The notes under the pieces were generated by a model that was given only the letters and a program-made list of their open reading frames with translations, ran no database searches and had not been told where the DNA came from. Below, piece after piece: positions 1 through 64,000 of a stretch of 64,000 nucleotides of DNA; positions within the stretch are counted from its first letter, which is position 1, and each line of letters opens with the position of its first letter. Source of the stretch: a candidate division TA06 bacterium B3_TA06 (lineage in GTDB: Bacteria > Hydrothermota > Tepidihabitantia > B3-TA06); contig NJBO01000003.1 in assembly GCA_005223075.1 (NCBI GenBank), forward strand, positions 9,902 through 73,901. The letters are read 5' to 3'. The position numbers and the translations under genes are program-made.

Positions 1-750
1 GTGCCGCAGGTGAACCCGTATCTGATGCGTACGACCGGTCACAAGCCAGAGCCGAAGGTATGAGACGCATCCGGCATAAACCCGCTCGAGCTTGAACCGG
101 GTGGCTGCCTCGCGCGAGGAGATAGGCGTTACCGTCATGCGCTTGCGGTCGAGGGTTGAGCGCCCGATGGGGGCAGCAATCTCACCCTCTTGCAATTCAA
201 ATCGTCCCCAGGCAAGAGCTGCATACTCCTTGCGCATCGAGCGCGCCCCGGTCTGCTTGGTCAGATCGCGAAGTGCTGTGTGGGTTTTGGCAAACAGAAT
301 AAGGCCAGTTGTGTCTTTGTCAAGTCTGTGGACAACTCCGGGCCGCACTTCACCCTTCTCACCTCTTGGTAAGTCACCGCAGTGCGCAAGTAAGGCGTTT
401 ATCAAGGTACCTGACGAATGTCCACGTGCCGGATGCACAACCATGTTCCGAGGTTTGTTTAAAAGGATTATGTGATCATCCTCGTACACGACGTTTAAAG
501 GAATCTCCTGAGGCTGCAGTGCCGCGTCTCGATCGGGGAGCACGAGCATCGCGTAAACCTCGTCACCGGAGGCAAGCTTCTGGGAAGGCTTGGCCCGCTG
601 CCCGTTCACCAGGATCTTACCCTCTTTGATGAGCTTTGCGGTCATGGAGCGCGAAAGACCGATGCCGGAGGTGATGAGGTAACGATCAAGCCTGGAACCT
701 GCCATCTTCCGGGAAACCGTTCGCTTGAACTCTCGCTCTACAAAGGGCAT
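1..750 (-). CDS. rluD: RluD/RluA-family 23S rRNA pseudouridine synthase (3' end runs off window start)
   Basis: Minus-strand ORF with ATG at 748-750, absent from ORF track because no stop lies in the window; translation MPFVEREFKRTVSRKMAGSRLDRYL... carries the RluA-family catalytic motif HRLDKDTTGL. Confidence 0.8.
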   Translation of the reverse strand, partial: MPFVEREFKRTVSRKMAGSRLDRYLITSGIGLSRSMTAKLIKEGKILVNGQRAKPSQKLASGDEVYAMLVLPDRDAALQPQEIPLNVVYEDDHIILLNKPRNMVVHPARGHSSGTLINALLAHCGDLPRGEKGEVRPGVVHRLDKDTTGLILFAKTHTALRDLTKQTGARSMRKEYAALAWGRFELQEGEIAAPIGRSTLDRKRMTVTPISSREAATRFKLERVYAGCVSYLRLWLVTGRTHQIRVHLRH

Positions 751-811
751 GCTTTACACCTGGGATGATTCTAACGCTAAGGTTGTTTCCAATTAACGAT
801 ACCCCATCCCT

Positions 812-1552
812 TTAAGATGTGTTACGGGGTGTGTTACGGGCACGAAGTGAGCGTTTCATGTGTTTGACGATTTCTGCGATCTTCGCCTTACCCAACGAGA
901 TGATTTCGGAGAGCTGCTCGTCGGATATCGGTTCGCGCTCGGCGGTGAGCTGCAGTTCTATAAGTTTCCCATCTTCCGTTCCTACGATGCTTGCATCCAC
1001 CTGGGCCTTGGAGTCCTCCTCGTAACAGAGATCGGCAATAACCTGGCCCTCCACGATACCTGCACTCACCGCGGCCACAAATCTTCGCAGGGGCAAACGT
1101 TTGAGGATTCCTTCGCTGTGGAGTCTCTCACATGCCTGATACAGGGCGCAGAACCCGGCGCATATCGCAAGGGTCCTGGTTCCGCCGTCCGCCTGAAGAA
1201 CGTCCGTGTCAACGATGAGGGTATTCTCTTCCAATCTTTGAAGATCGAACCCCATCCTTAAGGAACGACCTATGAGCCTTGAAATCTCTTGACTGCGGGC
1301 AGAAGGTCTGCCTCTACGTGCCTCGCGCTGGTTGCGCTCCGGGGTTGCGGCGGGGAGCATGCCGTACTCCGCGGTGATCCATCCCTGTCCTTGCCCCTCA
1401 AGCCAGGTAGGCACGCGCGGCTCAAGCGATACGGCTGCAAGCACCCTTGTTTCCCCTGCCTGGGCAAGACACGAACCTGGGGCGAACTTAAGATACCCTA
1501 ACTGGAATGAAAGCGGTCGGAGTTCTTGAGGCTTGCGGCCGTCAACCCTCAT
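812..1552 (-). CDS. rph: Ribonuclease PH
   Basis: 246-aa ORF with RNase PH-like core; C-terminus has tandem PRNT-PRNT encoded by the recurring cccgtaacac motif. Confidence 0.9.
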   Translation of the reverse strand: MRVDGRKPQELRPLSFQLGYLKFAPGSCLAQAGETRVLAAVSLEPRVPTWLEGQGQGWITAEYGMLPAATPERNQREARRGRPSARSQEISRLIGRSLRMGFDLQRLEENTLIVDTDVLQADGGTRTLAICAGFCALYQACERLHSEGILKRLPLRRFVAAVSAGIVEGQVIADLCYEEDSKAQVDASIVGTEDGKLIELQLTAEREPISDEQLSEIISLGKAKIAEIVKHMKRSLRARNTPRNTS

Positions 1553-2363
1553 GGTTCACACTAACCCGAATAACATCGTGCATCGGCTCGCCCAAAAAGC
1601 GCTCACCGATCGAGCGGAAGTTGGGGGAAAGGTCGGTAAGGTAGAAGCGGCATGAGCCGTGATGGGACGTATCGCGAAGCAGGTTCATCTTCTTCAGAAC
1701 CTCGTGTGCGGCCTGCGCGGTCTCATCTCCAGAATCAACCAGCTTCACCTTGTGCTCAAAGAATCTGTCAAGCGCAGGCGCAAGCAAGGGATAATGGGTG
1801 CAGCCCAGGAGCAGGGTGTCTATCTTATCATCTCTCAAGGAGGTAAGATACTCGGCGATGACCTGGTGTGTTACGTTCTTATCCACCCAGTCCTCCTCTA
1901 CCAGGGGAACGAAGAGTGGTGTTGACTTGGCTATAACCCGTGCGTTGGGGTCTGCGGCAAGGATAGCACGTTCGTATTCTCCGGCAGAGATGGTGGCAGG
2001 CGTGCCTATCACACCTATACGGCGATTCTTAGAGGCCTTCGTAGCTGCCCGCGCCCCAGGCTCTATCACGCCGATGATGGGAAGCTTGAAGTCCTTCTTG
2101 AGGAATGGCAAGGCCGCAGAGGTCGCCGAATGACAGGCAACGATCACCATCTTAACCTGACGTTCAATGAGGAACTCGGTATCCTCGTGTGCGAAGCGGC
2201 GGATAGTCTCGGCAGATTTGGTTCCATAAGGCAAGCGGGCAGTATCGCCAAGGTAGACGATCTCCTCTGATGGGAGAAGCTCGGCAAGCGAACGCACCAC
2301 GGTAAGCCCGCCTATACCTGAATCAAATACACCTATGGGTTGATCCGCGTTTAATTTACTCAT
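1542..2363 (-). CDS. murI: Glutamate racemase
   Basis: 273 aa; motifs GVFDSGIGGLTV and GCTHYPLL; stop overlaps rph start. Confidence 0.9.
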   Translation of the reverse strand: MSKLNADQPIGVFDSGIGGLTVVRSLAELLPSEEIVYLGDTARLPYGTKSAETIRRFAHEDTEFLIERQVKMVIVACHSATSAALPFLKKDFKLPIIGVIEPGARAATKASKNRRIGVIGTPATISAGEYERAILAADPNARVIAKSTPLFVPLVEEDWVDKNVTHQVIAEYLTSLRDDKIDTLLLGCTHYPLLAPALDRFFEHKVKLVDSGDETAQAAHEVLKKMNLLRDTSHHGSCRFYLTDLSPNFRSIGERFLGEPMHDVIRVSVNHEG

Positions 2364-2456
2364 AATCCGTTTTCATTATGCCTCTATCAGGCCAATTTTA
2401 CGAGTTTCTCGATTCGACGCAACCTTTCCCAAAATGGTGGTGTTACGGGTTACGGG

Positions 2457-3806
2457 TTACGGGTTGACGCAATCAGACACCCCTTTGGCAATGCCTTCGG
2501 CTATCCTCTGGCGATAGGAGGACTGGCGAATCTTCGCCTCCTCTGTCGCGTTGGTCAAAAACCCGCCCTCGACGAGCACGGCAGGCATCGAGCAGCCCTT
2601 GAGCACGTAGAAGCCGGCCTGGTTAAGACCACGATTCGCAAAGCCGGTCTTGGCCGCTGACGCGTCCTGTATGTATCCGGCAAGCTCCTCGGACTCCCTC
2701 TGAAACCTGTTGGTAAGAAGGGCGGCGATGATGTCGTTGAGCACCGCATCTGGATTGTAGGCCTTCTCACCGATGTCGTACTTGAGCGATGCGTTCTCGC
2801 GCAGGGCCACATTCTTTGCATACTCAAGCCGATGCATTCCCAAAAAGTAGGTCTCGAACCCTGAAGGTGAGGAGGAGTTGTTGGCGTTGAAGTGGATGCT
2901 TATGAACAAATCAGCCTTTTTTTGGTTGGCGAACTTTGTGCGGTCGGCAAGTGGAACATACTTATCTGTGGTGCGCGTCATGTAAACGGTGTGCCCTTGA
3001 GCCTGGAGAAGCTTCTTTAACCGCAGAGATGTGTCCAGGGTCAAGACCTTTTCCTTGGTGCCCTTACGGCCTATAGCCCCCGGGTCCTTTCCTCCGTGTC
3101 CCGGGTCTATCACTATCACCAGCTTGCGCTTTGCCACAGGTTGCGTAACCACCGCCTTGCTCGTAAACGTAACCTGGACCCCGTTGGGGATACCCTTGGA
3201 GGCAATCGTGACCTCCTTGGAGAATTTCAGATCGATAGTCGTTTTGTTATTTTGGTTCTTAAGGGTTACAGAACTCACCAGACCTGTAGGACTTATCTCA
3301 TTTACATTGGAGCTGGCACCGACCTTGAGGGTCACCGAGGTTGCGGAGCGCTCGATAACCTCGCAGGCGATGCCGCCTGAGGCCAGAATCCGGATGGTGG
3401 TCGGATCAGAGCCGGAAAGGATTATCTTTTCTATCTTTATATCTTCCGAGGGCTTAAGCTGCGATGGGGAGATGCTGAAGATGCGATCAAGCATCTCAAC
3501 CGGTATGTAGAGGTTTACCCCGTCCCAGCCGATAGGCTCAGGCAGATGGATGCCTGCCTGGTTATCTATAACCACCGTGCGGTTTGAAGCGGTAAAGACG
3601 TACGTGTGACCGGCATAAACCAGCACCCCCTTCTTCTTTGCCGCAACCCAGGCATGCCTGGAACCTGTCTTAGCTGCAAACTCGGCTAAGGTAACCGACT
3701 CCCTGCCGTCGTAAGTGACGGTATTCATTGTCTTGCCCGCAAAGGTGACTGTGCCCGCCTCAAGAACAAACAAGACGAGCAGGGAGAGCACAAGCACGCG
3801 TCTCAC
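2457..3806 (-). CDS. N-acetylmuramoyl-L-alanine amidase (Amidase_3, AmiC-like), secreted
   Basis: 449 aa; N-terminal signal peptide; C-terminal core VIDPGHGGKDPGA...ISIHFNA; start overlaps smpB stop (ATGA). Confidence 0.85.
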   Translation of the reverse strand: MRRVLVLSLLVLFVLEAGTVTFAGKTMNTVTYDGRESVTLAEFAAKTGSRHAWVAAKKKGVLVYAGHTYVFTASNRTVVIDNQAGIHLPEPIGWDGVNLYIPVEMLDRIFSISPSQLKPSEDIKIEKIILSGSDPTTIRILASGGIACEVIERSATSVTLKVGASSNVNEISPTGLVSSVTLKNQNNKTTIDLKFSKEVTIASKGIPNGVQVTFTSKAVVTQPVAKRKLVIVIDPGHGGKDPGAIGRKGTKEKVLTLDTSLRLKKLLQAQGHTVYMTRTTDKYVPLADRTKFANQKKADLFISIHFNANNSSSPSGFETYFLGMHRLEYAKNVALRENASLKYDIGEKAYNPDAVLNDIIAALLTNRFQRESEELAGYIQDASAAKTGFANRGLNQAGFYVLKGCSMPAVLVEGGFLTNATEEAKIRQSSYRQRIAEGIAKGVSDCVNP

Positions 3807-4243
3807 AGCCCAATCCTCCTTACTTCGCGCTCCATGGCGCGGCGCTTAAGCGTCTCGCGCTTGTCAATTCTCTGCTTGCCCCGGCAGACGCCTATCAAAA
3901 GCTTGGCAATCCCGCGGTCGCTGAAGTAGAGCCTGAGGGGAATTAGCGTGTAGCCTCTGCGCTGGGTCTTGCCGTAGAGCTTCTTTAACTCATGGCTATG
4001 CAGAAGAAGCTTGCGCTTGCGCAGTGGTTCGGGGACGTCGAACGTTGCCTTTCTGTACGCTGCGATGTGCATTCCCACGATGTATGCTTCGCCTTCCTGG
4101 ATTATGCAGTATGCCTCCTTAATCGATGCCTGATGGTCACGCAGGGACTTGACCTCCGAGCCTACGAGCACAACCCCTGCTTCTAAGGTATCCTCTATGA
4201 AGTAGTCGTGCCGTGCCCGGCGGTTCTCAGCTATGACGTTCAT
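3803..4243 (-). CDS. smpB: SsrA-binding protein
   Basis: 146 aa, MNVIAENRRARHDYFIEDTLEAGVVLVGSEVKSLR typical SmpB N-terminus. Confidence 0.9.
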   Translation of the reverse strand: MNVIAENRRARHDYFIEDTLEAGVVLVGSEVKSLRDHQASIKEAYCIIQEGEAYIVGMHIAAYRKATFDVPEPLRKRKLLLHSHELKKLYGKTQRRGYTLIPLRLYFSDRGIAKLLIGVCRGKQRIDKRETLKRRAMEREVRRIGL

Positions 4244-4248
4244 GTAAA

Positions 4249-4277
4249 AGTGTAGTCTAGAAATGGGCTTCTGTCAA
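4249..4277 (-). promoter_or_regulatory. Putative sigma70-type promoter abutting smpB start (leaderless-type)
   Basis: Minus strand reads TTGACA-N17-TACACT, then 5 nt to the smpB ATG (4241-4243). Confidence 0.4.
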
Positions 4278-4392
4278 CCCTTGCGGACTTTTGCGCTCCT
4301 CGATTTGGAAAATAAAGGGGTAAAATCGTGCCACGATTAAAGATAAACATGCTACAAACTCGTCAGGTTTACATTGCACTCGTCACGATTAT

Positions 4393-4428
4393 GGGGTCCC
4401 CGCAAGAGCGCGAAGCGATCTTGTGGGG
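4393..4428 (+). repeat. R1 hairpin repeat (GGGGTCCCCGC...GTGGGG family)
   Basis: ggggtccccgcaagagcgcgaagcgatcttgtgggg; one of 8 copies with conserved termini and variable internal stem. Confidence 0.7.
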
Positions 4429-4526
4429 TAAAAAAAAAGCTGGTCAAAAGGTAGTCAAAAGCTGGACAAAAGATGGTCAGAAGTTGGACAAAATTAGAGT
4501 GATTTGGGAAGTTCTCTGGGTTTTTT

Positions 4527-4646
4527 GTCATTGCGAGGTTGCTCGGAGCAACCGAAGCAATCTATTACCTTCGGATTGGGTTGCGAGAAGGAAATGCTCC
4601 TTTGATTGAGATTGCTTCGACTTCTGGGGGAAGTCTCGCAATGACA
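4527..4646. repeat. R7 MITE-like element with 11-bp terminal inverted repeats GTCATTGCGAG/CTCGCAATGAC
   Basis: TIRs at 4527-4537 and 4634-4644; second copy at 46172-46280 shares the TIRs and internal ttgagattgcttc. Confidence 0.6.
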
Positions 4647-4689
4647 CCCCCTCTTTAATTCTCCCCCATCAAGGGGGAGGTAATTATAT

Positions 4690-4730
4690 GCTCCTTTTTA
4701 CCTAGCGGTAAAAAGATCGCAGTATAGAAC
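4690..4730 (+). repeat. R8 hairpin repeat (GCTCCTTTT-variable hairpin-AAAAGATCGCAG)
   Basis: gctcctttttacctagcggtaaaaagatcgcag; family has 5 copies with compensatory stem changes. Confidence 0.6.
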
Positions 4731-4737
4731 TGTCCTA

Positions 4738-4773
4738 GGGGTCCCCGCGGCGTTACGTAGTAACGGCGTGGGG
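4738..4773 (+). repeat. R1 hairpin repeat
   Basis: ggggtccccgcggcgttacgtagtaacggcgtgggg. Confidence 0.7.
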
Positions 4774-4780
4774 TAATAGT

Positions 4781-4864
4781 TCCCCCTCCCTTTGTGGACA
4801 GTGTGCCCCTTGGGGTGCTAACTTTACTGCACCCCATAGGGTAGGGGGATAAAGGGGGAGGGGA
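4781..4864 (-). repeat. R2 ~85-bp MITE-like element
   Basis: Reverse complement matches the copies at 10334-10428 and 59613-59697 (cccctccccctt.atccccctaccctatggggtgcagtaaa.ttggcaccccaaggggcac.ctgtccacaaagggagggggaac). Confidence 0.7.
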
Positions 4865-4977
4865 ATTTTAGACTGACGTACTATCATCTGTCTCCTCCCC
4901 CTTGATGGGGAAGGTGTTTTTCACCCCACGCGTTTACTTCGCAGCCGCGCGGGGAGCCCGAGGATAAAATCCATAGC

Positions 4978-5011
4978 TTCTGCGATCTTTTGCCCGCAGG
5001 GCAAAAGGAGC
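4978..5011 (-). repeat. R8 hairpin repeat (reverse orientation)
   Basis: cttctgcgatcttttgcccgcagggcaaaaggagc. Confidence 0.55.
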
Positions 5012-5071
5012 AATAGAACTACTTGACAACCCCTCAAGTTTGGCCTATATTATAACATAAACCAGCCCTTT

Positions 5072-5107
5072 GGGGTCCCCTCGCGAAAGCGAAGCTTTCG
5101 TGCGGGG
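5072..5107 (+). repeat. R1 hairpin repeat
   Basis: ggggtcccctcgcgaaagcgaagctttcgtgcgggg. Confidence 0.7.
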
Positions 5108-5125
5108 TAATGAAAGGAGGAAATC

Positions 5126-6529
5126 ATGAAGAGGTTTTCCCTAATCCTTATCCTGGCGAGTGTGGCGCTTGCAGTGATACCCACACAACTGGTCGCTGGC
5201 TGGTGGAGGACGTATGGAGGGGCAGAAAATGACGTAGGAAGATGCGTCAGGCAGACCCCTGATGGTGGCTACATAGTCCTTGGGCACACCTACTCTTTTC
5301 AAGGAGGCCCTATGTGGCTACTAAAGCTGGACCCCAACGGTGATACAGTTTGGACTAGACTCTATAACGGTAGCGCCGAGAATATCTACCTGACCAGCGA
5401 CGGGGGATATCTCATAGCGGGCGGGAAAAACGACAATCTCTGGTTGTTAAAGCTAAAAGAAAATGGGGACACTTCGTGGACTCGCACGTACGGAAAAGAT
5501 AGTTTGTTGGATTATGGTATTGCTGCATTCGAGACTGAAGATGGCGGATATATGCTTTTCGGAAGGACAGAATCCTTTGCAACGAATGAATGGGACGAAG
5601 ATGTTTGGATGTTGAGGACGGATGCCAAGGGAGATACTTTATGGACTAAGATCTACGGGGGAGAAGAAGATGACATACTTCGTTGTGTTCACCCCACTCA
5701 CCAAAAAGGAAAAGGCTACATAATGCTCGTTACGGCATATTCTTATATGGGTGATCAATTGGTTAAAGTCGACACGGCAGGCGAAGTACAATCTGAAGGT
5801 GAAGTATGGGTAGGTCTGCACACAGTATATATGAATGATGTTGTAAACGGCTATCTCGTCACATGTTGGGTTCATCCTAGTGGTGGGGAGTATAATATTT
5901 CCGATATCTATTTAGCCAAAACGGAATTTGGAAGCCTGGAACTTTATGAATGGGATGTATCTTGGGGGTCGGAATACTACGACTTAGGATATTACGTTGC
6001 ACTCACTAACGATTTTAGTTGTGTTGTCACCGGAGTATGGGGAGAAAATGGTCCTTCAGAAGGGGATCTTTTCCTGGCCAAAAGAGATCTTTGGGATGGC
6101 TGGGGGGTCTGGCAACGTATATATGGGGGTGACTCCTCCGAGTGGGGCAATTTCGTAGAACAAACAAGTGACGAAGGCTACATTGTGGTAGGGGGAACAG
6201 AATCATTCGGAGCAGGGGGAAGTGATATCTATATACTCAAAACTGACTCGTTAGGTTATGTCGGAGTAGAAGAGGAATCGGTTGCGGATAGGTGTGTTAC
6301 GGACTGGGATGCTACTCCCATCGGCCGCGAGATTATGCTGATGTATAAGGATAGGCCGGAAGGTTTCCACGCCGCTGTTTTCGACGAGTCGGGTCAAAAG
6401 GTTGACGAGTTGCACTCAACCCTGCACTCTGGCAGCGTGATGTGGGGTGAGGGGCACTCACCGGGTGTCTACTTCATTATGCCCACAGACGGGGAGTTGT
6501 CTAAACAGAAGGTGATCCTGATTCGATAG
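5126..6529 (+). CDS. Secreted repeat protein with T9SS-type C-terminal sorting domain
   Basis: 467 aa; SD gaaaggagg; N-terminal signal peptide; ~48-aa internal repeats (DGGY...G.T.SF...W.LKLD.NGDT.WT); C-terminus GVYFIMPTDGELSKQKVILIR resembles the CTD of the 50151-51796 gene. Confidence 0.6.
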   Translation: MKRFSLILILASVALAVIPTQLVAGWWRTYGGAENDVGRCVRQTPDGGYIVLGHTYSFQGGPMWLLKLDPNGDTVWTRLYNGSAENIYLTSDGGYLIAGGKNDNLWLLKLKENGDTSWTRTYGKDSLLDYGIAAFETEDGGYMLFGRTESFATNEWDEDVWMLRTDAKGDTLWTKIYGGEEDDILRCVHPTHQKGKGYIMLVTAYSYMGDQLVKVDTAGEVQSEGEVWVGLHTVYMNDVVNGYLVTCWVHPSGGEYNISDIYLAKTEFGSLELYEWDVSWGSEYYDLGYYVALTNDFSCVVTGVWGENGPSEGDLFLAKRDLWDGWGVWQRIYGGDSSEWGNFVEQTSDEGYIVVGGTESFGAGGSDIYILKTDSLGYVGVEEESVADRCVTDWDATPIGREIMLMYKDRPEGFHAAVFDESGQKVDELHSTLHSGSVMWGEGHSPGVYFIMPTDGELSKQKVILIR

Positions 6530-6779
6530 ACTAAAATGTGGCGCAGACTCTCCAGTCTGCGCGTTTATTCTCTCCATCAGAACAGGCTGGAGAGCCTGTT
6601 CCACAGTCTAAGAACCCGTTGACAGTGCTTGACATGCATGTCACTGCTTCCTATACTCCGAGTGTGAAAAACTTCCCTCGTAAAGTAATCACCCTCCTCT
6701 CTTATCCCCTACCCGACTGCCCCAGACGGTGGGATTAACAGGGCACGCTGTCCCGTTGAGGGAGGGGAAGATCAGAACT

Positions 6780-7040
6780 GAGCCAATCAAAGGTTGACTA
6801 TCGTATTGTATCTCCTCCTTGACCGGGGACGAAGTGCCCCCGTCGGGTAGAATTAAAGAGGGGGTGACTCCCCCTCCTTGGTGGAGGGGATCGACGTTTA
6901 CGTCGGGGGGAGGGGGAAAATATCCACCCCCACCCTACCCTCCCCCGTAAAGGGGGAGGTGAGTAACTGGTACTTGGTAGGATAAAAGAATACCCCTCCC
7001 TTGACGGGAGGGGATAAAGGGGAGGGTGATACCCTCCGGC
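6780..7040. repeat. Cluster of short C-run/G-run hairpins (CCTCCCCC-loop-GGGGGAGG type)
   Basis: agggggtgactccccct, cgacgtttacgtcg, cctcccccgtaaagggggagg, cccctcccttgacgggagggg; related hairpins near 4661-4690 and 10265-10330. Confidence 0.6.
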
Positions 7041-7062
7041 CGTTTCAGGAAGGAAATAACGG

Positions 7063-7090
7063 TTGACACCCGCGTCTGCCTACCTATACT
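7063..7090 (+). promoter_or_regulatory. Putative promoter TTGACA-N16-TATACT ending 6 nt before nadE start
   Basis: ttgaca 7063-7068, tatact 7085-7090; nadE GTG at 7097. Confidence 0.45.
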
Positions 7091-7096
7091 GCGCAT

Positions 7097-8776
7097 GTGG
7101 ATAGGTTCCCAAAGATAGCGCTGTGCCAGATCAACCCGACGGTGGGCGATCTACGCGGCAACGCGGCAAAGATAGTCGAATGGATCAAAAATGCCGAGGG
7201 ACAAGAGGCTGAGTTAATAGTCTTCCCTGAGCTTGTCCTTACCGGCTACCCGCCAAAAGATTTATTGCTCAAGACCCGCTTCCTTGAAGAACAGCGCCAG
7301 AGGCTTACCGAGATCGCTAAGATCACAGGTGATACTCCGGTCATCGTGGGCTGCGTGGATTTTACGCCTCGTAAGGAGGTGCGAGGCCAGAACCTATACG
7401 ACCTTTCGGCTCGAATAAGTGAGGGAAGAAGACTTTACAATGCCGCGGCAGTCCTTCGAGATGGCAAGGTTGAACGCTTCATTCATAAGAAATACCTACC
7501 TAATTATGACGTATTCGACGAAAAAAGGTACTTTGAAAGTCAATTCTGGCGCCAGAATCCTGTAATCGCCCTAAGGAACGGAACCAATGTGATGATTACT
7601 ATTTGCGAGGATATCTGGGTCGATAGAATTCTGAGTAAAATAAATTGGGCGAAATCGGACAAAGGTGCCGATCTCTTAGTAAACATCTCCGCCTCGCCCT
7701 TCTACGCCCGCAAGTTTCAAGCCAGGCTGGACTTATTGTCAACCAGAGCAAAGGAAGCCGGTCTGCCCCTTATCTACGTCAACATGATCGGCGGCCAGGA
7801 CGATTTGATCTTCGACGGTCGTAGCCTGGTGGTGGATGCAGGTGGCAGGATTGTAGGATTGGCCAAGGGATTTAAGGAGGATTTGTTTGTATACAATGGT
7901 GAGGATAAGGAAGTTAAACCTGAGATTGAGGAGGTGGGTGAAATCTGGCACGCGTTAACCCTGGGCCTGGGCGACTACGCTCATAAGAACAGCTTTTCAA
8001 AGGCTGTTCTCGGCGTCTCAGGGGGTATCGACTCGGCCCTAGTCGCCGCCTTAGCATCCGAGGCATTGGGGCCGGAGAACGTTCTGGGTCTGGTCATGCC
8101 CTCCAGCTACACCTCAAAACAGAGTCTCAAGGATGCTTTACTCCTATGCAACAACCTGGGCATCAAGACCGAACCCATATCCATAGACCCCCTGTTCGAG
8201 ACCTATCTTGCCACCCTGAAGGACCACTTCGCGGGCCAGGAACCCGACAACACCGAGCAGAACATCCAGGCGCGCATAAGGGGCAACCTTCTGATGGCAT
8301 TTTCCAACAAGTTCGGGTATCTGGTGCTGGCCACCGGCAACAAGTCTGAGCTTGCCGTGGGTTACGCAACTTTATATGGCGACATGTCAGGCGGTTTGGC
8401 TCCCATAGGTGACGTGCCCAAAACCACAGTCTATGCGCTTGCCCGCTGGCTCAACGAGCGTGAGCAGACCGACCAGATCCCCATCGGTATCCTGGAGCGC
8501 GCCCCATCTGCAGAGCTTGCGCCTGATCAAAAGGATGCCGACGACCTGCCGCCCTACGAGCTGCTGGATCGGGTGCTTGAGCTTTATATTGAAGAGAACC
8601 TATCCTCCAAGGAGATTATAGCTAAGGGATTCGATGAGGGACTGGTGCGCTCGATTATCAGCCGGATTGACCATTCCGAGCACAAACGTCGCCAGGCCGC
8701 ACCGGTATTGAAAATCACTCCAAGAGCATTCGGTTTTGGCAGAAGAATGCCGATAACGAATAGGTACGAGGGGTAG
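7097..8776 (+). CDS. nadE: Glutamine-dependent NAD+ synthetase
   Basis: 559 aa; N-terminal CN-hydrolase domain plus C-terminal NAD synthetase domain (GVSGGIDSALVAALA P-loop-like motif); GTG start. Confidence 0.9.
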   Translation: MDRFPKIALCQINPTVGDLRGNAAKIVEWIKNAEGQEAELIVFPELVLTGYPPKDLLLKTRFLEEQRQRLTEIAKITGDTPVIVGCVDFTPRKEVRGQNLYDLSARISEGRRLYNAAAVLRDGKVERFIHKKYLPNYDVFDEKRYFESQFWRQNPVIALRNGTNVMITICEDIWVDRILSKINWAKSDKGADLLVNISASPFYARKFQARLDLLSTRAKEAGLPLIYVNMIGGQDDLIFDGRSLVVDAGGRIVGLAKGFKEDLFVYNGEDKEVKPEIEEVGEIWHALTLGLGDYAHKNSFSKAVLGVSGGIDSALVAALASEALGPENVLGLVMPSSYTSKQSLKDALLLCNNLGIKTEPISIDPLFETYLATLKDHFAGQEPDNTEQNIQARIRGNLLMAFSNKFGYLVLATGNKSELAVGYATLYGDMSGGLAPIGDVPKTTVYALARWLNEREQTDQIPIGILERAPSAELAPDQKDADDLPPYELLDRVLELYIEENLSSKEIIAKGFDEGLVRSIISRIDHSEHKRRQAAPVLKITPRAFGFGRRMPITNRYEG

Positions 8777-8816
8777 TAGGTAATGATTAAAAGCTCTTCC
8801 AAAAAGGAGGAAGGCA

Positions 8817-9344
8817 ATGAAATTAGAATTGGCTCTTGAGGATGTTTCCCTTCCAGAGGGCATTCCAGTCGAAAGCCGTGAAGAATATCTCAAAAACAAT
8901 AAAGTCCTCATAGTATACTGTTGGTTAGAACCAACCGATTGGTCAACAATCAAGTATGAAACACAACAAAGAATCCTAGCTAGATTAAGTCTAGGTAATC
9001 AAACGCCCTATGAAACAGGATTTACAATGCAGGCCTTTCCAGCCCCGATCTACAGACTACTCGAAAACTATCTAAATGAAGAAAACTTAGGATTTATCTA
9101 TGGTGTAAAGGAATGGAAAATGGCTCCAATCTCAAGATTCAAGCTAGTAAGTATAGAAGAAAATACTCTGATTGGCAAATGCGTTCTTCCTCTATCCATA
9201 CGAGAAGACTTAGATTTTGACTGGAAAACACTTAAAGAGGGTATCGAAACGAGAATCAATAATTCTCTCGATGAAATTCGAGAAGGTGTAGTGAACTACG
9301 TAAGCACTTGTGACCACTTTAGTGATCTCTTCAGGAATGGTTGA
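8817..9344 (+). CDS. Hypothetical protein, compositionally atypical (AT-rich)
   Basis: 175-aa ORF with SD aaaggagga; markedly lower GC than flanking nadE and dedA-like genes; no recognisable motif. Confidence 0.4.
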   Translation: MKLELALEDVSLPEGIPVESREEYLKNNKVLIVYCWLEPTDWSTIKYETQQRILARLSLGNQTPYETGFTMQAFPAPIYRLLENYLNEENLGFIYGVKEWKMAPISRFKLVSIEENTLIGKCVLPLSIREDLDFDWKTLKEGIETRINNSLDEIREGVVNYVSTCDHFSDLFRNG

Positions 9345-9385
9345 CCACCTATTTATAACAATACTTTTGAGCCACACCTTATAGG

Positions 9386-9413
9386 TTGACCTTTCCCTAA
9401 CCTCCCCTATACT
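9386..9413 (+). promoter_or_regulatory. Putative promoter TTGACC-N16-TATACT, 9 nt before start codon
   Basis: ttgacc 9386-9391, tatact 9408-9413; ATG at 9423. Confidence 0.4.
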
Positions 9414-9422
9414 TACCCCCGC

Positions 9423-10172
9423 ATGAAGAAGACCCGACCGGGTGAGGTGATAATCCTTGCCTCAGGTGCCATGGTTCTTGCCGCACTAGTCGCTTTCGTG
9501 GTCTGGCAGTGGCCCCAGATTTCCCACCTTTTCTCAAACCCCACCGAGATCCGTTCTTACATTGCCTCGTTCGGCATCTGGGCACCGGTGATCTTCGTCG
9601 CCCTTTACGTCTTCCAGATCATCGTTGCCCCGATCCCTGGCACGCTCATGAACTTCGCAGGAGGGCTTATGTTCGGCTGGGGAGGCGGGGTAGGGCTTTC
9701 CTGGATCTCCTGCGTGATAGGTGCCGCGATCTCCATCTCCATCATGAGGGCGTTTGGCCGCTCGCTCATGCGCATCTTCATCTCCGAGGAGAAGCTGGAT
9801 AGGTTCGATAAATATGTCAGGACACGAGGATGGGCATATCTGTTCCTCCTCTACATCGTCCCCAACCCACTTGGCGACACGGTAAACTACATGTCCGCGC
9901 TTTCGGATATCAAGCTGTGGAAGCTTCTTCTGATGGTTGCTGTGGGCCGTATCCCCTCGCTCATCGTGGGTAGCTGGCTGGGCAAGCAGTCAATCCACTT
10001 CTCAACCATCCACTGGATAATTCTGGCTGCGGGGTTTGTAGGACTCCTGGTAGGTGTTTACCTTATCCACAAGCCACTTGAGAACCTGGCGATGAAGCTA
10101 TCGGCAAAGCTCTTGCCGCCACAAATCAACCCCAAGCGTTCGCCACGTGACCGCGCGTGGATGCCGAAATAA
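9423..10172 (+). CDS. TVP38/TMEM64 (DedA-superfamily) membrane protein
   Basis: 249 aa, multiple TM helices, motif pattern typical of DedA/TVP38 proteins (FQIIVAPIPGTLMNFAGGLMFGWGGG). Confidence 0.7.
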   Translation: MKKTRPGEVIILASGAMVLAALVAFVVWQWPQISHLFSNPTEIRSYIASFGIWAPVIFVALYVFQIIVAPIPGTLMNFAGGLMFGWGGGVGLSWISCVIGAAISISIMRAFGRSLMRIFISEEKLDRFDKYVRTRGWAYLFLLYIVPNPLGDTVNYMSALSDIKLWKLLLMVAVGRIPSLIVGSWLGKQSIHFSTIHWIILAAGFVGLLVGVYLIHKPLENLAMKLSAKLLPPQINPKRSPRDRAWMPK

Positions 10173-10333
10173 ATCCCAACCAACCTTTGTGGTGCAGGCT
10201 CTCCAGCCTGCGCAAAACAGCGATCTTTATCCTTTCGGATCGCAAGCGTCGTCCGTAGGACGAAGGGAGCATTGAGTCTCCTCCTCCTTGATAGGGGAGG
10301 TGGCCGATCCAATGGATCGGACGGAGGAGGTGT

Positions 10334-10428
10334 TACTTCTTTTCCCCTCCCCCTTTATCCCCCTACCCTATGGGGCGCAGTAAAATTGGCGCCCCAAGGG
10401 GCACGCTGTCCACACAGGGAGGGGGAAC
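10334..10428 (+). repeat. R2 ~85-bp MITE-like element
   Basis: cccctccccctttatccccctaccctatggggcgcagtaaaattggcgccccaaggggcacgctgtccacacagggagggggaac; nested inverted repeats. Confidence 0.7.
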
Positions 10429-10554
10429 TATTATCTCGAATAAGCAAACATTCCTAAATTCCCATTGCGAACTTTTCTGTGAAGGAGAAAAGGAGCATAA
10501 ATCCGCAGATTGGAACTCCTTTCAGTCGTTCTCCTTCGGAACGCAGATCCGTAG

Positions 10555-10581
10555 GGGCACGGCACGCCGTGCCCTCTTTTT
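10555..10581 (+). terminator. Intrinsic-terminator-like hairpin with T-tract
   Basis: gggcacggc-ac-gccgtgccc followed by tcttttta; the same stem appears at 23275-23298 without a T-tract. Confidence 0.45.
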
Positions 10582-10676
10582 ATCCGCAGATTACACAGAT
10601 TTAATTGATCTTACAACTCAGAAGTTCTACTCTCGTAATATTTAATCAGCGTAATCTGCGCAATCTGCGGTTTGAA
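10581..10676 (+). repeat. R6-related element (diverged copy of the 76-bp repeat at 17389-17571)
   Basis: ccgcagattacacagatt...aatcagcgtaatctgcgcaatctgcggttt; ends immediately upstream of the purM -35. Confidence 0.5.
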
Positions 10677-10685
10677 TGTATTTTC

Positions 10686-10713
10686 TTGACAACCCTCACA
10701 ACCGCCTTATGCT
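10686..10713 (+). promoter_or_regulatory. Putative promoter TTGACA-N16-TATGCT ending 6 nt before purM ATG
   Basis: ttgaca 10686-10691, tatgct 10708-10713, ATG 10720. Confidence 0.4.
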
Positions 10714-10719
10714 TCTGGT

Positions 10720-11718
10720 ATGGATTACCGTAAGGCAGGCGTGGATATCGCGACGCTGGATAGGATCAAGAAGAGGATGTCGAGAGCGGTGAAGCGAACG
10801 TTCACCGAGAACGTGGTTACCGAGTTCGGGCACTTCGGCGGAGGGTTTCGCCTGAAGGGGTATCGCAAGCCGGTGCTTGTGGCATCGACCGACAACATCG
10901 GCACCAAGGCCAAGGTCGCGAGACTGGCAGGCATCTACAATACAATTGGCGCGGATATGGTCAATCACTCGTCCAACGACATCATGTGCACTGGTGCTAC
11001 ACCTCTCTTCATACTGGACTATCTAGCGTTCACCAAGCTTGATGCAGACTACATCGCACAGATCGTAGAAGGATTTGCCAAGGCATGTAAGAAGGAGAAG
11101 GTGGTCCTCATCGGCGGCGAGACCGCCCAGCTTCCTGGTGTTCACAAACCTGGGGACTTCGACTTGTCGGCTACCGTGGTCGGGGTTATCGAAGAAGGTA
11201 AATTGATCGACGGTAGCTCCATCAAACCTGGTGATGTGGTCATAGGGCTGCGATCAACCGGTCTTCATACCAACGGCTACAGCCTGGCAAGGAAGGTGCT
11301 TCTTGAGGGCAACGCCCCCTTCCCTCTGGACGCTCTGGTCCCGGGGACCAAAAAGACGGTGGGCCAGGCGCTTCTGGCCGTGCACAAATCCTATCGGAAA
11401 GAGGTTGAGGGGGTGAAGCCGCTTCTTAAGGGCATCGCCCACATCACCGGCGGCGGGTTCCGCGGCAACATCTCCCGAATCCTGCCGGATGATCTCGACT
11501 GCGTGATCGAGCGCAAGAGCTGGAAGGTTCCTGCTGTCTTTAAACTTATCCAGGAGCGCGGCAATGTGACCGATACCGAGGCCTACCGGGTGTTCAACAT
11601 GGGGATAGGGATGGTGCTGTTCGTAAGGTCGAAGGACGCTGAGGGGGTACGCGAGAAGACACGTGGTATCCTCATCGGCAGGATAGTGAAAGGCAAAGGC
11701 AAAGTACATCCAGCATGA
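10720..11718 (+). CDS. purM: Phosphoribosylformylglycinamidine cyclo-ligase (AIR synthetase)
   Basis: 332 aa; MDYRKAGVDIA N-terminus and PurM-type fold motifs. Confidence 0.9.
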   Translation: MDYRKAGVDIATLDRIKKRMSRAVKRTFTENVVTEFGHFGGGFRLKGYRKPVLVASTDNIGTKAKVARLAGIYNTIGADMVNHSSNDIMCTGATPLFILDYLAFTKLDADYIAQIVEGFAKACKKEKVVLIGGETAQLPGVHKPGDFDLSATVVGVIEEGKLIDGSSIKPGDVVIGLRSTGLHTNGYSLARKVLLEGNAPFPLDALVPGTKKTVGQALLAVHKSYRKEVEGVKPLLKGIAHITGGGFRGNISRILPDDLDCVIERKSWKVPAVFKLIQERGNVTDTEAYRVFNMGIGMVLFVRSKDAEGVREKTRGILIGRIVKGKGKVHPA

Positions 11719-12116
11719 ACAATCAGCTTCAAAGGCTCACGAGACTCGCCGAAATCCTGGGACGCGATCGTCGTTACAAGCTTGAGGCTTATCTCTTCGT
11801 AATCGAGGCATTGCACCATGAGCTGAAACGTCTGGGGGTGGACTCTCCAGACAAACGGCGTCACCTCACGGCCAGAGAACTTCTTGAAGGGATCAGGACG
11901 CTGGGCTGGGAGCGATACGGCCGACTGGCAAAACAGGTATTCGAGAGCTGGGGGGTTCGCTCTACTCGAGACTTCGGGGAGATAGTGTTTAACCTTATCG
12001 AGGCCGGGGAGTTTACCAAGACCGACGAGGACCGCAAGGAAGATTTTGTGGGCGTCTTCGACTTCGACCGCGATCTGGTTAACGCCTATCCTCTAGGCGA
12101 TGCATCAAAAGATTGA
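11715..12116 (+). CDS. Hypothetical protein
   Basis: 133-aa ORF overlapping purM stop by 4 nt (translational coupling); no recognisable motif. Confidence 0.4.
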   Translation: MNNQLQRLTRLAEILGRDRRYKLEAYLFVIEALHHELKRLGVDSPDKRRHLTARELLEGIRTLGWERYGRLAKQVFESWGVRSTRDFGEIVFNLIEAGEFTKTDEDRKEDFVGVFDFDRDLVNAYPLGDASKD

Positions 12117-12169
12117 CGCCGGTTTGAAGTTCTTGCCACCACAAAAAACCGGCTGAGGTTGATTCAGGG

Positions 12170-14125
12170 ATGCACGCGAGAATAGAGGCGGAGTTCACAG
12201 GACGCGGCCCGATCCTCACCAACCTCCCCAGATATGAAAAGCGCGGTGGACAGCTGGAAATGGCATTAGCGGTGGCGGACGCGCTTACCTCAGAAACCAA
12301 CCTGATGGTTGAGGCGGGCACCGGCATCGGCAAAAGCTTTGCCTATCTTGTGCCCTTGATCTACTGGACCCTCAAGGAAGGGCGCAAGGCGGTCGTCGCC
12401 ACCGGAACCAAGGTTCTGCAGAACCAGCTTGTCGCAAAAGACCTGCCCTTCCTTGCAGATCACAGCGATATACCGTTTAAGTTCGAGGTCCTCTATGGTC
12501 AGGAGAATTTTTTCTGCCGCCGCAGGGCCGGGATGGTCGCTCAGTACGGTCTTTTTGACGATCCGGACCAGGCCTCAGAGCTTGAGCGGATTGCAACCTG
12601 GGCCAGTCAAGAAAGCGGTGTCTTCGAAGACTACCAAGAACCCATCTCCCACGGACTCAAGGGACAGATAAGCCGTCGCTCCGAGGCCTGCCTTCGCCGC
12701 AACTGCACCTACTACGTCGAGTGCCCTTACTACCGCAAGCGCCGGGCAGCCGAGCAGGCCGACATCATCGTGATCAACCACCACCTGTTCTTTGCCCATC
12801 TTGAGTCGGCGGGCAAGCTTCTGCCAGAGTTCGGTGCCACTGTATTCGACGAGGCGCAACGCCTTGAGCAGATAGCCGCCTCCTACTTCGGGGTACGCTT
12901 GACCTCGATCGGGCTTTCATTGCTTTGCTCCCGTATCTACAATCCCCGCCGCGGCTCGGGGATAGCCCCCAAGCTACCCGGCTTCCCCGCACTCAAACCC
13001 AAACTGCGGGCGCTCATCGAGGAGACCCGCTTGGCGGCTGACAACTTCTTTATGAACATAGCAGGTCTGCTCAAACCCTACGAGTACAAGAAGCGCATCC
13101 GGGTTCCGGAGTGCGTACCCAACGATCTTGAGCAGCCACTTGACGATCTTTCCGGGTTCTGCTTCGAGAAGGCCAAGGACACCGACGATGAGAATCTGTC
13201 TTTTGAACTGATTTCCTTGGGTGATCGGATATCGGTGGCTAAGGGCGCGGTGGTCAGTTTTCTGGACATGGCGGATGCGAACTCGGTATACTGGATAGAG
13301 GCAAGCGACCGTAACGACCGTGTTTCGATCCACTCGGCTTTGATTGACGTTTCTGAGATGATGCGCAACTCGGTGTGGAACCAGCCCTGGACCAACATCC
13401 TGACCTCGGCTACCCTGACCGTGGGCAAGCGGTTCGAGTTTACCTGCCAGAGGATAGGATTCAACGACAGGACATTGCTTCTTGGCTCGCCATTTGATTA
13501 CGAGCAGAACGCCCTGACCTACGTAGGGCACGATCTGGTATCGCCCAAGCATGAAGCGTGGGCCGAGCGCATGCCGCAAAGGGTCGGCGAACTGCTCAAA
13601 GTAAGCGAAGGTAGAGCATTAGTCCTATTCACCAGCTACGCAACGCTAAACAAAACCGTAGAGGCTCTGGAAGAAGAGGTCTCCAAGAAGCACACCGTGC
13701 TGGTGCAAGGGCGGACTACCCGGAATGTGCTTCTCGATGAGTTCCGCTTCGACACCTCATCGGTCTTATTCGCCACCACCTCGTTCTGGGAGGGTGTGGA
13801 TATCCCCGGCGAGTCGCTGGTACTTCTCGTGATCACGCGCCTTCCCTTCGAGGTTCCTGACGATCCGCGGGCTGAGGCGATCCTTGAAGGCTATCGCAGA
13901 CAGGGAAAGGAGCCTTTTACCACCTACCAGCTGCCTTTGTCTGTCTTGAGGTTCAGGCAGGGCATCGGAAGATTGATCCGCCGCGACGACGACTACGGGG
14001 TGATAGCGGTGCTGGACTCGAGGATTGTGAAGAAAGCGTATGGAAGATTATTCTTAGATTCGATGCCACCTGCGCCGGTCGTTTTCAACCTCTTAGAAGT
14101 CCAGAGATTCTTCGAAGATCATTAA
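12170..14125 (+). CDS. DinG/XPD-family ATP-dependent helicase with Fe-S cluster domain
   Basis: 651 aa; Walker A AGTGIGKS, four Cys in FFCRRR...CLRRNCTYYVECPYY, DEAQ-type box FDEAQ. Confidence 0.8.
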   Translation: MHARIEAEFTGRGPILTNLPRYEKRGGQLEMALAVADALTSETNLMVEAGTGIGKSFAYLVPLIYWTLKEGRKAVVATGTKVLQNQLVAKDLPFLADHSDIPFKFEVLYGQENFFCRRRAGMVAQYGLFDDPDQASELERIATWASQESGVFEDYQEPISHGLKGQISRRSEACLRRNCTYYVECPYYRKRRAAEQADIIVINHHLFFAHLESAGKLLPEFGATVFDEAQRLEQIAASYFGVRLTSIGLSLLCSRIYNPRRGSGIAPKLPGFPALKPKLRALIEETRLAADNFFMNIAGLLKPYEYKKRIRVPECVPNDLEQPLDDLSGFCFEKAKDTDDENLSFELISLGDRISVAKGAVVSFLDMADANSVYWIEASDRNDRVSIHSALIDVSEMMRNSVWNQPWTNILTSATLTVGKRFEFTCQRIGFNDRTLLLGSPFDYEQNALTYVGHDLVSPKHEAWAERMPQRVGELLKVSEGRALVLFTSYATLNKTVEALEEEVSKKHTVLVQGRTTRNVLLDEFRFDTSSVLFATTSFWEGVDIPGESLVLLVITRLPFEVPDDPRAEAILEGYRRQGKEPFTTYQLPLSVLRFRQGIGRLIRRDDDYGVIAVLDSRIVKKAYGRLFLDSMPPAPVVFNLLEVQRFFEDH

Positions 14126-14129
14126 AATC

Positions 14130-14165
14130 GGGGTCCCCGCGCGATAGTAAAGCGACCGCGTGGGG
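14130..14165 (+). repeat. R1 hairpin repeat
   Basis: ggggtccccgcgcgatagtaaagcgaccgcgtgggg, 5 nt after helicase stop. Confidence 0.7.
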
Positions 14166-14360
14166 CGTTAAATGTAGTGCGAACCTTCAGGTTCGCCAAG
14201 AAAGCAAGCGAGACTAAAGTCTCGCACTACATGCTAATCTGGAACAGGCAGGAGTGTCTGTTCTCTTAAATGTAATTGTATGGGCTGCTATTTGAAGTGC
14301 AGCAGTTTTCCAAAAGTCCGTTATCCTGTACCATATGCGGGCCGGTCTAAAGACCGGCCC
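14166..14360. repeat. REP-like hairpin cluster (TAAAG-loop family)
   Basis: atgtagtgcga...tcgcactacatg inverted repeat, gcgagactaaagtctcgc (14208-14225), gggccggtctaaagaccggccc (14339-14360); same family as hairpins around the IS200-like gene at 54790. Confidence 0.55.
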
Positions 14361-14404
14361 CTACGAAATCCCCCAAATATCAAGGCCCGATGTATTTCTC
14401 GTAG

Positions 14405-14432
14405 TTGACATCACCTCCCTTCATTATATTAT
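14405..14432 (+). promoter_or_regulatory. Putative promoter TTGACA-N16-TATTAT ending 5 nt before serS ATG (leaderless-type)
   Basis: ttgaca 14405-14410, tattat 14427-14432, ATG 14438; no SD present. Confidence 0.45.
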
Positions 14433-14437
14433 ACCCC

Positions 14438-15691
14438 ATGATTGATCCCAAGAAGATTCGCGAGAACCCTGATGAGATTCGCAAGCTTCTGGCACGCCGA
14501 AGGTGTCCGGTCTCGGTGGACGAAGTTCTGGCGGCAGACGAGGAGCGGAGAAAACTGCAGGCAGAACGTGATACGCTGAGGCACGATCTGAAAGAGGCGT
14601 CCGATGCCATCGGTCAGCTCAAGCGCGAGGGCAAAGATGCATCCGGGGTGATGACAAAAACCAAGAAGCTCTCTGCTAAGACCAAGGAGCTGGATGGTAA
14701 GCTCTCGGAGATCGAGGCACGCTTCGAAGAGTTACTCTGGCAGCTGCCCAACCTGCCCGATCCGGGCTCGCCGGATGAAGATACCGTACTAAGGACGTGG
14801 GGAGAAAAACCAGAATTCGACTTCCAACCCGCCGATCACGTAACCATCTGCGAGAGACTTGAGCTTTGCGACTTCCGCTACGCGGCATCTTACGCCGGTG
14901 CACGTTTTGCCGCCTATACAGGCGATGGCGCGCTCCTCCTGCGTGCGCTGGTAAACCTCTGCCTTGATCTGCACACCAGAGAACACGGTTACAAAGAGGT
15001 CTTCCCGCCGGTATTAGCCCGTGCTGAATCGGCAAACGCCGCCGGGCAGCTTTCCAAACTTGAGGATATGTACGCGCTCAAGGACGATCCACTTTATTTA
15101 ATCCCAACCTCGGAGACAGCACTCATCAACCTGCATATGGGGCAAGAGATCAAGGAAGAAGACTTACCTCTTAAATACACCGCCTACACCTCCTGCTTCC
15201 GCCGCGAGGCAGGAACCTACGGCACCCAGACCAAAGGTCTCTTCCGCATACATCAGTTCGAGAAGGTGGAGCTTGTGCAGTTCGCGCATCCTGAGCACTG
15301 GCACCAGGCTTTCGATGAAATCCTTTCTAATGCTGAGAAGGTCCTTCAGCTTCTCGAGCTACCCTACAGGGTTAAGGCGCTCTCCCCAACCGAGGCCGCG
15401 TTCCAGGCATCACTCACCTACGACATCGACGTGTGGGCTGCAGGTGCCGAAGATTGGCTAGAGGTCTCCTCGATCTCCAATTGCGCCGACTTCCAGGCAC
15501 GTCGCAACAAGACGCGGCTGAGGCTCGCAGACGGCAGCTTGATCCATCCACACATACTCAACGGTTCGGGCACCGCGTTCCCCAGGCTCATCATCGCAAT
15601 CGTCGAGAACTACCAGCAAGCGGACGGCAGCATAAAAGTGCCTGACGCTCTGCGTCCCTACATGGACGGCAAGGAGCATCTGGGCAGATGA
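14438..15691 (+). CDS. serS: Seryl-tRNA synthetase
   Basis: Start placed at ATG 14438 (MIDPKKIRENPDE, typical SerS N-terminus); ORF-track start 14405 is an upstream in-frame TTG lying in the promoter. Confidence 0.9.
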   Translation: MIDPKKIRENPDEIRKLLARRRCPVSVDEVLAADEERRKLQAERDTLRHDLKEASDAIGQLKREGKDASGVMTKTKKLSAKTKELDGKLSEIEARFEELLWQLPNLPDPGSPDEDTVLRTWGEKPEFDFQPADHVTICERLELCDFRYAASYAGARFAAYTGDGALLLRALVNLCLDLHTREHGYKEVFPPVLARAESANAAGQLSKLEDMYALKDDPLYLIPTSETALINLHMGQEIKEEDLPLKYTAYTSCFRREAGTYGTQTKGLFRIHQFEKVELVQFAHPEHWHQAFDEILSNAEKVLQLLELPYRVKALSPTEAAFQASLTYDIDVWAAGAEDWLEVSSISNCADFQARRNKTRLRLADGSLIHPHILNGSGTAFPRLIIAIVENYQQADGSIKVPDALRPYMDGKEHLGR

Positions 15692-16812
15692 GTGACACCC
15701 TCTTCCCGGAGTTCTCTCAAGAGGACGAGCGCTACATGTGCATGGCTTTAGCTCTGGCAGAGAAGGGAAGGGGTCAGGTTTCGCCCAATCCCATGGTAGG
15801 TGCGGTAATCGTGAAGGAAGGTGAGGTGGTTGGCAAAGGCTATCATTCCCGCTACGGAGGGCCTCACGCCGAGGCTATCGCTATCGCCGACGCCGGGCTG
15901 CGGGCGGACGGCGCGACCCTTTATGTGAATCTCGAACCGTGCGTACACTTCGGGCGTACGCCTCCATGTGTGGAGAAGATATCCAAAGCCCGTATCCTGA
16001 GGGTAGTGATCGCCATAAAAGACCCGGACAGGCTGGTTAACGGCAAAGGCATAGAGTACCTGCGCCGCTCACACATTCATGTGGATGTAGGGCTTTTAGA
16101 AGACGAAGCTCGCGCGTTGAACCAGGCCTATTTCAAGCACCGCGAGACGGGCTTGCCCTTGATTATCCTTAAGCTCGCTACCACACTCGACGGGAAGCTA
16201 GCTACTTCTACAGGCGACTCCAGGTGGATCACAGACGAGGAGGCGCGGCGTTACTCGCATCAACTGAGGACCGAGTCCGACGCGGTGATGGTAGGCATTG
16301 GAACCGTTTTGGCCGACAACCCCCAGCTTACCGTGAGGCTAGTAACCGGGCGCAATCCCCTCAAGGTGATACTCGACACCAAGCTTAAGATGCCTGCCGA
16401 TGCCAAGGTGTTCGATGAAGGCAAAACATTGATTTTCACATCACGCGAATCGCTTGCTCGAAGAGAAAGTTACGATGCGGCAAAGGTTTCGTTCGCAGCG
16501 GTCGACCTGACTGAAGATGGACGGCTGAATCTTAAAAAGGTGCTGAAAGAGCTGGGGAGAAGGCAGATCGCCCAGCTCCTGGTTGAAGGCGGCGGCATGC
16601 TTGCCTCCGAGCTGCTGCGTCAGGGCCTTGTGGATCGCTTCATCTGCTGCATCAACCTCTCGTTCCTCGGCAAAGGAATCGGCTACACCGACACCATTGA
16701 GTACTCCAACATCAACGAACGAATCTGTCTTAAAGACGTGAAGGTTTCCTGGCTGGGTAAAGATCTAAGACTCGAGGCGCGACCTTGTTTACCGGCATCA
16801 TCGAGGAAGTAG
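15688..16812 (+). CDS. ribD: Bifunctional riboflavin biosynthesis deaminase/reductase
   Basis: 374 aa; deaminase zinc motif HAE...PCVHFGRTPPC plus C-terminal reductase domain. Confidence 0.9.
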   Translation: MSDTLFPEFSQEDERYMCMALALAEKGRGQVSPNPMVGAVIVKEGEVVGKGYHSRYGGPHAEAIAIADAGLRADGATLYVNLEPCVHFGRTPPCVEKISKARILRVVIAIKDPDRLVNGKGIEYLRRSHIHVDVGLLEDEARALNQAYFKHRETGLPLIILKLATTLDGKLATSTGDSRWITDEEARRYSHQLRTESDAVMVGIGTVLADNPQLTVRLVTGRNPLKVILDTKLKMPADAKVFDEGKTLIFTSRESLARRESYDAAKVSFAAVDLTEDGRLNLKKVLKELGRRQIAQLLVEGGGMLASELLRQGLVDRFICCINLSFLGKGIGYTDTIEYSNINERICLKDVKVSWLGKDLRLEARPCLPASSRK

Positions 16813-17366
16813 GCACCCTTCGCAGGGTCACCAGTCGAGGAGATAACAAGATCCTTGAGATTGAAACGAGTTTGGAGCTGAGCGAGGGTGACAGCTTGGC
16901 GGTGAGCGGTGCGTGCCTGACTGTGATCAAGGTTGAACCAGGATTCCTGAAGGCAGAGGCGACAGGAGAAACGATCAAAAGGACGATACTCGGCGATCTG
17001 CACGCAGGCTCACGGATCAATCTGGAGAGGGCGCTGACATTGCAGAAGCCCTTGGGAGGCCATCTGGTGCAGGGGCACGTGGATGAGGTGGGTAAGGTTG
17101 CCGCGCTCAAGAAGACTCAAGACGCATGGCATATAGAGGTGGCGTTCTCACGCGAAGCGGATGGTCTGGTGGTTGATCAGGGCTCTGTTGCCATTGATGG
17201 TGTTAGCCTCACGGTGTTAAAAAAATTGCCTGGGCCAAAACTCACCGTTAACCTGATCCCAGAGACCCTGCGCAGAACCACCTTATCCGGGCTAAGGGTG
17301 GGCGATAAGGTGAACCTTGAGTTCGATATAATCGCCAAGTACGTGCGGGAACACACCCGCCCGTAA
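16785..17366 (+). CDS. ribE: Riboflavin synthase alpha subunit
   Basis: 193 aa, MFTGIIEEVGTL N-terminus; overlaps ribD; 3' end contains tandem cacccgcccgtaa duplication. Confidence 0.85.
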   Translation: MFTGIIEEVGTLRRVTSRGDNKILEIETSLELSEGDSLAVSGACLTVIKVEPGFLKAEATGETIKRTILGDLHAGSRINLERALTLQKPLGGHLVQGHVDEVGKVAALKKTQDAWHIEVAFSREADGLVVDQGSVAIDGVSLTVLKKLPGPKLTVNLIPETLRRTTLSGLRVGDKVNLEFDIIAKYVREHTRP

Positions 17367-17388
17367 CACCCGCCCGTAACACCCCTTA

Positions 17389-17464
17389 ACCGCAGATTAC
17401 GCCGATTTCGCCGATGGATCTGTTCTTTAATCCGTGTAATCTGCGAAATCTGTGGTTTATTCCT
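17389..17464 (+). repeat. R6 76-bp direct repeat, copy 1
   Basis: accgcagattacgccgatttcgccgatggat...aatccgtgtaatctgcgaaatctgtggtttattcct. Confidence 0.75.
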
Positions 17465-17495
17465 GCGGGAGCAAATCGCAAGGTAGATTCCTTTT

Positions 17496-17571
17496 ATCCG
17501 CGGATTACGCCGATTTCGCCGATGGATATATTCTTTAATCCGTGTAATCTGCGAAATCTGTGGTTTATTCC
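17496..17571 (+). repeat. R6 76-bp direct repeat, copy 2
   Basis: Near-identical to copy 1, 31-bp spacer between; ends 8 bp before the -35 at 17579. Confidence 0.75.
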
Positions 17572-17578
17572 TAAGCAC

Positions 17579-17606
17579 TTGACACGTTAAGAACGCCCGT
17601 TATACT
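17579..17606 (+). promoter_or_regulatory. Putative promoter TTGACA-N16-TATACT for the 17768-19799 operon
   Basis: ttgaca 17579-17584, tatact 17601-17606. Confidence 0.5.
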
Positions 17607-17767
17607 TGATTCCGGTTCTCTGGAGGCATCTGCGGACACGGGAACAAACGCACAAGCAACGCTAGTTGGAGCCTTAGCACAATGATACTAACTCCAATGA
17701 ATAAGCCGGCACCCCCTTGACAAGCGACAGTTTTGCCCTATTCTTAGGCATACAGAGGAGGATATGA

Positions 17768-18454
17768 ATGCCCAAAAAGGCCGATAAAGAACTGGAAAAG
17801 TTTAAGAAAGTCGTTGGTCTCCTGCGTCAGCTATACAAAGACGACGGGATGAAAATCCTTGTTCACCCTGACGGCGTTGATCTTAAAATTGAAGAAGGTG
17901 CATTGGAAAAATATATTAAGGGAATGGATTTGAAACTAGAAGAGGTGAAAAGTTCGATAGGGGAAATCTCCAAATTTCTTAACGTTACGAGAGGTAAGTA
18001 CGAAGAAATAGAAATATCTGTAGACATACTTTTAGGCCCCCCTTCTGAGGAGGAAACCGAAAAAGCCCGAAAAGAAAGGGGAGAAATACTAGAAAAGAAG
18101 ATAGGCATACTCAAAGAAATCGAACCGGAATGGGCCATTCGCAGAAGATCAAAAGCAAAACGGCGGGCGAAGACTCCCGTAGTTACGGAAGTCAGGTGGG
18201 AGATAAACCGGAGGCTGGCGGATGAACGTAAATCGAAACGAGAGTCGACCCCCTTTGCGACTATTGAATTCCGTTACTTAGAACCGCCTTTTGGTCCTTC
18301 CGAAGACCCTTTAGCAAGGATTCTATCACCGATTTTTGGAATCCATAGAATTCAAAAAAGTCTCTCCTTAGGGTGTGACAAGGAAGATATCCGTTATTTG
18401 ATAAGCGAACTCAAAAAAATAGAAGATGAGTTAGCAACCGGAGAATCCAAGTGA
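17768..18454 (+). CDS. Hypothetical protein (Lys/Glu-rich), gene 1 of AT-rich three-gene operon
   Basis: 228-aa ORF with SD gaggaggatatgaATG; low GC relative to surroundings. Confidence 0.5.
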   Translation: MPKKADKELEKFKKVVGLLRQLYKDDGMKILVHPDGVDLKIEEGALEKYIKGMDLKLEEVKSSIGEISKFLNVTRGKYEEIEISVDILLGPPSEEETEKARKERGEILEKKIGILKEIEPEWAIRRRSKAKRRAKTPVVTEVRWEINRRLADERKSKRESTPFATIEFRYLEPPFGPSEDPLARILSPIFGIHRIQKSLSLGCDKEDIRYLISELKKIEDELATGESK

Positions 18455-19041
18455 GATATCTAGAGGAAAGAAACATTGAAGAAATTTTCCGCATCATGCG
18501 GGGCATGTTTAACTTGCATTGGGGCCATTTAAAAGAACATGCGACTGAAATAGAAAACATTAAAAAAACGGTAAGTGAATTCCTTAAGTTAACGCCAGAG
18601 CGTGCGGAATTTGTTCATCAGCCATCACGAGAACACAAGGAAATAAGGTTTTTAGTGATTCTGAATGATTTACGACTCGCAGCAGAAACTACGCTGGAGT
18701 CTTTTGATGATCTTGGGCAACGACTAGATTGTTTCTGTAGGGTGCAAGAGAAGGCAGATTCTCTCTATGAGGCAGTAAGACATCTTGACTTACGCAGGGA
18801 TGTCCGGAAACAGATCGCGCTCACCATCAGAGACGCTGTGAGAAATATCTATGCTGAGGATCTTGAAAAAGAAAATCTCCAAGCACTGCTTAAGGCCATA
18901 AAGGTTGCAGCAAAGGAAGAACTTCATCCCTCAGATCATATGCAGGTATTAGAATTCCTTTATGAGGGCGACCTAGATGCATACCCGCATCTTGATGAAG
19001 ACCTTTCCAAAATAATTGAAGAAGAAAACCAAAACGAGTGA
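18451..19041 (+). CDS. Hypothetical protein, gene 2 of AT-rich operon
   Basis: 196 aa; start overlaps upstream stop by 4 nt. Confidence 0.5.
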   Translation: MRYLEERNIEEIFRIMRGMFNLHWGHLKEHATEIENIKKTVSEFLKLTPERAEFVHQPSREHKEIRFLVILNDLRLAAETTLESFDDLGQRLDCFCRVQEKADSLYEAVRHLDLRRDVRKQIALTIRDAVRNIYAEDLEKENLQALLKAIKVAAKEELHPSDHMQVLEFLYEGDLDAYPHLDEDLSKIIEEENQNE

Positions 19042-19799
19042 AGCTTTTTCTCGACACAACTGTCCAAATGAACAGATACCTGGGTAAACAAAAGACCAAG
19101 AAAAAAATACGCAAAAAAATAAACCAAAGCACATCGTGTACTGCATCGAATTACGTTCTTGGTGAATACAGATGGACAATTGTCAAGGATGCGGCAATCT
19201 TTTTGAATTTGTTGAAAAGCTCTAATTCGATCAATGAAGCCGTCAATAGACTACCCTCTTATAATAGAAGAACGGAGAGAGTAACGAAAAAAATCCTTGG
19301 GCCAGTAATGGAGGAGTTACGGAACAGTGCCCCTAACCGACCGATGTCCGAATTAAAAGAAGCATTGCAGGAACGTGTAGAATATCTTTTAGATTGGTTG
19401 CTGGATTATTACTTTTGGGTAAGGATAGATAGGGATTCATTTGTAAAATCACCTGAATGCGTAGATGCACGGATTGAACCTTCTGCATCCGAAAAAATTT
19501 CATGTCCTCTTACAAAACCACCTCCTTGTGACATCGAGGATTTCTGGAGCCGTCACAAGGCGGAACTAAAGTCACTCGCCCATAACCTTCCTGATAGCCT
19601 GAGTAAATTTAAATCTCCAGCGGCATCCATCTTGAGAAATCCTGAAAAGGCGCATGGTAAGAAATGTCGCTACATCTTGGGGGATGCAATAATTGCCACA
19701 CAATGTCCTAAAGGTTATCGAGTCTTTACAACCAACACCGGGGATTTCCAACCAATCTGTCAGGCGGTCGGAAAGTCCACTCCAATTGGCCTTAAATAA
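19038..19799 (+). CDS. PIN-like nuclease domain protein (putative), gene 3 of AT-rich operon
   Basis: 253 aa; N-terminal MKLFLDTTV and C-terminal LGDAIIATQ...FTTNTGDFQPI resemble the first and last acidic motifs of PIN domains; long Cys-containing insertion; start overlaps upstream stop. Confidence 0.45.
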   Translation: MKLFLDTTVQMNRYLGKQKTKKKIRKKINQSTSCTASNYVLGEYRWTIVKDAAIFLNLLKSSNSINEAVNRLPSYNRRTERVTKKILGPVMEELRNSAPNRPMSELKEALQERVEYLLDWLLDYYFWVRIDRDSFVKSPECVDARIEPSASEKISCPLTKPPPCDIEDFWSRHKAELKSLAHNLPDSLSKFKSPAASILRNPEKAHGKKCRYILGDAIIATQCPKGYRVFTTNTGDFQPICQAVGKSTPIGLK

Positions 19800-19818
19800 T
19801 TATACTGTCTCATAACAC

Positions 19819-19846
19819 TTGACAGTTCCAAAGCCCCAGATATACT
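19819..19846 (+). promoter_or_regulatory. Putative promoter TTGACA-N16-TATACT upstream of the aminotransferase gene
   Basis: ttgaca 19819-19824, tatact 19841-19846; ~130-nt leader with agatgt...acatct hairpin. Confidence 0.45.
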
Positions 19847-19974
19847 AGAGTTCGTTTGACAAGATAGATGTAAAGACGCAGACATCTGTGTTGCTAAGTG
19901 GTTGGATTAAAACGTCTTAACAGAGGCGTTTTCGGAAAGTTGAATAGATTAACCCTCAAACCTCCGAGGAGGTA

Positions 19975-21048
19975 GTGATGCATAAGAAACTTTTCATCCC
20001 AGGACCCACCGAGGTCCTGCCTGAGGTTCTAGAGGCTCAGACCAAACCCATGTTCGGGCACCGCATGAAGGAGGCATCCGAACTGGGAACATCGGTAATC
20101 AACAAGCTGAAAAAAGTACTGGAGACCGACCAGCAGGTGATCGTGTGGACCGCTTCGGGTTCCTTGATCATGGAGGCATCCATACGCAACAGCGTCAAGA
20201 AGGGCGTGCTCAACACTATCTGCGGGGCCTTTTCCGAGCGCTGGCACAAGATGGCCAAGGCCAACGGCTTGCCATGTGGTGCTATTGAAGTCGAATGGGG
20301 CAAGGCCATAACGCCGGAGATGGTGGATCAAGAACTGGCAACCGGCAAATACGACGTGCTGTGCCTTACCCATAACGAAACCTCCACCGGCGTAATGAAC
20401 CCAACCGATGCGATCGCGGACATGGTGCGTGAGCGCTATCCGGACGTTTTGATTCTGGTAGACGCCGTCTCCTCACTCACCGGTGCCAGGATCAACGTTG
20501 ACAAATACGACGTGGTTTTGACCTCTACCCAGAAATGTGTGGCACTTCCACCCGGCCTTTCCTTCTGCACCGTCTCCGACAGGTTCCTTGAGCGGGCCCA
20601 GACCATCGAGCACCGCGGCCACTACACCGACTTCCTACTCATGAAGAAGTACATAGACGAGCGAGGCGGACAGACACCATCCACCCCCAACCTTGCCCTC
20701 TACAACGCACTCGACTTCCAGCTCGATCGCATGCTTGAAGAAGGCATGGACAACCGTTACAAGCGTCACTCGGATATGGCCAACCGCGTGCGCTCCTGGG
20801 CAAAGGAGCACTTTGATCTTTTCCCTGAGCAAGGCTATGAGTCCGAGACCGTGACCGTTATCGCCAACACCAAGGGCATAAGTGTGGCCGATTTGAACAA
20901 GGCATTGGCTGAGCGCGGCATGGCCCTAGCCAACGGCTACGGTAAAAAGCTCAAGGAGAAGACCTTCCGCATCGCCCACATGGGTGATCTTCAGATGAAA
21001 GACATAGACGAGCTATTGGCCGCTATAGACGACATACTCGGCCACTAG
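19975..21048 (+). CDS. Class V aminotransferase (serine-glyoxylate or phosphoserine aminotransferase type)
   Basis: 357 aa; PLP-dependent class V pattern (VLILVDAVSSL, TSTQKCVALPPG); adjacent to serA-like gene. Confidence 0.8.
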   Translation: MMHKKLFIPGPTEVLPEVLEAQTKPMFGHRMKEASELGTSVINKLKKVLETDQQVIVWTASGSLIMEASIRNSVKKGVLNTICGAFSERWHKMAKANGLPCGAIEVEWGKAITPEMVDQELATGKYDVLCLTHNETSTGVMNPTDAIADMVRERYPDVLILVDAVSSLTGARINVDKYDVVLTSTQKCVALPPGLSFCTVSDRFLERAQTIEHRGHYTDFLLMKKYIDERGGQTPSTPNLALYNALDFQLDRMLEEGMDNRYKRHSDMANRVRSWAKEHFDLFPEQGYESETVTVIANTKGISVADLNKALAERGMALANGYGKKLKEKTFRIAHMGDLQMKDIDELLAAIDDILGH

Positions 21049-21057
21049 GAGGATGTA

Positions 21058-21957
21058 ATGAAGGTTTTAGTAAACGACGCCATCGCCCCCCAGGGCGTCC
21101 AGAAGCTGAAGGACGCAGGATTCGAGGTGGTGGTGGATCATCTCGAACCGGAGGATTTGAAAGCTCAGATCAAAGACTACGACGCCCTCATCGTGCGTTC
21201 GGCGACCAAGGTGCGCCGCGAGATCATCGAGGCCGCCGAGAACCTGAAGGTGATCGGTCGCGCCGGCGTTGGACTGGATAACGTGGACCGCGAGGCGGCC
21301 AAGGAGCGCGGCATTGCTGTCTACAACACCCCGGCAGCGACATCCATCTCGGTAGCTGAGCTTGCTCTGGGTATGATGCTTTCCGCGGCCCGGCACATCG
21401 CACAGGGCACGGTTAGCCTCAAGCAAGGCCGCTGGGACAAGAAGAAGTTCAAGGGTATTGAGCTTTACGGCAAGACACTGGGCATAATCGGCATGGGTCG
21501 CATCGGCTCCGAGCTGGCCAAGCGCGCCCGGGCCATGGGCATGAGTGTCTTCTTCTTCGACGCCGTAGTCTCCGAATCCGAGTTCGGCACCTACAAGGAG
21601 ATGGATGAGGTCCTGGCGGAGGCTGATTTCCTTTCCCTTCACCTGCCCCATAACGACAGCACCCATTACCTCATAAGCACCGATGCGTTTGCGAAGATGA
21701 AGGACGGAGCGATTCTTGTCAACGCTGCCCGCGGCGGTGTGGTTGATGAGGAGGCGCTGTATGAAGCGCTCACCTCCGGCAAGCTCAGAGCGGCCGCCGT
21801 AGACGTCTACGAGAGCGAACCTGTAACCGAGCACAAGCTCTTTAGTCTGGATAACGTGGTGCTCACCCCGCACGTGGGTGCCCAGGCCGCAGAAGGTCAG
21901 CAGCGCGCAGGCGTGCAGGTCGCAGAAAAGGTAATCGAGGCGCTCAAGGGGTCATAA
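21058..21957 (+). CDS. D-3-phosphoglycerate dehydrogenase-like 2-hydroxyacid dehydrogenase (no ACT domain)
   Basis: 299 aa; NAD-binding GIIGMGRIGSELAKRA and catalytic region; SerA-like. Confidence 0.8.
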   Translation: MKVLVNDAIAPQGVQKLKDAGFEVVVDHLEPEDLKAQIKDYDALIVRSATKVRREIIEAAENLKVIGRAGVGLDNVDREAAKERGIAVYNTPAATSISVAELALGMMLSAARHIAQGTVSLKQGRWDKKKFKGIELYGKTLGIIGMGRIGSELAKRARAMGMSVFFFDAVVSESEFGTYKEMDEVLAEADFLSLHLPHNDSTHYLISTDAFAKMKDGAILVNAARGGVVDEEALYEALTSGKLRAAAVDVYESEPVTEHKLFSLDNVVLTPHVGAQAAEGQQRAGVQVAEKVIEALKGS

Positions 21958-23247
21958 GTGGCAACCATACGACCGTTCAGAGGGCTTCGCTACAACCCGG
22001 AAGAGATAGCTGACCCCTCTCGTGTGATCACCCAGCCCTACGACAAGATAACGCCCCGGATGCAAGCGGAGTATTATGATCGGCACCCGCTGAACTATGT
22101 ACGCCTCATCTACGGACGCGAAGAAGACCGTTACCAGGAATCGGCGGATTTCTTCAACAAGTGGATGGAAGAGGGTCTCATCATCAAGGATGTCGAACCC
22201 GCACTCTACCCATATACCCAGACTTATAGGATTGAGGGTAATCCTGCCCCTATCACCCGCACCGGGTTCATCACCGCACTCAAGCTTCACCCTTACTCCG
22301 ACAGGGTGGTGCTTCCGCACGAGCGCACCCTGAAGGGGCCAAAACAGGATCGTTTCAAACTCTTTTCAAAGACACATAAGAACTACGAGCAGGTGTTCAT
22401 GCTCTACGCTGATTCCGACCGCAGGATCGAGAAGTTCTTTGAGCCTGCGATGGCCCAAAAGCCCCTGATGGAGGCGACGGACGATTATGATTGTATCCAC
22501 AGGGTTTGGCGGGTTTCTGATCCTGAGGTGATCGGCAAGGTTCAGGAGGTTCTTGCTCCCAAACCGGTAATGATCGCAGACGGTCACCACCGCTACGAGA
22601 CCGCGCTTGCACTCAAGGAGCATCTTGTCAAGGATCATCCCGATGTGCCTGACGCCTCGGCCTTCAACCACCGCATGGTGACACTGGTTAATCTGTTCGA
22701 TCCAGGACTGCTGGTGCTTCCTACCCATCGCTACGTGATAAAACTGAAAACCGACTTCGATACCGCCAAAGCGGAGATGGCAGAGTATTTCGAGATCACG
22801 CCGGTTGCCAAGGAAGAACTTGCGGTCAAGGTCAAGGAGAACGCGGATAAGCACGCGTTTGGCCTCTATCGTAAGGACGGTTCCTGGCTTCTGCTGCTCA
22901 AGGACGATGCCGTGATGGACGAGGTAATGCCCGCAGATCCGCCCCAGATCAAAGCGCTTGACGTATCTGTGCTGCACAACCTGGTGATCGAGAAGCTGTT
23001 GGATATCAGCAAGGAGGAGATCGAGTCATACATCCGCTACGAGCGCTACGTGGATAAAGCTTTCAGCCGTGTGGATTCCGGCGAGTTTGAGATATGCTTC
23101 CTCATGAACCCGACAAAGGTCGAGCAGGTTGAAGCGGTCTCGGCGGCCGGCGCCAGGATGCCGCAGAAGTCCACCGACTTCTACCCGAAGCTCGTTTCAG
23201 GTCTGGTGGCGTTTGACGTTTCTCCGGGCGAGGTTCTGCCCTGGTAG
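21958..23247 (+). CDS. DUF1015-family protein
   Basis: 429 aa; GTG start; N-terminal MATIRPFRGLRY resembles the conserved DUF1015 N-terminus (recalled, not searched). Confidence 0.55.
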   Translation: MATIRPFRGLRYNPEEIADPSRVITQPYDKITPRMQAEYYDRHPLNYVRLIYGREEDRYQESADFFNKWMEEGLIIKDVEPALYPYTQTYRIEGNPAPITRTGFITALKLHPYSDRVVLPHERTLKGPKQDRFKLFSKTHKNYEQVFMLYADSDRRIEKFFEPAMAQKPLMEATDDYDCIHRVWRVSDPEVIGKVQEVLAPKPVMIADGHHRYETALALKEHLVKDHPDVPDASAFNHRMVTLVNLFDPGLLVLPTHRYVIKLKTDFDTAKAEMAEYFEITPVAKEELAVKVKENADKHAFGLYRKDGSWLLLLKDDAVMDEVMPADPPQIKALDVSVLHNLVIEKLLDISKEEIESYIRYERYVDKAFSRVDSGEFEICFLMNPTKVEQVEAVSAAGARMPQKSTDFYPKLVSGLVAFDVSPGEVLPW

Positions 23248-23316
23248 CGGTGATAGCTTCAAGTTATTAAGAGTAGGGGCACGGCATGCCGTGCCCCTAC
23301 AATTTAGGAGGAAAGG

Positions 23317-26085
23317 ATGTCCCTGACGTTAGTTTTTGCGATACTTGCCGCACCCATAGATAGCCTCTGGCAGACTGAGTACGAGCACATACTTGAAGGG
23401 CTCCAGCTTATGAATCTTGAGGTTTCAGACCTGGGCTACGACAAGCTCTGGCGCGAAGACTCATTCAGGCTCGAGATCGTCAACGACCTCATGAACAACC
23501 CGCTGGACGTGCCTGACTACGTGCTTCTCTCAGGTAAAGAGATACGTGAGCTCTACCGGCCTTCCGACTACCTGAGGTTTACATGTCTGGAGCTTACCGG
23601 CAAGAGGTTCAGATCGGAGAAGATAAAAGCTGCAGATATCGAGGATGCGGTTAAAGAGGTGTTCGAATTGACCAGCCAGCATCTGGATAAGGCGTTTGAG
23701 GATTTAACCGAGGCGGAGCGCGACAGCCTCCTATACACCGCCCCTGCCTTGTGGTCTGACGAGGCCGACTCGTTAGAAAACGGCTACGCAGGCGCGCTGC
23801 ATAAAGAGTTCGGGATAGAGCGCGATACGAGTTACGGGTTGAAGCTGGTTGATCTGCTTCGCTTATCCCAGAAGGTGGATATCCGCGAGCTGCACGTTGC
23901 AGGGGCGAGTCTTGCTGATGGGGTGGAACAGATCATACCAATGGCTAAGGAGCTACTTGCGCAGGAGAACCCGCCACAGGTGCAGGTGGAGGGGGTTGAA
24001 GGAGTGGTCTACGCGGTCTACGATCTCCCCGATGGCCAGAAATGCGTTATCGGCGGACCGTGGCATAACACCTATACCGGTGATTTCGCGGTGATCATCG
24101 ATCTGGGCGGCAACGATGTCTACGAAGGACGGGCTGCAGGTGCGGTTGGCGAGCTGTGGACCGCGGTCAGCTTCGTGCTCGATCTTGCAGGAGACGACGT
24201 CTACCGCAACCGTACCAAGCTGGTTAACCAGGGTGCGGCGCTGTTCGGTGCGGCCTTATTATGGGATAAAGGCGGCAACGATTCCTACACAGGGTTCCAC
24301 ATCTCGCATGGTGCGGGTCTGTATGGGATCGGCATGTTGATCGACGAGGACGGAGAGGATTCATACAGGGCCGGGTTCTTCACCCAGGGGGCGGGCAACT
24401 TCGGATCAGGCGTTCTTGCCGATCGTGAAGGCGACGACACCTACCGCGCCTGGGACTGGACTCAAGGGTTAGGCGGCCCATGGGGATACGGGTTAATTGC
24501 CGACTACGAAGGCGACGATCTGTACTACGCTGGCGGGGTTCACATCCACCATCCCCTTACCCCTGACCAGTACCGCTCGTTCGCCCAGGGGTTCGGTTTC
24601 GGCTGGCGCGACGTGGCCTCCGGTGGGATAGGATTTTTATACGACCGTAAGGGCAACGATAAGTACATCTCAGAGATATACGCGCAGGCCACCTCCTACT
24701 GGTTCGCGTTAGGGATGCTTTTAGATGAACAGGGCAACGATTTGTACTCGGCGGCTCAGTACTCTCAAGGGTCAGGCATTCATTTATCGATAGGTGCGTT
24801 GATGGATCTGGAGGGCGACGATCACTACTTCTCGCGCTACGGTCCGTCCCAGGGTGAGGGGCACGATCTTGCGGTCGGCTGGCTTCTTGATGCCGACGGC
24901 GACGATGTGTATTACGCGTCAGGAGGTCAGGGGATCGGCCTGACCAACTCGGTAGGGATATTCGTGGACACAAGGGGTAACGACGACTACTGCTCCCGCG
25001 AGGGTCTAAGCCAGGGCGGGGCAAACTGGTCGCGAGGCACCGGGGGAGTGGGCATGTTTATCGACCTTCAGGGTAACGACCGCTACGCCGAGGAGGACAA
25101 GGGCGAAAATAACCACGTCTGGACCTCAGGCACCTTCGCCCTGGGTATGGACGTGGAGGCGGTCCAGCCGCGCAAGGAACCCTGGCAGGATACGGTTACC
25201 ACCTTCCCTGAGCTGGATACGTTAGAGACTGACTCGGCAAGGATGGCGAGGCTGTTCCACTACGCGTCGCTGTGGGAGGTGCGCGGCGACATCGGCAAGG
25301 TAAGGACAGCAAGAAGGATGCTGAAAGAGGATTACGCAGAGCAGGCGGTCTCATACATCTTCAACTACGAGTTCTGCACCTACAGCGGGCTGACGCTGCG
25401 GGCGATAGAGAAGCATTTTGCGGAGTTCAAGGACACCGCCGCCTACTATCTCTATCAAGGTCTTGAAGCAGACAACGACACCATCGTGCGCAACTCGATC
25501 TATCTCTTGGGTCAGCTGGAGATCGAGGGAGCAGCAGACACATTAATCAAAAAGCTTGAGGACAAACGCAACGACTCCCTGGCAGGCTCACTGGTCTCTG
25601 CGCTTGGGAAGTTAAAGGCAAATCAGGCGGTTCCTGCGATAGTCCACTACGCCGATCATCATAAGGAACGCATGAGGATTCTGGTGGCAGAGGCTTTCTC
25701 AAAGATAAAGGACGAAAGGGCCGTACCTGTCTTGATAGATGATCTTTCGGATCCCTACTTTACGGTCCGCGCCGCGGCGATGGCCGCTTTAGCCCAGATA
25801 GGTGAGGCGGCACTTGAACCCCTTGAGATTGAGTTGGACAAAGCACGCAAACCGGATTATCAGGCGACACTCCTGCGAGCACTGCGCAACGTCTATACGA
25901 AACTAGAGGACGAGGAGAAGACCTCAGACCTCAAGGAGCGCTTGGCTGAGCTTGCGCGGCCCTATCTTGATGCCTCCTACCCCGCACTTCGCGAACAGGC
26001 GCAAAAGCTCTTAGACGAGGTGGAAGGCCGCAGCATACTCTCTCCTACCGAGCTGTTCGGCTATCCTGAGCAAGCTTGGGATTGA
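23317..26085 (+). CDS. Large repeat protein: ~12 G(N/D)DxY repeats plus C-terminal HEAT/PBS-lyase-like repeats
   Basis: 922 aa; repeats GGNDVYEG, AGDDVYRN, GGNDSYTG, DGEDSYRAG, EGDDTYRAW, EGDDLYYAG, KGNDKYISE, QGNDLYSAA, EGDDHYFSR, DGDDVYYAS, RGNDDYCSR, QGNDRYAEE; immediately upstream of the paralog array. Confidence 0.55.
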   Translation: MSLTLVFAILAAPIDSLWQTEYEHILEGLQLMNLEVSDLGYDKLWREDSFRLEIVNDLMNNPLDVPDYVLLSGKEIRELYRPSDYLRFTCLELTGKRFRSEKIKAADIEDAVKEVFELTSQHLDKAFEDLTEAERDSLLYTAPALWSDEADSLENGYAGALHKEFGIERDTSYGLKLVDLLRLSQKVDIRELHVAGASLADGVEQIIPMAKELLAQENPPQVQVEGVEGVVYAVYDLPDGQKCVIGGPWHNTYTGDFAVIIDLGGNDVYEGRAAGAVGELWTAVSFVLDLAGDDVYRNRTKLVNQGAALFGAALLWDKGGNDSYTGFHISHGAGLYGIGMLIDEDGEDSYRAGFFTQGAGNFGSGVLADREGDDTYRAWDWTQGLGGPWGYGLIADYEGDDLYYAGGVHIHHPLTPDQYRSFAQGFGFGWRDVASGGIGFLYDRKGNDKYISEIYAQATSYWFALGMLLDEQGNDLYSAAQYSQGSGIHLSIGALMDLEGDDHYFSRYGPSQGEGHDLAVGWLLDADGDDVYYASGGQGIGLTNSVGIFVDTRGNDDYCSREGLSQGGANWSRGTGGVGMFIDLQGNDRYAEEDKGENNHVWTSGTFALGMDVEAVQPRKEPWQDTVTTFPELDTLETDSARMARLFHYASLWEVRGDIGKVRTARRMLKEDYAEQAVSYIFNYEFCTYSGLTLRAIEKHFAEFKDTAAYYLYQGLEADNDTIVRNSIYLLGQLEIEGAADTLIKKLEDKRNDSLAGSLVSALGKLKANQAVPAIVHYADHHKERMRILVAEAFSKIKDERAVPVLIDDLSDPYFTVRAAAMAALAQIGEAALEPLEIELDKARKPDYQATLLRALRNVYTKLEDEEKTSDLKERLAELARPYLDASYPALREQAQKLLDEVEGRSILSPTELFGYPEQAWD

Positions 26086-26295
26086 CGGAGCAATCTAGCA
26101 GAAAGTAAGGGCGCCTTTAGGGCATCTAAGACTCCAAAAACGACGAGTGGGAAGGGGCTACCCCAACCAAATTCTTGATATCATTTTTTTGATTTATAAC
26201 AAAAGCTCTTGACAATCATAAAATTTTGTGCATCATTAGGGATAGAAGGAAGATTTATGTCCTTCTTTCAGAAACCTTCAACCCAAGGAGGAGAT

Positions 26296-26745
26296 ATGCA
26301 TAACTCCAAAAAACTCATACTCGCCGTCCTGGCAGTTATCCTGCTGCTGGGAGCCACTCCGGCGTTCGCTCAGCTGGGCGGAACCTGGGAGGGCATAGGT
26401 AGGGGCGAAGCTTACCCGCCCTGTCACCCTCCTATACACCCCTGGCAGACGTGGAAGGGCGAGATCCCGGCCACCCAAGATGTCTTCACCGGCGAATGGT
26501 GGGATGCGGACGGCAATCACGGCACATTCAAGGGCGTGGTGGAGTTCTCACCCATTCCTGAGATAGCATACGCTGAAGGCGAATGGACATGGTACGACCC
26601 CACAGGCCACTCTCAGCAACCAATAGTCGGCGGCAAGTTCAAGATGACGTTCTACATCCTGGAAAAAAGATGCGAAGGCACCTGGACATCCATCTGGCCC
26701 TCACCCAGCGATCACGGCACCATGAAAGGCTGGAAGGTAGATTAA
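26296..26745 (+). CDS. Array paralog 1: small Sec-secreted Trp/Cys-rich protein, subtype A
   Basis: 150 aa; start placed at ATG 26296 (SD aaggagg); signal MHNSKKLILAVLAVILLLGATPAFA; PPCHPPIHPWQTWKGEIP ... GTMKGWKVD. Confidence 0.7.
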   Translation: MHNSKKLILAVLAVILLLGATPAFAQLGGTWEGIGRGEAYPPCHPPIHPWQTWKGEIPATQDVFTGEWWDADGNHGTFKGVVEFSPIPEIAYAEGEWTWYDPTGHSQQPIVGGKFKMTFYILEKRCEGTWTSIWPSPSDHGTMKGWKVD

Positions 26746-26809
26746 CCTTCCATGAAACTCGGAGGGGCAGATTTCTGCCCCTCCTCACAGATCACAAAAG
26801 GAGTAAGAG

Positions 26810-27253
26810 ATGAGTAACTTCAAAAAACTCACGATCGCCGCGCTCGCGGTGATCTTTCTGATCGGAGCAACGCCTATTGCCGCCGAGCTCGACGGCATCT
26901 GGGAAGGCCATGGCGATGGAACCTGGCGGCCACCAAGCGGCATAGTACCTGTTCACCCCTGGCAAACCTGGAAAGGCACCGTCGAGAACGGACGCTTTTA
27001 CGGGGAGTGGTACGATAGCACAGGCGCCCACGGCAGATTCCAAGGCGTCATACCATCCTTAACCCAAGAGGTAGCATACTGCGAAGGCTTCTGGACGTGG
27101 GTAGATGAAGGTTGCGACCCACCACGGGAGATCACCGTAGGTCCGTTCGAGATGGATTTTCACTACGTCATTGAAACATGCAGGGGCGCATGGTGGAGTG
27201 AACTTACCGCCGTCCCGCAAGGACACATGTGGGGCCGAAGGACAGGCCCGTAG
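26810..27253 (+). CDS. Array paralog 2, subtype B-like
   Basis: 147 aa; signal MSNFKKLTIAALAVIFLIGATPIAA; HPWQTWKGTVENG ... CEGFWTWVD. Confidence 0.7.
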   Translation: MSNFKKLTIAALAVIFLIGATPIAAELDGIWEGHGDGTWRPPSGIVPVHPWQTWKGTVENGRFYGEWYDSTGAHGRFQGVIPSLTQEVAYCEGFWTWVDEGCDPPREITVGPFEMDFHYVIETCRGAWWSELTAVPQGHMWGRRTGP

Positions 27254-27326
27254 GGCATAATAGAAACCAAGCAGGGGGCGGGGTTACTCGCCCCCTCATA
27301 AACCTAAAACCTCAAAGGAGGAACAA

Positions 27327-27773
27327 ATGAGCAACTCCAAAAAACTCATAATCGCCCTCGCCGTGATCTTCTTGGTTGGGGCAACACCTGCCTTGGCCGA
27401 TCTCGATGGTATTTGGGAAGGCTATGGTAATGGCAGCTACTACTTACCTGACGGTAGCATCATCTACCCATGGCAAAGCTGGAACGGTACTGTCGAGAAT
27501 GGAGTCTTCAGCGGCTCCTGGGAAGATGACGAAGGCAACTCCGGCGGTTTCACAGGAGGCATCACATGCTTCTTCACTACTGTCCCACCCTCATATACGT
27601 TTGCCGGCTGCGAAGGAACCTGGACGTGGATTGACCCCAGCGGCTTAGAACCCATTGAACTAGGGAGCTTCTGGATGACGTTCAACGTAGACCTTGACAC
27701 CTGCTGGGGCGAATGGTTGCCTTACACTAATGCTCAGGGTGGAACCATGTGGGGCTGGAGGATAGGAGACTGA
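27327..27773 (+). CDS. Array paralog 3, subtype B
   Basis: 148 aa; YPWQSWNGTVENG ... CEGTWTWID ... GGTMWGWRIGD. Confidence 0.7.
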   Translation: MSNSKKLIIALAVIFLVGATPALADLDGIWEGYGNGSYYLPDGSIIYPWQSWNGTVENGVFSGSWEDDEGNSGGFTGGITCFFTTVPPSYTFAGCEGTWTWIDPSGLEPIELGSFWMTFNVDLDTCWGEWLPYTNAQGGTMWGWRIGD

Positions 27774-27846
27774 GGCATAATAGAAACCAACCAGGGGGCG
27801 GGGTTACTCGCCCCCTCATAAACCTTAAACCAAAAGGAGGAACAAA

Positions 27847-28302
27847 ATGAGTAACTCCAAAAAACTCCTCATCGCCCTGGCTGTGATACTTGCAGTCGGG
27901 GCAACGCCCCTCCTCGCACAACTTGAAGGACCGTGGGCAGGCAATGGCGAAGGAAGCTGCAAGACACCCACCGGAATCACTATCTACCCTTGGCAGGAGT
28001 GGGACGGCTTCGTGGAGAATGGAGCCTTCGACGGCAGTTGGTGGGACGGCGACAACGGCGGCAACTTTCACGGCGACATAATATCCATCAGCACCCCAGT
28101 CCCACCCGCGGAACCACATGACGTAGCATACTGTGAAGGCACCTGGACATGGGTAAATGACGAGGGGGAGGAGATATCTATGGGCCAGTTCTGGATGAAC
28201 TTTGACCTCCTCTACGGAACATGCGAAGGTGAATGGTGGCCTTGCAATCGCCCTGAGCCTTGGGGCCCGGGAATCATGTGGGGCTGGAGGATAGGAGACT
28301 GA
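27847..28302 (+). CDS. Array paralog 4, subtype B
   Basis: 151 aa; YPWQEWDGFVENG ... CEGTWTWVND ... IMWGWRIGD. Confidence 0.7.
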   Translation: MSNSKKLLIALAVILAVGATPLLAQLEGPWAGNGEGSCKTPTGITIYPWQEWDGFVENGAFDGSWWDGDNGGNFHGDIISISTPVPPAEPHDVAYCEGTWTWVNDEGEEISMGQFWMNFDLLYGTCEGEWWPCNRPEPWGPGIMWGWRIGD

Positions 28303-28375
28303 GGCATAATAGAAACCAAGCAGGGGGCGGGGTTACTCGCCCCCTCATAAACCTTAAACCTCAAAGGAGGAACAA

Positions 28376-28813
28376 ATGAGCACCCCAAAAAAAATCCTGC
28401 TAACCGCTTTGGCGGTGATCCTTTTACTAGGGGCCACGCCTATTGCCGCCCAGATCGCAGGAGTCTGGGAGGGCACCGGTAAAGGCGCAGCTTACCCGCC
28501 CTGCCACCTACCTATATATCCATGGCAGAAATGGATAGGCGAGATACCAAACTCTGAAGACGTCTTTTTCGGCGAGTGGAAAGACACCCTTGACAACCAC
28601 GGCAGATTCGAAGGCAAGCCTGCACCTTACTCCACTCCTGATGCGAAGGTGTTCAAAGGCTACTGGACCTGGGAAACCCCCGAAGGGATATTCAAAGGCG
28701 GCGAATTCACGATGACCTTTTACTTCTTGGAAGGCGAATGCAAGGGCACCTGGACATCCATCTGGCCTTCGCCGGGCAAGCTGGGAACCATGAGAGGCTG
28801 GAAGGTGCACTGA
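28376..28813 (+). CDS. Array paralog 5, subtype A
   Basis: 145 aa; PPCHLPIYPWQKWIGEIP ... GTMRGWKVH. Confidence 0.7.
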   Translation: MSTPKKILLTALAVILLLGATPIAAQIAGVWEGTGKGAAYPPCHLPIYPWQKWIGEIPNSEDVFFGEWKDTLDNHGRFEGKPAPYSTPDAKVFKGYWTWETPEGIFKGGEFTMTFYFLEGECKGTWTSIWPSPGKLGTMRGWKVH

Positions 28814-28880
28814 AGCATACAACCAACCAGGGGGCGGCCCTCCGCCCCCTATAAACCTTAAACCTCAAAGGAGGAACAAA

Positions 28881-29318
28881 ATGAGTAACCCCAAAAAACT
28901 CCTCATCGCCGCGCTTGCGGTGATCTTCCTGCTCGGCGCAACGCCCCTTGCCGCCGAGCTAGACGGGTTCTGGGCAGGAACTGGCACTGGCTGCTGCCAT
29001 CCAGAGTCCACCACCATCACCATATACCCCTGGCAGACATGGGACGGCTTCGTCGTGAACCACGAGATCTTTCACGGTGAGTGGCAAGATAGCTTAGGAC
29101 ACCAAGGCACCTTCGAAGGAAGAGTCGTCCAGATAGACTCAACCTATGCGGTTTTCGAAGGCACGTGGAGATGGACTGACCCCACCATACTCATAATCCC
29201 TCCTGTTATAGGCGAGTTCCATATGGACTTCGATCTTCTCACCCGCACCTGCCTGGGCGAATGGTTCTACCATGAGGACTACGGAACCATGCAAGGACAA
29301 AAACTGGAGACAAAATAA
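28881..29318 (+). CDS. Array paralog 6, divergent B-like
   Basis: 145 aa; GCCHPESTTITIYPWQTWDGFVVN ... GTMQGQKLETK. Confidence 0.7.
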   Translation: MSNPKKLLIAALAVIFLLGATPLAAELDGFWAGTGTGCCHPESTTITIYPWQTWDGFVVNHEIFHGEWQDSLGHQGTFEGRVVQIDSTYAVFEGTWRWTDPTILIIPPVIGEFHMDFDLLTRTCLGEWFYHEDYGTMQGQKLETK

Positions 29319-29393
29319 GAAAGAACAGACAAACCAACCAGGGGGCGGGGTTACTCGCCCCCTCATAAACCTTAAACCTCAAAGGAGGAACAA

Positions 29394-29834
29394 ATGAGCA
29401 CCCCAAAAAAAATCCTGCTAACCGGTTTGGCGGTAATCCTTTTACTAGGGGCCACGCCGCTTGCCGCCCAGATCGCAGGAAGATGGGAGGGTACTGGTAC
29501 AGGCGAAGCTTACCCGCCCTGCCACCCGCCTATACACCCCTGGCAGATCTGGATGGGCGAGATCCCGCTCACTCAGGATGTTTTCACAGGCGAATGGTGT
29601 GACGCGGACTGCAATCACGGCACCTTCAAGGGCGAGATAGCCCCTTTCTCAACTCCAGAGGAAGCATACTGTGAAGGTTATTGGACGTGGGATGATCCTT
29701 CCAGCCCGTCCATCATTGTAGGCCATTTCAAGATGACGTTCTACATCCTGGAAGGAATATGCGAAGGCACCTGGACATCCATCTGGCCATCGCCCAGCGG
29801 TCCCGGAACCATGAAAGGCTGGAAGATAGACTGA
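29394..29834 (+). CDS. Array paralog 7, subtype A
   Basis: 146 aa; PPCHPPIHPWQIWMGEIP ... GTMKGWKID; 5' end nearly identical at nucleotide level to paralogs 5 and 12. Confidence 0.7.
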   Translation: MSTPKKILLTGLAVILLLGATPLAAQIAGRWEGTGTGEAYPPCHPPIHPWQIWMGEIPLTQDVFTGEWCDADCNHGTFKGEIAPFSTPEEAYCEGYWTWDDPSSPSIIVGHFKMTFYILEGICEGTWTSIWPSPSGPGTMKGWKID

Positions 29835-29907
29835 GGTATACCTCGACAGACCATCAGGGGGCGGCCCTCCGCCCCCTTACAAACCTTAAACCAAAAGGAG
29901 GAACAAA

Positions 29908-30342
29908 ATGAGTAACTCCAAAAAACTCCTCATCGCCGCGCTTGCGGTGATCTTCCTCGCAGGGGCTACGCCTCTCGCCGCCCAGCTCGCAGGAGTCTGG
30001 GCAGGCACGGGCGAAGGCTGCTGCAGCCCTCCCGGAACTACCATCTACCCTTGGCAGACGTGGAAGGGTGAAATACCCAACAGCCAAGACGTGTTTTCCG
30101 GCAAGTGGTGGGACGCAGATAGCAACCGGGGCACCTTCCACGGAAAGATAATAATCTCCAGTGTCACCGAAGCATACTGCGAAGGTATCTGGAACTTAGA
30201 TGACCCTTCAGGGGCTTCAATCATTGGAGGTGATTTCAAGATGACATTCTACATCCTGGAAGGAACATGCGAAGGCACCTGGATATCCATCTGGCCCACC
30301 GCCTTACCCGCAACCATGAGAGGCTGGAAGGTAGAACCGTAA
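29908..30342 (+). CDS. Array paralog 8, A/B mosaic
   Basis: 144 aa; B-type signal peptide with A-type body (YPWQTWKGEIPNSQDVFSGKWWD ... TMRGWKVEP). Confidence 0.7.
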   Translation: MSNSKKLLIAALAVIFLAGATPLAAQLAGVWAGTGEGCCSPPGTTIYPWQTWKGEIPNSQDVFSGKWWDADSNRGTFHGKIIISSVTEAYCEGIWNLDDPSGASIIGGDFKMTFYILEGTCEGTWISIWPTALPATMRGWKVEP

Positions 30343-30406
30343 AGTCACAACCTAGGGGGCGGGCTTGTGCCCCCTCATAAACCTCAAACCTCAAAGGAGG
30401 AACAAA

Positions 30407-30856
30407 ATGCACAACTATAAAAAACTCATACTCGCCGCCCTGGCAGTTATCCTGCTGCTGGGAGCCACTCCGGCGTTCGCTCAGCTGGCCGGAACCTGGG
30501 AGGGCACTGGTAGGGGCGAAGCTTACCCGCCCTGCCACCCTCCTATACACCCCTGGCAAAACTGGATAGGCGAGATCCCGAACTCTCAGGATGTGTTTTT
30601 CGGCGAATGGTGGGACTCGGACTGCAATCACGGCACCTTCAAGGGCGAAATAGCCCCTTTCTCCACTCCAGAGGAAGTATACTGTGAAGGCGAATGGACA
30701 TGGTACGACCCCACAGGCTCCTCTCACCAACCAATAGTCGGCGGCAAGTTCAAGATGACGTTCTACATCCTGGAAGGAAGATGCGAAGGCACCTGGACCT
30801 CCATATGGCCATCGCCCAGCGAGCACGGAACCATGAGAGGCAGGAAGGTACACTGA
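30407..30856 (+). CDS. Array paralog 9, subtype A
   Basis: 149 aa; start placed at ATG 30407 after SD aaaggagg; ends GTMRGRKVH. Confidence 0.7.
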   Translation: MHNYKKLILAALAVILLLGATPAFAQLAGTWEGTGRGEAYPPCHPPIHPWQNWIGEIPNSQDVFFGEWWDSDCNHGTFKGEIAPFSTPEEVYCEGEWTWYDPTGSSHQPIVGGKFKMTFYILEGRCEGTWTSIWPSPSEHGTMRGRKVH

Positions 30857-30925
30857 ACCTTAACGCCGAGCGGGGACGGGTTTCCATCCCCGCTCGGGAT
30901 AAACCTTAAACCAAAAGGAGAAGCA

Positions 30926-31354
30926 ATGAGTAACTCCAAAAAGCTAATGCTCACCGCCTTGGCGGTGATCTTTCTGATCGGAGCGACGCCTCTCTTCGCC
31001 GATCTCGACGGCATCTGGGAAGGCTACGGCGAAGGAAGCTGCGAGACACCCGCTGGAACCATCATCTACCCCTGGCAAACCTGGAACGGAACCGTTGATG
31101 AATACGGGTACTTCTCCGGCGAGTGGGAAGACTCGGACGGCAATCAAGGCACCTTCGAAGGCTGCATGGCGTCCCTGAACCCCCCAGTCTGCCCGGGGGT
31201 ATGGACATGGAGAGACGATTCGAGTCTCGAACCCATCGAGATGGGCCTATTCCAGATGGTCTTTTACGAGGTCCAAGGAACATGCAACGGCGAATGGTGG
31301 CCGTACTCTGGCGCTCAGGGTGGAACCATGTGGGGCTGGAGTATAGGAGACTAA
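30926..31354 (+). CDS. Array paralog 10, subtype B
   Basis: 142 aa; YPWQTWNGTVDEYG ... GGTMWGWSIGD. Confidence 0.7.
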   Translation: MSNSKKLMLTALAVIFLIGATPLFADLDGIWEGYGEGSCETPAGTIIYPWQTWNGTVDEYGYFSGEWEDSDGNQGTFEGCMASLNPPVCPGVWTWRDDSSLEPIEMGLFQMVFYEVQGTCNGEWWPYSGAQGGTMWGWSIGD

Positions 31355-31425
31355 GGCATAATAGAAACCAACCAGGGGGCGGCCATCCGCCCCCACTTAA
31401 ACCCTAAACCTCAAAGGAGGAACAA

Positions 31426-31875
31426 ATGAGTAACCCCAAAAAAATCCTCATCGCCGCGCTTGCGGTGATCTTCCTCGCAGGGGCGACGCCGCTTCTTGCC
31501 CAACTCAACGGTACATGGGCGGGCGAAGGAGAAGGCGTTTGCTCTCCGCCTCCCCCTATACCTACCGACTTCCCCATCTATGCTTGGCAGAACTGGAAAG
31601 GTCTGGTTGAGGATAATGAAGTCTTCTACGGCGAGTGGTACGATAACCGCTGTAACAACGGCACCTTCAAAGGCGAGATCGTATTCGTAACTCCCGAGGA
31701 TGCATACTGCGAAGGCGAGTGGCACTGGTTCGACGAACGCTACGACCCTCCGCGTGTCTACTACATGGGACCGTTTTCGATGAAGTTCAAGCTGGAAGAA
31801 GCAATATGCTACGGTGAATGGCGGACTTACTACAGTAATGAGAGCGGAACCATGAAAGGAGAAAAGATAGACTGA
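31426..31875 (+). CDS. Array paralog 11, divergent
   Basis: 149 aa; FPIYAWQNWKGLVEDNEVFYGEWYD ... GTMKGEKID. Confidence 0.7.
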   Translation: MSNPKKILIAALAVIFLAGATPLLAQLNGTWAGEGEGVCSPPPPIPTDFPIYAWQNWKGLVEDNEVFYGEWYDNRCNNGTFKGEIVFVTPEDAYCEGEWHWFDERYDPPRVYYMGPFSMKFKLEEAICYGEWRTYYSNESGTMKGEKID

Positions 31876-31953
31876 GGATATACCGGGAAACCGGCTAACC
31901 CAGGGGGCGGGCTTCCGCCCCCTGATAAACCCTAAACCTCAAAGGAGGAACAA

Positions 31954-32400
31954 ATGAGCACCCCAAAAAAAATCCTGCTAACAGGTTTGGCGGTGATCCT
32001 TTTACTAGGGGCCACGCCGCTTGCCGCCCAGATCGCAGGCACATGGGAAGGCACCGGAACCAGCTGCTGCTGTCCACACCCGGGCACGATCATCTACCCC
32101 TGGCAGGCGTGGGTAGGTGAGATCCCCAACTCCCAGGACGTCTTCACCGGCGAGTGGAAAGACAGCCTCGACAACCGCGGCACATTCAAGGGCGAAATCC
32201 TCTGGATCAGCACCACCGTCGCCATCGCCAGAGGTTCCTGGTACTGGTTCGATCCTACCGGTCCCAGTCACGAACCGGTCTACGGAGGCGACTTCGAGAT
32301 GAAGTTCTACGTCTACGAGAGGGAGTGCACCGGCACCTGGACATCCATCTGGCTATCGCCCAGCGAACACGGAACCATGAGAGGCAGAAAGGTACACTAA
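31954..32400 (+). CDS. Array paralog 12, subtype A
   Basis: 148 aa; CCCPHPGTIIYPWQAWVGEIP ... GTMRGRKVH. Confidence 0.7.
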   Translation: MSTPKKILLTGLAVILLLGATPLAAQIAGTWEGTGTSCCCPHPGTIIYPWQAWVGEIPNSQDVFTGEWKDSLDNRGTFKGEILWISTTVAIARGSWYWFDPTGPSHEPVYGGDFEMKFYVYERECTGTWTSIWLSPSEHGTMRGRKVH

Positions 32401-32466
32401 ACCTAAAGCCGAGGGGGGCGCAAACCCGTCCCCCTCGGGATGAACCTTAAACCAAAAGGAGAAGCA

Positions 32467-32922
32467 ATGAGTAACTCCAAAAAGCTAATGCTCACCGCCT
32501 TGGCGGTGATCTTTCTGATCGGAGCAACGCCGCTCTTCGCAGAACTCGACGGCATCTGGGAAGGCTACGGCGAAGGAAGCTGCGAGACACCCGCTGGAAT
32601 CATCATCTACCCCTGGCAAACCTGGAACGGCAGCCTGGAGTCATGGCTCTTCACCGGCCACTGGCAAGACTTGGACGGCAGCTCCGGCGGCTTCCAGGGG
32701 GCCGTCATATCCCTCGCCAAATCCGTTGAACCGCCTTACCATACGGTTGCTCACTGCGAAGGAACCTGGACGTGGATGGATCCCAGCGGCTTAGAACCCC
32801 TCGAAATGGGTCCCTTCAATATGGAGTTCAATCTGGACATTGACACCTGCTGGGGCAACTGGTACTCCTATTCTAGCCCCGGAATTGGCGGAACCATGTG
32901 GGGCTGGAGGATAGGAGACTGA
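32467..32922 (+). CDS. Array paralog 13, subtype B
   Basis: 151 aa; start placed at ATG 32467; first ~45 codons and upstream intergenic region nearly identical to paralog 10. Confidence 0.7.
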   Translation: MSNSKKLMLTALAVIFLIGATPLFAELDGIWEGYGEGSCETPAGIIIYPWQTWNGSLESWLFTGHWQDLDGSSGGFQGAVISLAKSVEPPYHTVAHCEGTWTWMDPSGLEPLEMGPFNMEFNLDIDTCWGNWYSYSSPGIGGTMWGWRIGD

Positions 32923-32942
32923 GGTATAATAGAAACCAACCA

Positions 32943-32971
32943 GGGGGCGGGCATCCGCCCCCGATTTTTTT
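32943..32971 (+). terminator. Intrinsic terminator closing the paralog array
   Basis: gggggcgg-gcat-ccgccccc followed by gattttttta; the only array hairpin with a T-tract. Confidence 0.7.
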
Positions 32972-32974
32972 AAA

Positions 32975-33012
32975 CCCCACACGGGCGCTTTACGTGCCCG
33001 TGCGGGGACCCC
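32975..33012 (-). repeat. R1 hairpin repeat (reverse orientation)
   Basis: ccccacacgggcgctttacgtgcccgtgcggggacccc. Confidence 0.65.
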
Positions 33013-33118
33013 GGACATTCAGACTCAAAGATGGAATCTAAATCCCCGGTCAGATGCTTTAATCCTTTACCCTCTTGATTTCCCCCCATAACTGGATACA
33101 ATCCCTTAGGAGAAGTTA

Positions 33119-33643
33119 ATGAAGACGGTTGTTGTTTACTATTCCCGCTACGGTAACTCGCGGGTGGCGGCGCGCTTGATAGCAAAACATCTTCAAGCAC
33201 CCGTGCACCGCATAGAGGTCAAGCGCCACAGAGGAGTGGTTAGGTCTACGTTCTCCGCCCTTTTCGGGCGTCGTCCTGAGATCAAAACCATCCCTCTACA
33301 ACCCCAGGACTGGGACCTGATGGTAATTGTTGTTCCGATATGGTCAGGCAGGCCGGCAACACCTCTTAAAACCTTCCTTGCCGAGACACGACTTGCCGAA
33401 AAGCAGGTGGCTGTGTTCTTTTCATACACCAAAACCGATCCCCACAAACGCCCTTCGCGCTGGATGCAAAAGGTGTTGGGGCACTTCGGTGCGCGGCTCG
33501 TTGCCGTAGGCGGGTACAACATCTCCCTTAAGAATCACACCGTACTCAAGCAGCGGATCTGGGACTTCCTCGCCCAGCTCCCACCCCAAGCCATCCCATC
33601 GACTCCCTCCAAGAAATCCGCCAGGCGCAGCCCTCAAAAATAG
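33119..33643 (+). CDS. Flavodoxin-like fold protein (putative)
   Basis: 174 aa; N-terminus MKTVVVYYSRYGNS resembles flavodoxin-type phosphate-binding loop. Confidence 0.45.
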   Translation: MKTVVVYYSRYGNSRVAARLIAKHLQAPVHRIEVKRHRGVVRSTFSALFGRRPEIKTIPLQPQDWDLMVIVVPIWSGRPATPLKTFLAETRLAEKQVAVFFSYTKTDPHKRPSRWMQKVLGHFGARLVAVGGYNISLKNHTVLKQRIWDFLAQLPPQAIPSTPSKKSARRSPQK

Positions 33644-33718
33644 CCTGCCCCTTTCCAAGGTGTTGCACTTCACCATTGAACTCACGAACCCCTGTCCCTT
33701 AAACCGAATTGAAATGTT

Positions 33719-34381
33719 TTACTTGCTCTTCATCCTCGTGGTAAGCAGACCGATAAAGGAGCTGAGTGAGCGCGTCTGCATGATGACTTTGCCAGGGCCG
33801 GTGAAGCTTGCGACCAGGCCCTCGCCCGAAAGAAGTGTGCTCTTCAGGCCGCCTACGGCCTTTACGTTGTACTGCACGTCCTCATCGAAAGCGACCATGT
33901 GCCCGGTATCCACCTTGAGTTCCTGACCGGCAGGCAGTTCACGCTCGGTCATCGCCCCGTAGGAGGACAGGAAAAGATCGCCGGTGCCTGAGATCTTCAG
34001 AAGGAACAGACCTTCGCCGGAGAAGAATGTTTTGGCGCCGCCGAACTTCGTGTCTACCTCGATGTCTCCTACCGAGCAGATGAACGAGCCGGATTGGACA
34101 AACAGGGTGTTGCCGACCATCGGGACGTGTTTGATGTCGCCCGGGACGGAAGAGGCAAGGGTTACTTCGCCTGTGCCGGTGTAGTGGTTCATGAAGAAGC
34201 TCTCGCCGCCCAGGAGTGAACGCTTGAGTGCTCCGCCAAGACCGCCTCGCATCTTGGTTTCGATGTTGATGGTACCGTCCATTGAGACCATCGCTCCGGC
34301 TTCAGCGGTAATCTTTTCGCCCTCGCCGATCCGGATCGAAAGCAGGGAAAACGCAGGTCCATACTCTATCTTGTGTTCCAT
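33719..34381 (-). CDS. AIM24/TIGR00266-like family protein (putative)
   Basis: 220 aa, Gly-rich beta-strand pattern; assignment from recalled family pattern. Confidence 0.5.
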   Translation of the reverse strand: MEHKIEYGPAFSLLSIRIGEGEKITAEAGAMVSMDGTINIETKMRGGLGGALKRSLLGGESFFMNHYTGTGEVTLASSVPGDIKHVPMVGNTLFVQSGSFICSVGDIEVDTKFGGAKTFFSGEGLFLLKISGTGDLFLSSYGAMTERELPAGQELKVDTGHMVAFDEDVQYNVKAVGGLKSTLLSGEGLVASFTGPGKVIMQTRSLSSFIGLLTTRMKSK

Positions 34382-34447
34382 TTACGCCTCCTTATTTGAT
34401 TGGCTGTGTATAATTCTCAGAATCGAGCGCTTGTCAAGCAATTTATA

Positions 34448-34483
34448 CCCCACGTCTTCACTTCGTGAAGCCGCGGGGACCCC
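34448..34483 (-). repeat. R1 hairpin repeat (reverse orientation)
   Basis: ccccacgtcttcacttcgtgaagccgcggggacccc. Confidence 0.65.
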
Positions 34484-34490
34484 GATTTTT

Positions 34491-34527
34491 GCTCCTTTTT
34501 GCCTTCGGCAAAAAGATCGCAAAGGAG
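34491..34527 (+). repeat. R8 hairpin repeat
   Basis: gctcctttttgccttcggcaaaaagatcgcaaaggag. Confidence 0.6.
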
Positions 34528-34642
34528 AAAAACACATTATCTCTGGGAATAAATCACTACGTCCTTCCGACTCCTGCGAATCAATTTCTCCGAGCCTCTA
34601 CAAGAAGGCGAAGCATTCGTTGTTTCGGCAAAAACTTCCTCC

Positions 34643-34674
34643 CTGCGATCTTTTCTCAGTATGAGAAAAGGAGC
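34643..34674 (-). repeat. R8 hairpin repeat (reverse orientation)
   Basis: ctgcgatcttttctcagtatgagaaaaggagc. Confidence 0.55.
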
Positions 34675-34719
34675 ATGTGAAAAACCGGGGCCGTGAGGCC
34701 CCGGCTCTTTGTGGTCTTT

Positions 34720-36135
34720 CTAGGGTCGGATGGTTAGAAAGTGCGTGTGCCCTCTACGGTTAATCTGGAAAAGGGCCACGTCTGCCTTCTCCAGATCACC
34801 TTTCAGTCTCTTTAACTCTTTGACGTTAGAGATGAGGATTTTGTTGACTTTAATGATTACGTCTCCGACCCTGATTCCTGCCCTGTCGGCCAGACTGCCG
34901 GGTTCGACATCCTCCACCAGAACCCCATGCTTGAGATCATATTCCTTCTTGATTCTGTCACTTATGTCTTTGACCGTTATGCCAAGGATAGATGTCTTGG
35001 TCCCTTTCTCCTCTTCGGGTACAGGCTCGATGCGGGTGGAGAGTTCCTCGCGGCCAGGGCGTTCGGCAAGCCTCAGGGTTATCTTCCTGCGTTTGCCTTC
35101 ACGGATAATATCAAGGTCTACCTTTGTGCCAGGTGCAGTGCTTGCGGCAAGCCAGCGAAGCTGATCTACCGAGGTTATCTTTTCTCCGGCAAACGAGGTG
35201 ATTAGGTCGCCGTCCTCCAGACCCGCCTTCTCGGCCGGTGAGTCGGGAACAACCCTGGTTACAAAAACCCCTTCTTCCTCGATATCCATTGCTTCAAGCA
35301 CCTCAGGTTTGACTTCCTCGAGGTATATCCCCATATAGCCGCGTGAGATCTTGCCGTGCTTGATAAGCTCGCCTGCGATATCGGCGGCCATGTCAGAAGG
35401 AATGGCGAACCCTATACCTGAGTTCGCAAGCCCGTTCGTACGGATAGCGGTGTTGATGCCGATGACCTCGCCATTGATGTTGCATAATGCTCCGCCCGAG
35501 TTGCCCGGGTTGATTGCCGCGTCGGTCTGCAGGAAGTTCTGGTAGCTTGGACCGCCATATAGGAGCACGTTACTGCGTCCCTTGGCACTTACCACGCCCA
35601 CTGTCACGGTTTGCTCAAGGTTGTAGGGGTTGCCGATGGCAATCGCCCAGTCGCCGACCTTGACCTCTTCAGAGCTGGCAAACTTCGCTACCGGGAGGGG
35701 GTCCTTGGCTTTGATCTTGAGAACGGCGAGGTCGGTCTCAGGGTCTGTGCCGATGACTTCCACGTCTTTGCCGGAGAACTCCCTGCCGTCTGACAACTTT
35801 ACTCCGATATCCTTAGCGCCATCAACCACGTGGTTGTTTGTCAGTATGTATCCTCGTTCATCGAAGATCACGCCGGAGGCGGCACCCGGAACAAACCGGG
35901 GGGCACGTGGAGCAGGGATGTCGAAGTCCCAAAATTCAAAGAACTTACGAAGTTCTTCCGGGACACTCTCCTCGTCGAAATCGAACCCCTGAACGAATGG
36001 AACCTCCTTTGTCACGGTGATACCGACCACCGCCGGCGCCACCTTATCCACCACCTCGCTGAATCCTTCAAGCGGTACAGCAGAGTTGAGTGCTGCCGAT
36101 GAGATAAGGATCAAAATGCTTAGAACTCTTCTCAT
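34720..36135 (-). CDS. htrA: HtrA/DegP-family periplasmic serine protease with two PDZ domains
   Basis: 471 aa; signal peptide; trypsin-like core GYILTNNHVV ... GNSGGAL; SD aaggagg. Confidence 0.9.
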   Translation of the reverse strand: MRRVLSILILISSAALNSAVPLEGFSEVVDKVAPAVVGITVTKEVPFVQGFDFDEESVPEELRKFFEFWDFDIPAPRAPRFVPGAASGVIFDERGYILTNNHVVDGAKDIGVKLSDGREFSGKDVEVIGTDPETDLAVLKIKAKDPLPVAKFASSEEVKVGDWAIAIGNPYNLEQTVTVGVVSAKGRSNVLLYGGPSYQNFLQTDAAINPGNSGGALCNINGEVIGINTAIRTNGLANSGIGFAIPSDMAADIAGELIKHGKISRGYMGIYLEEVKPEVLEAMDIEEEGVFVTRVVPDSPAEKAGLEDGDLITSFAGEKITSVDQLRWLAASTAPGTKVDLDIIREGKRRKITLRLAERPGREELSTRIEPVPEEEKGTKTSILGITVKDISDRIKKEYDLKHGVLVEDVEPGSLADRAGIRVGDVIIKVNKILISNVKELKRLKGDLEKADVALFQINRRGHTHFLTIRP

Positions 36136-36186
36136 CTTTTTCCTCCTTACGGTTATTATTGCAACTTTATCCTTACTCCTTACTCT

Positions 36187-36813
36187 TTACCTGTAGATGG
36201 TCTCCCCTACGGTAACGATCCACCCTTCGTCTTCTTGAGGTATATGGAACCGAGGCCCTTGTCTGAAGTGGGGGGTCTTAGCGGCCTCTAAGTTCTGCCT
36301 GGCCGTCTCATCAAGCGGGATAAGAATAACTGTATCATGCGAAGGCTCCTCATAGGCTGCAACATGTACATCTGAGTGGTTGGTTTGGGATGATTGACCG
36401 AACCCCTGAGCGTGTGCCAGCCCAAGCGGCGGGCCAAGGGGTTCGGCTGCGGGTTCAATTACCAGTGGTGTTACGGGTTCCGCTCGAGGCTCAGGAGTGG
36501 TGCTGTGGGGAAGAAGTATAAGGAGAGCTATTGCAGCACTTATTGCAAATCCCAGGACTATCCCGCGCCACAACCCCTGAGTTTTTGGAGCCTTGGAGGC
36601 AGAAATACGTGCACGGACGCCTGCAAGGAGACCTGGAGGAACCTCAACAGGCTCAAGGCTTTCTGCCAGATCCTTAATGTGAACAATCTCTGCAAGGCGC
36701 CTCTTACACCCTGAGCACCCCTTAAGGTGACTTGCCAGGTGAGTTTTTTCCGCTCCACTCAAATCCCCGTCGGCGTAGCGGGATAGGGTTGCATCAGACG
36801 GGTGTCGGCCCAT
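36187..36813 (-). CDS. Anti-sigma factor with zinc-finger (HC2-type) N-terminus
   Basis: Start placed at internal ATG 36811-36813 (SD ggagg upstream; MGRHPSDATLSRYADGDLSGAEKTHLASHLKGCSGCKRRL); ORF-track start 36855 lies inside the sigma-factor gene. Confidence 0.6.
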   Translation of the reverse strand: MGRHPSDATLSRYADGDLSGAEKTHLASHLKGCSGCKRRLAEIVHIKDLAESLEPVEVPPGLLAGVRARISASKAPKTQGLWRGIVLGFAISAAIALLILLPHSTTPEPRAEPVTPLVIEPAAEPLGPPLGLAHAQGFGQSSQTNHSDVHVAAYEEPSHDTVILIPLDETARQNLEAAKTPHFRQGPRFHIPQEDEGWIVTVGETIYR

Positions 36814-37447
36814 TGCGCCTCCGGATTCCTTTAAGTTTTTTCCGCAAGATAACACGCGAACGATGCAGGAGCGACTTGGACGAACCCGCTGTGATACCCA
36901 GGATTTCTGCTATCTCTGCGTGACGGAAACCCTGGATGTCATGAAGCACAAAGACGCTGCGGTAGCTGGGCGACAGGCTTGCAACGGCCTTCTCGAGCTC
37001 AATGCGTGCATCGTGATCGCGCTTCGGCGAGGCCATCCACTCCTGAAGCTCGACCGTCTTAAGCTTCTTGCGCCTCATTCGATCAATGCAGTGGTTCATC
37101 GTGATCCTGTATATCCAGGTCGAAAGCTTCGAACGACCGGCGAACTTGTGCAAGTTCTTGTAGACCTTAACAAACACATCCTGTGTCGCGTCCTGTGCGT
37201 CGGCACGGTTGGCAAACATCCTGTAGCAGAGGTTGTAAACCATAGCCCCGTGGTTGGCATAGATTTGCTCCAGTTTCTTTTCTCGTTCGCGCTCCCCCAC
37301 ATCACCGCGGGCTTGCTGGGCAGCCTGCCCGCTTGTTAGCGTTACCGTTAACCCCTCGGTTTCCATCACTCTCTTTTGACGTGAAGAACCCCTGAAAGGT
37401 TCGCTTGCTCGCCTGGATTTGCCCATATCACGAAGCCGATTCATCAC
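36794..37447 (-). CDS. ECF-type RNA polymerase sigma-70 family factor
   Basis: 217 aa; region 2 (IYRITMNHCIDRMRRKK) and region 4 (RSVFVLHDIQGFRHAEIAEILGITAGSSKSLLHRSR); true start may be ATG 37444 or a downstream Met. Confidence 0.85.
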   Translation of the reverse strand: MMNRLRDMGKSRRASEPFRGSSRQKRVMETEGLTVTLTSGQAAQQARGDVGEREREKKLEQIYANHGAMVYNLCYRMFANRADAQDATQDVFVKVYKNLHKFAGRSKLSTWIYRITMNHCIDRMRRKKLKTVELQEWMASPKRDHDARIELEKAVASLSPSYRSVFVLHDIQGFRHAEIAEILGITAGSSKSLLHRSRVILRKKLKGIRRRNGPTPV

Positions 37448-37449
37448 TG

Positions 37450-37477
37450 ACTATACGTACATATTTGCCAAATTCAA
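37450..37477 (-). promoter_or_regulatory. Putative promoter TTGAAT-N16-TATAGT abutting the sigma-factor start
   Basis: Minus strand: ttgaat (37472-37477), tatagt (37450-37455), then GTG-ATG at 37447/37444. Confidence 0.4.
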
Positions 37478-37640
37478 CACTCGCTCCTCGCGATGACAAA
37501 AGGAACCGGGCCGACCTTATACCCGACCGGGGCACGTTGTCCATCCGGTGACGACGCAATTATCCTCCCTCTCCTCAATTAAAGCGAGGCACCTTGACAA
37601 TCCTGTCTCTCCCATATAATGATCTTAGAAAGGAGGAGTG

Positions 37641-38522
37641 ATGAAAAAGACATCGCTTATTTTGACAGTGGCCCTGCTGGGTACGGTTTTGCTCTCATGC
37701 ACTCCCCATATCGAAGGAGAACTGACCCTGCTGGTAGAGAACCATCTGGAGGCTACCTACTCCCCTCGCTGGTCTGCAGACGGCTCCAAGATATATTTTA
37801 TACACTCAGATGGTCCCCGCAATCCCGACGAACCCGGACAGATCTGGTCGGTCAACCTCGCAGACGAGGCGCTGGAGACGGTCTGTGGGGATACGTTTCA
37901 GGCGATGGATGTCTCTCGCCGTGACGGTATCTGCTTGCCCACCTGGTTTGAAGGCGACGATTGGATCAGGGTGGTGGACATAGAAACCTGGACCACTCTG
38001 GACTCAATAAGGCCCGAGGGCATCTACGGTTACCCCAGGTTCTCGTACGAATCCAGCGAGGTCTTTTATTATATCTATCGGAAGCAGGGTTGGGATTCAA
38101 CCTACCTGCACAGGGTCGAAAGAACCAGCGGCACGGACGAGGTTATCTTCGTCGCGGGGAAGGGCTACAGCGTTGCCCCGGGCCCGGGTGACACCCTGTT
38201 CGCCATAGGAGATGCGATCTACAACATCAACAGCGGCGAGCGAATACCACTTGATCTTGACCCTCAATTCGATGCAGCCCTTGATTGGAATCCGGCCAAC
38301 CCCTCGGAACTTCTTATCTACCAGAGGGAATCCAACCGGAATATACTTTTATTCAACCTGGAGAGGGGAAAGACGAGCAAGGTTGACGCCTCACCGGACA
38401 AAGCGGCCTGGATAGACAACCCTACCTTCTCCCCGGATGGAGAAAGGATCGCCCTCGAAGCAGCCCAGGGCGGGGACAGCTTCTACGACTATCAGATCTG
38501 GATATTCGACTCGATGGATTAG
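37641..38522 (+). CDS. Lipoprotein with PD40/TolB-like beta-propeller repeats (putative)
   Basis: SD aggagg; signal peptide with lipobox LLSC; WSADGSKIYF and FSPDGERIAL repeat motifs; start placed at ATG 37641. Confidence 0.55.
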   Translation: MKKTSLILTVALLGTVLLSCTPHIEGELTLLVENHLEATYSPRWSADGSKIYFIHSDGPRNPDEPGQIWSVNLADEALETVCGDTFQAMDVSRRDGICLPTWFEGDDWIRVVDIETWTTLDSIRPEGIYGYPRFSYESSEVFYYIYRKQGWDSTYLHRVERTSGTDEVIFVAGKGYSVAPGPGDTLFAIGDAIYNINSGERIPLDLDPQFDAALDWNPANPSELLIYQRESNRNILLFNLERGKTSKVDASPDKAAWIDNPTFSPDGERIALEAAQGGDSFYDYQIWIFDSMD

Positions 38523-38593
38523 AAAATAGCACCCCTCTCAGCCCGATTATCTCTTAGGCTCACATCCACATTCTAAATCAACTCAAGATTACC

Positions 38594-38621
38594 TTGATAA
38601 TCCATACAGAAATAGTATAAT
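38594..38621 (+). promoter_or_regulatory. Putative promoter TTGATA-N16-TATAAT
   Basis: ttgata 38594-38599, tataat 38616-38621, ~200 nt upstream of dfx. Confidence 0.4.
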
Positions 38622-38695
38622 TACTGCGATGGATGTAACTCCTGGACTGTATAACCATGTATCTGTCTCAAATATCAATTACTTACACTCCCAGC

Positions 38696-38723
38696 TTGAC
38701 ATCCCCCTTTCTTATCCTATACT
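38696..38723 (+). promoter_or_regulatory. Putative promoter TTGACA-N16-TATACT upstream of dfx
   Basis: ttgaca 38696-38701, tatact 38718-38723. Confidence 0.45.
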
Positions 38724-38830
38724 CAAAAGGGTACTTCCAGAGGGCTTTCCCGGAAGGGTACGAGAAAGTGCAGTGAGATTTTTTGAAGAGATTATTGTTT
38801 CAAAAAATCCAAAAACCCAAGGAGGGTTAA

Positions 38831-39211
38831 ATGCCTGAACTAAAAAAGATATACAGGTGTGAGGAGTGCGGGGACATGATAGAGGTCCTAAAGGAAGGCT
38901 GCGGAAACTACTCGTGTCACGGCGAACCGATGAAGCTTCTGGATGAACAGACCGCTGACTATAAGACCGAAAAGCACGTGCCCATGATCGAGAAGATAGA
39001 AGGCGGCTTCAAGGTCATCGTGGGTTCGACCCCGCATCCCATGGAGGAGGATCACTACATCGAGTGGATAGAGATTACCGATGATGCGGGACGCGTCTAC
39101 CGCAAGCACCTTAAGCCGGGCGACGTGCCTGAAGCTATCTTCATGGTTGATTCCGAAAAGATCGCTGCCCGTGAGCACTGCAACGTTCACGGTCTGTGGA
39201 AAGGAGAATAA
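38831..39211 (+). CDS. dfx: Desulfoferrodoxin (superoxide reductase, 2Fe type)
   Basis: 126 aa; N-terminal desulforedoxin CEECG...C...C motif and C-terminal His/Cys centre (HVP...H...H...C..H); SD aaggaggg. Confidence 0.9.
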
Positions 39212-39213
39212 CC

Positions 39214-39753
39214 ATGATAAGCAAGAAGATCGAGGACGGATTCAACAAACAGCTGAACGCCGAACTCTATGCCGCATATCTCTACTTCGCCATAGGGGCA
39301 TGGTTTGAGGGCTCCAACCTTGAAGGTTTTGCTCAATGGATGAAGGCGCAGGCGTTTGAGGAGATGAGCCATGCAATGCGCTTCTACAACCATATAATCG
39401 AACGCGGCGGAATGGTGGAGTTGTACGCTGTCAAAAAACCGGAGATCACCTTATCAACCCCTGTGGAGGCGTTTGAGGCGGCTTACGAGCATGAGCAAAA
39501 GGTCACAAGGATGATCAACGACCTGGTTGATCTGGCCCGCGAGGAGGGGGACAACGCGGCCCTTATCGGCCTCCTGCACTGGTTCGTTGCCGAGCAGATC
39601 GAGGAGGAGGAGCAGACCCTCAAGGCGGTAGAGCGGCTCAAGATGGTGGAAGGCAGCAAGGAAGGTCTCTTTATGCTGGACAAGGAGATGGGTGCAAGGC
39701 CTCTGATCGCAACCGCAACCATCCTGAATCCGGCTGCAACACCAGGCGAATAA
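39214..39753 (+). CDS. Ferritin (non-haem, Ftn-type)
   Basis: Start placed at ATG 39214 (SD ggaaaggag); ferroxidase-centre pattern E..Y...E..H...E. Confidence 0.85.
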   Translation: MISKKIEDGFNKQLNAELYAAYLYFAIGAWFEGSNLEGFAQWMKAQAFEEMSHAMRFYNHIIERGGMVELYAVKKPEITLSTPVEAFEAAYEHEQKVTRMINDLVDLAREEGDNAALIGLLHWFVAEQIEEEEQTLKAVERLKMVEGSKEGLFMLDKEMGARPLIATATILNPAATPGE

Positions 39754-39953
39754 ATGAAGACACGATGGGCATCAAGGAGATGGTTCCCGAGCGACTGGGC
39801 ACGGAAAGGGTCACCGACATCATTAAGGAGGAACTTTCCCACATCACCATGCTCAGCAATCAACTTAAGGAACTCAAGGGTTGATTCAGGCCGTTTGAGA
39901 GAAAAAGGTTGGGGGTCGCTGCAAGCGGCCCCCGCAGCCCCCAAGGAGAAGGA

Positions 39954-41453
39954 ATGTTACTCAGCCCCAAGACCAGGATCGCAGAACTTCTGAAGGCTTT
40001 CCCTTTCCTGGAGGAGTTTCTGCCCCGCTACAACCCAAAGTTTAAGAAACTCCTTAACCCGGTCGCCCGCAAGACTATCGGCAAGATAGCCACGCTGCAG
40101 ATGGCCGCCTCCAACGCCGATATTGAAGTCACCAGATTCATTGCCGATCTGCGGGATGCGATTAAGAGCCAGACCGGCCAGGAAGTTGGTATAATGAGCG
40201 CCGAGGAGATGGCAGAGCGGGCGAAAAGGATCAGGCAGATACTTGAGGAACTGCACGCAGCCGAGGGGAAGAATATCGAGGAACTGCAGGCGCGGTTCGC
40301 AGCCGAGATCAAGGACGTAAGCCCCACAGAGATCGCCGAGATCGAGCAGCAGTTGATCAAGACAGGCATCAGTGAGGAAGAGATAACCTCGATGTGTGAT
40401 TTGCACGTGGCGGTTTTCAGGGAGTCACTGGATAAACAGGACTCTCCGGGGATGCAGCCCGGGCATCCGGTGCACACCTTCCGCGCCGAGAACCGGGAAT
40501 TCGAGAAGCTGGCAAGACGGTTGAGCGAGCTGACCCGGGATGCCGACGAGCAGGCTTTGGCCGAACGTAAGGACGATCTTGAGGAAGTGCTGGATAATCT
40601 GGGCAAGATAGACATCCACTACACCCGCAAGGAGAACCAGCTATTTCCCTATCTGGAAAAACACGGGGTGCAAGGACCGCCCCAGGTGATGTGGGGGGTG
40701 CACGATCAGATTCGAGAGCACCTTAAGGCAGTTCGTGTCGGACTGACCCAGGGAAATCTCCAGGCAGTTAAAGAGCGCTCCTCAAAGCTGGCCGGTGCGG
40801 TGCTGGACATGATCTACAAGGAAGAGCAGATTCTTTATCCCATGGCCCTGGAGAAGCTGGATGAAACGGAGTGGTGGGAGATTCGCAAGGGGGAGCCGGA
40901 GATAGGGTATGCTTTAATAGATCCGCCGGGCGAGGAGTGGAGGCCGGAAATCGTGGAAGAAAGGAGCGAGGAAATGGCTAAAGAAAGAATTGAAGCAGGT
41001 TCGATGAACCTCAATGACCTGCCCGAAATCGTTGCTCGCAACATGAAACTGCCTCTGGACGTAGGCGAGCTTACCCTGGAGCAGATAAACATCATGCTCA
41101 AGCACCTGCCAGTGGACGTAAGCTTTGTGGACGAGTCGGATGAGCTGCGTTACTACTCCGACACCCCGGAGCGCATCTTCGCCCGAACCCCTGCGGTGAT
41201 CGGCCGAAAGGTGCAGAACTGCCATCCACCCAAGAGCGTGCACGTGGTTAATAAGATACTGGAAGAGTTCAAGAAAGGCAGCAAGGATGCCGCCGAGTTC
41301 TGGATCGAGCTCAAGGGTAAGTTCATCCACATCCGCTACTTCGCCATGAGAGACGCCGATGGTAACTACCGCGGAACCCTCGAGGTTAGTCAGGATGTTA
41401 CAGAGATCCGCAAGTTAGAAGGCGAGAGGCGGTTGTTGGACTGGGAGGATTAA
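39954..41453 (+). CDS. Hemerythrin-like / DUF438-DUF1858-type protein with C-terminal PAS-like domain (putative)
   Basis: Start placed at ATG 39954; domain assignment from recalled family pattern, not searched. Confidence 0.5.
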   Translation: MLLSPKTRIAELLKAFPFLEEFLPRYNPKFKKLLNPVARKTIGKIATLQMAASNADIEVTRFIADLRDAIKSQTGQEVGIMSAEEMAERAKRIRQILEELHAAEGKNIEELQARFAAEIKDVSPTEIAEIEQQLIKTGISEEEITSMCDLHVAVFRESLDKQDSPGMQPGHPVHTFRAENREFEKLARRLSELTRDADEQALAERKDDLEEVLDNLGKIDIHYTRKENQLFPYLEKHGVQGPPQVMWGVHDQIREHLKAVRVGLTQGNLQAVKERSSKLAGAVLDMIYKEEQILYPMALEKLDETEWWEIRKGEPEIGYALIDPPGEEWRPEIVEERSEEMAKERIEAGSMNLNDLPEIVARNMKLPLDVGELTLEQINIMLKHLPVDVSFVDESDELRYYSDTPERIFARTPAVIGRKVQNCHPPKSVHVVNKILEEFKKGSKDAAEFWIELKGKFIHIRYFAMRDADGNYRGTLEVSQDVTEIRKLEGERRLLDWED

Positions 41454-41463
41454 GGAGAACGCC

Positions 41464-41670
41464 ATGGAAGCAAAGAAGATAAAAATCCCAGCGATAAGCT
41501 GTCATCACTGTAAGATGACCATAGAGCGGGAGTTAGGTGAACTTGAAGGTGTAAGGAGCGTTGAGGTAGACGTTGATGCCAAGACCGCCCGCATTCGGTG
41601 GGATGCGCCTGCAACCTGGGAGCAGATCAAAAAGACCCTCACCGAGATCGGCTATCCACCTGAGGAATAG
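41464..41670 (+). CDS. Small HMA-like metal-binding protein with CxxC
   Basis: 68 aa; IPAISCHHCKMTIE (non-canonical CxxC context). Confidence 0.55.
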   Translation: MEAKKIKIPAISCHHCKMTIERELGELEGVRSVEVDVDAKTARIRWDAPATWEQIKKTLTEIGYPPEE

Positions 41671-41674
41671 ATAC

Positions 41675-41881
41675 ATGGAGAAGAAGATAGTCAAGATACC
41701 GGCGATCGGCGGCCACTACAGCCTCATCGAGATGCGGAACGAGCTGGCAAAGCTTGAAGGCGTAAAGGACGTAAAGGTGGATATCACCACCAAGCAAGCG
41801 CGTTTCATCTGGGAAGCACCCGCCACATGGGAGAAGATCAAGGAGCGCATAAGCGCCATCGGCTACCCGCCCCAGGAGTGA
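41675..41881 (+). CDS. Small HMA-like paralog lacking the CxxC pair
   Basis: 68 aa; start placed at ATG 41675; IPAIGGHYSLIE aligns to the CxxC region of the upstream paralog; shared C-terminus WEAPATWEKIKERISAIGYPP. Confidence 0.5.
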   Translation: MEKKIVKIPAIGGHYSLIEMRNELAKLEGVKDVKVDITTKQARFIWEAPATWEKIKERISAIGYPPQE

Positions 41882-41913
41882 AGCCCGACGCATAGAGACC
41901 GCTAGGAGGACTG

Positions 41914-44151
41914 ATGCCGCCTAAATCTCAAAAGACCGAGATACCCATAATCGGCATGACCTGCACCAACTGCGCGTTGACAATCGAGCGCTCGCTGAAG
42001 CGCAAGGTGCCCGGTCTGATCTCGGCCAACGTAAACTTTGCAACAGAGCGAGCATCGGTGGAGTTCGATTCTAAGTTAGCCGATCTCAAGGTGATAGCCG
42101 ACGTTGTCGAGCGGGCAGGCTACAAGGCGGTTCTGCCTGATGACGACGCGAAAGCGGCGGACGCCGAGCAGGAGGCACGGGAGAAAGAGGTTCGCAGGGA
42201 GCGCACCGCGTTCTGGGTGGGTGTGGCGTTCACCGTTCCCCTGTTCGTTTTGAGCATGAGCAGAGATTTTGGGCTCGTAGGCGCGTGGGCTCACCAGCCC
42301 TGGGTCAACTGGCTGTTCCTTGCTCTTGCTCTCCCGGTTCAGTTCTTTACCGGCCTGGGATTCTACATCGGAGGCTTCAAGTCCTTAAGGAACCGCTCGG
42401 CCAACATGGAGGTGCTGGTGGCGATGGGCTCCTCGGTGGCATTCTTCTATTCCCTGGCGGTAATCCTGGTACCCCTGATCGCTCCAGGCATAAGCATCGG
42501 CGAACACGTCTACTTCGAGACCGCAGCCATGATCATCACCCTTATCAAGCTCGGAAAGATGCTTGAGGTGATGGCCAAGGGAAGGACGTCGGCGGCAATA
42601 CGAAAGCTGATGGATCTTGCCCCCAAGATCGCCCATGTGATTGATGCCGACGGAAACGAGAAGGATGTTCCGGCTGATCAGGTGAGACGAGGCGACGTAG
42701 TAATAGTCAAGCCCGGCGAGGCGATACCGGTAGACGGGAAGGTAATTGCCGGAAGTTCCTCAATAGATGAGAGCATGCTGACCGGCGAGTCCATACCGGT
42801 GGACAAGAAGGAAGGGGCTGAGGTGTTCGGCGCCACCGTCAATCAACAGGGTCTTTTGAAGGTTAAGGCCACCGGTGTTGGCTCGGAGACCGCACTCGCC
42901 CAGATCATAAGATTGGTAAGGGCGGCGCAGGGTTCGAAGGCACCCATTCAGAGGTTAGCGGACAGGGTGTCCGGTGTGTTCGTGCCCACGATTATCGGAA
43001 TAGCGATCGTGACCTTTGCTTTGTGGTGGGGATTGGGAGGCGAGTTCGTTCCTGCCATGCTAAGGATGGTTGCGGTTCTTGTGATCGCCTGCCCCTGCGC
43101 ATTAGGATTAGCCACACCGACCGCAATAATGGTAGGTACAGGCAAGGGTGCGCAGATGGGCATCCTCTTCAAATCGAGTGAGGCGCTGGAGACCGCCCAC
43201 AAGCTGGACACGATAATGTTCGATAAGACCGGGACCATAACAGAAGGCAAGCCGGTGCTTACCGATTGGTTGCCTCTGGATAACGGAGATGAAGGACTTG
43301 TTCTCGCCGCAAGTGCTGAGCGCGGCTCCGAGCATCCTATTGCGAAGGCGGTGGTTGAGGGAGCGGAGGGGAAGGGGGCGAAACTTAAAGAACCGAGGGA
43401 TTTCAAAGCGGTCTCAGGATTCGGGGTAACAGCCACAGTCAATGGCAAAGATGTGAAAGTAGGCAAACCCGACTGGTTCGAGTTGAGCAGTGAGATTAAA
43501 GGCAGAGTGGATGAGCTGGCATCGGCGGGCAAGACGGTGATAGTGGTTGAGGTGGATGGCAAGGTGGTAGGACTCTTGGCAGTAGCAGATGAAGAAAAGC
43601 CCTCCTCCCATGAAGCGGTAGCTTCCCTTAAGTTTCTGGGGTTGGTACCTGTGATGCTCACAGGCGACAACGAACGGGCGGCTCAAGCCATTGCTCAAAA
43701 AGTGGGAATTGATAAAGTAATCGCCGGGGTTCTTCCAGAGAAAAAGGAATCCTACATCAATGAATATCAAAAGGATGGGAGGAGGGCGGCGATGGTGGGT
43801 GACGGCATCAACGACGCGCCTGCCCTGGCACGGGCGGACGTAGGGATAGCGATAGGCACTGGCACGGATATAGCGATGGAGGCATCGGATGTAACCCTGG
43901 TGGGCGGCGACCTTGCTGGCGTAGCCAAGGCGATCAAACTCTCCAAGGCAACCATGCGCACCATAAAGCAGAACCTGTTCTGGGCGTTTGCATACAACAC
44001 CGCGCTCGTTCCCCTGGCTGCCGGGGTATTCGCCGCGGTAGGGCTTCTGCCGGGCTTCATCCTTCACCCAATGCTCGCCGCCGGTGCCATGGCGTTTTCG
44101 AGTGTGACTGTGGTGTTAAACAGTTTGAGGCTCTCACGGAAAAAGATATAA
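41914..44151 (+). CDS. copA: Copper-translocating P-type ATPase
   Basis: 745 aa; N-terminal HMA GMTCTNC, CPC transport motif, DKTGT phosphorylation site, GDGINDAP hinge. Confidence 0.9.
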
Positions 44152-44157
44152 TTATGA

Positions 44158-44245
44158 AGTGCAATGACACAGTCATTGCAGTCCAAAAGATTTTATGGAG
44201 TGCAACGAGCGTCTCGTTGCTTGCGACAACACGGTTGTCGCACTC
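44158..44245. repeat. REP-like palindromic cluster upstream of RAYT gene
   Basis: tgcaatgacacagtcattgca and ggagtgcaacgagcgtctcgttgcttgcgacaacacggttgtcgcactcc (outer stem enclosing two inner hairpins). Confidence 0.7.
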
Positions 44246-44262
44246 CAGAATAGCGTTGTATA

Positions 44263-44817
44263 ATGAGCGATGATTTAATCTACAAGCAGCACAAACACAA
44301 TCCACCTCATCTGTTCATCCCCAAAGCCAAATACTTCATCACCGCTTCTACATACCAGAAAAAGCCTTTTCTAAGTTCTCATGAGAGCAAATCGCGTCTC
44401 CTGGAATCCATAATTAAAGGATGCGATAAATCCAACTGGTTATTGGAAGATTGGGTTATACTCGACAATCATTATCACCTGATGCTGCAAGCCCCTGAGG
44501 AGGATCCTGATTTATCCAAAATGATCAGTGAAATCCATCGCTTTACCGCTCTCTGGATAAAGAAAAATGCCTTGGAAGCGAAATCGGCTAAAAGAATCTT
44601 CTGGAACTACTGGGATAGATGTATTACTCACGAACGGTCTTACTTTGCCAGACTAAACTACATTTACTTCAACCCGGTAAAGCATGGATATGTCCCAAAT
44701 CCTGAAGATTATCCGCATGGGAGTTATTATTACAGAATAAAGACTGAAGAAGAACGCCTCAAAAAACTACAACAAGATTATCCTTGGGGTCGTGTCAATG
44801 TCAATGACGATTTCTAG
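44263..44817 (+). CDS. REP-associated tyrosine transposase (RAYT, IS200-like Y1 HUH family)
   Basis: 184 aa; HUH motif NHYHLML and YIYFNPVKHGYV region; flanked on both sides by REP-like palindromes. Confidence 0.7.
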   Translation: MSDDLIYKQHKHNPPHLFIPKAKYFITASTYQKKPFLSSHESKSRLLESIIKGCDKSNWLLEDWVILDNHYHLMLQAPEEDPDLSKMISEIHRFTALWIKKNALEAKSAKRIFWNYWDRCITHERSYFARLNYIYFNPVKHGYVPNPEDYPHGSYYYRIKTEEERLKKLQQDYPWGRVNVNDDF

Positions 44818-44910
44818 CTTGACGCAACAACACGGTTGTCGTACTCCAAAAACCCACTCTGGAGTGCAACGAGCGCCTCGTTGCATGCAACAACACGGTT
44901 GTTGCACTCC
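44818..44910. repeat. REP-like palindromic cluster downstream of RAYT gene
   Basis: cttgacgcaacaacacggttgtcgtactcc and ggagtgcaacgagcgcctcgttgcatgcaacaacacggttgttgcactcc. Confidence 0.7.
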
Positions 44911-44924
44911 AAAATAATCTGTAA

Positions 44925-45371
44925 ATGCCTGATAAGATAAAAGTGCTTTTTCTCTGCATCGGCAACTCATGCCGCTCCCAGATGGCGGAAGGGTTACTCA
45001 GACATCTTGCAGGCGAGCGGTTCGAGGTGGAAAGCGCAGGCACCATCCCTTGCTTCGTTCAGCCTAATGCGATCCAGGTTATGGGTGAACTGGGCGTTGA
45101 CATATCCGGGCAGCGCTCAAAGCACGTGCAAGAATTTCAAGGCCAGTCCTTCGATTACGTTATCTCCCTGTGCGGCGAGAACAACTGCCACTCGTTTATA
45201 GGAAAGGCAGGCCAGAGCCTGCACTGGCCGTTTTCTGACCCGATCAGCGCATCCGGAACCGAGGAGAAGGTGCTGGGTGAGTTCCGCACCGTAAGGGACG
45301 CAATCAGAGCGAAGCTGGAAGAGTTCATAGCCGACCCTGGTTCCTTCTCCTCTGATTATGGAGTGCAATGA
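44925..45371 (+). CDS. arsC: Arsenate reductase / low-molecular-weight phosphotyrosine phosphatase family
   Basis: 148 aa; CIGNSCRS P-loop (CX5R); last codons and stop are supplied by the REP copy at 45359. Confidence 0.7.
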   Translation: MPDKIKVLFLCIGNSCRSQMAEGLLRHLAGERFEVESAGTIPCFVQPNAIQVMGELGVDISGQRSKHVQEFQGQSFDYVISLCGENNCHSFIGKAGQSLHWPFSDPISASGTEEKVLGEFRTVRDAIRAKLEEFIADPGSFSSDYGVQ

Positions 45372-45407
45372 CCGTGTCATTGCTACAACAACACGGTTGT
45401 TGTACTC
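45359..45407. repeat. REP-like palindrome overlapping the arsC 3' end
   Basis: ggagtgcaatgaccgtgtcattgctacaacaacacggttgttgtactcc. Confidence 0.7.
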
Positions 45408-45478
45408 CAAAGGACTTTCGTGAATGTTGCTTTCATCCCCATGTCAAGTAAAATTAGCTAAAGACTCAAGGAGGAGAA

Positions 45479-45988
45479 ATGACTGTAGAAGAGGCGATCA
45501 AGACCGCAATCACCTACGAGACCAGGGTGCGAGACGTTTACCAGGAGGCGGTGGAAAAAGCAACCGACGAGAAGGGCAGACGCATCTTCAAGCTTCTGGC
45601 CGACGAAGAACAGCACCATCTTGACTTCCTTTATTCAAAACTTGCGATGTGGCAGGCATCAGGAGAACTCACCATCGAAGGACTCAGAACCGCTCTTCCC
45701 TCCAAGGAAAGAATCATCGAAGGCACCAAAAAGATGAAAGCCCAGGTCTCCCGGAAGGACTACGGGGCCGAGATCAACATGCTCCAAAAGGCTCTTGAAG
45801 CGGAAAAGGTAACATCGAGCTTCTACAAAAAGATGGTTGAAAAACTCCCCGGCGATGCCCAGAAGATGTTTGCCCAATTCGTGGAGATCGAGGAAGGACA
45901 CCTCGCCTTAGTGCAGGCAGAGCTGGATTCGGTTACAAAGATGGGCTACTGGTTCGACTTCCGCGAGTTCGATCTCTACGGCAATTAA
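45479..45988 (+). CDS. Ferritin-like / rubrerythrin-family diiron protein (putative)
   Basis: 169 aa; E...EEQHH and EIEEGH pairs typical of four-helix-bundle diiron proteins; no rubredoxin domain. Confidence 0.5.
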   Translation: MTVEEAIKTAITYETRVRDVYQEAVEKATDEKGRRIFKLLADEEQHHLDFLYSKLAMWQASGELTIEGLRTALPSKERIIEGTKKMKAQVSRKDYGAEINMLQKALEAEKVTSSFYKKMVEKLPGDAQKMFAQFVEIEEGHLALVQAELDSVTKMGYWFDFREFDLYGN

Positions 45989-45991
45989 TCA

Positions 45992-46026
45992 CCCCACGAC
46001 TTTGCTCACAAAGTCGCGGGGACCCC
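45992..46026 (-). repeat. R1 hairpin repeat (reverse orientation)
   Basis: ccccacgactttgctcacaaagtcgcggggacccc. Confidence 0.65.
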
Positions 46027-46171
46027 AAAATCTTTTCGACAATCGCCGGAATACTTCATCAAGATTCTAAAATCGGCAATCCTCAAACAATGTGGTCTGA
46101 CAAGGAAAGAACTTGAAACTCTGTTATGACCGAGTCCATTATTTCGCTAAGCAACAAGCCTTGCTCACCCC

Positions 46172-46280
46172 GTCATTGCGAGCCACCGCAGGTGGCGTGG
46201 CTCCGTAGGATGACGGCTGCGGAACAATCTCATTGAGATTGCTTCTTCCTGACGCCTGCGACGTTAGGACTCGCAATGAC
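46172..46280. repeat. R7 MITE-like element, copy 2
   Basis: TIR gtcattgcgag (46172-46182) and ctcgcaatgac (46270-46280). Confidence 0.6.
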
Positions 46281-46374
46281 TAACCCTTCTTTCGGAAACT
46301 TCATCTCCCCTAACCACCGACCTACAATCACCCCGCGCTTGACACCCACTTATGCTCGGATATATTACTAGCCT

Positions 46375-46725
46375 ATGAGCAGGATTGAAGATTTCAAAAA
46401 AGAGCGCGAGCGGCTGCACAAGAAGCTGATGGAGTTCGCGGGAAAGAATATGAAGACGTTCCATCACCTCGACTGGCAGACATATCAAGAGGGTGCTCTC
46501 GATGCAAAGACCAAAGAGCTTCTGGGACTGGTGGCCTCGCTTGTGCTGCGATGCGAGGACTGCATCACCTACCATCTTATCAGATGCAAGGAGGAAGGGG
46601 TTACATCTGCCGAATTCGAGGAGGCCCTGATGGTGGGATTAATGGTGGGCGGTTCTATCGTAATCCCCCATCTGAGAAGGGCGGTTGATCTGTGGTGCGA
46701 CATGAAGGAGGGAAAAAATGACTGA
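46375..46725 (+). CDS. Carboxymuconolactone decarboxylase / AhpD-like family protein
   Basis: 116 aa; CEDCITYH motif typical of AhpD-like CxxC...H. Confidence 0.7.
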   Translation: MSRIEDFKKERERLHKKLMEFAGKNMKTFHHLDWQTYQEGALDAKTKELLGLVASLVLRCEDCITYHLIRCKEEGVTSAEFEEALMVGLMVGGSIVIPHLRRAVDLWCDMKEGKND

Positions 46726-47296
46726 TGAACAGAAAAAGGAGCTTTTCTCAAACCTTATCCACAAGGTAAGTCAGGCCACGCGTCCCGTAACACAACCTGA
46801 CTCTTCCCTTTCATCTTCTGAAGCACAGTCAGGCGACGATGCCGATGCCAGGCTTCAGGCAGTATGTGATCTCCTCAAAGAAGAAGTTCCCCACTACGAC
46901 TGGGTAGGATTCTATCTGGTAGACCCCAACAAGGAACGTGAACTTGTTCTCGGCCCATTTGCCGGCGAACCCACCGAACACGTTCGCATCCCCTTCGGCT
47001 ACGGCATATGCGGGCAGGCCGCTGAGCGAAAGAAGACCTTTATGGTCCCGGACGTTGCCAGGGAGCAAAACTATCTCTCTTGCAGCCCGCACGTCAAATC
47101 CGAGATCGTACTGCCCGTACTCAGACAGGGCGAGGTGATGGGGGAGCTGGACATTGACTCCAACACCCTGAATGCGTTTTCGGAGGAGGACAGGGCTTTC
47201 CTCTTAAAGGTCTGCTACGCCGCTACCAGGCTGTTGCAGCGCTCACAGGAGGCAAGAAAAACCCAGTACCCGTACCCCTTCGGGGCATTCTCATAA
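46718..47296 (+). CDS. GAF-domain free methionine-(R)-sulfoxide reductase-like protein
   Basis: 192 aa; WVGFYLV ... ICGQAA motifs typical of fRMsr-type GAF domains. Confidence 0.7.
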   Translation: MTDEQKKELFSNLIHKVSQATRPVTQPDSSLSSSEAQSGDDADARLQAVCDLLKEEVPHYDWVGFYLVDPNKERELVLGPFAGEPTEHVRIPFGYGICGQAAERKKTFMVPDVAREQNYLSCSPHVKSEIVLPVLRQGEVMGELDIDSNTLNAFSEEDRAFLLKVCYAATRLLQRSQEARKTQYPYPFGAFS

Positions 47297-47513
47297 TTAT
47301 TCGGAGCTTACGCTCCGCGCACAAGGAGATAACACCCGTAACACGCCTTGCGTAATATAGATGATAAGTTGCATTGGCAGGAGATTTAAAAATCGGAGGT
47401 TTTGGAAATGAATAGCTCAGTAAGCAGTTATCCCTTCATCAGACAAGGGGCTTAAGCCCCTTGTTGGGAGATTGTAAGACAGAGAAGAAAGAAAAAAATC
47501 AAAGGAGAACGAC

Positions 47514-47675
47514 ATGAAGCGCTACGTCTGCAACGTGTGCGGTTACGTGTACGACCCCGGGGTAGGCGATCTGGATTCGGACATCCCTGCTGGAACCGCG
47601 TTTGAGGATCTACCGGATGATTGGACATGTCCGGTGTGCGGCGCGTCCAAGGACGACTTCTCGCCCGAAGAGTAG
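47514..47675 (+). CDS. Rubredoxin
   Basis: Not in ORF track (53 aa); SD aaaggag; [53 protein letters not shown] with both CxxCG knuckles. Confidence 0.85.
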
Positions 47676-48523
47676 AATCAACCGGGATCTAATCCCCCTG
47701 CCACCAATAACAAAAAGAAGAAGGATACGAATCCAGGCCTTCCTTACAGCATGCGAGGCAACGGATGGGGATGAGTAAACTCCTTTTCACTTGACTTCGC
47801 ATATAAAGTATCTATAATAAGCGTAGGATGTTTTTGAGATATTAGGGATGAGACGGAAGATACCGCAAAAACAGAAGATGAGGAAAATAATATGGAGTGT
47901 AGGATCAGCGAGGGACAAGGAGAATTCTCTGTCCTGCTGCCTTTAAGACAATCAAATCAATGCTCCTACATCGTCTTTTGCACGGGAGAAGGAAAGAAAT
48001 CCACCCGCTCAAGGATCATCGCTGTAGGAACGATACTCGATTCCCACCTTGCAAAAGAGCTCTCAACCCGGGAGGACACACTTCCCCCTCACCGATGACA
48101 GATTCTGGACAACTTTACTGAGAGACTCAAAGACGAGTATACTTTTCAGAATCCGCTATGAAATTATCCATTAGGATAACTCTAAAAATGGATTGCCAAG
48201 AGCCCCTTTTGCAACTCTATAAATTACGCAACTTAACTGAAGGCAACCTGGCACGACGCTTGCTACCCTCCAGAACGAATGGAGGTTGTGATGAAGCTAA
48301 ACATAGAGAAGAAGGAAAAGGAGCGTTTGAAGAAGGAGTTGATCCGCAAGCTTGAGGCGAGAATCCGCCAGGCTCAAACTGCGGATGCAACCCGCGCCTA
48401 CTAGATTAAGATTCAATGCCTCCTCATAAAATGCGGCTCCCCTGTGGGGGGGCCGCTTCCTTTTACCCCAAACCGACGCTGCGCATTGCTTTGGGGACCC
48501 GATCTGGTTTGTAAGGTGTTTGC

Positions 48524-50020
48524 TTACTTAAAGACCGTGATTACAATCCTGCGGTTTAGAGCGCGCCCCTCCTCGGTCTCGTTCGAGGCCACAGGCTCTT
48601 TAGAACCCAAGCCCCTCGCGGTGATAAGATTCGGACTTATCCTCTCCACCCCAACGAAGTAGTTTCTTACAATCTCGGCCCTGGCCGCAGAGAGTGCCTG
48701 GTTGTCCTTATACCTCTCTCTGAACCCCTCGGCTAGAGGAACGTTATCGGTATGCGCCTCGACCCGCAACACCTTCCCCGGATAGTTGGCAAGGAACTCG
48801 CCAATCCTGGCAAGAACTCGATATCCTTCGGGGAAAGGTATCTGGGCCGAGCCCTCGTCGAAGCGGATCGCCTGCTCGGTCACGGTGATACGAACCAGGC
48901 TGTCGCTATCCACTATACCAAGCCCGTGGATACGGCCCACCTCTTCAAGCGCCTCACGTCTCAGACGCTCGATATCCGCACGTTCCCTCTCAAGGGCAGC
49001 GCGCTCCTTTTTGATTTGATCAAGCTCTTCACGTAAGCGGTCGCGCTCACGCGCCAGTGCCTCCTCACGCAGACGCCTTGCACGCTCGGCCTGCTCTGCT
49101 AAGATACTGTCCTTCTCAGCCTTGCGGGCATCGCCGAACAAGACGTTTAAGGAAAACTGGTGAAGAATCATCGAGGTATCGGCAGCCCCGTAGTTTAACG
49201 CCGTGCCGTAGCAAAGCTCGAAGTCCGTCTTCTGTAGCCGGTGTGTGCGCAGGGTTACGCCCAGGGTGGGTGAAAAGCCTGAAAGCTCATCCGTCCCGTA
49301 GCGTATCCCGGCACGCAGTCCAAGATGATCGCGAAACAGATAGGCCTCTGTGCCTAAATGAAGCTTTAAGACATTCTCTCTGAATCTCAAAGCCAGATCG
49401 CCGGCCAAAAGAAGGGATGAGAAGGGTCCCGATCCATTAAGCACCGGTTCCCAGACAATCCCGGTATGGACAATAGGGGATGAATAAAGATCAAACGCCG
49501 TCTCCACCACGGATAATCCCAGGCCAAGCCCTTTCGGTAAAGAAACCAAGCTGCCTATGGAAAAGAAAGCGCCTTTCGTAAATCGCTCTTCAAAGGCGTA
49601 GCGGTCAGGTTGCTCCGGGCTTCTCCAGATACTATGAGTGCCAAATGCCGCACCCAAGTTGAAGTGTTTCCCCAAGGGAACGGCCCAAAAGAAGCGCGCA
49701 TCTGCATCACCGCTTCCCCTGTCTGCCATGCCGGGGATATGCCAGTAGAAGAGATTTCCCCCTATGCTGCCCAGGCCACGCACCGGCTGAACATAGCTAA
49801 AGCTCCAGTATCTATTCCAACGGTACAGCGTGGCAGACAGAGCCGTAACCGGCCGCATCCATCTAGCGGGCAATGCAGGATTGGTGAGAGCGGAGAACGC
49901 ATCATCAGCGACTGCCACCTGATCACCTCCCAGGCCTAAGGTGCGTGCGGAGAAGGATACATCCTCGAATGCCGAAAGGCCTCCTGCCGCAAGAAGCAGC
50001 ACAACCAGACGCTTTATCAT
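48524..50020 (-). CDS. OmpA-family outer-membrane protein with coiled-coil linker
   Basis: 498 aa; signal peptide; C-terminal OmpA-like peptidoglycan-binding domain (NQALSAARAEIVRNYF ... NRRIVITV). Confidence 0.8.
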   Translation of the reverse strand: MIKRLVVLLLAAGGLSAFEDVSFSARTLGLGGDQVAVADDAFSALTNPALPARWMRPVTALSATLYRWNRYWSFSYVQPVRGLGSIGGNLFYWHIPGMADRGSGDADARFFWAVPLGKHFNLGAAFGTHSIWRSPEQPDRYAFEERFTKGAFFSIGSLVSLPKGLGLGLSVVETAFDLYSSPIVHTGIVWEPVLNGSGPFSSLLLAGDLALRFRENVLKLHLGTEAYLFRDHLGLRAGIRYGTDELSGFSPTLGVTLRTHRLQKTDFELCYGTALNYGAADTSMILHQFSLNVLFGDARKAEKDSILAEQAERARRLREEALARERDRLREELDQIKKERAALERERADIERLRREALEEVGRIHGLGIVDSDSLVRITVTEQAIRFDEGSAQIPFPEGYRVLARIGEFLANYPGKVLRVEAHTDNVPLAEGFRERYKDNQALSAARAEIVRNYFVGVERISPNLITARGLGSKEPVASNETEEGRALNRRIVITVFK

Positions 50021-50150
50021 TAAAATCCTCCGGGATGATCCATTTCAGTTGAAGGATAGCCCGCAAGAGAGAAAAGTCAAATTAACCATTAAGGACAACA
50101 AGACGCATGGGCCGACGGGAAGGTCGGCCCGGCTGAGCCTCTATCCTTCT

Positions 50151-51796
50151 CTAACGCAGCAGGATGACCTTTTTTGTCGCCGTCTTAGCAGATTGAAGGC
50201 GAATAAAGTAGACGCCGGGCGAGTGGTGTGTTACGGGCCAGGTGATTGTGCCGGATGATCCGCTGACGTGCAATTCATCCACCTTTCTGCCCACCGCGTC
50301 GAAGACAGCGAAGCTGGCGTGGAAGCCTTGAGGCATATCGAAGTATTGCAGGACGATTTGACGTCCGACCGAAGCTGAGAGCCGCCAATTGGATGGATGT
50401 GTTACGGGTGTTACGGGCGGCTCCTCGGAAATGCCTATCCTCGCAAGATCCGCAACGGGGAAGAAATCCGAACCCTTATCATCTCCACAGCTCGCAATCG
50501 TAGCCACCTTATTGGAAGCCATCACGTGGTAGATCGCATGGGCTGTTGCGTCGCCAAGTGCACTGGTGTAGCGGTAGTACTCCCCTGTGTGTAGAGTTCC
50601 CTGCCAGATTTCTGTTTTGTCTCCTCCATCTCGTGGAATCCTTGTCACTGTGACCTCCGTACTGTCTTTGAATGCGACAACATGAAGTCGAGAATAATAA
50701 TCCCTGCCGCCTCCGGAAAGTGATGTCTCAACGGGGAGATAAAACTCTGTTCCTAGACCGGTGCCGCCTCGGTCTATTCCCCGAACCATGTAGAAGGCAA
50801 TCATGCTTGCACCGTAGCTGGCCCAGGGAGTCTGAGCAACCGAGATATCCTTATCCGCATGTATGTAAAGGGCTATCCTCTGAGGCATATCCATTCCCTT
50901 GATCTCACCCTTTTTAGGACACACCACCTGCCAGATCGTATCAGCGGGATCATCAAGATCGGTAACGACAACCGTTGCATCGTCTTCCCAGGGGATGATG
51001 TTCAAATCCTGAGATGCCTCTGTCCAGTTATGACAATAGGTAATGAAATCCTGACCGGTGAAGGTTCCGTTGAACGCAGGTGCGTATGTGCCTACAACCC
51101 CGCTGAGCCCGCTGAGAGTCACCGCCGACACAGGCTTGGTTGACTCAACCGAGAAGATTAAGGGATGGGGAGTCGGAGAGTCTTGGAGATAATACTCGGC
51201 GCTATCCAGATCGCCCTCCCATATTATTCCACCTTCATCTATATCGCGAACAACGACATGGGTACTATCGTAATAGGCGAAGACAGCTATAACCGCATCG
51301 CTTACAGAAGAGATTTTGGGCCCCACAGATAGAGCTTGGTACTGAGTGGGCTGTTGTTTCCATCCACCGCGTACCAGCAGCCTAATCCTTCAATAAACGG
51401 ATCGCCACTGAGAACCGAAAACCCTTTGGGGGCAATAATTCTGTATACACCTGCGGCGAGATCGCTTACCAGTTTATACTCCTCCTCCATCAAGGTATCA
51501 AACCAGACGGACTGACCATCGGAGTCTACTACCTGGAATTCGGTCGAATCAGCCTAGGAAAAGATCACCACATCGCCGTAGGTATACACGTAGGTGGCAA
51601 AGGTATCCTCTTCGGACAACGCGGGGAATTGAAAGCGCCCGACAGTATGGGTGGGTTCGGAGTCATCAAGGACAGACATCAGTATGCCGCCGACTGCATA
51701 ATCCGACCACTGGTTCTCACCCGATCCGTAGAGGACAAACCCAGCGCCCATAACCAACACCACCAGCACCGCACTCCAAAACACGTTTTTCTTCAT
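50151..51796 (-). pseudogene. Disrupted gene for a T9SS-CTD secreted protein (in-frame TAG plus frameshift)
   Basis: Three consecutive ORFs (51554-51796 with signal peptide; 51302-51493; 50151-51326 ending in T9SS-like CTD GVYFIRLQSAKTATKKVILLR); segments 1 and 2 are in the same frame separated by TAG at 51551-51553; segments 2 and 3 differ by a frameshift near ggggccc/aaaa runs around 51320. Confidence 0.5.
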
Positions 51797-51998
51797 GCCT
51801 ACCTCCTCTTGATTGTTTTAACCTCGGCTGCATCGAGCAGCCCCCACTTACATAAAAGAACCTGCTTCCCTCAATATAGTCTTTTTCAAAAAGATGTCAA
51901 GTGAATCGTGGGAGGCCGCGATGTTCATGCTCTTGACAGGATTAAGATATTGGGATTTCAGGAGTTGACATAAGGCCCTTCCGGAGTTAAAGTTAGAT

Positions 51999-52628
51999 AT
52001 GCGGACAACAATCTATTTGATAAGACATGGAGAGTGTGCCGGCAATCGGGAAGGACTGTTCAGAGGCAGATATGACTTTCCCTTAAACGAGGTAGGACGC
52101 AAGCAGGCCATCTGGTTGGCTGAAGAACTCAAAGACGTAAAGTTCGACGCGGTCTACACCAGTCCACTTTCCAGGGCTATGGAAACTGCTGAGGCGATCT
52201 GTAGAAGTCAAGGGATTGAGCCGATCGTAGAACAGGGCTTTAATAACATCCACCTTGGTTCCTGGGAGGGTAAGCCTAAGAAAGAAATCGCCGAGCGATT
52301 CCCCAAAGAATTCAGACTGTGGCGCAGTGAACCGGAGAAGCTAAAGATGAAGGGTGCCGAAACCCTGTCCCAGGTACAGGAAAGGGCTGTTGCCACGCTC
52401 GTAAGAATTACCAAAGAAAGGATGGGAGGAGGGTTCGCGGTGGTGACCCACCGTGCGGTGCTCAAGCCGTTGATTGCCGGTATCTTAGGCATCCCTGCCC
52501 CCTACTTCTGGAAGCTGCACCCGGAAACTGCCTCCTATTCGATAATTGAGCACACCCCCCGGGGGTACGCGCTTTCGTTATTTAACCAGACCAAGCACCT
52601 GAAGGAGTTCATCCGTGAAGATGTATAG
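51999..52628 (+). CDS. Histidine phosphatase (phosphoglycerate-mutase-like) family protein
   Basis: 209 aa; catalytic RHGE motif in LIRHGECAGN. Confidence 0.8.
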   Translation: MRTTIYLIRHGECAGNREGLFRGRYDFPLNEVGRKQAIWLAEELKDVKFDAVYTSPLSRAMETAEAICRSQGIEPIVEQGFNNIHLGSWEGKPKKEIAERFPKEFRLWRSEPEKLKMKGAETLSQVQERAVATLVRITKERMGGGFAVVTHRAVLKPLIAGILGIPAPYFWKLHPETASYSIIEHTPRGYALSLFNQTKHLKEFIREDV

Positions 52629-53760
52629 GTCATTATTGATTCTGGGACTGGTTGGTGTGAGTTACGGGCAGGTAGAGATCAACGGTCAATACGAGAACGT
52701 GTTAAGTGTCCAGCACATCAAGAACTTCTCGATTCTTGATCTCAACAATCTTCTCTTCTCGGTGGAAGGCGACCTGGGCTCATCATCCTTCCTGCACGCA
52801 GATGCCGAGGCCTCGCTTCCGTTCGGATCGGTTGATGTCAACCTGCTGGATTTTGTGCCTGATTCCCTGGCTGATATGATCCCCGATTCCCTCAGATCTC
52901 TATACGACTATAAGCTGGAGCCCTCGTTCCGCATATCAAATGCCTACATGTCCATCTCATGGAAGAGGCTGGTGGTGAGGTTGGGCAAGCAGCCCCTGGC
53001 CTGGGGCACGGGATATGTGTGGAATCCCACCGAGATCATCGCCCCCAGGCTGGCGTACGATCCCAGTTATCGCAGGGACGGCGAGAACGCATTAAGGCTT
53101 TCGTATTCGTGGAGATACGGCGGAGGAGCGGAAGTGATTGGTGTGTTGCGGGGCAGACCGGATAGCAGTATGGCGATCTTAAGGCTCAAGGAGAATCTTT
53201 TAGGCTTCGACCTTGCCGCAATCGGCGCCTGGCTCTGGGACACCACCACAACTCCAGATACAACTCGGAGAAGATTGATGCTGGGCGGTCAGTTCGCGGG
53301 TGAGATAGGCAACATCGGCCTGTGGGCCGAGGGCGGATATAACCTATATGAAGAAGATCCATTGAGTTACGCTGAGTTTGTAGTGGGTGCCGATCACACC
53401 TTCACCTTTCGCACCCACGTTATGGCCGAGTATCTTTACTACGGGAGAGGTTTTGACTCTGCAGATGACTACACCTTCACCGGTTGGCTGGAGAGGGCAT
53501 CTGGGCTTCGTAAAGCGATGGGGCAGCATCTGTTATATGTTGGCGCGGATCAGACGATTATAAGCTTCCATAATGTGGGCATCTCCGCGATCGTGAGCCC
53601 GGTGGATGGCTCCGGTATCGTAATCCCTCGATTGAGCCTGAACCTCGCCGACAACCTTGATCTATCCGCGTTCGGTTTGATCTCCTTCGGGGACGAAGAA
53701 TCGGAGTTTGGCGCTGCACCAGTCAAGGGCGGAATTTTGAGATTAACCGGATACTTCTGA
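52615..53760 (+). CDS. Putative outer-membrane beta-barrel protein
   Basis: 381 aa; signal peptide MYRSLLILGLVGVSYG; C-terminal aromatic residue (…LTGYF). Confidence 0.45.
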   Translation: MKMYRSLLILGLVGVSYGQVEINGQYENVLSVQHIKNFSILDLNNLLFSVEGDLGSSSFLHADAEASLPFGSVDVNLLDFVPDSLADMIPDSLRSLYDYKLEPSFRISNAYMSISWKRLVVRLGKQPLAWGTGYVWNPTEIIAPRLAYDPSYRRDGENALRLSYSWRYGGGAEVIGVLRGRPDSSMAILRLKENLLGFDLAAIGAWLWDTTTTPDTTRRRLMLGGQFAGEIGNIGLWAEGGYNLYEEDPLSYAEFVVGADHTFTFRTHVMAEYLYYGRGFDSADDYTFTGWLERASGLRKAMGQHLLYVGADQTIISFHNVGISAIVSPVDGSGIVIPRLSLNLADNLDLSAFGLISFGDEESEFGAAPVKGGILRLTGYF

Positions 53761-53835
53761 TCTTCTCAGCCACAGACCGTTGAAGTTACGGAGTTCTAAC
53801 CTGTTTCCTTTCCGATGCTTAGCGACAACTCAGGG

Positions 53836-53863
53836 TTGACACCCTCCTTAAAAAGGTTATAAT
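53836..53863 (+). promoter_or_regulatory. Consensus promoter TTGACA-N16-TATAAT upstream of the RRM protein gene
   Basis: ttgaca 53836-53841, tataat 53858-53863; ~45-nt leader with SD. Confidence 0.55.
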
Positions 53864-53908
53864 ATAACGTTCGAGGTGCCACCAACGGCACCAATAAGGA
53901 GTAAATAG

Positions 53909-54193
53909 ATGCGTTTATTCGTCGGAAACCTTCCCCGCTCCTACGAGGAGGAAAAGGTACGCGAGATCTTCGCTGAACACGGGGAAGTAAGTAAGGTAGC
54001 GGTTCCCAGAGATCGCTACACTAACGCCCCTCGCGGTTTTGCTTTTGTAGACATGCCGAATGACGAGGAGGCCAAGGCGGCCATTGAAGCCACTAACGGA
54101 ACAGAGCACGAGGGCCGCCAGATTAGAGTAGAGGAAGCCCGCCCTCCACGCGAACGCGGCGGCTTCTCCAGAGGCGGTGGAAACCGCTGGTAA
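53909..54193 (+). CDS. RRM-type RNA-binding protein
   Basis: 94 aa; RNP-2 LFVGNL and RNP-1 RGFAFVDM; Gly/Arg-rich C-terminus. Confidence 0.85.
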   Translation: MRLFVGNLPRSYEEEKVREIFAEHGEVSKVAVPRDRYTNAPRGFAFVDMPNDEEAKAAIEATNGTEHEGRQIRVEEARPPRERGGFSRGGGNRW

Positions 54194-54257
54194 AACAAAA
54201 AGATACCTTTCTCGTCATTCTTGACAGTTAGTTGATCGAGATCGAGAGAAAGTGATA

Positions 54258-54290
54258 GGGGCCGACTTCAGGTCGGCCCCTATCTTTTAT
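54258..54290 (+). terminator. Intrinsic terminator after the RRM gene
   Basis: ggggccgac-ttcag-gtcggcccc followed by tatcttttat. Confidence 0.65.
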
Positions 54291-54339
54291 ATCACAGGGC
54301 ACCCTGGATCGACCAGCCAACTGATCAACTAAGCGGGGA

Positions 54340-54367
54340 TTGACAGGGAAGCTTTGTCCCATATACT
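54340..54367 (+). promoter_or_regulatory. Putative promoter TTGACA-N16-TATACT
   Basis: ttgaca 54340-54345, tatact 54362-54367; upstream of the small Lys-rich ORF. Confidence 0.45.
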
Positions 54368-54435
54368 TCTACCCTAAGGAGGCAAGCTTACTGCCTCTAT
54401 GTGAGGTAAACGCTCTTTAATGTAATGGAGGAAGC

Positions 54436-54537
54436 ATGGGAAAGGCAAAAGCCCCTATAAAGAAGAAAACCGCCAAGGCGACCAAAAGGACCTCTAGGAA
54501 GAAAAAAGCCGGCGGCAAAAAGAAGCGCAAGAAGTAA
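54436..54537 (+). CDS. Small lysine-rich basic protein (33 aa), hypothetical
   Basis: Not in ORF track; SD ggagg 5 nt upstream; MGKAKAPIKKKTAKATKRTSRKKKAGGKKKRKK. Confidence 0.3.
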   Translation: MGKAKAPIKKKTAKATKRTSRKKKAGGKKKRKK

Positions 54538-54589
54538 TTTGGTCTTGAGCCCATCGGGTTGTAAGCTCTGGTGGTCAGTGAGATTAGTA

Positions 54590-54723
54590 GCGCAGACCTT
54601 TAGGTCCGCCTTTATTTTTAGCGAGGCTAATACCCTATGAGCGCATAAAGCGCTCAAGGGGCACGCTGAGCCTCGCACTACATGCTGTGTGCTATACATG
54701 TAGTGCGGGACTTTAGTCCCGCT
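54590..54723. repeat. REP-like hairpin cluster upstream of IS200-like gene
   Basis: gcagacctttaggtccgc, ccctatgagcgcataaagcgctcaaggggcacgctg, cgcactacatg...catgtagtgcg, gcgggactttagtcccgc. Confidence 0.65.
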
Positions 54724-54789
54724 AAATAAAACTCAACGAAAAGGAAAGGTTAGGTTGACAAAAAACATGGTCTGATTTACTCTAACCCA

Positions 54790-55248
54790 ATGAGGAAGAA
54801 GCGAATACGCCTCAAGTCTTTCGATTACCTGGGTGCTTACAGATACTTCGTGACCATCTGCACGCATAACCAGAAGCAGGCATTCACCAGCGAGGGGCGC
54901 GTAAGAACCGTCTCTGACATTCTGAAAGAAACCGCTGAGCAGGAAGGATTCACGGTCTGGGCCTGGTGTTTCATGCCGGATCATTTGCACATCCTTGTCG
55001 AAGGTGTTAATGAGAAATCCGATCTCCGCCGGTTCATGAAGATATTCAAACAGAAAAGCGGCTATCAGTGGAAGCAGATTGAAGGCGAAAAGTTATGGCA
55101 GGAAGATTACTTCGAGCGCATCCTGCGGCGGGAAGAAACCACCCCAAAGGTCATAGAATACATTCTCAACAACCCTGTGCGGCGTGGTTTGGTTTCTTCT
55201 CCGGAGGAGTACCCCTTCTCCTATTCTCTTTTAGACAACAACATGTAG
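54790..55248 (+). CDS. IS200-like Y1 HUH transposase (RAYT-type)
   Basis: 152 aa; HUH motif DHLHILV, YILNNPVRRGLV region; flanked by REP-like hairpins; stop codon lies within the conserved catgtag REP terminus. Confidence 0.7.
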   Translation: MRKKRIRLKSFDYLGAYRYFVTICTHNQKQAFTSEGRVRTVSDILKETAEQEGFTVWAWCFMPDHLHILVEGVNEKSDLRRFMKIFKQKSGYQWKQIEGEKLWQEDYFERILRREETTPKVIEYILNNPVRRGLVSSPEEYPFSYSLLDNNM

Positions 55249-55441
55249 CGCGGGACTTCAGTCCCGCAGCGAGTCTAAAGACTCGCTCTACACGAATATA
55301 ATCTGGAATTGTGATCAGTCAAGGTAGAACATGTAGCGTGAACCCCAGAGTGCCCCCTTTGGACATTAGGTTCGCAGCGAGTCTAATACCCTATGAGCGC
55401 ATAAAGCGCTCAAGGGATACGCTGAGACTCGCACTACATGT
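55243..55441. repeat. REP-like hairpin cluster downstream of IS200-like gene
   Basis: gcgggacttcagtcccgc, gcgagtctaaagactcgc, ccctatgagcgcataaagcgctcaagggatacgctg, tcgcactacatg. Confidence 0.65.
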
Positions 55442-55463
55442 CTTATTCCACAAGAGAAGCAAT

Positions 55464-57251
55464 TTACTCCGGTATCGTAGCGATGATCTTGGGATCGACC
55501 TTGTACTGTTTCAGGAATTCGCGCCGCTTGAACTTCATGGTCTTGACCCAGTTACGGTAGACATCCATCTTCTTATTCTTCTCAAAGAAAAGGATAGGAT
55601 TGAGGATTTCTGCCGGCACCTTTTTGAGCAAATCCGCGTTCTCCTTAGCCTCCACGTCCACAATCTCGTAGCCGAAGTCAGGATCAAGCTGCCAGGCTAT
55701 CTTACCGGCAAGCATCCCCTCAAGCATCGCTGACGAGTGAGGAATCTTGACCTTGAGTGCTTTGCCCGCCTCAACGTCATTCGCATCGCCGCCGATATAG
55801 CCGGTGTTCATGAGCCAGGTCTCGAGATTTGGTATCTGGGCACTAAGCTCTGCAAACCGGACCGCCTGAAGACCCATCGCCTTTGGGAAGAAGGGCTGGG
55901 TGAAGGGCGAGCGTGTTCTGCCGCGCTCCTTGCCCGCTGCAGAGGTCTTGGTGGTCTCGCCCAACATAAAATAGGCCGCTGCCTGTTCGGTAGAGACAAA
56001 GCGCACGATGCCGGGCATGGCCGCGTCCGGTCCCTCGTCCCGGTTCAGGATGCCCATCGAACGCACGGACGGAATATCCCGCAAATCCGCCGCACCCTCG
56101 ATACGCGACATGGGGATCACCGAACGACCGTTCTGGGTCCAGACCAAAAAATCCCAGCCGTCTTCCGGGATGCCATAGGCATCCACTTTATCCTCAATAT
56201 TGACCTCCCCACTGATGTAGGCGTCCACGTTTTTCTGCAAAGCGCCGGTGATGATCAGGTAGTCGCGCAAACGCTTGACTTCTTCAGGAGTAAGACGTTC
56301 CTTGGAGAAATCGAACCCGCCCTCAGCATCGGTGTAGACGTTCTCTACCCAGGCCGCGGGATCGAGGGTGCCTTTGTAGATAATCGGTTCCGATTCCTCC
56401 TTAAGCCCCCAGGTCTTGGCGAACGCGCCATTCTCAGTGATTGTAATCTTCCCTCCCGGCCACAGGCACACCATGTCGTCCTGGATCGGTTGGGTCAGCT
56501 CGCCCTGCTTGGAGAATGTGGTGGTGGTCTTTCCCGTTCCTGAAAGCCCCATCACGGTCATGGTGATGCGCTCGCCGCGGATGGTCACCGCCTTGGCCCC
56601 GGCGTGAAGCACCAGGCCGCCGCGCTGATAAACGTAGTCGTTAAGCATTCTGAGAGCCCCCTTCTTGGACTCGCCGAAGTAGTCCGCACCGATCACGTAT
56701 GTTGTGTAGTTCTCTAGGTCTACAATAATGGCCTGCCCGCCCGGCATGTCGGGAAGTGGAAACTCGGGAACCATCACCACCCGGATCACCGGTTTGTACT
56801 CCTCGGCAAGCTGCTCGGGCGTCTCTACCGCATCGCGCGGGAAAGAAAGAATCTGCTGCATGCCGGCAACGTTCGCGCACGGCAGGGTGTAAAGCCACTG
56901 GATAGGGAAGCGCCGCTCGTCCAGCCCGTAGTAGCCCTGGATCTCGATCAGCCTGCCCTGCAGTTCCACATACTCCCACACCCGGCTCAGGATGCGTTCG
57001 GCGCGATCAGGCTCGATCACCTTGCTCGAATAAAGATGCGCATCGGGCTCAGGAGCGATGACGTAGGTGTATTGGGCTTTCCGCGCCTTGTTACGCGCGA
57101 TCTTCGAGATGTTACCGTATTTCGTAACATAGCAGGCCGGTGTGTGTTCCAACGCCAGCCGGCGCAGGTCGGCTTGCGACGGGTTCTTGATGTAAGCTAC
57201 GTTGAACGGATGCGGCTCCTCCTGGGGCGGCACCCGCTTGACCTTCGACAT
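55464..57251 (-). CDS. pckA: Phosphoenolpyruvate carboxykinase (ATP-type)
   Basis: 595 aa; kinase-1a motif GLSGTGKTT and PEPCK-like ATP-binding regions; SD aggagg. Confidence 0.7.
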   Translation of the reverse strand: MSKVKRVPPQEEPHPFNVAYIKNPSQADLRRLALEHTPACYVTKYGNISKIARNKARKAQYTYVIAPEPDAHLYSSKVIEPDRAERILSRVWEYVELQGRLIEIQGYYGLDERRFPIQWLYTLPCANVAGMQQILSFPRDAVETPEQLAEEYKPVIRVVMVPEFPLPDMPGGQAIIVDLENYTTYVIGADYFGESKKGALRMLNDYVYQRGGLVLHAGAKAVTIRGERITMTVMGLSGTGKTTTTFSKQGELTQPIQDDMVCLWPGGKITITENGAFAKTWGLKEESEPIIYKGTLDPAAWVENVYTDAEGGFDFSKERLTPEEVKRLRDYLIITGALQKNVDAYISGEVNIEDKVDAYGIPEDGWDFLVWTQNGRSVIPMSRIEGAADLRDIPSVRSMGILNRDEGPDAAMPGIVRFVSTEQAAAYFMLGETTKTSAAGKERGRTRSPFTQPFFPKAMGLQAVRFAELSAQIPNLETWLMNTGYIGGDANDVEAGKALKVKIPHSSAMLEGMLAGKIAWQLDPDFGYEIVDVEAKENADLLKKVPAEILNPILFFEKNKKMDVYRNWVKTMKFKRREFLKQYKVDPKIIATIPE

Positions 57252-57621
57252 CTATATCCTCCTGGGATTCAGCTCAAGCCTCTTACAATACGTATCTTAC
57301 TCAGGGAAACGGGAATTGCAAGTGGTCGGCGTCGTGATTACTCTACTGTTTAAATCGGCGCCAACTCGTCAGGTTTGAGTGGCACTCGTCACCAAAAAGA
57401 TGGTCAAATGCTGGTCAAAAGCTGGTCAAAAGCTACCCAAAAGATGGACAAAAGCGCGACTGCGTCGCAATTACAGATTGAAGATTCAAGATTGAAAGAT
57501 TTAAAGATAGCTCCGCAAGCGTCGCCCTCCGGTGCAAATATCAAAATGCAAAGCAAAGTTAAGGGGGCTGACAGCCGTCGGCCGTGAGCTGTAAGCTGTT
57601 TGCCGTGAGCTCCTAGGGGGG

Positions 57622-57649
57622 TTGACAAGCAGCTTCTTTGGAATAAATT
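57622..57649 (+). promoter_or_regulatory. Putative promoter TTGACA-N16-TAAATT ending 5 nt before ATG 57655
   Basis: ttgaca 57622-57627 (the ORF-track TTG start codon lies in this -35); weak -10. Confidence 0.35.
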
Positions 57650-57654
57650 TAGAT

Positions 57655-59493
57655 ATGAGTTTAAGAAGAGAGCTTTTATTTCTCATTTCACTTTCATTTG
57701 GGCTCTTCATTTTTTGTGGGGAAAGGGAACTGACACCCCAAGAGATTTTTAGGTCAGATTCGTTTTATACCGAGGCTTTGCGTTATGAAAAATTTGGAAA
57801 TTTGGATAGTGCAAGGGTTTTATGTGAAAACGCCTTAAGAATAAACCCTAAACATTACGATGCTCAGAGAAAATTAGCTGCAATTTACTTCGTTACTCAA
57901 GATTACCCCCAGGCTGAAGGGACATACCGTAGTTGTGTTGAATTAAAGCCAGATGATTTTTGGACTCAGTATAACCTAGGCTTGGCCTTACTTTACCAAG
58001 GTAAATTCTCTGAAGCCGCATTAGCAATTCGGAAGGCCATCGAGATTGACTCTACCCGCATTTTTGCATTTATTCACCTTACTGGTGCTTTAATTGGTAA
58101 AGGCGATGTTGTTAACGCAGAAATCGAAATAAGAAAAGCCATGAGTATTGAGCCGCAAAACGTAGATTTTCGACTTCATCATGCCTGGATATTATTTGTA
58201 AAACAAGATTTCGATAGAATGGAAGAAGAGGTTGATAATGTTTTGCTCTCTAATCCAGATATTACGTTTGCCCATTATTTGCGAGCTATAATTTGGTTAG
58301 TCAGAAATAAACTAGATAGAGCTGAGGTCGAATTCAAAAAAGCTATCGAATTGGAGCCAAATTTACCTCAGTTACACGCTCTACTTGGAGGGGTGAAACT
58401 TAAAACGGGTAATTTGGGGGAAGCGGAAGAAGAATTAAAACGGGCGTTGGAGTTGGGTGATACTCACCCTTCAACATACAATAATCTTGCTACCCTTTAT
58501 GAAAGGCAAGGTCGAACCCAAGAAGCAGAGGAAACATACATAAAAGCCATTGAATTAAGCAGTGATGACCCTACGCCTTACAACAATTTAGCATTTCTTC
58601 TATTTTACAAAGGTGAGTTAGACAGTTCATCAGTTGTTTTTTCAAAAGCCTTGACTTTAGCGAAAGAGGGCGAAGCACCCAGCATAAAAGATATTGCAGA
58701 GGATTTTACTAAAGTGTTACTCATTAAGGGCTGGGAAAATTGTATATTAGGCGATTTAGATGAAGCAACACTTGAGATTGATTCAGCAATTTCAGTGCTT
58801 AATAATTACGAAGTGCGTTCAAGAGGGAGTGAGAAGATACTTAAAGTTAATGCTAATACTCTGAGAGGTATAGTTTATCTTAAACAAAGAAAACCGGGCC
58901 AAGCTACCGAAAAGTTCGCCAAAGCCTTGGAAAACGATCCGAGAGATACTGTGGCCAGATATAACCTTGCCTTAGCTTATTTAATGGCTGGCCGTTTCGA
59001 TAATGCAGAATTGGCAGCCTCAGCTGCTATTTATCTAGCTGGTGAAAAAGGGTACCCGGAAGGAGAAAGTCTCTTAACTTACATTAAGAAAAAGAGGGAG
59101 GAAAGAAATGCAGGGTTTCGTTTTCATTGGATTCAATTAGGTGCCCTTGTACTAGTCGTCGGTTGGCTTGCCGCTTCTATGTGTGTTTTCTTTCATAAAA
59201 AAATAGGGAAAACTAAAAAAGGTCAGGAATTCAGAAGGCGATGGGCATATACATTTATGTTGATTTGGATTGCTTTGGCATTCATTTTCTTTATCTTCCC
59301 ATATACGAAGATTGTCACTTTCCCTACTGGCGGACAAGTCGAATTAGACCAAGATAGAATAAGACTCCCACAAGAAATAAGCCCTGATTTCTCACGTATT
59401 GCACAGCCCCAAATAATGACTTTTCCTGAAGAACCAAAATTCCAAATCGATATGGTTCTCGATTTAAGGAGTTACGCACCCCAATCTCCTTGA
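57655..59493 (+). CDS. TPR-repeat protein with C-terminal transmembrane segments
   Basis: Start placed at ATG 57655; multiple 34-aa TPR-like repeats; two hydrophobic helices near C-terminus; AT-rich relative to surroundings. Confidence 0.7.
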   Translation: MSLRRELLFLISLSFGLFIFCGERELTPQEIFRSDSFYTEALRYEKFGNLDSARVLCENALRINPKHYDAQRKLAAIYFVTQDYPQAEGTYRSCVELKPDDFWTQYNLGLALLYQGKFSEAALAIRKAIEIDSTRIFAFIHLTGALIGKGDVVNAEIEIRKAMSIEPQNVDFRLHHAWILFVKQDFDRMEEEVDNVLLSNPDITFAHYLRAIIWLVRNKLDRAEVEFKKAIELEPNLPQLHALLGGVKLKTGNLGEAEEELKRALELGDTHPSTYNNLATLYERQGRTQEAEETYIKAIELSSDDPTPYNNLAFLLFYKGELDSSSVVFSKALTLAKEGEAPSIKDIAEDFTKVLLIKGWENCILGDLDEATLEIDSAISVLNNYEVRSRGSEKILKVNANTLRGIVYLKQRKPGQATEKFAKALENDPRDTVARYNLALAYLMAGRFDNAELAASAAIYLAGEKGYPEGESLLTYIKKKREERNAGFRFHWIQLGALVLVVGWLAASMCVFFHKKIGKTKKGQEFRRRWAYTFMLIWIALAFIFFIFPYTKIVTFPTGGQVELDQDRIRLPQEISPDFSRIAQPQIMTFPEEPKFQIDMVLDLRSYAPQSP

Positions 59494-59528
59494 CTTCCCT
59501 CTTTAATCTCCGCCAAATCACTTAACTA

Positions 59529-59564
59529 CCCCACAACTCCGCTTCGCGTAGTCGCGGGGACCCC
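59529..59564 (-). repeat. R1 hairpin repeat (reverse orientation)
   Basis: ccccacaactccgcttcgcgtagtcgcggggacccc. Confidence 0.65.
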
Positions 59565-59612
59565 AAGGGGATCGTGCTGCATATGAGATCGCCACGGTCG
59601 CGATGACGTAAT

Positions 59613-59697
59613 CCCCTCCCCCTTAATCCCCCTACCCTATGGGGTGCAGTAAAATTGGCACCCCAAGGGGCACGCTGTCCACAAAGGGAGGGGGAAC
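59613..59697 (+). repeat. R2 ~85-bp MITE-like element
   Basis: cccctcccccttaatccccctaccctatggggtgcagtaaaattggcaccccaaggggcacgctgtccacaaagggagggggaac; a degenerate second copy follows at ~59720-59810. Confidence 0.7.
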
Positions 59698-59865
59698 TGT
59701 AGCCCTCACCCCAACCCTCTACCCTATAGGATACCCTATGAGATGCAATAAAGTTAGCATCTCAAGGGGCACACTGTGCAGTAAAGTAGGTATCCCACGG
59801 GGCACGCTGAGATCTGCCCCTACATCTTTATCCCTTTGAGCTTAAAATCGCTTGCGTGGGGTGGA

Positions 59866-62800
59866 TTATAGTTTTCCGTGCACGCGGACCCTGCGCACGC
59901 AGGGAATAGACTTCAAACGCTCTATAAGCTCTGCCGAAGGGCTTACCCTTATATCCTTGCTCCGTATACGGGTGCGTTCGTTATCATCTTCGCCGTTACT
60001 CAAGTTTATGTAAAAGGCGCAGCGTCCCGGAAACTCCTCCGTCAGTTTGCGTATCTTTAGGAGATTCTCCCTGGAGACTTCTTGTTCGTCAAGTTCCACG
60101 ATCATCTTATTCAGTCTTGCCCGTGCGGCGCTGAACGGGATTATCTCTTCACTGAAGAGCTTTGCCCTTGTATCATCCTCACTAACCGCTGCGCGTCCCT
60201 TAACCAGTATGGGTTCGTCTGAGCGAAGGATCGAACGGTGCTGCTCGTAGAGCCTTGCGAACACGAACACGTCTATCTCACCGGTGAAGTCGCGCAGGGT
60301 TATAATTGCATATTCACGTCCATTCTTGTCGCGCTTTGCTTTGCGAGCCGCAACTGCCCCGCCAACAACAATGGTTTTACCGTCCATACGTTCGTCTATC
60401 TCTTCGATTGGAGATACATCAAGCGCTTCGTAGAGGTCCTGGTAGTCCTCCAACGGGTGCCCTGACAGGTAAAAACCGAATGCGTCCTTCTCGTAGCTTA
60501 AAAAATCGGTGGGCTTGAACTTCTTTTGTTTGCGCCTCTCTGACTTTTCCTTGATACCTTGTGTATCGGCGAAAAGCCCTTGTTGTTTCTCAAGTATCAG
60601 CCCGCGCTTGTTCCCCAGTCGTGAGATCTCGTCGGGAAGATGAGCTATCAGAAGCTCCCGGTCCGGGTCGATTGAATCGAAGCAACCGGCTTTGATCAGG
60701 AACTCCGCACACTTGCGGTTCACCGTTCCGTGGGTGCGGGTAAGGAAGTCTCGCATGTCGGAAAAAGGCTCTTTTGAGTTCTCTTGCTCGATAAGCTCCG
60801 CCGCGCCTCTCCCCACGTTCTTAATAGCCCCGATGCCGAAACGGATTGCATCCCCTTGGATTAGGAACTCATAACCGCTTTTGTTTATCTCCGGCGGAAG
60901 GATCTTAATCCCGAACTTGCGGGCATCGGCGATGAACTGAGCCATCTTTGCTTCCGAATGTCCCATCTCGTTGGTCAAAAGGGCGGTGAAGAACTCAAGC
61001 GGGTAGTTGGCCCTAAGATATGCGGTGGCGTAGGAGATATGGGCATATCCGGCGGAGTGCGACTTGTTGAATCCGTAGCCCGAGAAGGGCGCGATCTGGT
61101 CGAAGATAGCCTTAGCTACCTTCTCAGGTACCCCCTCTTTCTTTGCCCCTTCGAAGAACTGCTGCTTCATCTCGGCCATGAGTTCTGGTATCTTCTTTCC
61201 CATGGCGCGGCGCAGGTGGTCGGCCTGAACGTAAGAAAATCCGGCGATAGCTCGGGCGGTTTGCATCACCTGCTCCTGGTAGATGAACATACCGTGGGTT
61301 CCGGCAAGCACCGGTTCCAGACGCGGATGCAGGTAGGTGATCTCGCTTTCTCCGTGTTTGCGGCGGAAGAACTCATCCAGATCAATGTTGGCCAGTGGTC
61401 CGGGTCTGTAGATTGCGATAACCGCGATGATGTCCTCGATCTGGGTAGGACCAAGTTTTCTCAGAATCTCACGCATACCCCTGCTTTCCAGCTGGAAGAT
61501 GCCAGTGGTCTCGGCGCGTTGCAACAGCTGGAAGGTTTTTTTATCATCCAGGGGAAGATTTTTGGTGTCGATTTTTTGACCGTCTTGGTTGATGAGCTTC
61601 TCGCTCATCTTGATCACCGACAGGGTTCTCAGCCCCAGGATGTCCATCTTTAAAAGACCGATTGAGTCCACGGCCTTCATGTCGAACTGGGTCGAGATAC
61701 CGTCGTCTGCAGCCTTGTAGAGGGGGATGAACTCGGTCAATGGCTCGGGAGTAATCACCACGCCTGAGGCGTGGATTGATGCGTGGCGCGATATGCCCTC
61801 AAGCTTCTGAGCGACGTTAAACAGTCGCTCGTAGAGAGGATCGGTCTTGATGGCCTCGGTAAGTTCCTTCTGGGTGTTGCGTGCCTCACGAAGACTTGCG
61901 TTAAATGGGATGAGCTTTGCCAGCCTGTCGACCTCACCGAATGGGATGTCCAGCGCCCTTCCAACGTCGCGAACCGCGGCCTTGGCCTTCATGGTGTCGA
62001 AGGTGATGATGCGTGCGACGTTCTCCTGGCCGTAGCGCTCGTGGATATAGTCAATGACCCTATCGCGATCCTCGTCCGCGAAGTCTATGTCGATATCGGG
62101 AAGGGTTATGCGGTCAGGGTTCAGGAAACGCTCGAATATCAGTCCGTAGTGGATGGGGTCAAGCGCGGTGATGTCCAGTGAGTAAAGAACCAGGCTCCCA
62201 ACCGCCGAACCCCGTCCTGGCCCCACAGGCACACCGGTCTTCCGTGCGTAGTCAACGATGTCTTTCACGATCAGGAAGTACCCGGCGAAGCCAGTCTTGC
62301 GGATGATAGCAAGCTCATGCTCAAGACGTTGCGCGTATATTTTTTTCTCCATAGGACACTTCTGGCGGCAGCCAGAGGAAGCGAGTTCCCTCAGATAGGA
62401 CATCGAAGAGTCGAACTCCTTGGGGATAGGGTAGCGCGGCAGTTTGAAGTTGCGGGTATCCAGGTCAATGCTCACCATGCAGCGCTCGGCTATCTTGACC
62501 GTGTTTTCAAGAGCTTCAGGCAAATCCTTGAAAGCTTCGGCCATCTCCTTGGGCGATTTGAAGTACATCTCGTTTGACTCGAATCGCATCCGGTCAACAT
62601 CGTCCACCTTCTTCCCGGTCTGGATTGCCAAGAGGACATCATGGGCGTCGGCGTCCTCGCGGCTAAGAAAGTGACAGTCGTTGGTGGCCACCACATCCAC
62701 ACCATCTTCTCGTGCCAGATCAACGATGAGTTTAATCATATCGGCACTTTCCGGCAGCCCCAGGTTCTGCACCTCAATGAAGAAGTTCTCAGGCCCGACG

Positions 62801-63306
62801 ATGTCAAGGTAGGATCGCAGGGCTGCTCTGGCCGTCTTGATATCCCCCCGGGCCAACGCCGAGGGAATCTCACCTTTCCAGCAGCCAGAAAGACCAATGA
62901 TTCCCTCGCTGTGCTCGGCAAGTATTTCCTTATCTATTCGAGGCTTATAGTAGAAACCTTCGAGATATGCGATAGAGGAAAGCTTTATAAGGTTCTTGTA
63001 GCCTTTATTGGTTGCGGCAAGCAGGGTAAGATGGTAGTTTGTTTCGCCCGAAGCAGGGGTTTCTTTCTTCTCGGAGATGGATCCGGAAGCAACGTAGGTC
63101 TCTATCCCTATTATGGGCTTTACCCCCCGCTTCTGCATCGCCTTGTAGAAGGGTACTGTGCCAAACATGTTCCCGTGATCGGTCATCGCCACCGCAGGCA
63201 TCTTGAAGCGATGCGCCTGCTCGGCCAGTTCCTTGACCCGGATGGAACCGTCAAGAAGGCTGTACTCGGTGTGCAGATGAAGATGGACAAAGTTCGACTC
63301 AGGCAT
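59866..63306 (-). CDS. dnaE: DNA polymerase III alpha subunit
   Basis: 1146 aa; N-terminal PHP domain HLHLHTEYSLLDG, polymerase core and OB-fold regions. Confidence 0.95.
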   Translation of the reverse strand: MPESNFVHLHLHTEYSLLDGSIRVKELAEQAHRFKMPAVAMTDHGNMFGTVPFYKAMQKRGVKPIIGIETYVASGSISEKKETPASGETNYHLTLLAATNKGYKNLIKLSSIAYLEGFYYKPRIDKEILAEHSEGIIGLSGCWKGEIPSALARGDIKTARAALRSYLDIVGPENFFIEVQNLGLPESADMIKLIVDLAREDGVDVVATNDCHFLSREDADAHDVLLAIQTGKKVDDVDRMRFESNEMYFKSPKEMAEAFKDLPEALENTVKIAERCMVSIDLDTRNFKLPRYPIPKEFDSSMSYLRELASSGCRQKCPMEKKIYAQRLEHELAIIRKTGFAGYFLIVKDIVDYARKTGVPVGPGRGSAVGSLVLYSLDITALDPIHYGLIFERFLNPDRITLPDIDIDFADEDRDRVIDYIHERYGQENVARIITFDTMKAKAAVRDVGRALDIPFGEVDRLAKLIPFNASLREARNTQKELTEAIKTDPLYERLFNVAQKLEGISRHASIHASGVVITPEPLTEFIPLYKAADDGISTQFDMKAVDSIGLLKMDILGLRTLSVIKMSEKLINQDGQKIDTKNLPLDDKKTFQLLQRAETTGIFQLESRGMREILRKLGPTQIEDIIAVIAIYRPGPLANIDLDEFFRRKHGESEITYLHPRLEPVLAGTHGMFIYQEQVMQTARAIAGFSYVQADHLRRAMGKKIPELMAEMKQQFFEGAKKEGVPEKVAKAIFDQIAPFSGYGFNKSHSAGYAHISYATAYLRANYPLEFFTALLTNEMGHSEAKMAQFIADARKFGIKILPPEINKSGYEFLIQGDAIRFGIGAIKNVGRGAAELIEQENSKEPFSDMRDFLTRTHGTVNRKCAEFLIKAGCFDSIDPDRELLIAHLPDEISRLGNKRGLILEKQQGLFADTQGIKEKSERRKQKKFKPTDFLSYEKDAFGFYLSGHPLEDYQDLYEALDVSPIEEIDERMDGKTIVVGGAVAARKAKRDKNGREYAIITLRDFTGEIDVFVFARLYEQHRSILRSDEPILVKGRAAVSEDDTRAKLFSEEIIPFSAARARLNKMIVELDEQEVSRENLLKIRKLTEEFPGRCAFYINLSNGEDDNERTRIRSKDIRVSPSAELIERLKSIPCVRRVRVHGKL

Positions 63307-63312
63307 GGGATG

Positions 63313-63340
63313 ATATTAACCTTCTCTTACCCCCTGTCAA
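63313..63340 (-). promoter_or_regulatory. Putative promoter TTGACA-N16-TAATAT ending 6 nt before dnaE ATG
   Basis: Minus strand: ttgaca (63335-63340), taatat (63313-63318), ATG at 63304-63306. Confidence 0.4.
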
Positions 63341-63350
63341 GAAATTTAGT

Positions 63351-63382
63351 GCTCCTTTCCGCCTTCGACGGAAAGATCGCAG
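63351..63382 (+). repeat. R8 hairpin repeat
   Basis: gctcctttccgccttcgacggaaagatcgcag. Confidence 0.55.
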
Positions 63383-63452
63383 AAGCAATTCCTAGCACCT
63401 GGTAGTTTCTAGGATGATTCGTGGAGATATTGAAAGCTAAGAATCTATACCT

Positions 63453-64000
63453 TTACTGTTGCCTCTTCCCGAAGTGGTGGGTGTAGGCTAGACCCAGGCA
63501 GAAGCTCTGAAAGAAATCGTCGCCGTTGATGCGAAGGTCAGCCACCTCCAGCTTGGAGGGGAGCACGTCGGCGGCGGCGTACATGTGCAACCCCTTCACC
63601 GGATGGACGTTGATGAAGGCGGTCTGGGGGAGAAAGAGATAGGTGGTCTGCAGCCCCAAGGTAATGAATTCATGACCCCGTTCGTCTGAGAGACCCATCA
63701 TGGGGGTAAGGCTGGCGATGTTGGGGAAATCGAGATCCATGCGCAGGGCAACGTTGAACCGGTTTTCAGCCGGGGTAGAGAGCTTGAGTCCCACGCATGA
63801 CATGGGGACGGGTAGATGGTAAGCTCCGCTGTCGTCGTCGGGGTCGTCACCCCGCCAGTAGAGATCCGGAGAGACGAACATCCCGAAGCGCCCCTGGATC
63901 GAGAAGGTGTTGGAAACCCCGTAGGCGATGATGAAATCCGGCCTTGTACCCTTGAACGTCCCTTCAGCCGTACCCTGATTAACCTCGGTGCCCGACCGAT
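63453..64000 (-). CDS. Hypothetical protein (5' end runs off window end)
   Basis: Minus-strand frame stays open from the window end down to the stop at 63453; no recognisable motif. Confidence 0.3.
   Translation of the reverse strand, partial: RSGTEVNQGTAEGTFKGTRPDFIIAYGVSNTFSIQGRFGMFVSPDLYWRGDDPDDDSGAYHLPVPMSCVGLKLSTPAENRFNVALRMDLDFPNIASLTPMMGLSDERGHEFITLGLQTTYLFLPQTAFINVHPVKGLHMYAAADVLPSKLEVADLRINGDDFFQSFCLGLAYTHHFGKRQQ

Follow-up and report, generated by a model that had tools for sequence, protein, structure and literature searches.

A RAYT gene with head-to-head REP doublets between copA and an arsC-like gene in an uncultured Stahlbacteria/TA06/WOR-3 bacterium, and a probable deletion behind the REP-encoded arsC end

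The REPtron of E. coli occupies a single locus, in which a gene for a REP-associated tyrosine transposase (RAYT) is bracketed by its own REPs. These REPs, which reportedly lie close to stop codons, consist of a short 5' tag, GTAG, and a hairpin; in BIMEs, REPs of two types form inverted pairs. The transposase, TnpA-REP (RayT/YafM), is represented by PDB entry 4ER8, and the functional roles of its residues have been described (PMC3479197). In Pseudomonas, the dispersed unit is the REPIN, a doublet of inverted REPs that are separated by tens of nucleotides and fold into one hairpin; its copies occupy unrelated intergenic sites, and its RAYT is single-copy (Bertels & Rainey 2011). For other REP families, with GTAG or CGTC tags, it has been reported that head-to-head dimers can have a gap of only 1–2 bp, that heterodimers combine unlike stems, that the stop codon of an adjoining ORF may come from a REP terminus, and that REPs overlap tyrosine transposase genes (Di Nocera et al. 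2013, PMC3733652). REPtrons, abutted heterodimers, and REP-supplied stop codons are consequently already part of the literature. Insertion sequences of the IS200/IS605 type, such as IS608 and ISDra2, use Y1 HUH chemistry on folded single-stranded DNA, and a guide-like tetranucleotide lies 5' of their subterminal hairpins.

The locus described here comes from a host unlike E. coli, an uncultured Stahlbacteria/TA06/WOR-3 bacterium, and was studied within a window, meaning the whole stretch of DNA analyzed, of 64 kb. It is read as a REPtron, composed of one RAYT and cognate REP heterodimers, in which an 89-nt deletion at a resident doublet gave the neighboring arsC-like gene its present end. The probability of this reading is put at roughly 85%. 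The features of the locus are the following:

41914–44151, plus strand: copA-type P1B ATPase gene (Pfam E1-E2_ATPase, Hydrolase, HMA)
44156–44184, no strand: degenerate single-hairpin REP, GAAGT-GCAATGAC-ACA-GTCATTGC-AGTCC, with a one-mismatch tag on each side
44197–44246, no strand: REP doublet A, 50 nt, head-to-head with a 2-nt spacer
44197–44220, plus strand: left REP of doublet A, GGAGT+GCAACGAG/CGT/CTCGTTGC
44223–44246, minus strand: right REP of doublet A, GGAGT+GCGACAAC/CGT/GTTGTCGC
44263–44817, plus strand: RAYT gene, 184 aa, matching profile NF047646
44824–44847, minus strand: orphan REP half of the right type, stem degenerate, beginning 6 nt past the RAYT stop
44861–44910, no strand: REP doublet B, 50 nt (left REP 44861–44884, plus; right REP 44887–44910, minus)
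44925–45371, plus strand: arsC-like gene of the LMW-phosphatase family, 148 aa (Pfam LMWPc, 74 bits)
45352–45353, no strand: putative deletion junction, 89 nt relative to positions 1713–1801 of haplotype L125, with TG microhomology
45360–45408, no strand: REP doublet C, 49 nt (left REP 45360–45383, plus; right REP 45385–45408, minus)

The RAYT and its REPs sit between copA and arsC, in keeping with the placement of the unit in a metal/oxidative-stress cluster by the initial annotation. The copA stop codon (TAA, 44149–44151) is followed after 4 nt by the first of the REP-like elements. As in E. coli, the transposase gene is bracketed by REPs, with doublet A upstream and the orphan half and doublet B downstream; the 3' end of doublet B lies 14 nt before the arsC ATG.

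The RAYT ORF scores 109.5 bits against the NCBIfam RAYT equivalog NF047646 (cut-off 80) and matches Pfam Y1_Tnp, whereas its score against the IS200 profile NF033573 is 21.5 bits, below the cut-off of 55. The earlier assignment to the Y1 HUH transposases of RAYT type is thus upheld. In a PDB search, 4ER8 was the only match, with limited protein similarity (phmmer E = 1.3e-11, 137 aligned residues). Residues H59-M60-H61, Y115, N119, and H123 of 4ER8 align with H70-Y71-H72 (HUH motif), Y133 (catalytic tyrosine), and N137 and H141 (metal ligands) of the window protein, which shows that the catalytic residues are intact and not missing. Among 31 RAYT homologues, H70, H72, Y133, and N137 are invariant, and conservation across the HUH, tyrosine, and metal-ligand positions taken together is complete or at least 90%. 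Family, HUH motif, catalytic tyrosine, the N/H ligands on the tyrosine helix, and size (150–185 aa; 184 aa in the window, 165 in the 4ER8 chain) are therefore shared with the E. coli enzyme. The start codon had been described as embedded at the edge of a REP, which does not hold: ATG 44263 lies 17 nt past the last REP base (44246), and no start further upstream is possible because of an in-frame TAG at 44251–44253. No recognizable Shine-Dalgarno sequence precedes the gene, a promoter and terminator scan of the locus gave no signal above shuffles, and the only promoter-like match between the REP and the RAYT has a -10 element that overlaps the ATG. The identical protein is found on five contigs, all with the same copA|arsC context. 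The window also contains a second, unrelated RAYT (54790–55248), which is 25% identical to the one described here.

Each REP unit is 24 nt long and consists of a GGAGT tag, usually preceded by T[A/T]T, and a hairpin whose 8-bp stem (GCA.....TGC) is perfectly paired around a loop of 3 nt. Two types, distinguished by their stems (AAYGAS and AACAAC), are paired head-to-head, 1–2 nt apart. The RAYT had been described as flanked by 49-bp cloverleaf-like REPs; palindromes are indeed present on both sides, but each is made of two different 24-nt REPs. A short 5' tag followed by a hairpin and the inverted pairing of two types recall the E. coli REPs, and the bulge-free perfect palindrome resembles the 'perfect palindrome' group of Corneloup et al. 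2021. Unlike in E. coli, the partners abut and the tag is (T)GGAGT instead of GTAG; neither GTAG nor CGTC was found at the 5' end of the REPs, the doublets carrying T[A/T]TGGAGT. Predicted as single-stranded DNA, each full element forms two hairpins closed by a GGAGT/ACTCC stem, with energies of -20.3 kcal/mol for doublet A (z -6.2), -20.8 kcal/mol for doublet B (z -6.5), and -17.8 kcal/mol for doublet C (z -7.1). The degenerate REP gives -8.7 kcal/mol (z -4.1), and the orphan half folds weakly (z -0.9). As RNA, doublet C is predicted to form a single long G.U-containing hairpin (-37.5 kcal/mol, z -5.0); its conserved flanks are TAT...AAA (45357–45411). In 100 shuffled versions of the window, the REP motifs had no match, and no REP of the GGAGT type was found in the 64 kb beyond 44156–45408. 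An Rfam search (E-value mode) of 43900–45700 returned no family, only sub-threshold miRNA/sRNA noise, and searching the literature with the motif yielded primer coincidences only. A tRNA-like gene behind the cloverleaf appearance was ruled out, as ARAGORN found none.

The distribution of such elements was examined in a genome collection with the pattern TGGAGTGCAAY-N9-RTTGC, a loose one: of the 132 matches listed, some 60% are attributable to chance. Among these matches, the inner three unconstrained pairs are all Watson-Crick in 55 of 132, against 2.1 expected, with at least 18 different stems, a sign of selection for the hairpin. Again among the matches listed, those in related MAGs are mostly doublets with a distance of 1–7 nt, and doublets are also present in many WOR-3, Stahlbacteria, and Cloacimonadota MAGs. 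The sister MAG Candidatus Stahlbacteria E44_bin36 carries doublets on at least three further contigs (L067, L104, L113). In metagenomes, 26 exact doublets were found on 24 contigs, in about 20 contexts. They are discrete units of about 55 nt with identical ends, whose flanks are unrelated beyond the TAT and AAA trinucleotides and keep a consistent TAT.../...AAA polarity. The doublet is thus a REPIN/BIME-like heterodimer and is the dispersed unit. As with the Pseudomonas REPINs, it occurs at unrelated intergenic sites; in contrast to them, its halves are of different REP types, its copy number in the host is possibly low, and its spacer is 1–2 nt at this locus (set at 0–9 nt in the exact-doublet scan, and 22–43 nt in L104 and L048). 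Five other loci with RAYT homologues were examined, namely an orthologue in another WOR-3 genome (L131) and homologues in Zixibacteria, Planctomycetes, Marinimicrobia, and Deltaproteobacteria. All five have hairpin clusters on both sides, with related tags that vary with the RAYT (GGAGTGC, GGAGTCC, GGAAT, GGACCGA). The repeats that flank the RAYT are its cognate REPs.

The protein encoded downstream has the catalytic residues Cys11, Arg17, Cys83, and Cys88, all invariant in the homologue alignment and corresponding to the CX5R P-loop and the Cys pair further on that mark thioredoxin-coupled ArsC of the LMW-PTPase fold, and scores 119.9 bits against TIGR02691, below the equivalog cut-off of 174.3; consequently, "arsC-like" is the safe name. 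Its gene ends in GAT TAT GGA GTG CAA TGA (D Y G V Q stop). Codons 144–148 and the stop come from doublet C and its 5' flank, so that the doublet supplies the last four to five codons and the TGA (45369–45371), which sits in the 5' arm of its first hairpin. In the cases of PMC3733652, the stop lies in the tag and not in the stem. The overlap of a REP with the end of arsC, as first described, is therefore correct. REP-free alleles and distant homologues end in a different, longer tail, and the DYGVQ terminus is not seen in alleles that lack the REP. In alleles L003 and L125 the protein has 154 aa and ends in GGTEFLISKDS and stop, a tail common to homologues at 66–73% identity; the window and L002 end in DYGVQ and stop, and L001 has lost a further 15 nt in a second, nested loss up to the same REP edge. 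A derivation of the arsC start region from the REP/RAYT flank, considered for a similar ACTCCARAATA...ATG stretch, was rejected, since the N-terminus matches REP-free homologues.

How the terminus arose is indicated by L125, a near-identical haplotype in which arsC is full-length and doublet C follows it after 53 nt, with a downstream flank identical to that of the window over 69 of 69 nt. Compared with L125, the window would have lost 89 nt, comprising the ancestral last 11 codons (GGTEFLISKDS and stop), a GTAG-type hairpin, and a spacer, with an endpoint 2–5 nt outside doublet C. On this comparison of alleles, the arsC tail appears to be the product of a deletion that fused the gene to a downstream REP already in residence, and not of a REP insertion that remodelled the gene end, as the initial annotation had proposed. 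In contrast to the cases of PMC3733652, comparison of co-existing alleles traces this fusion back to one particular deletion.

Other small differences separate co-existing strains, which show REP-bounded indels of 42 and 63 nt and a 52-nt insert between two halves. L001 is without 44156–44184, within the 42-nt indel, and without 44824–44886, that is, the orphan half and the left half of doublet B, in the 63-nt indel. The whole RAYT is possibly lost in L125; this haplotype is known from one 2.4-kb metagenome contig whose junction falls within a 25-nt exact repeat, and its RAYT-less state may have been produced by misassembly. Because the RAYT is surrounded by REPs in both direct and inverted orientation, the locus is a hot spot of small-scale rearrangement. 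Judged from the allele comparisons, the deletions at REP edges may be RAYT-made or may be simple hairpin or slippage events.

Three other explanations have to be weighed. Direct transposition of a REP doublet into the 3' end of arsC, with replacement of the terminus, would fit the overlap of doublet C with the last codons and the different C-terminus of REP-free relatives. It is nevertheless unlikely, as the same doublet, with the same downstream flank, stands beyond an intact arsC in L125, the nested loss of L001 stops at the same REP edge, and no ancestral 3' codons follow the REP, where a simple insertion would have left them. It is very unlikely that the unit is an autonomous insertion sequence of IS200/IS605 type that recently transposed between copA and arsC, the palindromes being its ends. 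The Y1_Tnp match, the hairpins on both sides, and the confinement of GGAGT REPs to this locus within the 64 kb would agree with such an element. In addition, relative L126 offers an empty site, in which copA and arsC are directly adjacent without RAYT or REP; there, the same copA C-terminus (RK.I and stop) is followed by TGGAATGC, which is REP-tag-like, as a target of an IS608-like element might be. Identity to L001 is 99.3% in the REPtron block and only 91% in copA and 93% in arsC; however, this difference was rejected as proof of recent mobility, since further 99%-identical blocks occur in the same mosaic comparison. Against an autonomous element also stand the failed IS200 profile, the many unrelated loci with doublets but no transposase, and the single gene context of the identical protein. 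Moreover, the 70%-identical orthologue of L131, from another genome, is likewise located between copA and arsC, which implies long residence; the "inserted" unit of the initial annotation is not obviously recent.

The remaining alternative regards the palindromes as host regulatory structures (terminators, mRNA stabilizers, or protein-binding sites) that evolved in place, with an incidental link to the RAYT. Although the palindromes are intergenic and stable as RNA too, and E. coli REPs have such secondary roles according to the literature, this explanation is very improbable: no T-tract terminators were detected at the locus, no Rfam family matched, the discrete units of about 55 nt have identical ends in unrelated contexts, and the flanking tag varies with the RAYT in all five other loci.

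In the REPtron reading, the RAYT would be a domesticated transposase, a monomeric HUH/Y1 single-stranded DNA nuclease-ligase related to the IS200/IS605 transposases. As a homologue of E. coli TnpA-REP, it is expected to bind the folded tag and hairpin on single-stranded DNA and to cleave beside the REP through a 5'-phosphotyrosine at Y133, with the metal held by H70, H72, N137, and H141. Rejoining of the strands by the enzyme would then spread or rearrange the doublets. The details of recognition are extrapolated, because the tag differs from the GTAG contacted by E. coli TnpA-REP. The 89-nt deletion up to the 5' edge of the resident doublet would have fused arsC codon 143 to the REP; it left the catalytic domain of ArsC unaffected. 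A stop codon inside a stable hairpin may lower or modulate arsC expression.

A broader reading is tentative and is regarded as rather doubtful: the locus could belong to an undescribed REPtron lineage, still active in nature, with T[A/T]TGGA tags and two to four hairpins plus an outer tag-tag stem, in which RAYT nicks at the edges of REPs produce deletions and duplications bounded by REPs and so rewrite gene ends. Its hosts may include Stahlbacteria/TA06/WOR-3, Zixibacteria, Cloacimonadota, Marinimicrobia, and Planctomycetes, and the tail of arsC, copA 3' ends that have been duplicated, and a lost arsC leader may be among the rewritten termini.

The current view of REP biology is unchanged by the finding. 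The REP tag here differs from GTAG/CGTC, the tags by which the two REP superfamilies described so far are defined and which do not characterize the RAYT protein family as such. For annotation, arsC alleles of only 143 or 148 aa should be recognized as probable REP-fused derivatives of a 154-aa gene. The co-existing alleles would provide a clean natural example of a REP that encodes a C-terminus and stop codon through deletion rather than insertion, and with this locus REP/RAYT systems, whose study has been confined almost entirely to Proteobacteria, are extended to phyla of uncultured sediment bacteria.

A RAYT (REP-associated tyrosine transposase) gene lies between copA and an arsC-like gene. 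It is accompanied by five related palindromic elements, which were located by repeat and motif searches and all fall within 44156-45408.

Features of the RAYT locus (window positions)
41914-44151, copA (Pfam E1-E2_ATPase, Hydrolase and HMA domains)
44156-44184, degenerate single hairpin
44197-44246, full REP element (doublet A)
44263-44817, + strand, RAYT ORF, 184 aa
44824-44847, orphan half
44861-44910, full REP element (doublet B)
44925-45371, arsC-like LMW-phosphatase gene
45360-45408, full REP element (doublet C)
45479-45988, rubrerythrin/ferritin-like gene

The protein belongs to the RAYT family by profile, active site and REP flanking. It scores 109.5 bits with the NCBIfam REP-associated tyrosine transposase equivalog model (cut-off 80) and 21.5 bits with the IS200/IS605 model, below the cut-off of 55. 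The sole solved structure matching it is 4ER8, E. coli TnpA-REP bound to REP (E = 1.3e-11). Residues H70-Y71-H72, Y133, N137 and H141 align to H59-M60-H61, Y115, N119 and H123, which are, respectively, the HUH motif, the catalytic tyrosine and two metal ligands of that enzyme (PMC3479197). In an alignment of 31 homologues, H70, H72, Y133 and N137 are invariant and H141 is at least 90% conserved. The initial annotation's assignment to the Y1 HUH transposases of RAYT type is thus confirmed by the profile and the structural match, with the catalytic HUH and Tyr residues present. The length of 184 aa matches that of homologues (180-184 aa). The start codon, previously placed at the edge of a REP, lies clear of it: the ATG at 44263 is 17 nt beyond the final REP base (44246), and an earlier start is excluded because of an in-frame TAG at 44251-44253. 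The protein is identical to CEE36_02990 of candidate division TA06 bacterium B3_TA06 and also occurs on the 130,916-bp contig SOJW01000020.1 (L001/L090) of Candidatus Stahlbacteria bacterium E44_bin36, a sister MAG. The identical protein has the same context on 5/5 contigs, the pattern expected of one resident gene and not of an IS.

Each full element, 49-50 nt long, consists of two inverted 24-nt units separated by a spacer of 1-2 nt. The unit comprises a GGAGT tag followed by GCA-N5, a 3-nt loop and N5-TGC. Stem types differ within each pair, AAYGAS on the left and AACAAC on the right, which makes it a heterodimer. When single-stranded, the DNA of every full element forms two 8-bp hairpins with a closing 5-bp GGAGT/ACTCC stem (-17.8 to -20.8 kcal/mol, z -6.2 to -7.1, either strand). 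In the supposed cloverleaf, the outer stem is just the pair of tags in facing positions; the flanking of RAYT by REPs stands, and each 49-bp "REP" is a doublet of two different 24-nt REPs. As RNA, doublet C folds into a single long hairpin with G.U pairs (-37.5 kcal/mol, z -5.0), the behaviour by which a REPIN is defined. Shuffling the window 100 times gave 0 matches to the two half-motifs, and repeat and motif searches found no GGAGT-tagged copies elsewhere in its 64 kb. No Rfam family, tRNA or intrinsic terminator was found that explains the elements.

The arsC end reads GAT TAT GGA GTG CAA TGA, with the TGA within the 5' arm of the first hairpin of doublet C. The overlap of a REP with the last arsC codons and stop is exactly where it had been claimed. 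The mechanism becomes apparent from an allele series recovered via the identical RAYT and via arsC homologues.

ArsC C-termini in co-existing alleles
L003, L125: 154 aa, ...ADPGSFSS-GGTEFLISKDS*, GTAG-type hairpin after the stop
Window, L002: ...ADPGSFSS-DYGVQ*
L001: ...ADP-DYGVQ*

In L125, doublet C lies 53 nt further downstream, beyond a full-length arsC, and the doublet with its downstream flank is identical to the window at 69/69 positions. A tail of the form ...SF.S-.G..F.V... is common to ArsC homologues at 66-73% identity (alignment A1), and the long tail is ancestral. By pairwise alignment, the window differs by an 89-nt deletion (L125 1713-1801) at 45352/45353 with TG microhomology; on the right, the deletion stops 2-5 nt short of the conserved TAT-GGAGT edge. 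In L001 another 15 nt, lying between CTG repeats, are missing, and the right boundary is unchanged. The last arsC codons and stop thus came from the REP when a deletion joined the gene to a REP already resident there, and not by insertion of a REP into the gene, as had been proposed. REP termini that give stop codons to flanking ORFs have already been described (PMC3733652). The window ArsC retains an intact LMWPc domain (residues 7-134), and C11, R17, C83 and C88, all of them invariant, are likewise intact. In Mol Cell in 2015, Liang, Rudd and Deutscher reportedly found that, in E. coli, ribosomes stall and expression falls where a REP lies no more than about 15 nt from a stop; by analogy, a stop inside a REP stem, as in arsC, could have a similar effect. 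Separately, codon 89 (45189-45191) encodes His where at least 90% of 25 homologues have Pro (NNCHSF vs NNCPSF), and codon 104 encodes Ser for Pro. Both lie in a patch differing from the sister alleles, which may be a recombination mosaic or reflect relaxed constraint.

The locus is polymorphic in other respects. Missing from L001 are 44152-44193 (the degenerate REP) and 44824-44886, which lies between two right halves in direct repeat. The orphan half is 22 nt shorter in L002, which also carries a duplication of about 50 nt comprising the copA 3' end and a REP half; in L131, another WOR-3 genome, a unit of about 135 nt including the copA 3' end is present in three tandem copies. Tandem duplication of REP clusters takes in the last ~15 nt of copA (…GAAARRAGATATGAT), once in L002 (3160-3225) and three times in L131 (3617-3925). 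This suggests that unequal recombination or replication slippage has occurred repeatedly where copA meets the REPs. L003 (664-715) and L125 (1195-1249) carry a 52-nt insert exactly between the halves of doublet B; the insert could represent a REPIN spacer or a third family of small repeats. Its sequence is CGAATACGTTTCGGGGTCCCCGCGAAGCTGCRAAGCAGGTTCGTGGGGTGAC, and a similar GGGGTCCCCGCG... adjoins a doublet in L113 (about 4900), a further E44_bin36 contig. RAYT is absent from the L125 haplotype, whose structure equals what recombination between the identical 25-nt left halves bracketing RAYT would leave of an L003-like haplotype. This RAYT-less form could also be an assembly artefact, as it is a single 2.4-kb contig with its junction within a repeat. 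Identity of the window to L001 is 99.3% over the REPtron block 44194-44917, 91% over copA and 93% over arsC. This was rejected as proof of recent mobility because identity over 34300-53800 is strongly mosaic (mean 93%, 300-nt windows up to 100%, most divergent aligned block 85.8%) and the REPtron lies within one of several ~99% blocks in that 20-kb comparison. Such mosaicism indicates that homologous recombination is frequent in the population.

A RAYT orthologue, 70% identical, occupies the equivalent copA|arsC position in L131, where larger multi-hairpin clusters, with GGAG(T/C)(G/A)C ... GCACTCC as their borders, lie on either side of it. Homologues at 51-61% identity have hairpin clusters on both sides with tags varying with the protein: GGAGTGC in Zixibacteria (L132), GGAGTCC in Planctomycetes (L159), GGAAT in Marinimicrobia (L161) and GGACCGA in Deltaproteobacteria (L162). 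T[A/T]T precedes the tag in all these loci. L126, a relative found on 12 contigs and with arsC 71% identical, shares the gene island, but its copA-arsC gap is just 72 nt and holds neither RAYT nor REP. There, TGGAATGC directly follows the copA stop (L126 4917-4960) and resembles the REP tag and stem start TGGAGTGC (window 44149-44160); it may mimic a target or be left over from a REP. In L002 and L004, arsC has a leader that looks ancestral and includes a Shine-Dalgarno-like GAAGGA; the leader is homologous to the intergenic sequence of L126 and is missing from the window. In L126 this leader, CTCCTTTTTACC.GCGGTAAAAAG, follows TGGAATGC, and it is kept downstream of the REPtron in L002/L004 (L002 3917-3960).

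To assess dispersal, one genome per species was scanned with TGGAGTGCAAY-N9-RTTGC, a pattern that includes many chance matches. Among the matches listed, all three unconstrained inner positions formed Watson-Crick pairs in 55/132 (2.1 expected), and at least 18 different stems were represented; this compensatory variation argues for selection on the hairpin. The true REPs among the matches listed are mostly doublets 1-7 nt apart. GGAGT-type REPs occur, apparently intergenically, on at least three further E44_bin36 contigs (L067, L104, L113) and, among the matches listed, in WOR-3, Stahlbacteria, Cloacimonadota, Firestonebacteria, Latescibacterota, Elusimicrobia and Zixibacteria MAGs. With a stricter doublet pattern, exact doublets numbered 26, spread over 24 metagenome contigs. 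The sequences around them are unrelated beyond a fixed polarity in which TAT precedes the AATGAC-type half and AAA follows the AACAAC-type half. What is dispersed is therefore the doublet, as a discrete unit of about 55 nt. Genome-wide dispersal and the single-copy status of RAYT are supported only indirectly.

A second RAYT gene, unrelated to the first (25% identity), lies at 54790-55248 (+ strand, 152 aa; NF047646, 110.9 bits). Its flanks (54584-54725, 55245-55291) carry classical GTAG-tagged REP hairpins, and the genome therefore has two REP/RAYT systems. In the head-to-head dimer at 55245-55291, the GTAG tag contains the gene's own TAG stop (55246-55248). Unlike the GGAGT family, GTAG-tagged hairpins (e.g. 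GTAGGGGCACGGCATGCCGTGCCC) are dispersed in the window (10551-10574, 14174-14364, 23273-23300). The GTAG-type REP GTAGGGGCACGG..., which in L003 and L125 comes after the stop of the full-length arsC, was lost from the window by the 89-nt deletion.

In function and architecture, the locus is a REPtron with REPIN/BIME-like doublets. As in the REPtrons of Ton-Hoang/Corneloup (PMC8266576), RAYT lies between hairpin clusters; however, the tag here is neither GTAG nor CGTC, and these REPs lack the GTAG found in the REP superfamilies described so far. The doublets are head-to-head heterodimers in the terms of Di Nocera et al. 2013 (PMC3733652), who already reported head-to-head REP dimers with 1-2-bp spacers. 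REPtrons, abutted heterodimers and REPs overlapping ORF ends are all known, and nothing here is outside the known repertoire. The value of the locus is that of a well-documented natural example in uncultured phyla, together with a corrected mechanism for the arsC end: deletion, not insertion.

Follow-up and report, generated by a model that had tools for sequence, protein, structure and literature searches.

In the 64-kb window (the whole stretch of DNA analysed here, 64,000 nucleotides from candidate division TA06 bacterium B3_TA06, an uncultured sediment bacterium), positions 50151–51796 of the minus strand correspond to an ancestral gene of about 548 codons, which is now divided into three pieces (Table 1). 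The frame opened by the ATG at 51796 runs for 80 codons to an in-frame TAG, beyond which the same frame is open for a further 84 codons, to a TAA at 51302–51304. The rest of the gene lies in the -1 frame as a body ORF of 391 codons, extending from a GTG at 51326 to the natural stop codon. A promoter candidate was identified about 77 nt 5' of the ATG, which is also preceded by a Shine-Dalgarno sequence; the GTG of the body ORF has none on its 5' side, and its 391-aa product would carry no signal peptide. A preliminary description of this locus had placed the three pieces at these positions, and both the reading of the ORFs on the minus strand and collinear homology (see below) bear it out. It had also put an amber codon between two segments of one frame; the codon is indeed there and in frame, but its bases are t51556, a51555 and g51554, whereas the bases at 51551–51553, to which it had been assigned, form the next codon, GCT; the slip probably arose because the listed ORF coordinates count the stop codon in.

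Table 1. Features of the interrupted gene and its upstream region (positions in the window)
Feature	Position	Strand	Remarks
Sigma-70-like promoter candidate	51873–51900	-	TTGACA, 16-nt spacer, TATATT; 11/12 matches; consensus match only
Shine-Dalgarno sequence GGAGG	51802–51806	-	5 nt before ATG 51796; read from sequence
Piece 1, codons 1–80	51557–51796	-	Sec-type signal peptide MKKNVFWSAVLVVLVMGAGFVLYG and start of mature protein; = CEE36_03040
In-frame amber TAG	51554–51556	-	replaces conserved Tyr/Phe codon in motif GD[IV]V[IV]FS[YF]
Piece 2, 73 codons (ADSTEF...PLSTK)	51335–51553	-	frame of piece 1
Interval holding 1-nt deletion	51327–51334	-	homologues AAR CTN YTR TCN GTN (K L L S V); window AAG CT- CTA TCT GTG
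Out-of-frame tail of piece 2 (L YLWGPKSLL, then TAA 51302–51304)	51302–51334	-	contains G4C3A4 run
Piece 3, 393 codons (LSVGPK...VILLR)	50154–51332	-	-1 frame; all-beta body, linker and C-terminal domain
Exact 9-nt tandem duplication (LSG-LSG)	51099–51116	-	in frame, private to window copy
T9SS type A C-terminal sorting domain (Por_Secre_tail), matched core	50163–50318	-	profile match
Natural stop codon, itself TAG	50151–50153	-	

When both interruptions are bridged, the stitched protein has a T9SS type A sorting domain at its extreme C-terminus (residues 493–545 of 548), which scored 30 bits against PF18962 (cut-off 27) and 35.7 bits against TIGR04183 (cut-off 23). The beta-rich body shows weak similarity to PF17517 (IgGFc_binding), and a Pro/Thr linker is present. 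At the other end of the protein, the signal peptide was called by eye from a signal-peptide-like N-terminus. Cargo proteins of the T9SS are directed by a signal peptide to the periplasm, where the secretion system recognises the C-terminal domain. In the window copy, the Sec signal peptide and the T9SS C-terminal domain are not on one polypeptide, since both the amber codon and the frameshift lie between them.

A search with the stitched sequence retrieved 44 relatives, many of which are 523–553 aa long and cover 100% of the query, with identities of up to 65%; over the full length, the family shares 41–65% identity with the stitched sequence (E values down to 4e-225). The three pieces align in order with the best relative, P0002 (538 aa): 1) piece 1 with residues 1–80 (57% identity, E = 3e-27), 2) piece 2 with residues 83–154 (72% identity, E = 1e-35), and 3) the body in piece 3 with residues 156–538 (65% identity, E = 0). 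Between these segments, the TAG takes the place of Tyr81 of P0002 and the codon bearing the deletion that of Leu155, while Glu82 corresponds to the next codon (GCT, Ala), outside the compared piece. Judged by sequence comparison, this collinearity is far beyond chance. Once both lesions are bridged, the stitched protein contains the motifs GDxVxFS[YF], STKLLSVGP, PAFNGTFTG and HADKDIS. With an intact collinear homologue and two profiles above their cut-offs, the earlier view of the locus as a single T9SS cargo gene with two interruptions, one an in-frame amber codon and the other a frameshift, is upheld.

Relatives of this gene encode proteins of about 540 aa in TA06, WOR-3 and Stahlbacteria genomes (examples are GF359_00040, JXM67_02965, CEE36_01660 and P0002–P0034), some of which match PF17517 (IgGFc_binding). 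At least three further paralogues are present in B3_TA06 itself (CEE36_01660, CEE36_06440 and CEE36_02530), the nearest of which, CEE36_01660, shares 57% amino acid identity with the stitched protein, and related WOR-3 bins carry three to six family members. The window copy has the same 57 invariant columns and the same domain order as the rest of the family, and at otherwise invariant columns the stitched protein shows one private substitution, fewer than most intact relatives. In contrast, all 15 full-length aligned relatives are uninterrupted, the stop codon and the deletion being confined to the window copy. In the comparison with orthologues that had been proposed for this locus, the homologues are intact at both sites, and both lesions are absent from every relative. 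The window copy also differs from the family in its private 9-nt duplication and in a private 2-aa insertion, FA, in the T9SS C-terminal domain (FHAS-FA-VFDA, about 50290–50300, minus strand), which is absent from 15/15 aligned relatives.

An AlphaFold model of P0002 (pLDDT 83.6) is all-beta, and its only specific structural matches were T9SS C-terminal domains, namely those of mirolase, NucA, FspA, RemA and RgpB. The closest known systems are type A cargo proteins of the T9SS, for example mirolase of Tannerella forsythia, RgpB of Porphyromonas gingivalis, and RemA and NucA of Flavobacterium johnsoniae. A fold search with the passenger domains returned generic beta-sandwich matches only (TM-scores of about 0.1) and no close solved relative, so that no function can be assigned to these domains.

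Directly downstream of the interrupted gene, a 498-aa OmpA-family protein is encoded at 48524–50020 on the minus strand; it consists of an N-terminal region followed by a coiled coil and then the OmpA domain, and genes of this kind are conserved near the cargo family. An orthologous gene (498 aa, 52% identity) is found downstream of the intact family member P0004 on a 70-kb metagenome scaffold, separated from it by four extra genes, and on the basis of this gene order P0004 was treated as a partly syntenic intact counterpart. On the related scaffold (L001, 7641–12965), the four genes between the cargo and OmpA genes encode a PatA_N response regulator, a TPR and a PEGA protein, and one protein of unknown type. 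Since these four genes are absent from the window, a rearrangement adjacent to the broken gene is indicated.

At the nucleotide level, the amber codon is a substitution, TAC or TAT having become TAG through a change at 51554; both of the closest genes read TAC in the DNA alignment, and TAC, TAT or TTT occupies the position in each of the 25 genuine gene copies, from 19 related loci, that carry the conserved FS motif. The second lesion appears as one gap column in the DNA alignment with the two closest genes (AAA-CTT-CTG-TCT versus AAG-C-T-CTA-TCT), and the STKLLSVGP-type motif is encoded in a single frame in all 19 of its occurrences (17 related loci). Because one relative reads K-L-Y-T-V here, the missing base could be any within 51327–51334. 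Every possible position falls in CTCTATCTG, 7–14 nt upstream of the G4C3A4 run. The two lesions are spaced 220–229 nt apart. No repeat was detected by Tandem Repeats Finder at the deletion site, and elsewhere in the gene the program reported only two 9-nt two-copy repeats. These data correct the preliminary description, in which the body was said to be shifted by one frame near homopolymer runs (ggggcccaaaa, ~51320): the frame changes within 51327–51334, where the window reads AAG CTC TAT CTG. They do not support the homopolymer mechanism implied there, since the nucleotide lost from CTCTATCTG falls outside the G4, C3 and A4 runs, which would in any case be too short for a contingency locus, and the substitution TAC to TAG is not of the homopolymer type.

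These observations are best explained by a young pseudogene, and we consider it probable that the sequenced population carried a loss-of-function allele. The gene would have originated as one member of the multi-copy, all-beta T9SS cargo family of TA06, WOR-3 and Stahlbacteria, and would have been inactivated by two independent point lesions, a TAC-to-TAG transversion at the conserved Tyr codon and a 1-nt deletion in the Leu codon, one of the two hits presumably having been acquired under relaxed selection after the other. Redundancy among the paralogues may have permitted the loss. Translation from the promoter candidate, Shine-Dalgarno sequence and ATG would end after 80 residues, and since the 391-aa ORF has neither a ribosome-binding site nor a signal peptide, its product could not reach the periplasm for recognition of the C-terminal domain by the T9SS. 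The fragments are thus likely to be non-functional, and no functional cargo would be expected. In this respect the locus is an ordinary disrupted gene that calls for no new mechanism. As in ordinary bacterial pseudogenes created by nonsense and frameshift mutations, adjacent fragments on one strand are collinear with one protein; the locus stands apart only in being young, as shown by expression signals and conserved residues that are still intact. Among the options offered in the preliminary description, a recent pseudogene is accordingly the one best supported, whereas phase variation and homopolymer sequencing error are unlikely.

The main question is whether the lesions exist in the cells or arose in the assembly. 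With an undamaged start codon, Shine-Dalgarno sequence and promoter-like site, and with almost every residue conserved in the family retained, the damage is either recent or artefactual, and preserved residues and expression signals are equally expected of an intact gene with two consensus errors. The source of the window is a metagenome-assembled genome, and the gene could be whole in the cells if the lesions came from read errors at low coverage or from the path of a minor or chimeric strain. Apart from two bases it has the look of a working gene: the expression signals (promoter-like site and Shine-Dalgarno sequence), the start codon and the signal peptide are in place, and only one invariant residue is changed; moreover, the spacing of 220–229 nt fits within one sequenced fragment, and errors in metagenome bins can cluster locally at coverage dips or strain-variant junctions. 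However, the window contains no N, the length of the contig (166,987 bp) suggests adequate coverage, and CEE36_01660, at 57% identity, is too distant for mis-assembly between paralogues. A deletion outside a homopolymer and a transversion are also not typical systematic sequencing errors. No other broken gene was found among the approximately 60 genes of the 64 kb, which is evidence against an indel-prone sequencing chemistry, and inspection of three overlapping same-strand ORF pairs and of a number of long gaps revealed no other split gene. The inspected pairs proved to be distinct genes (ECF sigma factor/anti-sigma factor, desulfoferrodoxin/ferritin-like protein, and CMD/GAF), and the inspected gaps were occupied by genes for rubredoxin and an RRM protein and by intergenic repeats (repeated palindromic elements); a generally error-prone assembly was rejected on these grounds. 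No further lesion was found in the 64 kb, and by our own calculation, which assumes uniform random error, the probability that two lesions would lie 220–229 nt from each other is then about 0.7%. Independent random errors are therefore unlikely, and such clustering fits relaxed selection after a first hit. We infer that the cells themselves probably carry the lesions, which would then not be confined to the assembly, and a gene that is intact in the cells, although it deserves consideration, seems rather doubtful.

Two further explanations would keep the gene usable in spite of real lesions, and both appear very improbable. Phase variation is common among genes for surface or secreted proteins of multi-copy families, to which this gene belongs, and with G4, C3 and A4 runs nearby it could be seen as a contingency gene switched off, revertibly, by slipped-strand mispairing. 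The indel is outside these runs, however, and no simple-sequence tract was found by Tandem Repeats Finder at the frame change in CTCTATCTG; runs of 3–4 nt are far too short for slippage to be appreciable, and slippage cannot revert an amber substitution. As the deletion maps outside the runs, homopolymer slippage was rejected both as phase variation and as sequencing error. Programmed recoding, on the other hand, would produce a full-length cargo by read-through of the amber codon and a -1 frameshift on G_GGC_CCA_AAA (51314–51323), the product differing only at the amber position and in having YLW for LSV. Read in the upstream frame, G4C3A4 contains two overlapping heptamers of the formal X_XXY_YYZ type (G_GGC_CCA and C_CCA_AAA), which are 3–4 codons before the upstream-frame stop, and a -1 slip on them lands exactly in the body frame. 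That a slip at this position gives the body frame is a curious coincidence. Heptamers with YYY = CCC are not classical efficient slippery sites, and the match here is a formal one. Against recoding, G4C3A4 simply encodes the conserved Val-Gly-Pro-Lys, and its nucleotides vary in the relatives, which use various Gly-Pro-Lys codons; neither site shows a frameshift or a stop codon in any of them. The 94 nt 3' of the heptamers fold at -19.3 kcal/mol, compared with a mean of -20.1 for shuffled sequences (z = 0.26). A programmed -1 frameshift was rejected, since the formal heptamer is neither conserved nor followed by a downstream structure. TAG is moreover a normal terminator in the window, where it ends 14/60 long ORFs including this gene, and the standard code is therefore used; with Tyr or Phe and never TAG at the site in the relatives, an alternative code or pyrrolysine-type decoding of TAG was likewise rejected. 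Finally, one gene would need two unrelated recoding events. We hold it equally improbable that the lesions are tolerated through low-level amber read-through combined with a -1 slip on G_GGC_CCA_AAA, that is, that expression of the cargo is throttled by double recoding. In a milder version, the locus might be a polymorphic loss-of-function allele kept by selection against exposing the surface protein.

Genes disrupted by nonsense and frameshift mutations are often annotated by automated pipelines as several short hypothetical proteins, and the young pseudogene proposed here is no exception. CEE36_03030 (TKJ43674.1; P0001) matches the body ORF of 391 aa at 100% identity, and CEE36_03040 (TKJ43676.1) is the same as the N-terminal ORF of 80 aa, so at least two of the pieces are listed in GenBank as separate hypothetical proteins and not as one disrupted gene. 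CEE36_03040, CEE36_03030 and probably one CDS between them are parts of one gene, which should be recorded either as a single pseudogene or as a corrected gene, and the UniProt entry of 391 aa represents a truncated artefact without a signal peptide. Neither an independent copy of this allele nor an intact counterpart with at least 90% identity was found in a search of 5.8 billion proteins, by exact cluster look-up, in JGI metagenome contigs or among the GTDB representative genomes, a set in which the source genome was likewise not found. A literature search under the name 'B3_TA06' found nothing. The practical value of the present analysis lies in correcting the annotation; the locus also illustrates turnover in a multi-copy T9SS cargo family. 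The passenger domains of this family have no characterised relative, and the family would be a more worthwhile target than its broken copy.

Several other regions of the window are worth recording. A tandem array of 13 paralogous ORFs (142–178 aa, spaced by about 510–520 nt) is located at 26209–32922 on the plus strand, after a gene for a 922-aa HEAT-repeat protein (23317–26085), and is perhaps what is most unusual in the window. Each member has the signal peptide MSNSKKLLIAALAVIFLxGATPLAA and a body rich in Trp and Cys (YPWQTWxG...GEWxD..GNxGTFxG...CEGxWTW...CxGxW); two members gave no match to Pfam and one gave none to NCBIfam. The region 38831–47675 holds a cluster of oxidative-stress and metal-related genes, encoding desulfoferrodoxin, a ferritin-like protein, a low-molecular-weight phosphatase, CMD, GAF and rubredoxin as well as a P-type heavy-metal ATPase (41914–44151); it includes a rubrerythrin/ferritin-like ORF (45479–45988) with an odd domain order in its Pfam matches. 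No tRNA genes or Rfam families were detected in the 64-kb window.

Repeated elements are also present. An intergenic repeat of about 90 nt occurs at 4771–4865, 10342–10433 and 59612–59705, with a weaker copy at 59732–59790; the copies are 93–95% identical, occur in both orientations and are internally palindromic (CCCTATGGGGCGCAGTAAAATTGGCGCCCCAAGGG), and the repeat looks like a REP- or MITE-type element. A 79-nt element is present at 17386–17572 in two copies (95% identical, 108 nt apart), after a riboflavin-synthase-like gene (16785–17366). The GC content, about 0.53 in the window, dips to 0.42–0.43 at 18001–20000 and 58001–60000, the latter dip overlapping a TPR gene (57622–59493) and the repeat-bearing gap. 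Two genes encode IS200-like Y1 transposases (PF01797; 44263–44817 and 54790–55248), each of which is bracketed by direct, hairpin-containing repeats of 57–65 nt (D17 and D16; regions 44196–44916 and 54620–55440), an arrangement that resembles IS200/IS605 ends or that of REP-associated transposases (RAYT).

Follow-up and report, generated by a model that had tools for sequence, protein, structure and literature searches.

A predicted RAYT gene at a fixed chromosomal site and its flanking REP hairpins in a WOR-3/Stahlbacteria-like bacterium

Results

We analyzed a 64,000-nucleotide stretch of DNA from a WOR-3/Stahlbacteria-like bacterium (hereafter the window) and found that the region around 54790-55248 is very probably a REPtron, in which a single RAYT gene at a fixed site is flanked by its cognate REP hairpins. 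This reading draws on the protein family and catalytic residues of the gene product, the anatomy of the repeats and their excess over chance, the position of the gene, and the gain and loss of REPs and of a nested element, the R2 core, between relatives.

The RAYT gene and its product

The gene at 54790-55248 on the forward strand encodes a 152-residue protein with the HUH motif H65-L-H67 and the catalytic tyrosine Y124 within the sequence YILNNPV. A preliminary description had reported an HUH protein of this length, and we recovered it with both the HUH motif and Tyr124 conserved. A profile search matched the protein to Pfam Y1_Tnp (PF01797) with an E-value of 2.9e-13. The protein scored 110.9 bits against the NCBIfam model REP_Tyr_transpos (NF047646), which passes the cut-off of 80, and 37 bits against the IS200 model NF033573, which is under the cut-off of 55; orthologs and more distant homologs gave the same outcome when examined, matching the RAYT model and not the IS200 model. 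In an alignment of 15 homologs, H65, H67, and Y124-I-x-x-N-P-V were invariant. The best match among solved structures was E. coli TnpA-REP (PDB 4ER8; E = 1.6e-7, 34.5 bits), to which H65-L-H67 and Y124 align, and weak similarity was present to the ISDra2/IS608-type transposases 2XM3 and 2F4F. As judged from these matches, the gene is a RAYT gene and not an IS200-type insertion sequence, and its product is predicted to be catalytically active. The earlier label "IS200-like/RAYT" therefore holds in its second half only, given the two model scores, the single copy in the window, and the fixed site. The sole other Y1 gene of the window, a RAYT gene at 44263-44817, is 26% identical and is flanked by GGAGTGCAACGAGCG...-type hairpins, which agrees with the earlier view that each of the two genes has a hairpin family of its own.

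A promoter-like sequence read by eye, TTGACA-N17-TACTCT (54755-54783, forward strand), ends 6 nt 5' of the RAYT start codon, so that the mRNA would be leaderless or nearly so. Its counterparts are TTGACA-N17-TAATCT in the related locus L001 and TTGACA-N16-TATTCT in L004. A consensus promoter scan made no call at 54755-54783 because the -10 element is weak.

Anatomy and statistics of the U units

The hairpins around the RAYT gene, termed U units, follow the plan CATGTAG[T/C]-GCGNNNN-TT[T/C]A-N'N'N'N'CGC. They are GTAG-tagged REPs whose stem measures 7 bp and whose loop measures 4 nt, and one unpaired nucleotide (T or C) stands between GTAG and the stem. The loop is TTTA or TTCA, read as TAAA or TGAA on the opposite strand. 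The head of every U unit is CATGTAGTGCG, which appears in either orientation owing to the tail-to-tail pairing of the units; the form ATGTAG[T/C] is found in six of the nine window units and is degenerate in three. The sequences catgtagtgcg and cgcactacatg, which had been taken for the inverted termini of one element, are instead the conserved 5' GTAG head of each unit. No hairpin with a TAAAG/CTTTA loop of 5 nt turned up when we scanned for this form, and the loop was therefore defined as 4 nt. The preliminary description of different stems with a common TAAAG/CTTTA loop was thus correct about the stems and mistaken about the loop, as the G or C belongs to the first stem pair. The hairpin strings quoted there do exist (gagcgcataaagcgctc at 54639-54655 and 55395-55411, gcgggactttagtcccgc at 54705-54722, and gcgagtctaaagactcgc at 55269-55286) and are far above chance, but they merge two repeat families; gagcgcataaagcgctc is not a U-type hairpin but belongs to the nested R2 core, where it forms the inner hairpin around a 5-nt loop, ATAAA.

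Allowing at most one mismatch, CATGTAGTGCG occurs six times in the window against 0.52 expected, always within 14171-14233 or 54674-55440, and the proposed enrichment was thus borne out, with clusters at the RAYT gene and at 14.2 kb. The full head and hairpin pattern (at most three mismatches) gave 11 matches against 2.04 expected, 8 of which are U units, and GTAG-tagged perfect hairpins numbered 11 against 1.39 in shuffles. The predicted DNA folds of the U units had z-scores of -4.3 to -7.1. When genome contigs were searched with the four middle stem positions left free, 91 of 134 matches were complementary at all four positions, where approximately 0.5 would be expected by chance. The U-type matches in genome contigs comprised 22 different stem cores from many phyla, and of 120 genome loci that contain the motif, 117 had no RAYT gene in the fetched stretch of up to 8 kb. 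Strict U units numbered 22 in 852 kb of related metagenome DNA and 0 in reversed-sequence controls, which gives an estimate of about one unit per 39 kb for DNA that had been chosen for its R2 cores. With a single dispersed pair in 64 kb, the U family is considered small.

A known RNA family for the hairpins was ruled out by Rfam searches: the whole window gave nothing at gathering thresholds, and 53800-55800 and 59480-59880 gave only two sub-threshold chance matches at E <= 1.

Arrangement of the units in the window

Seven U units lie within 856 bp around the RAYT gene, three upstream (within 205 nt) and four downstream (within 192 nt), with both orientations on each side, and one further pair lies at 14.2 kb; none occur elsewhere in the window. 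Upstream, U1 (54585-54609, forward strand) is a degenerate unit with the head TAGTAGC, the stem GCAGACC/GGTCCGC (one mismatch), and the loop TTTA; it forms the left arm of a tail-to-tail pair and has a counterpart in the orthologous loci L001-L006 and L253. An 11-nt spacer (54610-54620) separates it from the right arm, U2 (54621-54684, reverse strand; stem GCGAGGC/GCCTCGC, head CATGTAGT), whose TAAA loop is split as TAA|A by a 38-nt R2 core. In L001, the pair that follows the RAYT gene includes the U2 stem with an intact TAAA loop. U3 (54697-54722, forward strand) is a single unit, CATGTAGT-GCGGGAC-TTTA-GTCCCGC.

Downstream, U4 (55242-55267, forward strand; CATGTAGC-GCGGGAC-TTCA-GTCCCGC) overlaps the RAYT stop codon, and the final ATG-TAG (Met-stop) of the gene comes from its head. 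U5 (55269-55294, reverse strand; GCGAGTC-TAAA-GACTCGC, with the decayed head TCTACACG) is tail to tail with U4 across a 1-nt spacer. U6 (55330-55375, forward strand; head CATGTAGC, stem GTGAACC/GGTTCGC) carries in its loop a 24-nt R2 core remnant in the usual polarity (CAGAGTGCCCCCTTTGG..ACATTA). It is tail to tail, again across 1 nt, with U7 (55377-55440, reverse strand; stem GCGAGTC/GACTCGC, head CATGTAGT), whose loop is interrupted as TAA|A by a 38-nt R2 core (55387-55424). The segment 55294-55440 is missing in L252, L004, and L001. In these loci, the final unit ahead of the PEPCK gene has an intact TAAA loop, and in L252 and L004 it has the GCGAGTC stem of U7.

No pair has two arms of the same stem; GCGAACC is combined with GCGAGAC, for instance, and GCGGGAC with GCGAGTC. 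The spacers of the four window pairs are 11, 1, 1, and 11 nt. Since the two stems are unlike, a single-stranded pair is predicted to fold as a three-way junction, in which the heads pair mutually and each arm forms its own hairpin.

The dispersed pair at 14171-14233 (AATGTAGT-GCGAACC-TTCA-GGTTCGC, an 11-nt spacer, and GCGAGAC-TAAA-GTCTCGC-ACTACATG) has no transposase beside it. It is absent from the helicase-serS intergenic region of the related loci L250 and L251, and L248 and L249 showed no such pair upstream of serS. A transposase-free pair that is missing in relatives is as expected for REP-like elements mobilized in trans, as had been suggested. The same hairpin type had been assigned to the whole of 14166-14360; this is right for 14171-14233 and not for the hairpin at 14339-14364 (GTAG-GGGCCGGTC-TTTA), which belongs to a different GTAG family. 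Another GTAG/ATAG hairpin, at 54254-54284 after the gene of an RRM protein, has a T run and is scored as a terminator in both directions.

Chromosomal position in related loci

Eight related loci were fetched (L001-L006, L252, and L253), the RAYT proteins of which are 74-93% identical to that of the window. In L001-L003, L005-L006, and L253, as in the window, the RAYT gene directly follows a gene for a 32-residue peptide, and the contigs of L004 and L252 stop short of this position. The PEPCK gene, which is convergent with the RAYT gene in the window, lies downstream in seven of the eight loci, L253 being the exception. No empty orthologous site for the RAYT gene was found among the eight loci. 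From these comparisons of gene order, the RAYT gene appears to be held at a fixed chromosomal site in this WOR-3/Stahlbacteria-like bacterium.

The RAYT allele tree is incongruent with PEPCK. Nucleotide identity between the window and L252 is 95% for RAYT and 82% for PEPCK, and between the window and L005 it is 72% and 87.5%, respectively. As the RAYT allele is out of step with its neighbors, the conserved position speaks for the site and not for strict vertical descent. The number, stems, and spacers of the REPs around the RAYT gene also vary between orthologs (four to seven units in differing order). The RAYT genes of L005 and L006 were considered as pseudogenes and this was rejected, as the 88-residue call is a gene-caller artefact and the reading frame is intact with 148 residues. 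In a Dehalococcoidales MAG, a homologous RAYT gene is followed 23 nt later by a U-type REP pair.

The R2 core nested in hairpin loops

The R2 core is a separate, non-coding hairpin element of 38-45 nt, composed of TACCCTATG, a variable hairpin, and CAAGGGGCACGCTG. In U2, it spans 54631-54668 on the forward strand (TACCCTATG-AGCGC-ATAAA-GCGCT-CAAGGGGCACGCTG) and has an 11-bp stem, a bulged A, and the 3' tail GCACGCTG. The core occupies the loops of three of the seven flanking U units (U2, U6, and U7, that of U6 being the remnant), and its insertion point is always TAA^A and its polarity always the same. The ccctatg-hairpin flank had been described as common with an R2 element, and we found the ccctatg...caaggggcacgctg module also at 4799-4841, 10366-10408, and 59635-59809. 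The suggested modular repeats built from common parts are real as far as the sharing goes; the arrangement is more exactly a nested insertion of the R2 core in the REP tetraloop, because unoccupied hairpins of the same stem adjoin orthologous genes and an exact empty site exists. At 59633-59677 of the window, the core is a clean 45-nt indel relative to L005, where the orthologous site is empty; the flanks are identical, and there is no target duplication. We found 16 more empty hosts of that type.

Our survey covered 852 kb around 132 R2-core pattern matches, 110 of which had the inner hairpin. Four different families of host hairpins carried the core at their apex, two of these families being unrelated in sequence. 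In U- and V-type loops, 14 combinations of 10 host stems and 11 R2 inner stems were seen, with the same loop position and polarity. A tblastn search for a dedicated R2 transposase used eight Y1 proteins as queries against every fetched locus, including these 852 kb, and recovered nothing but the ortholog of the RAYT gene at 54790-55248. Viral contigs gave 0 matches to the core, and a phage origin is therefore not supported. We tentatively propose that the R2 core is an independent, ultra-small mobile element that enters hairpin apexes with fixed polarity and without target duplication and is moved in trans by a Y1/HUH enzyme, a parasite of a parasite. The enzyme may be this RAYT, since no other gene of this kind was found beside R2 copies.

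Discussion

Alternative explanations

The nested module could also be read as an old composite REP variant, in which case U2, U6, and U7 would have spread whole and not arisen by repeated R2 insertions. REP families with long, self-complementary loops do occur alongside short-loop members (PMC3733652). The composite U2 is common to the window, L001-L003, L005-L006, and L253 and was therefore inherited as a unit, and no transposase gene other than the RAYT gene at 54790-55248 stands beside R2 copies. We nevertheless consider this origin rather unlikely. The core alone accounts for the clean indel between the window and L005, empty hosts of the same type recur, and the many pairings of host and inner stems keep a constant loop position and polarity; two further host families, unrelated in sequence, likewise have the core at their apex, and the unit before PEPCK in L252 and L004 has the U7 stem around an intact loop. 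These observations favor the R2 core as a separately inserted element.

For the locus as a whole, an autonomous IS200/IS605 insertion sequence, with the hairpins as left and right subterminal structures and CATGTAGTGCG and CGCACTACATG as its ends, is hardly credible. The protein does belong to the Y1_Tnp superfamily, resembles the ISDra2 and IS608-type transposases weakly, and has hairpins on either side of its gene. However, it passes the RAYT model and is below the cut-off of the IS200 equivalog, its gene is present once in the 64 kb of the window and at the same site down to 74% protein identity with none of the eight orthologous loci empty, the flanks are repeated units of variable number and order instead of one left and one right end, and U units stand alone at 14171-14233. 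It is also highly improbable that the hairpins are ordinary terminators or mRNA-stabilizing stem-loops, kept for an RNA function and near a transposase by coincidence. The U units are extragenic and lie between the convergent RAYT and PEPCK genes, REPs act in termination and mRNA stability (PMC3733652), and the related GTAG/ATAG hairpin at 54254-54284 has its terminator score; yet a consensus terminator scan called 0 U units, and the units occur as pairs in both orientations. The 7-8-nt head ATGTAG[T/C] outside the stem would be useless to an intrinsic terminator and fits the GTAG need of TnpA-REP (PMC3333891), and the head, loop, and GCG...CGC frame recur beside a homologous RAYT gene in another phylum. 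A structural RNA role and mobility of the U units are compatible, and the REPtron remains the preferred reading.

Comparison with known systems

The E. coli REPtron (TnpA-REP, PDB 4ER8; PMC3333891, PMC3479197) shares with the present locus a Y1 HUH enzyme with a YIxxNPV tyrosine helix, inverted REP pairs on both sides of the gene, a GTAG 5' of the hairpin foot, and REPs dispersed elsewhere. In contrast, E. coli REPs are 30-40 nt long and imperfect, with a mismatch that is required for binding, whereas U hairpins are short and perfect (7 bp with a tetraloop) and have a T or C between GTAG and the stem. The similarity between the two proteins amounts to only 34.5 bits, and the U family is far smaller than the approximately 580 REPs of E. 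coli K-12.

PMC3733652 describes a GTAG REP superfamily whose members have GTAG at the terminus, stems of 5-13 bp, and short loops rich in T/C, form dimers and heterodimers joined tail to tail, and show compensatory stem changes; in its REPtrons, REPs overlap the 3' end of the transposase gene. The U units resemble it in all of these respects, with a GTAG terminus, a stem within this range, a short loop, HH/TT dimers including heterodimers, and the overlap of U4. GTAG REP families in that paper comprise 20-100 units, to which the U family is comparable, and the T. roseum GTAG-23 REPs are lodged in other palindromes, with hundreds of unoccupied targets; these palindrome-embedded REPs were the only nested REP insertions that we found in the literature. 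In that case, the GTAG REP is the guest, whereas here it is the host of the nested element. The U consensus was not found in the sections consulted, nor was WOR-3/Stahlbacteria among the GTAG-repeat phyla listed there.

In the Pseudomonas REPIN-RAYT system (PMC3116915, PMC5581495), two inverted REPs with a short spacer likewise form the apparent mobile unit, and the RAYT gene there, as the present one appears to be from the window, is in one copy at one site, with housekeeping-like behavior. The REPIN arms are near-identical and form one long hairpin, whereas the arms of a U pair differ and only their heads pair; here, the RAYT allele is also incongruent with the neighboring gene.

The IS200/IS605 enzymes (TnpA of IS608 and ISDra2) belong to the same protein superfamily and use single-stranded hairpin substrates. 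The hallmark of IS200/IS605 chemistry is that elements insert in a single orientation and duplicate no target, and the behavior of the R2 core matches it. The differences are that the RAYT gene fails the IS200 model and does not move with its flanks, and that the R2 core has a single hairpin, carries no gene, and lacks a conserved 5' target sequence. REP hairpins are also the specific integration sites of the REP-targeting insertion sequences IS1397, ISKpn1, and ISPpu9/IS110 family (PMC1525189, PMC12288879), as they are for R2. Those elements are kilobase-sized and have their own transposase, whereas the R2 core measures 38-45 nt, is non-coding, and is found at the apex of three other hairpin families as well.

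Proposed mechanism

TnpA-REP requires GTAG and cleaves single strands (PMC3333891). By analogy, the RAYT protein would bind the single-stranded hairpin together with its 5' GTAG and would cut and rejoin the strand via Tyr124, with an HUH-bound metal ion. REP pairs would now and then be copied or moved into other intergenic DNA, of which 14171-14233 would be one case, and the RAYT gene would stay in place; the comparison with E. coli thus suggests that the U REPs are mobilized by the RAYT at 54790-55248. As E. coli TnpA-REP needs a stem mismatch (PMC3333891) and U stems are perfect, the recognition rules may differ. In a second layer, the R2 core has inserted at TAA^A of the REP tetraloop, in one polarity and without target duplication, and the enzyme that moves it may be of the Y1/HUH type and possibly the same RAYT.

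Implications

The RAYT gene and the U hairpins are an ordinary REPtron of a known type, and the nested R2 mini-element is the less ordinary part. The locus extends the RAYT/GTAG-REP partnership to an uncultivated WOR-3/Stahlbacteria-like lineage, and one REP design (ATGTAG[T/C], a GCG-framed 7-bp stem, and a TT[T/C]A loop) together with one RAYT clade is common to distant phyla. This finding is useful for annotation and is expected from current knowledge. As palindrome-lodged REPs are already reported (PMC3733652), the R2 nesting would be a variant and not a new principle. The R2 core offers a compact natural system for studying target choice by single-strand-specific recombinases, because its filled and empty sites are clean, its polarity is fixed, and hairpin apexes are strictly preferred. 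If the R2 core is indeed an independent element, it would split the REP substrates of the RAYT protein on insertion and might inactivate them, and one may ask whether REP populations carry parasites of their own.

A RAYT gene flanked by hairpin units

The preliminary description had labelled the 152-aa protein, which we found to be encoded by the ORF at 54790-55248 (+), as IS200-like/RAYT. The protein matches Pfam Y1_Tnp, and the RAYT half of the label was borne out by the NCBIfam RAYT equivalog (110.9 bits, cut-off 80), but the IS200 equivalog scored only 37 bits against a cut-off of 55; an IS200-type insertion sequence was therefore rejected for this region. The closest solved structure was E. 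coli TnpA-REP (4ER8), and H65, H67 and Y124 (YIxxNPV) were invariant among 15 homologs. The second Y1 gene of the window (44263-44817) showed 26% identity to this RAYT and also passed the RAYT model; its flanking hairpins were unrelated to the family described here.

The hairpins around the RAYT form a GTAG-tagged REP family, U, with the consensus (C)ATGTAG[T/C]-GCGNNNN-TT[T/C]A-N'N'N'N'CGC. A scan for 5-nt loops found none of the TAAAG/CTTTA class, and a 4-nt-loop scan revealed a 7-bp stem with a TTTA/TAAA loop. The three hairpin strings and the catgtagtgcg/cgcactacatg motifs reported earlier are indeed present in the sequence, but the proposed TAAAG loop is in reality 4 nt long, its G or C being a stem base, and the proposed inverted termini are the U head plus the first stem bases, recurring in every unit. 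The four middle stem positions vary between copies and are complementary in every case. In the window scan, CATGTAGTGCG, the head of each unit with the first three stem bases, occurred six times with at most one mismatch versus 0.52 expected, far above chance, and all six lay within 14171-14233 or 54674-55440.

Upstream of the gene, the degenerate U1 (54585-54609, +) and an 11-nt spacer (54610-54620) precede U2 (54621-54684, -), whose loop carries 38 extra nt, and U3 (54697-54722, +); a promoter-like TTGACA-N17-TACTCT (54755-54783) ends 6 nt before the ATG. Downstream, the head of U4 (55242-55267, +) provides the final ATG-TAG of the ORF, U5 (55269-55294, -) follows 1 nt after U4, and 35 nt found once in the window (55295-55329), with a close copy in L252 on the upstream side of its RAYT, lead to U6 (55330-55375, +; 24-nt loop) and U7 (55377-55440, -; 38 extra nt in the loop). 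A further pair lies at 14171-14233. U pairs are arranged tail to tail with the GTAG heads facing out and unlike stems in the two arms. The predicted single-stranded fold is a three-way junction of head-head pairing and one hairpin per arm (z-scores of -4.3 to -7.1).

We also observed a short module, (g/c)aatataatctggaa(t/c)tgtgatc..tcaaggtag, accompanying U units at window 55294-55329, L252 45-80 and L253 about 835-865; it follows the RAYT in the window and in L253, whereas in L252 it lies upstream. A fragment of it (ctaatctggaac) follows the 14.2-kb pair at 14234-14250, and the module may belong to a longer mobile unit.

Position of the gene in related contigs

Close RAYT homologs (73-93% protein identity) occupied the same place on metagenome contigs, in the order His_Phos_1, 385-aa protein, RRM protein, 32-aa Lys-rich peptide, RAYT and, on the opposite strand, PEPCK, except that a tRNA-like sequence replaces PEPCK in L253. 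The gene is intact in L005, though the gene caller gives 88 aa. The RAYT, its catalytic residues preserved, was shown to keep a constant chromosomal position. U units flank all orthologs with varying counts, stems and spacers: L001 has a single clean downstream pair (GCGAACC - tttattttta - GCGAGGC), L004 and L252 have units without loop inserts, and the window has an additional 147-nt block (55294-55440) that holds the second downstream pair.

Relationships drawn from the RAYT allele (54790-55248) conflicted with those from the adjacent PEPCK 3' end (55464-55934). Nucleotide identities to the window were 95% and 82%, respectively, for L252, and 72% and 87.5% for L005; this conflict suggests that the cassette was exchanged between lineages by recombinational replacement at a constant site. 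Unlike this RAYT, the other REPtron (about 44195-44905; RAYT 44263-44817 and GGAGTGCAACGAGCG-type hairpins) was missing from the related contigs L135 and L170, in the first of which a single hairpin copy joins the neighbouring sequence; that REPtron is hence an indel among close relatives.

Two further features lie upstream. The gene-called 32-aa ORF (54437-54535), extremely Lys/Arg-rich (MGKAKAPIKKKTAKATKRTSRKKKAGGKKKRKK), was conserved directly upstream of the RAYT locus in all 6 orthologous contigs reaching that far, and a GTAG-type hairpin copy at 54254-54284, which follows the RRM-protein gene and has ATAG heads and a T run, scored as a bidirectional terminator.

Dispersal of the U family

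The 14.2-kb U pair lies in the helicase-serS intergenic region. No U pair was found in that region of L250/L251 (same synteny, 78% SerRS identity) or upstream of serS in L248 and L249, and L247 (94% SerRS identity) carries in its place a hairpin of another GTAG family, V (GTAG-GGGCCGRYC-TTYA), in opposite orientation. A single hairpin type had been proposed for 14166-14360; this stood for the U pair at 14171-14233, but 14339-14364 is a V copy. Across 852 kb of related metagenome DNA we found 22 strict U and 47 V units, versus 0 and 0 in reversed-sequence controls.

In a ATGTAGYGCGNNNNTTYANNNNCGC scan of one genome per species, 91 of the 134 matches listed were 4/4 complementary at the unconstrained positions (about 0.5 expected). 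The listed matches contained at least 22 U stem cores, from Chloroflexota, Acidobacteriota, Desulfobacterota, Elusimicrobiota, Ca. Stahlbacteria and others. Three of 120 loci from these matches carried a RAYT gene, including a Dehalococcoidales MAG with a U pair 23 nt after the RAYT, as in the window. The cognate GTAG-REP family is enriched around the RAYT and also present elsewhere. The window SerRS shared 80% identity with a 'candidate division WOR-3' protein, and U repeats as well as loop inserts recurred in Ca. Stahlbacteria MAG contigs; judged from sequence, the window lineage is WOR-3/Stahlbacteria-like.

A nested element in the hairpin loops

The flank 'ccctatg...caaggggcacgctg', previously read as a modular part shared with another repeat, is common to both repeats, but it is a discrete element, the R2 core. 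The core consists, in order, of TA-CCCTATG, an inner hairpin whose 5-6-bp stem is variable, and CAAGGG-GCACGCTG, with a predicted fold of an 11-bp stem, a bulged A and a 3' tail. In U2 and U7 it separates the TAA of the tetraloop from its last A, and the U6 loop holds a decayed copy of the same polarity; intact TAAA loops on equal stems occur beside orthologous genes (GCGAGGC in L001; GCGAGTC in L004 and L252).

A metagenome scan revealed at least 110 copies with the inner hairpin. Among those listed, 20 lay in U or V tetraloops, without exception as T-R-A|TA...CTG|A and with the host GTAG on the opposite strand, and comprised 10 host stems and 11 inner stems in 14 combinations. Other listed copies occupied the centre of a third GTAG palindrome, X (GTAGGGGCACGG-CA^TG-CCGTGCCCCTAC), which has heads at both ends and empty copies at 10551-10574 and 23273-23300, or the loop of a fourth family, W (CCCCTCCCCC...GGGAGGGGG); the W composite is the 'R2 element' of the preliminary description. 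X and V carried R2 cores at the apex in related metagenome contigs.

The 45-nt core at 59633-59677 was exactly missing at the orthologous site of L005 (15278), with flanks matching perfectly for 28 and 53 nt and without target duplication (TTAATCCCCC^TCCAC), and at least 16 additional W hosts were empty. REPs and R2 cores were thus shown to be gained and lost between relatives. Window copies lie at 4799-4843, 10364-10408, 59633-59677 and 59720-59809, the last appearing to be one core nested in another, as also in L005. At about one per 8-9 kb, R2 is more abundant in the window than are the REPs of the RAYT itself. In the fetched loci, the ortholog of the 54790-55248 RAYT was the sole Y1 gene found near R2 copies, and a scan of viral contigs did not find the core.

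Other repeats and ORFs in the window

A tandem array at 26209-32922 comprises some 13 paralogous ORFs, each roughly 142-178 aa long, that are spaced by ~510 nt and each preceded by a conserved TAAACCTYAAACCTCAAAGGAGG ribosome-binding region, with a repeated 76-nt terminator-like block at several junctions; the three members tested gave no Pfam match. Near-identical 11-nt tandem repeat arrays (AAAAGCTGGTC, ~5.4 copies) at 4435-4493 and 57395-57455, 53 kb apart, have a helical-phase spacing that resembles iterons or a multi-site regulator-binding region. Similar hairpins at 6536-6560 and 10187-10211, (A/T)TGTGG(C/T)-GCAG(A/G)CT-CTCC-AG(T/C)CTGC, lie directly 3' of ORFs ending at 6529 and 10172 and may represent a further small family, of repeats or of terminators, whose head is GTGG.

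Relation to known systems

The gene and its U units are wholly consistent with the REPtron/GTAG-REP literature (PMC3733652; PMC3333891; PMC3116915; PMC5581495), sharing tail-to-tail heterodimers, compensatory stem variation and a REP overlapping the 3' end of the gene. In contrast to E. coli, the U stems are short and perfect, and in contrast to Pseudomonas REPINs, the arms of a U pair are non-identical. By analogy with E. coli TnpA-REP (PMC3333891), the RAYT would bind a hairpin and its 5' GTAG on single-stranded DNA, then cut and rejoin nearby via a 5'-phosphotyrosine link; REP pairs would thereby be made and moved while the gene stayed stationary. The absence of target duplication, fixed polarity and single-stranded-apex preference of R2 are compatible with HUH/Y1 chemistry. 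Partial precedents for its nesting are REPs embedded in palindromes (section 7 of PMC3733652) and insertion sequences targeting REPs (PMC1525189). R2, a guest that is non-coding, about 40 nt long and matched by clean empty sites in four host families, represents an unusual, testable variant.

Follow-up and report, generated by a model that had tools for sequence, protein, structure and literature searches.

A conserved hairpin core gained and lost within REP-type and other host hairpins of a WOR-3/Stahlbacteria clade

Repeats and RAYT genes in the window

The 64,000-nt stretch of DNA analysed here (the window) contains three composite repeats of approximately 87 nt, designated copies A, B and C, a cluster of further repeat parts adjoining copy A, a more diverged copy, and two genes for REP-associated tyrosine transposases (RAYTs) that are each accompanied by their own type of REP (Table 1). 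Copies A, B and C are 93% identical over 92–94 nt, and their 27-nt 5′ part was found three times where none was expected by chance. Their ends, CCCCTCCCCCTT and AAGGGAGGGGG, constitute an imperfect inverted repeat. All three copies are intergenic: copy A is located between the convergent genes for a TPR protein and dnaE, copy B has purM downstream of it, and copy C is part of a divergent spacer of 880 bp that is crowded with other small repeats. The original prediction, which was made from the letters of the window, had recognised these three full copies, with the start of copy B placed approximately 10 nt too early (10334 rather than 10344), and had described one degenerate copy next to copy A. 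Of this last copy only the C-rich leader proved to be degenerate, the rest comprising a second complete core and a third core that is truncated at its 5′ end. The number of copies was also underestimated, since a covariance model of the conserved core added two full cores beside one of the RAYT genes (54631–54668 and 55387–55424) and a diverged core at 6710–6750 (17.8 bits, E = 0.003), the region of which is conserved in locus L061. By this model the window contains eight cores, six of them full, one diverged and one truncated, and the core of copy A scores 55.2 bits (E = 3.9e-15).

Table 1. Positions of repeats, cores and genes in the window, and structure of the host hairpins (^ marks the position of the core)
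Feature	Positions	Strand	Details
Composite copy A	59613–59698	+	Host leader 59613–59632; core 59633–59677; 3′ host part TCCACAAAGGGAGGGGGAACT 59678–59698
Composite copy B	10344–10429	+	Core 10364–10408; hairpin GGGCGC/GCGCCC
Composite copy C	4778–4863	−	Core 4799–4843
Region formerly read as a degenerate copy	59699–59823	+	C-rich leader, two cores, REP-like arm
Degenerate C-rich leader	59699–59731	+
Second complete core	59732–59776	+	Hairpin AGATGC/GCATCT; covariance model 56.6 bits
Third core, 5′-truncated	59777–59809	+	Partial covariance-model match 59791–59809
REP-like 3′ arm	59810–59823	+	AGATCTGCCCCTAC
Diverged copy	6690–6768	+	C-rich/G-rich host; TACCC and GGGCACGCTG kept, middle changed
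Full cores	4799–4843 (−); 10364–10408; 54631–54668; 55387–55424; 59633–59677; 59732–59776		Covariance model
G-quadruplex-type motif	4839–4863 (+); 10344–10368 (−); 59613–59637 (−)
ORFs of 60–91 aa starting in a core	59639–59839; 10370–10645; 4655–4837
TPR-protein gene	57622–59493	+
dnaE	59866–63306	−
RAYT gene, HUH/Y1, 152 aa	54790–55248	+	NCBIfam NF047646 110.9 bits (cut-off 80); Pfam PF01797 Y1_Tnp E = 2.9e-13
Host-d REP with core in loop, upstream of RAYT	54620–54684	+	AGCGAGGCTAA(core)AGCCTCGCACTACATG; core 54631–54668, 61.4 bits
Inverted pair of empty REPs directly 3′ of RAYT	55242–55294		Kept at each of the five orthologous loci
Second inverted REP pair downstream of RAYT	55330–55440	+	Window-specific, not in orthologous loci
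Second, distant RAYT gene	44263–44817		109.5 bits; own REPIN arms 44193–44249 and 44858–44914
Empty host-c palindrome	10551–10574; second copy 23277–23300		GTAGGGGCACGGCA^CGCCGTGCCC; inverted-pair search
Host a, C-rich/G-rich, ~40 nt			CCCCTCCCCC-(TA/TTTAT)-CCCCC^TCCNNNNGGGAGGGGG
Host b, GTAG-type REP			GGGCCGACCTGA^AGGTCGGCCCCTAC
Host c, GTAG-type REP			Perfect palindrome GTAGGGGCACGGCA^TGCCGTGCCCCTAC
Host d, GTAG-type REP			AGCGAGGCTAA^AGCCTCGCACTAC(ATG)
Other contexts			Recurrent site beside TGCCCCGAAGGGGTAC; hairpin ~28 nt inside apparent IS3-like element end

The 152-aa RAYT gene is preceded by an empty REP, the core-bearing host-d REP, which has its GTAG on the minus strand and a fold z-score of −5.1, and a second empty REP. 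On the 3′ side the stop codon of the gene falls within the GTAG of the first REP of the adjacent inverted pair, and in the window-specific pair beyond it one REP (55330–55375) holds a remnant core in reverse orientation (at ~55345) while the other (55376–55440) holds a near-complete core with 2 mismatches that scores 44.5 bits. Orthologs of this RAYT share 75–93% amino acid identity and conserved synteny, the gene being single-copy-like in the shared order His_Phos - x - RRM - small basic protein - RAYT - PEPCK. Empty d-type REPs stand beside every ortholog, and a core is present or absent there depending on the genome.

The core and its host hairpins

Partial matches from short-pattern searches exposed a core of 38–45 nt as the only segment shared by all contexts. 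This conserved unit reads TACCCTATG, a variable, covarying hairpin, and CAAGGGGCACRCTG; its tail can be written CAAGGGGCA(CRCTG or GGCTC), with a second variant, CAAGGGGCAGGCTC, among the copies in genome loci, and its middle is a stem of 5–6 bp of free sequence with a loop of 3–10 nt. The inner hairpin GGGGTGC/GCACCCC that had been proposed from the window is real, and compensatory changes are found within the window itself, where the stems always pair (GGGGTGC/GCACCCC; GGGGCGC/GCGCCCC in copy B; GAGATGC/GCATCTC at 59741–59767; AGCGC/GCGCT at 54640–54654). The copies together show 66 distinct hairpin inserts, 13–22 nt long. In an alignment of the 35 distinct cores from which the covariance model was built, standard pairs occupy 96.4% of pair cells and double changes were observed in 82 cells compared with 25 ± 5 after shuffling, a value that none of 500 shuffles reached; the signal was lost when the partner column was slid. 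The stem foot CCCTATG/CAAGGGG, with six pairs and with T.G and A.A mismatches, is invariant in this alignment, but as the foot was fixed by the search pattern its invariance is uninformative either way; in diverged copies it accepts only occasional single changes. The inner 23 nt of the core are near-invariant, whereas the termini around it fall into at least four unrelated classes, and the core has neither terminal inverted repeats nor a GTAG of its own. It is an independent, discrete module with a maintained hairpin.

The exact core pattern was found in 113 stretches among one genome per species for 185,579 species, all of them from seven WOR-3/Ca. Stahlbacteria MAGs, with the window genome lying outside these seven. 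The closest relative of the window is SOJW01000020.1 (E44_bin36), with 88–91% identity in syntenic genes. At least 120 further core stretches were present on metagenome contigs, and a scan of viral contigs for the core found none. Matches in BNJS01000534.1 and ODIS01000002.1 have a 24-nt middle that lacks a clear hairpin and are probably unrelated. With the covariance model we identified approximately 150 core copies in the genome loci of the seven MAGs, in agreement with the expectation that a copy count would reveal more of them, and all placeable copies but four were outside ORFs, which were crudely called. Several contigs end within a core.

Listing the flanks of all copies revealed that one type of core is embedded in unrelated hairpin contexts. 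The type seen in copies A–C, host a, accounts for approximately 53 of 148 copies; its right side reads TCC(A/C)NNNNGGGAGGGG, also CCCCC^TCC..GGGAGGGG. Hosts b, c and d are GTAG-type REPs in which the GTAG is on the strand opposite the plus strand of the core, while in host a a GTAG occurs at the host–core junction by chance only. A core was also found within the hairpin loop of another core (L094, 7231–7307). Empty versions are common for hosts a to d, as exemplified for host a by CACCCTCCCCCTACCCCC^TCCCGTCAAGGGAGGGG in L001 and by dozens more. The ends that had been read as terminal inverted repeats do form an imperfect inverted repeat, CCCCTCCCCC(TT) and (AA)GGGAGGGGG being imperfectly complementary, but since host a is frequent without a core they are the arms of an independent host hairpin and not the termini of a transposon.

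These observations bear directly on the proposal that the repeat is MITE-like, that is, a classical transposon of approximately 85 bp with the ends CCCCTCCCCC/GGGAGGGGG, mobilised by a DDE transposase and leaving target-site duplications. The repeat is indeed dispersed, intergenic, non-coding and multi-copy; there are three near-identical copies of ~87 nt with inverted termini, and several genomes contain the composite with a 45-nt core as a recurring unit. However, its termini vary and its interior is conserved: the inverted termini belong to a hairpin repeat that stands alone in abundance, and the core has wholly different termini in REP hosts. The flanks of copies A–C (aat/gta, ttt/att, att/att) contain no consistent direct repeat, target-site duplications were found neither at composite borders nor at core borders, and neither in the window nor in the loci did we find an IS whose ends match. 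The MITE reading is largely refuted, and we regard it as very improbable.

The suggestion of a G-quadruplex has a similar basis in the host–core junction. The complementary strand of copies A–C reads GGGTAGGGGGAT(A/T)AAGGGGGAGGGG, which matches the canonical G3+N1-7 pattern with four G-runs, as had been noted, and accounts for three of nine such motifs in the window. Three of the G-runs come from the host a leader and one from the ACCC of the core, so empty hosts do not have the full motif. It is present in 45 of 61 C-rich-host copies and in 6 of 87 copies in other hosts, being missing from the remaining 81. When quadruplexes were allowed, the minimum-energy fold predicted for the G-rich strand of all three copies (ViennaRNA, RNA parameters) was a long hairpin of −49 to −53 kcal/mol with no G-quadruplex; with DNA parameters the composite of copy A folds less decisively, at −20 kcal/mol (z ~ −2), compared with z ~ −5 for the REP-hosted copy. 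A quadruplex that regulates replication or transcription, and for which the repeat would be kept, would fit the presence of the motif in all three full copies and in most copies with a C-rich host, yet its restriction to the host a–core junction and its absence from the predicted fold leave this explanation scarcely credible, and the motif looks incidental.

The same copies could be viewed as a functional RNA module, for instance as a hairpin bound by a protein, as an mRNA stabiliser or terminator cap, as a small ribozyme or as a motif resembling a riboswitch, for which the host stems would supply a variable closing helix. The architecture is suggestive, with an outer helix that varies, junction strands (9 and 14 nt) that do not, an inner helix that strongly covaries and a stem-foot U.G pair that is possible on one strand only. 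Moreover, copy B is perfectly conserved in three species and an orthologous copy carries a compensatory change. Against this, DNA hairpins of single-strand recombinases covary in the same manner, dozens of copies occur per genome, and at orthologous sites the element varies in presence and can take either orientation at one site. Between co-directional genes we counted 29 cores in sense and 30 in antisense orientation, and divergent promoter regions (23 copies) were as frequent as convergent 3′ ends (22 copies), all based on crude ORF-based gene calls. This random orientation with respect to genes suggests that the core acts as DNA. There was no relation to local GC skew either (64 versus 62, a noisy measure on 8-kb blocks), and no replication-strand bias is supported. 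Searches against Rfam 15 at gathering thresholds over the whole window gave no match to the element, a search at E ≤ 10 over 4200–10750 and 54500–59900 gave no relevant match, and a tRNA/tmRNA scan found none. A strand-tied RNA function is unlikely given the lack of both a sense/antisense bias and an Rfam match, and we consider the structured RNA explanation improbable overall. Individual motifs were also compared: the likeness to the GAAA-tetraloop 11-nt receptor (UAUGG/CCUAAG) is only partial, the 3′ strand having no extra U, and K-turns, box C/D, group II domain V, integron attC and Xer sites were rejected by eye as their defining sequence features are missing.

Nor do the repeats encode protein. 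The 60–91-aa ORFs in copies A–C start at the ATG in CCCTATGGGG of the core, and the original prediction had dismissed these MGCSK peptides as the repeat read in one frame. We agree that they are artefacts, since the compensatory changes in the hairpin are non-synonymous in the ORF frame (Cys to Arg, Thr to Ala) and inserts of 13–22 nt shift the frame. The ORF tails extend into unrelated flanks.

Seamless gain and loss of the core

The core inserts or excises seamlessly and has moved more than once, as seen at sites that are filled in one genome and empty in another. One orthologous REP located after the same gene is an empty palindrome in L051 (MAG095), contains a 38-nt core in forward orientation in L022 (E44_bin36), and contains a reversed 38-nt core from the other tail subfamily in L093 (RS_17_4). 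The insertion amounts to exactly 38 nt and the flanking bases are unduplicated. Mismatches at ~9 of 38 positions distinguish the two cores, against ~95% identity in the intergenic DNA around them, so these cores represent separate acquisitions and not the inversion of a resident core. Host a with identical arms likewise lacks a core in L023 and L001 and has one in L032, L101, L062 and L069, and upstream of the RAYT gene the window and L114–116 have a core-bearing REP where that of L117 is empty; the hairpin in L114–116 exhibits a compensatory change from AGCGC/GCGCT to AGCAC/GTGCT. What comes and goes is thus the inner 38–45-nt core, and not the element of ~85 bp that had been taken as the unit.

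The insertion points (TGA^A, TAA^A, CA^TG, CAAG^T and CCCCC^TCC) are in or beside hairpin loops and have no motif in common. Left flanks of the core include CTGA, CTAA, GGCA, CCCC, GAAA and others, with no constant tetranucleotide. In the asymmetric hosts b and d the plus strand of the core is always the strand with the CTAC 3′ foot (approximately 30 to 0), and in the palindromic host c cores occur in both orientations.

Seamless borders and fixed polarity could equally result from recombination or gene conversion between host arms. In its strictest form this explanation assumes one rare entry per host family followed by gene conversion or homologous recombination via the host arms, with no dedicated transposase, and it accounts for the borders, for the fixed polarity in asymmetric hosts and for both orientations in the palindromic one. 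Hybrid host arms in L033, L082 and L106 show that recombination between the arms of host hairpins happens, and subtypes of the hairpin and of the host are correlated. On the other hand, the core would still have to enter unrelated sequences exactly and independently at least six times (hosts a to e, the loop of a core and the IS3-like end), the arms are just 8–14 bp long, and the invariant 23-nt junctions and the maintained hairpin across seven species imply recognition by some factor. We therefore consider recombination as the sole process to be rather improbable, and retain it as the main alternative for the spread of the core within a host family.

Copy B occupies an orthologous position in two other Stahlbacteria MAGs with 100% sequence identity, and together with ~70 nt of unique downstream DNA it is 100% identical in three genomes, the flanking genes of which are 78–91% identical. 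This hints at selection or recent exchange beyond a purely selfish model. Single copies may have been exapted, and copy B is a candidate.

Candidate enzyme and relation to known repeat systems

The RAYT encoded at 54790–55248 is the nearest candidate enzyme for the core, which occurs in a lineage rich in RAYTs and REPs. Among the directly repeated core pairs that were searched, cores bracket only this gene; between the pairs in L032, L044, L056, L031, L090 and L093 no autonomous element was found, only ordinary genes such as a DUF559-like ORF. A tblastn search for RAYT homologs in 113 genome and 120 metagenome loci recovered a single distant one, in L035, with its own unrelated flanking repeats, and no RAYT was found next to C-rich (host a) composites. 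It also speaks against the link that the REPs conserved next to every RAYT ortholog are empty ones. The core moreover does not resemble a textbook REP or IS200/IS605 substrate, as it has no GTAG of its own and no constant flanking tetranucleotide. From its position among core-bearing REPs we tentatively propose this RAYT as the enzyme that mobilises the core, although the assignment is somewhat doubtful.

The reading we favour, and regard as probable, is that of a REP-type nested mobile module acting at the DNA level. IS200/IS605 TnpA and the E. coli RAYT work without inverted repeats or duplications, recognise imperfect hairpins and cleave on both sides of a single REP, and by analogy with these known properties we infer that the core may be handled as a single-stranded DNA hairpin by the HUH/Y1 RAYT. 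The fixed T.G and A.A mismatches in the foot would allow a protein to tell the two strands apart. The core would then land in single-stranded loops, namely those of host a, of the three GTAG-type REP families, of another core and of the hairpin near the IS3-like end. The resulting core-in-host composites would subsequently spread or homogenise as whole units, with recombination between host arms as a possible further route of spread.

Much of this arrangement is familiar from the REP/REPIN-RAYT systems (Nunvar 2010; Bertels & Rainey 2011; Ton-Hoang 2012; PMC3116915, PMC3337134). As in those systems, the repeats are short extragenic palindromes with dozens of copies, a GTAG is found at the hairpin foot in three host families, inverted REP pairs form clusters to either side of a short HUH/Y1 transposase gene that is syntenic and inherited vertically, and each of the two RAYT genes in the window has its own REP type. 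In REPINs the arms are conserved and the spacer poorly so, and every REP family belongs to a single RAYT, with no hybrids reported (PMC3337134). Here, in contrast, the most conserved part is the loop module, which is individually present or absent, and the core is common to several REP families and to a non-GTAG hairpin. There is also a likeness to BIMEs, which are mosaics of REP arms and a separate conserved internal motif that form extragenic clusters. In E. coli BIME-1, a conserved L motif containing an IHF site lies between two inverted REPs. Whereas the internal motifs of BIMEs are thus situated between two REPs, the core lies inside the loop of one, and we know of no BIME internal motif that forms a covarying-stem hairpin or behaves as a seamless indel shared with non-REP hairpins.

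With IS200/IS605 elements, which are single-strand 'peel and paste' transposons, and their miniature derivatives, the PATEs, the core shares the absence of terminal inverted repeats and target duplications and the seamless excision and insertion; the recognition of imperfect hairpins that are mismatched on one strand is a further parallel with IS200/IS605, and RAYTs belong to the same enzyme family. Both IS200/IS605 and PATEs have two ends, each with a hairpin, and insert 3′ of a fixed 4–5-nt target. Unlike both, the core is one hairpin of 38–45 nt with no constant flanking tetranucleotide, and its target is apparently structural, consisting of hairpin loops. REP hairpins are known insertion sites in another setting, as IS1397/ISKpn1 and the IS110-family elements ISPpu9/10 insert specifically into them. 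The core resembles these elements in its choice of site, but they are full-length and encode their own transposase, while the core is a 38-nt non-coding module. Taken together, the element is best filed as a variant within REP/BIME-type repeats and not as a new class of system, with a seamlessly mobile core that is confined to one WOR-3/Stahlbacteria clade. That the core is in addition a self-contained single-hairpin mobile DNA module, homing seamlessly and in single-stranded form into the loops of other hairpin repeats via a domesticated RAYT, is a bolder proposition that we consider rather unlikely.

On a practical level, nested repeats of this type yield spurious ORFs of 60–90 aa and break MAG assemblies. 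REP/REPIN-RAYT systems have been thought of as closed pairs of one transposase and one repeat family with conserved arms and a sloppy spacer, and in this clade of an uncultured phylum the arrangement is reversed. If the RAYT does move the core, the latter would be a minimal substrate for HUH/Y1 single-strand transposition and a natural case of structure-targeted insertion into hairpin loops, which would help to explain the roles of RAYTs and possibly lead to tools for hairpin-directed DNA insertion. If the core were truly self-contained, it would rank with the smallest known mobile elements and be a hyperparasite of REP populations, crossing the boundaries between REP families that REPIN-RAYT pairs normally respect.

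Second RAYT gene and its REPINs

The window contains a second gene for a REP-associated tyrosine transposase (RAYT), which shares only ~26% identity with the first RAYT (54790-55248, + strand) and has inverted REPIN arms on both sides. These arms are composed of GGAGTGCAACGAGCG.CTCGTTGC and GCGACAACACGGTTGTCGC hairpins, and the REP family that they represent is distinct from that at the first RAYT. No core, the 38-45-nt conserved hairpin module found in the REPs flanking the first RAYT, was seen inside any copy of the second family.

Features of the window and of core-bearing loci (L-numbers); positions without a locus are those of the window
Feature	Position	Detail
Second RAYT gene	44263-44817	NF047646, 109.5 bits
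Inverted REPIN arms	44193-44249, 44858-44914	57 nt each
Copy-B block	10344-10500; L061 4002-4160; L055 1-142	
Tandem paralogue array	26200-33000	~13 units of ~510 bp
Tandem 11-bp units	4412-4504, 57372-57475	GCTGGTCAAAA and variants, 5-8 units
Dispersed hairpin repeat	4392-4430, 4738-4775, 5061-5114, 14124-14174, 34439-34489, 59522-59575	GGGGTCCCCGCG...CGTGGGGTA
Dispersed hairpin repeat	4680-4722, 4973-5015, 34489-34521, 34644-34675, 63347-63389	TGCGATCTTTT..(loop)..AAAAGGAGCA
Core near IS3-family element	L067 690-1953; L040 2160-2353; L128 about 2740-2850	

Candidate regulatory sequences and other repeats

Copy B, a composite element upstream of purM, is conserved together with ~70 nt of unique sequence downstream of it (AACTATTATCTCGAATAAGCAAACATTCCTAAATTCCCAT...) at 99-100% identity across three genomes, in which the flanking genes share just 78-91% identity. 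This block may encode a small RNA, may be a regulatory region or may have been exchanged recently. At 6985-7066 on the reverse strand, a match to the Rfam anti-hemB sRNA family scored 37.1 bits, below the gathering score of 49.5, and was overlapped by weak suhB and mmgR matches. The sequence is CCUCC-rich and ends in a CCCCUCCC-GUCAA-GGGAGGGG hairpin followed by a U-rich stretch, suggesting that the C-rich hairpins of host type a, when empty of the core, can resemble terminators.

The units of the tandem paralogue array are 60-95% identical; the leader TAAACCTYAAACCTCAAAGGAGG is conserved in many of them, and a GC-rich hairpin comes after some. The array appears to encode small secreted or repeat proteins whose family has expanded recently. 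Arrays of 11-bp units lie in spacers adjoining repeats and were also found in related metagenome-assembled genomes (L060, L062 and L069); the units are spaced one helical turn apart, which suggests that they form an iteron-like array of protein-binding sites. Both dispersed hairpin families share mosaic intergenic clusters with core-bearing elements, and these clusters turn over fast among related genomes.

Contig ends in the repeats, and cores beside insertion sequences

Several contigs from metagenome-assembled genomes and metagenomes begin or end inside the core or its host hairpin (the starts of L055, L018 and L180, and also L092 and L028), suggesting that short-read assemblies in this lineage fragment at these repeats. 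Two loci homologous to each other, L131 7277-7323 (BNJS01000534.1) and L198 2519-2565 (ODIS01000002.1), match both conserved core flanks but have no clear hairpin in the 24-nt middle, and are probably unrelated sequence from another organism.

A core lies directly against the start of a gene for an IS30-like transposase in L046, L038 and L086. In three different assemblies, a core lies within a small hairpin (CCTCTA...TAGAGG) that precedes the first ORF of an IS3-family element by ~40 nt. The core may be a passenger on this element, which could spread it horizontally.
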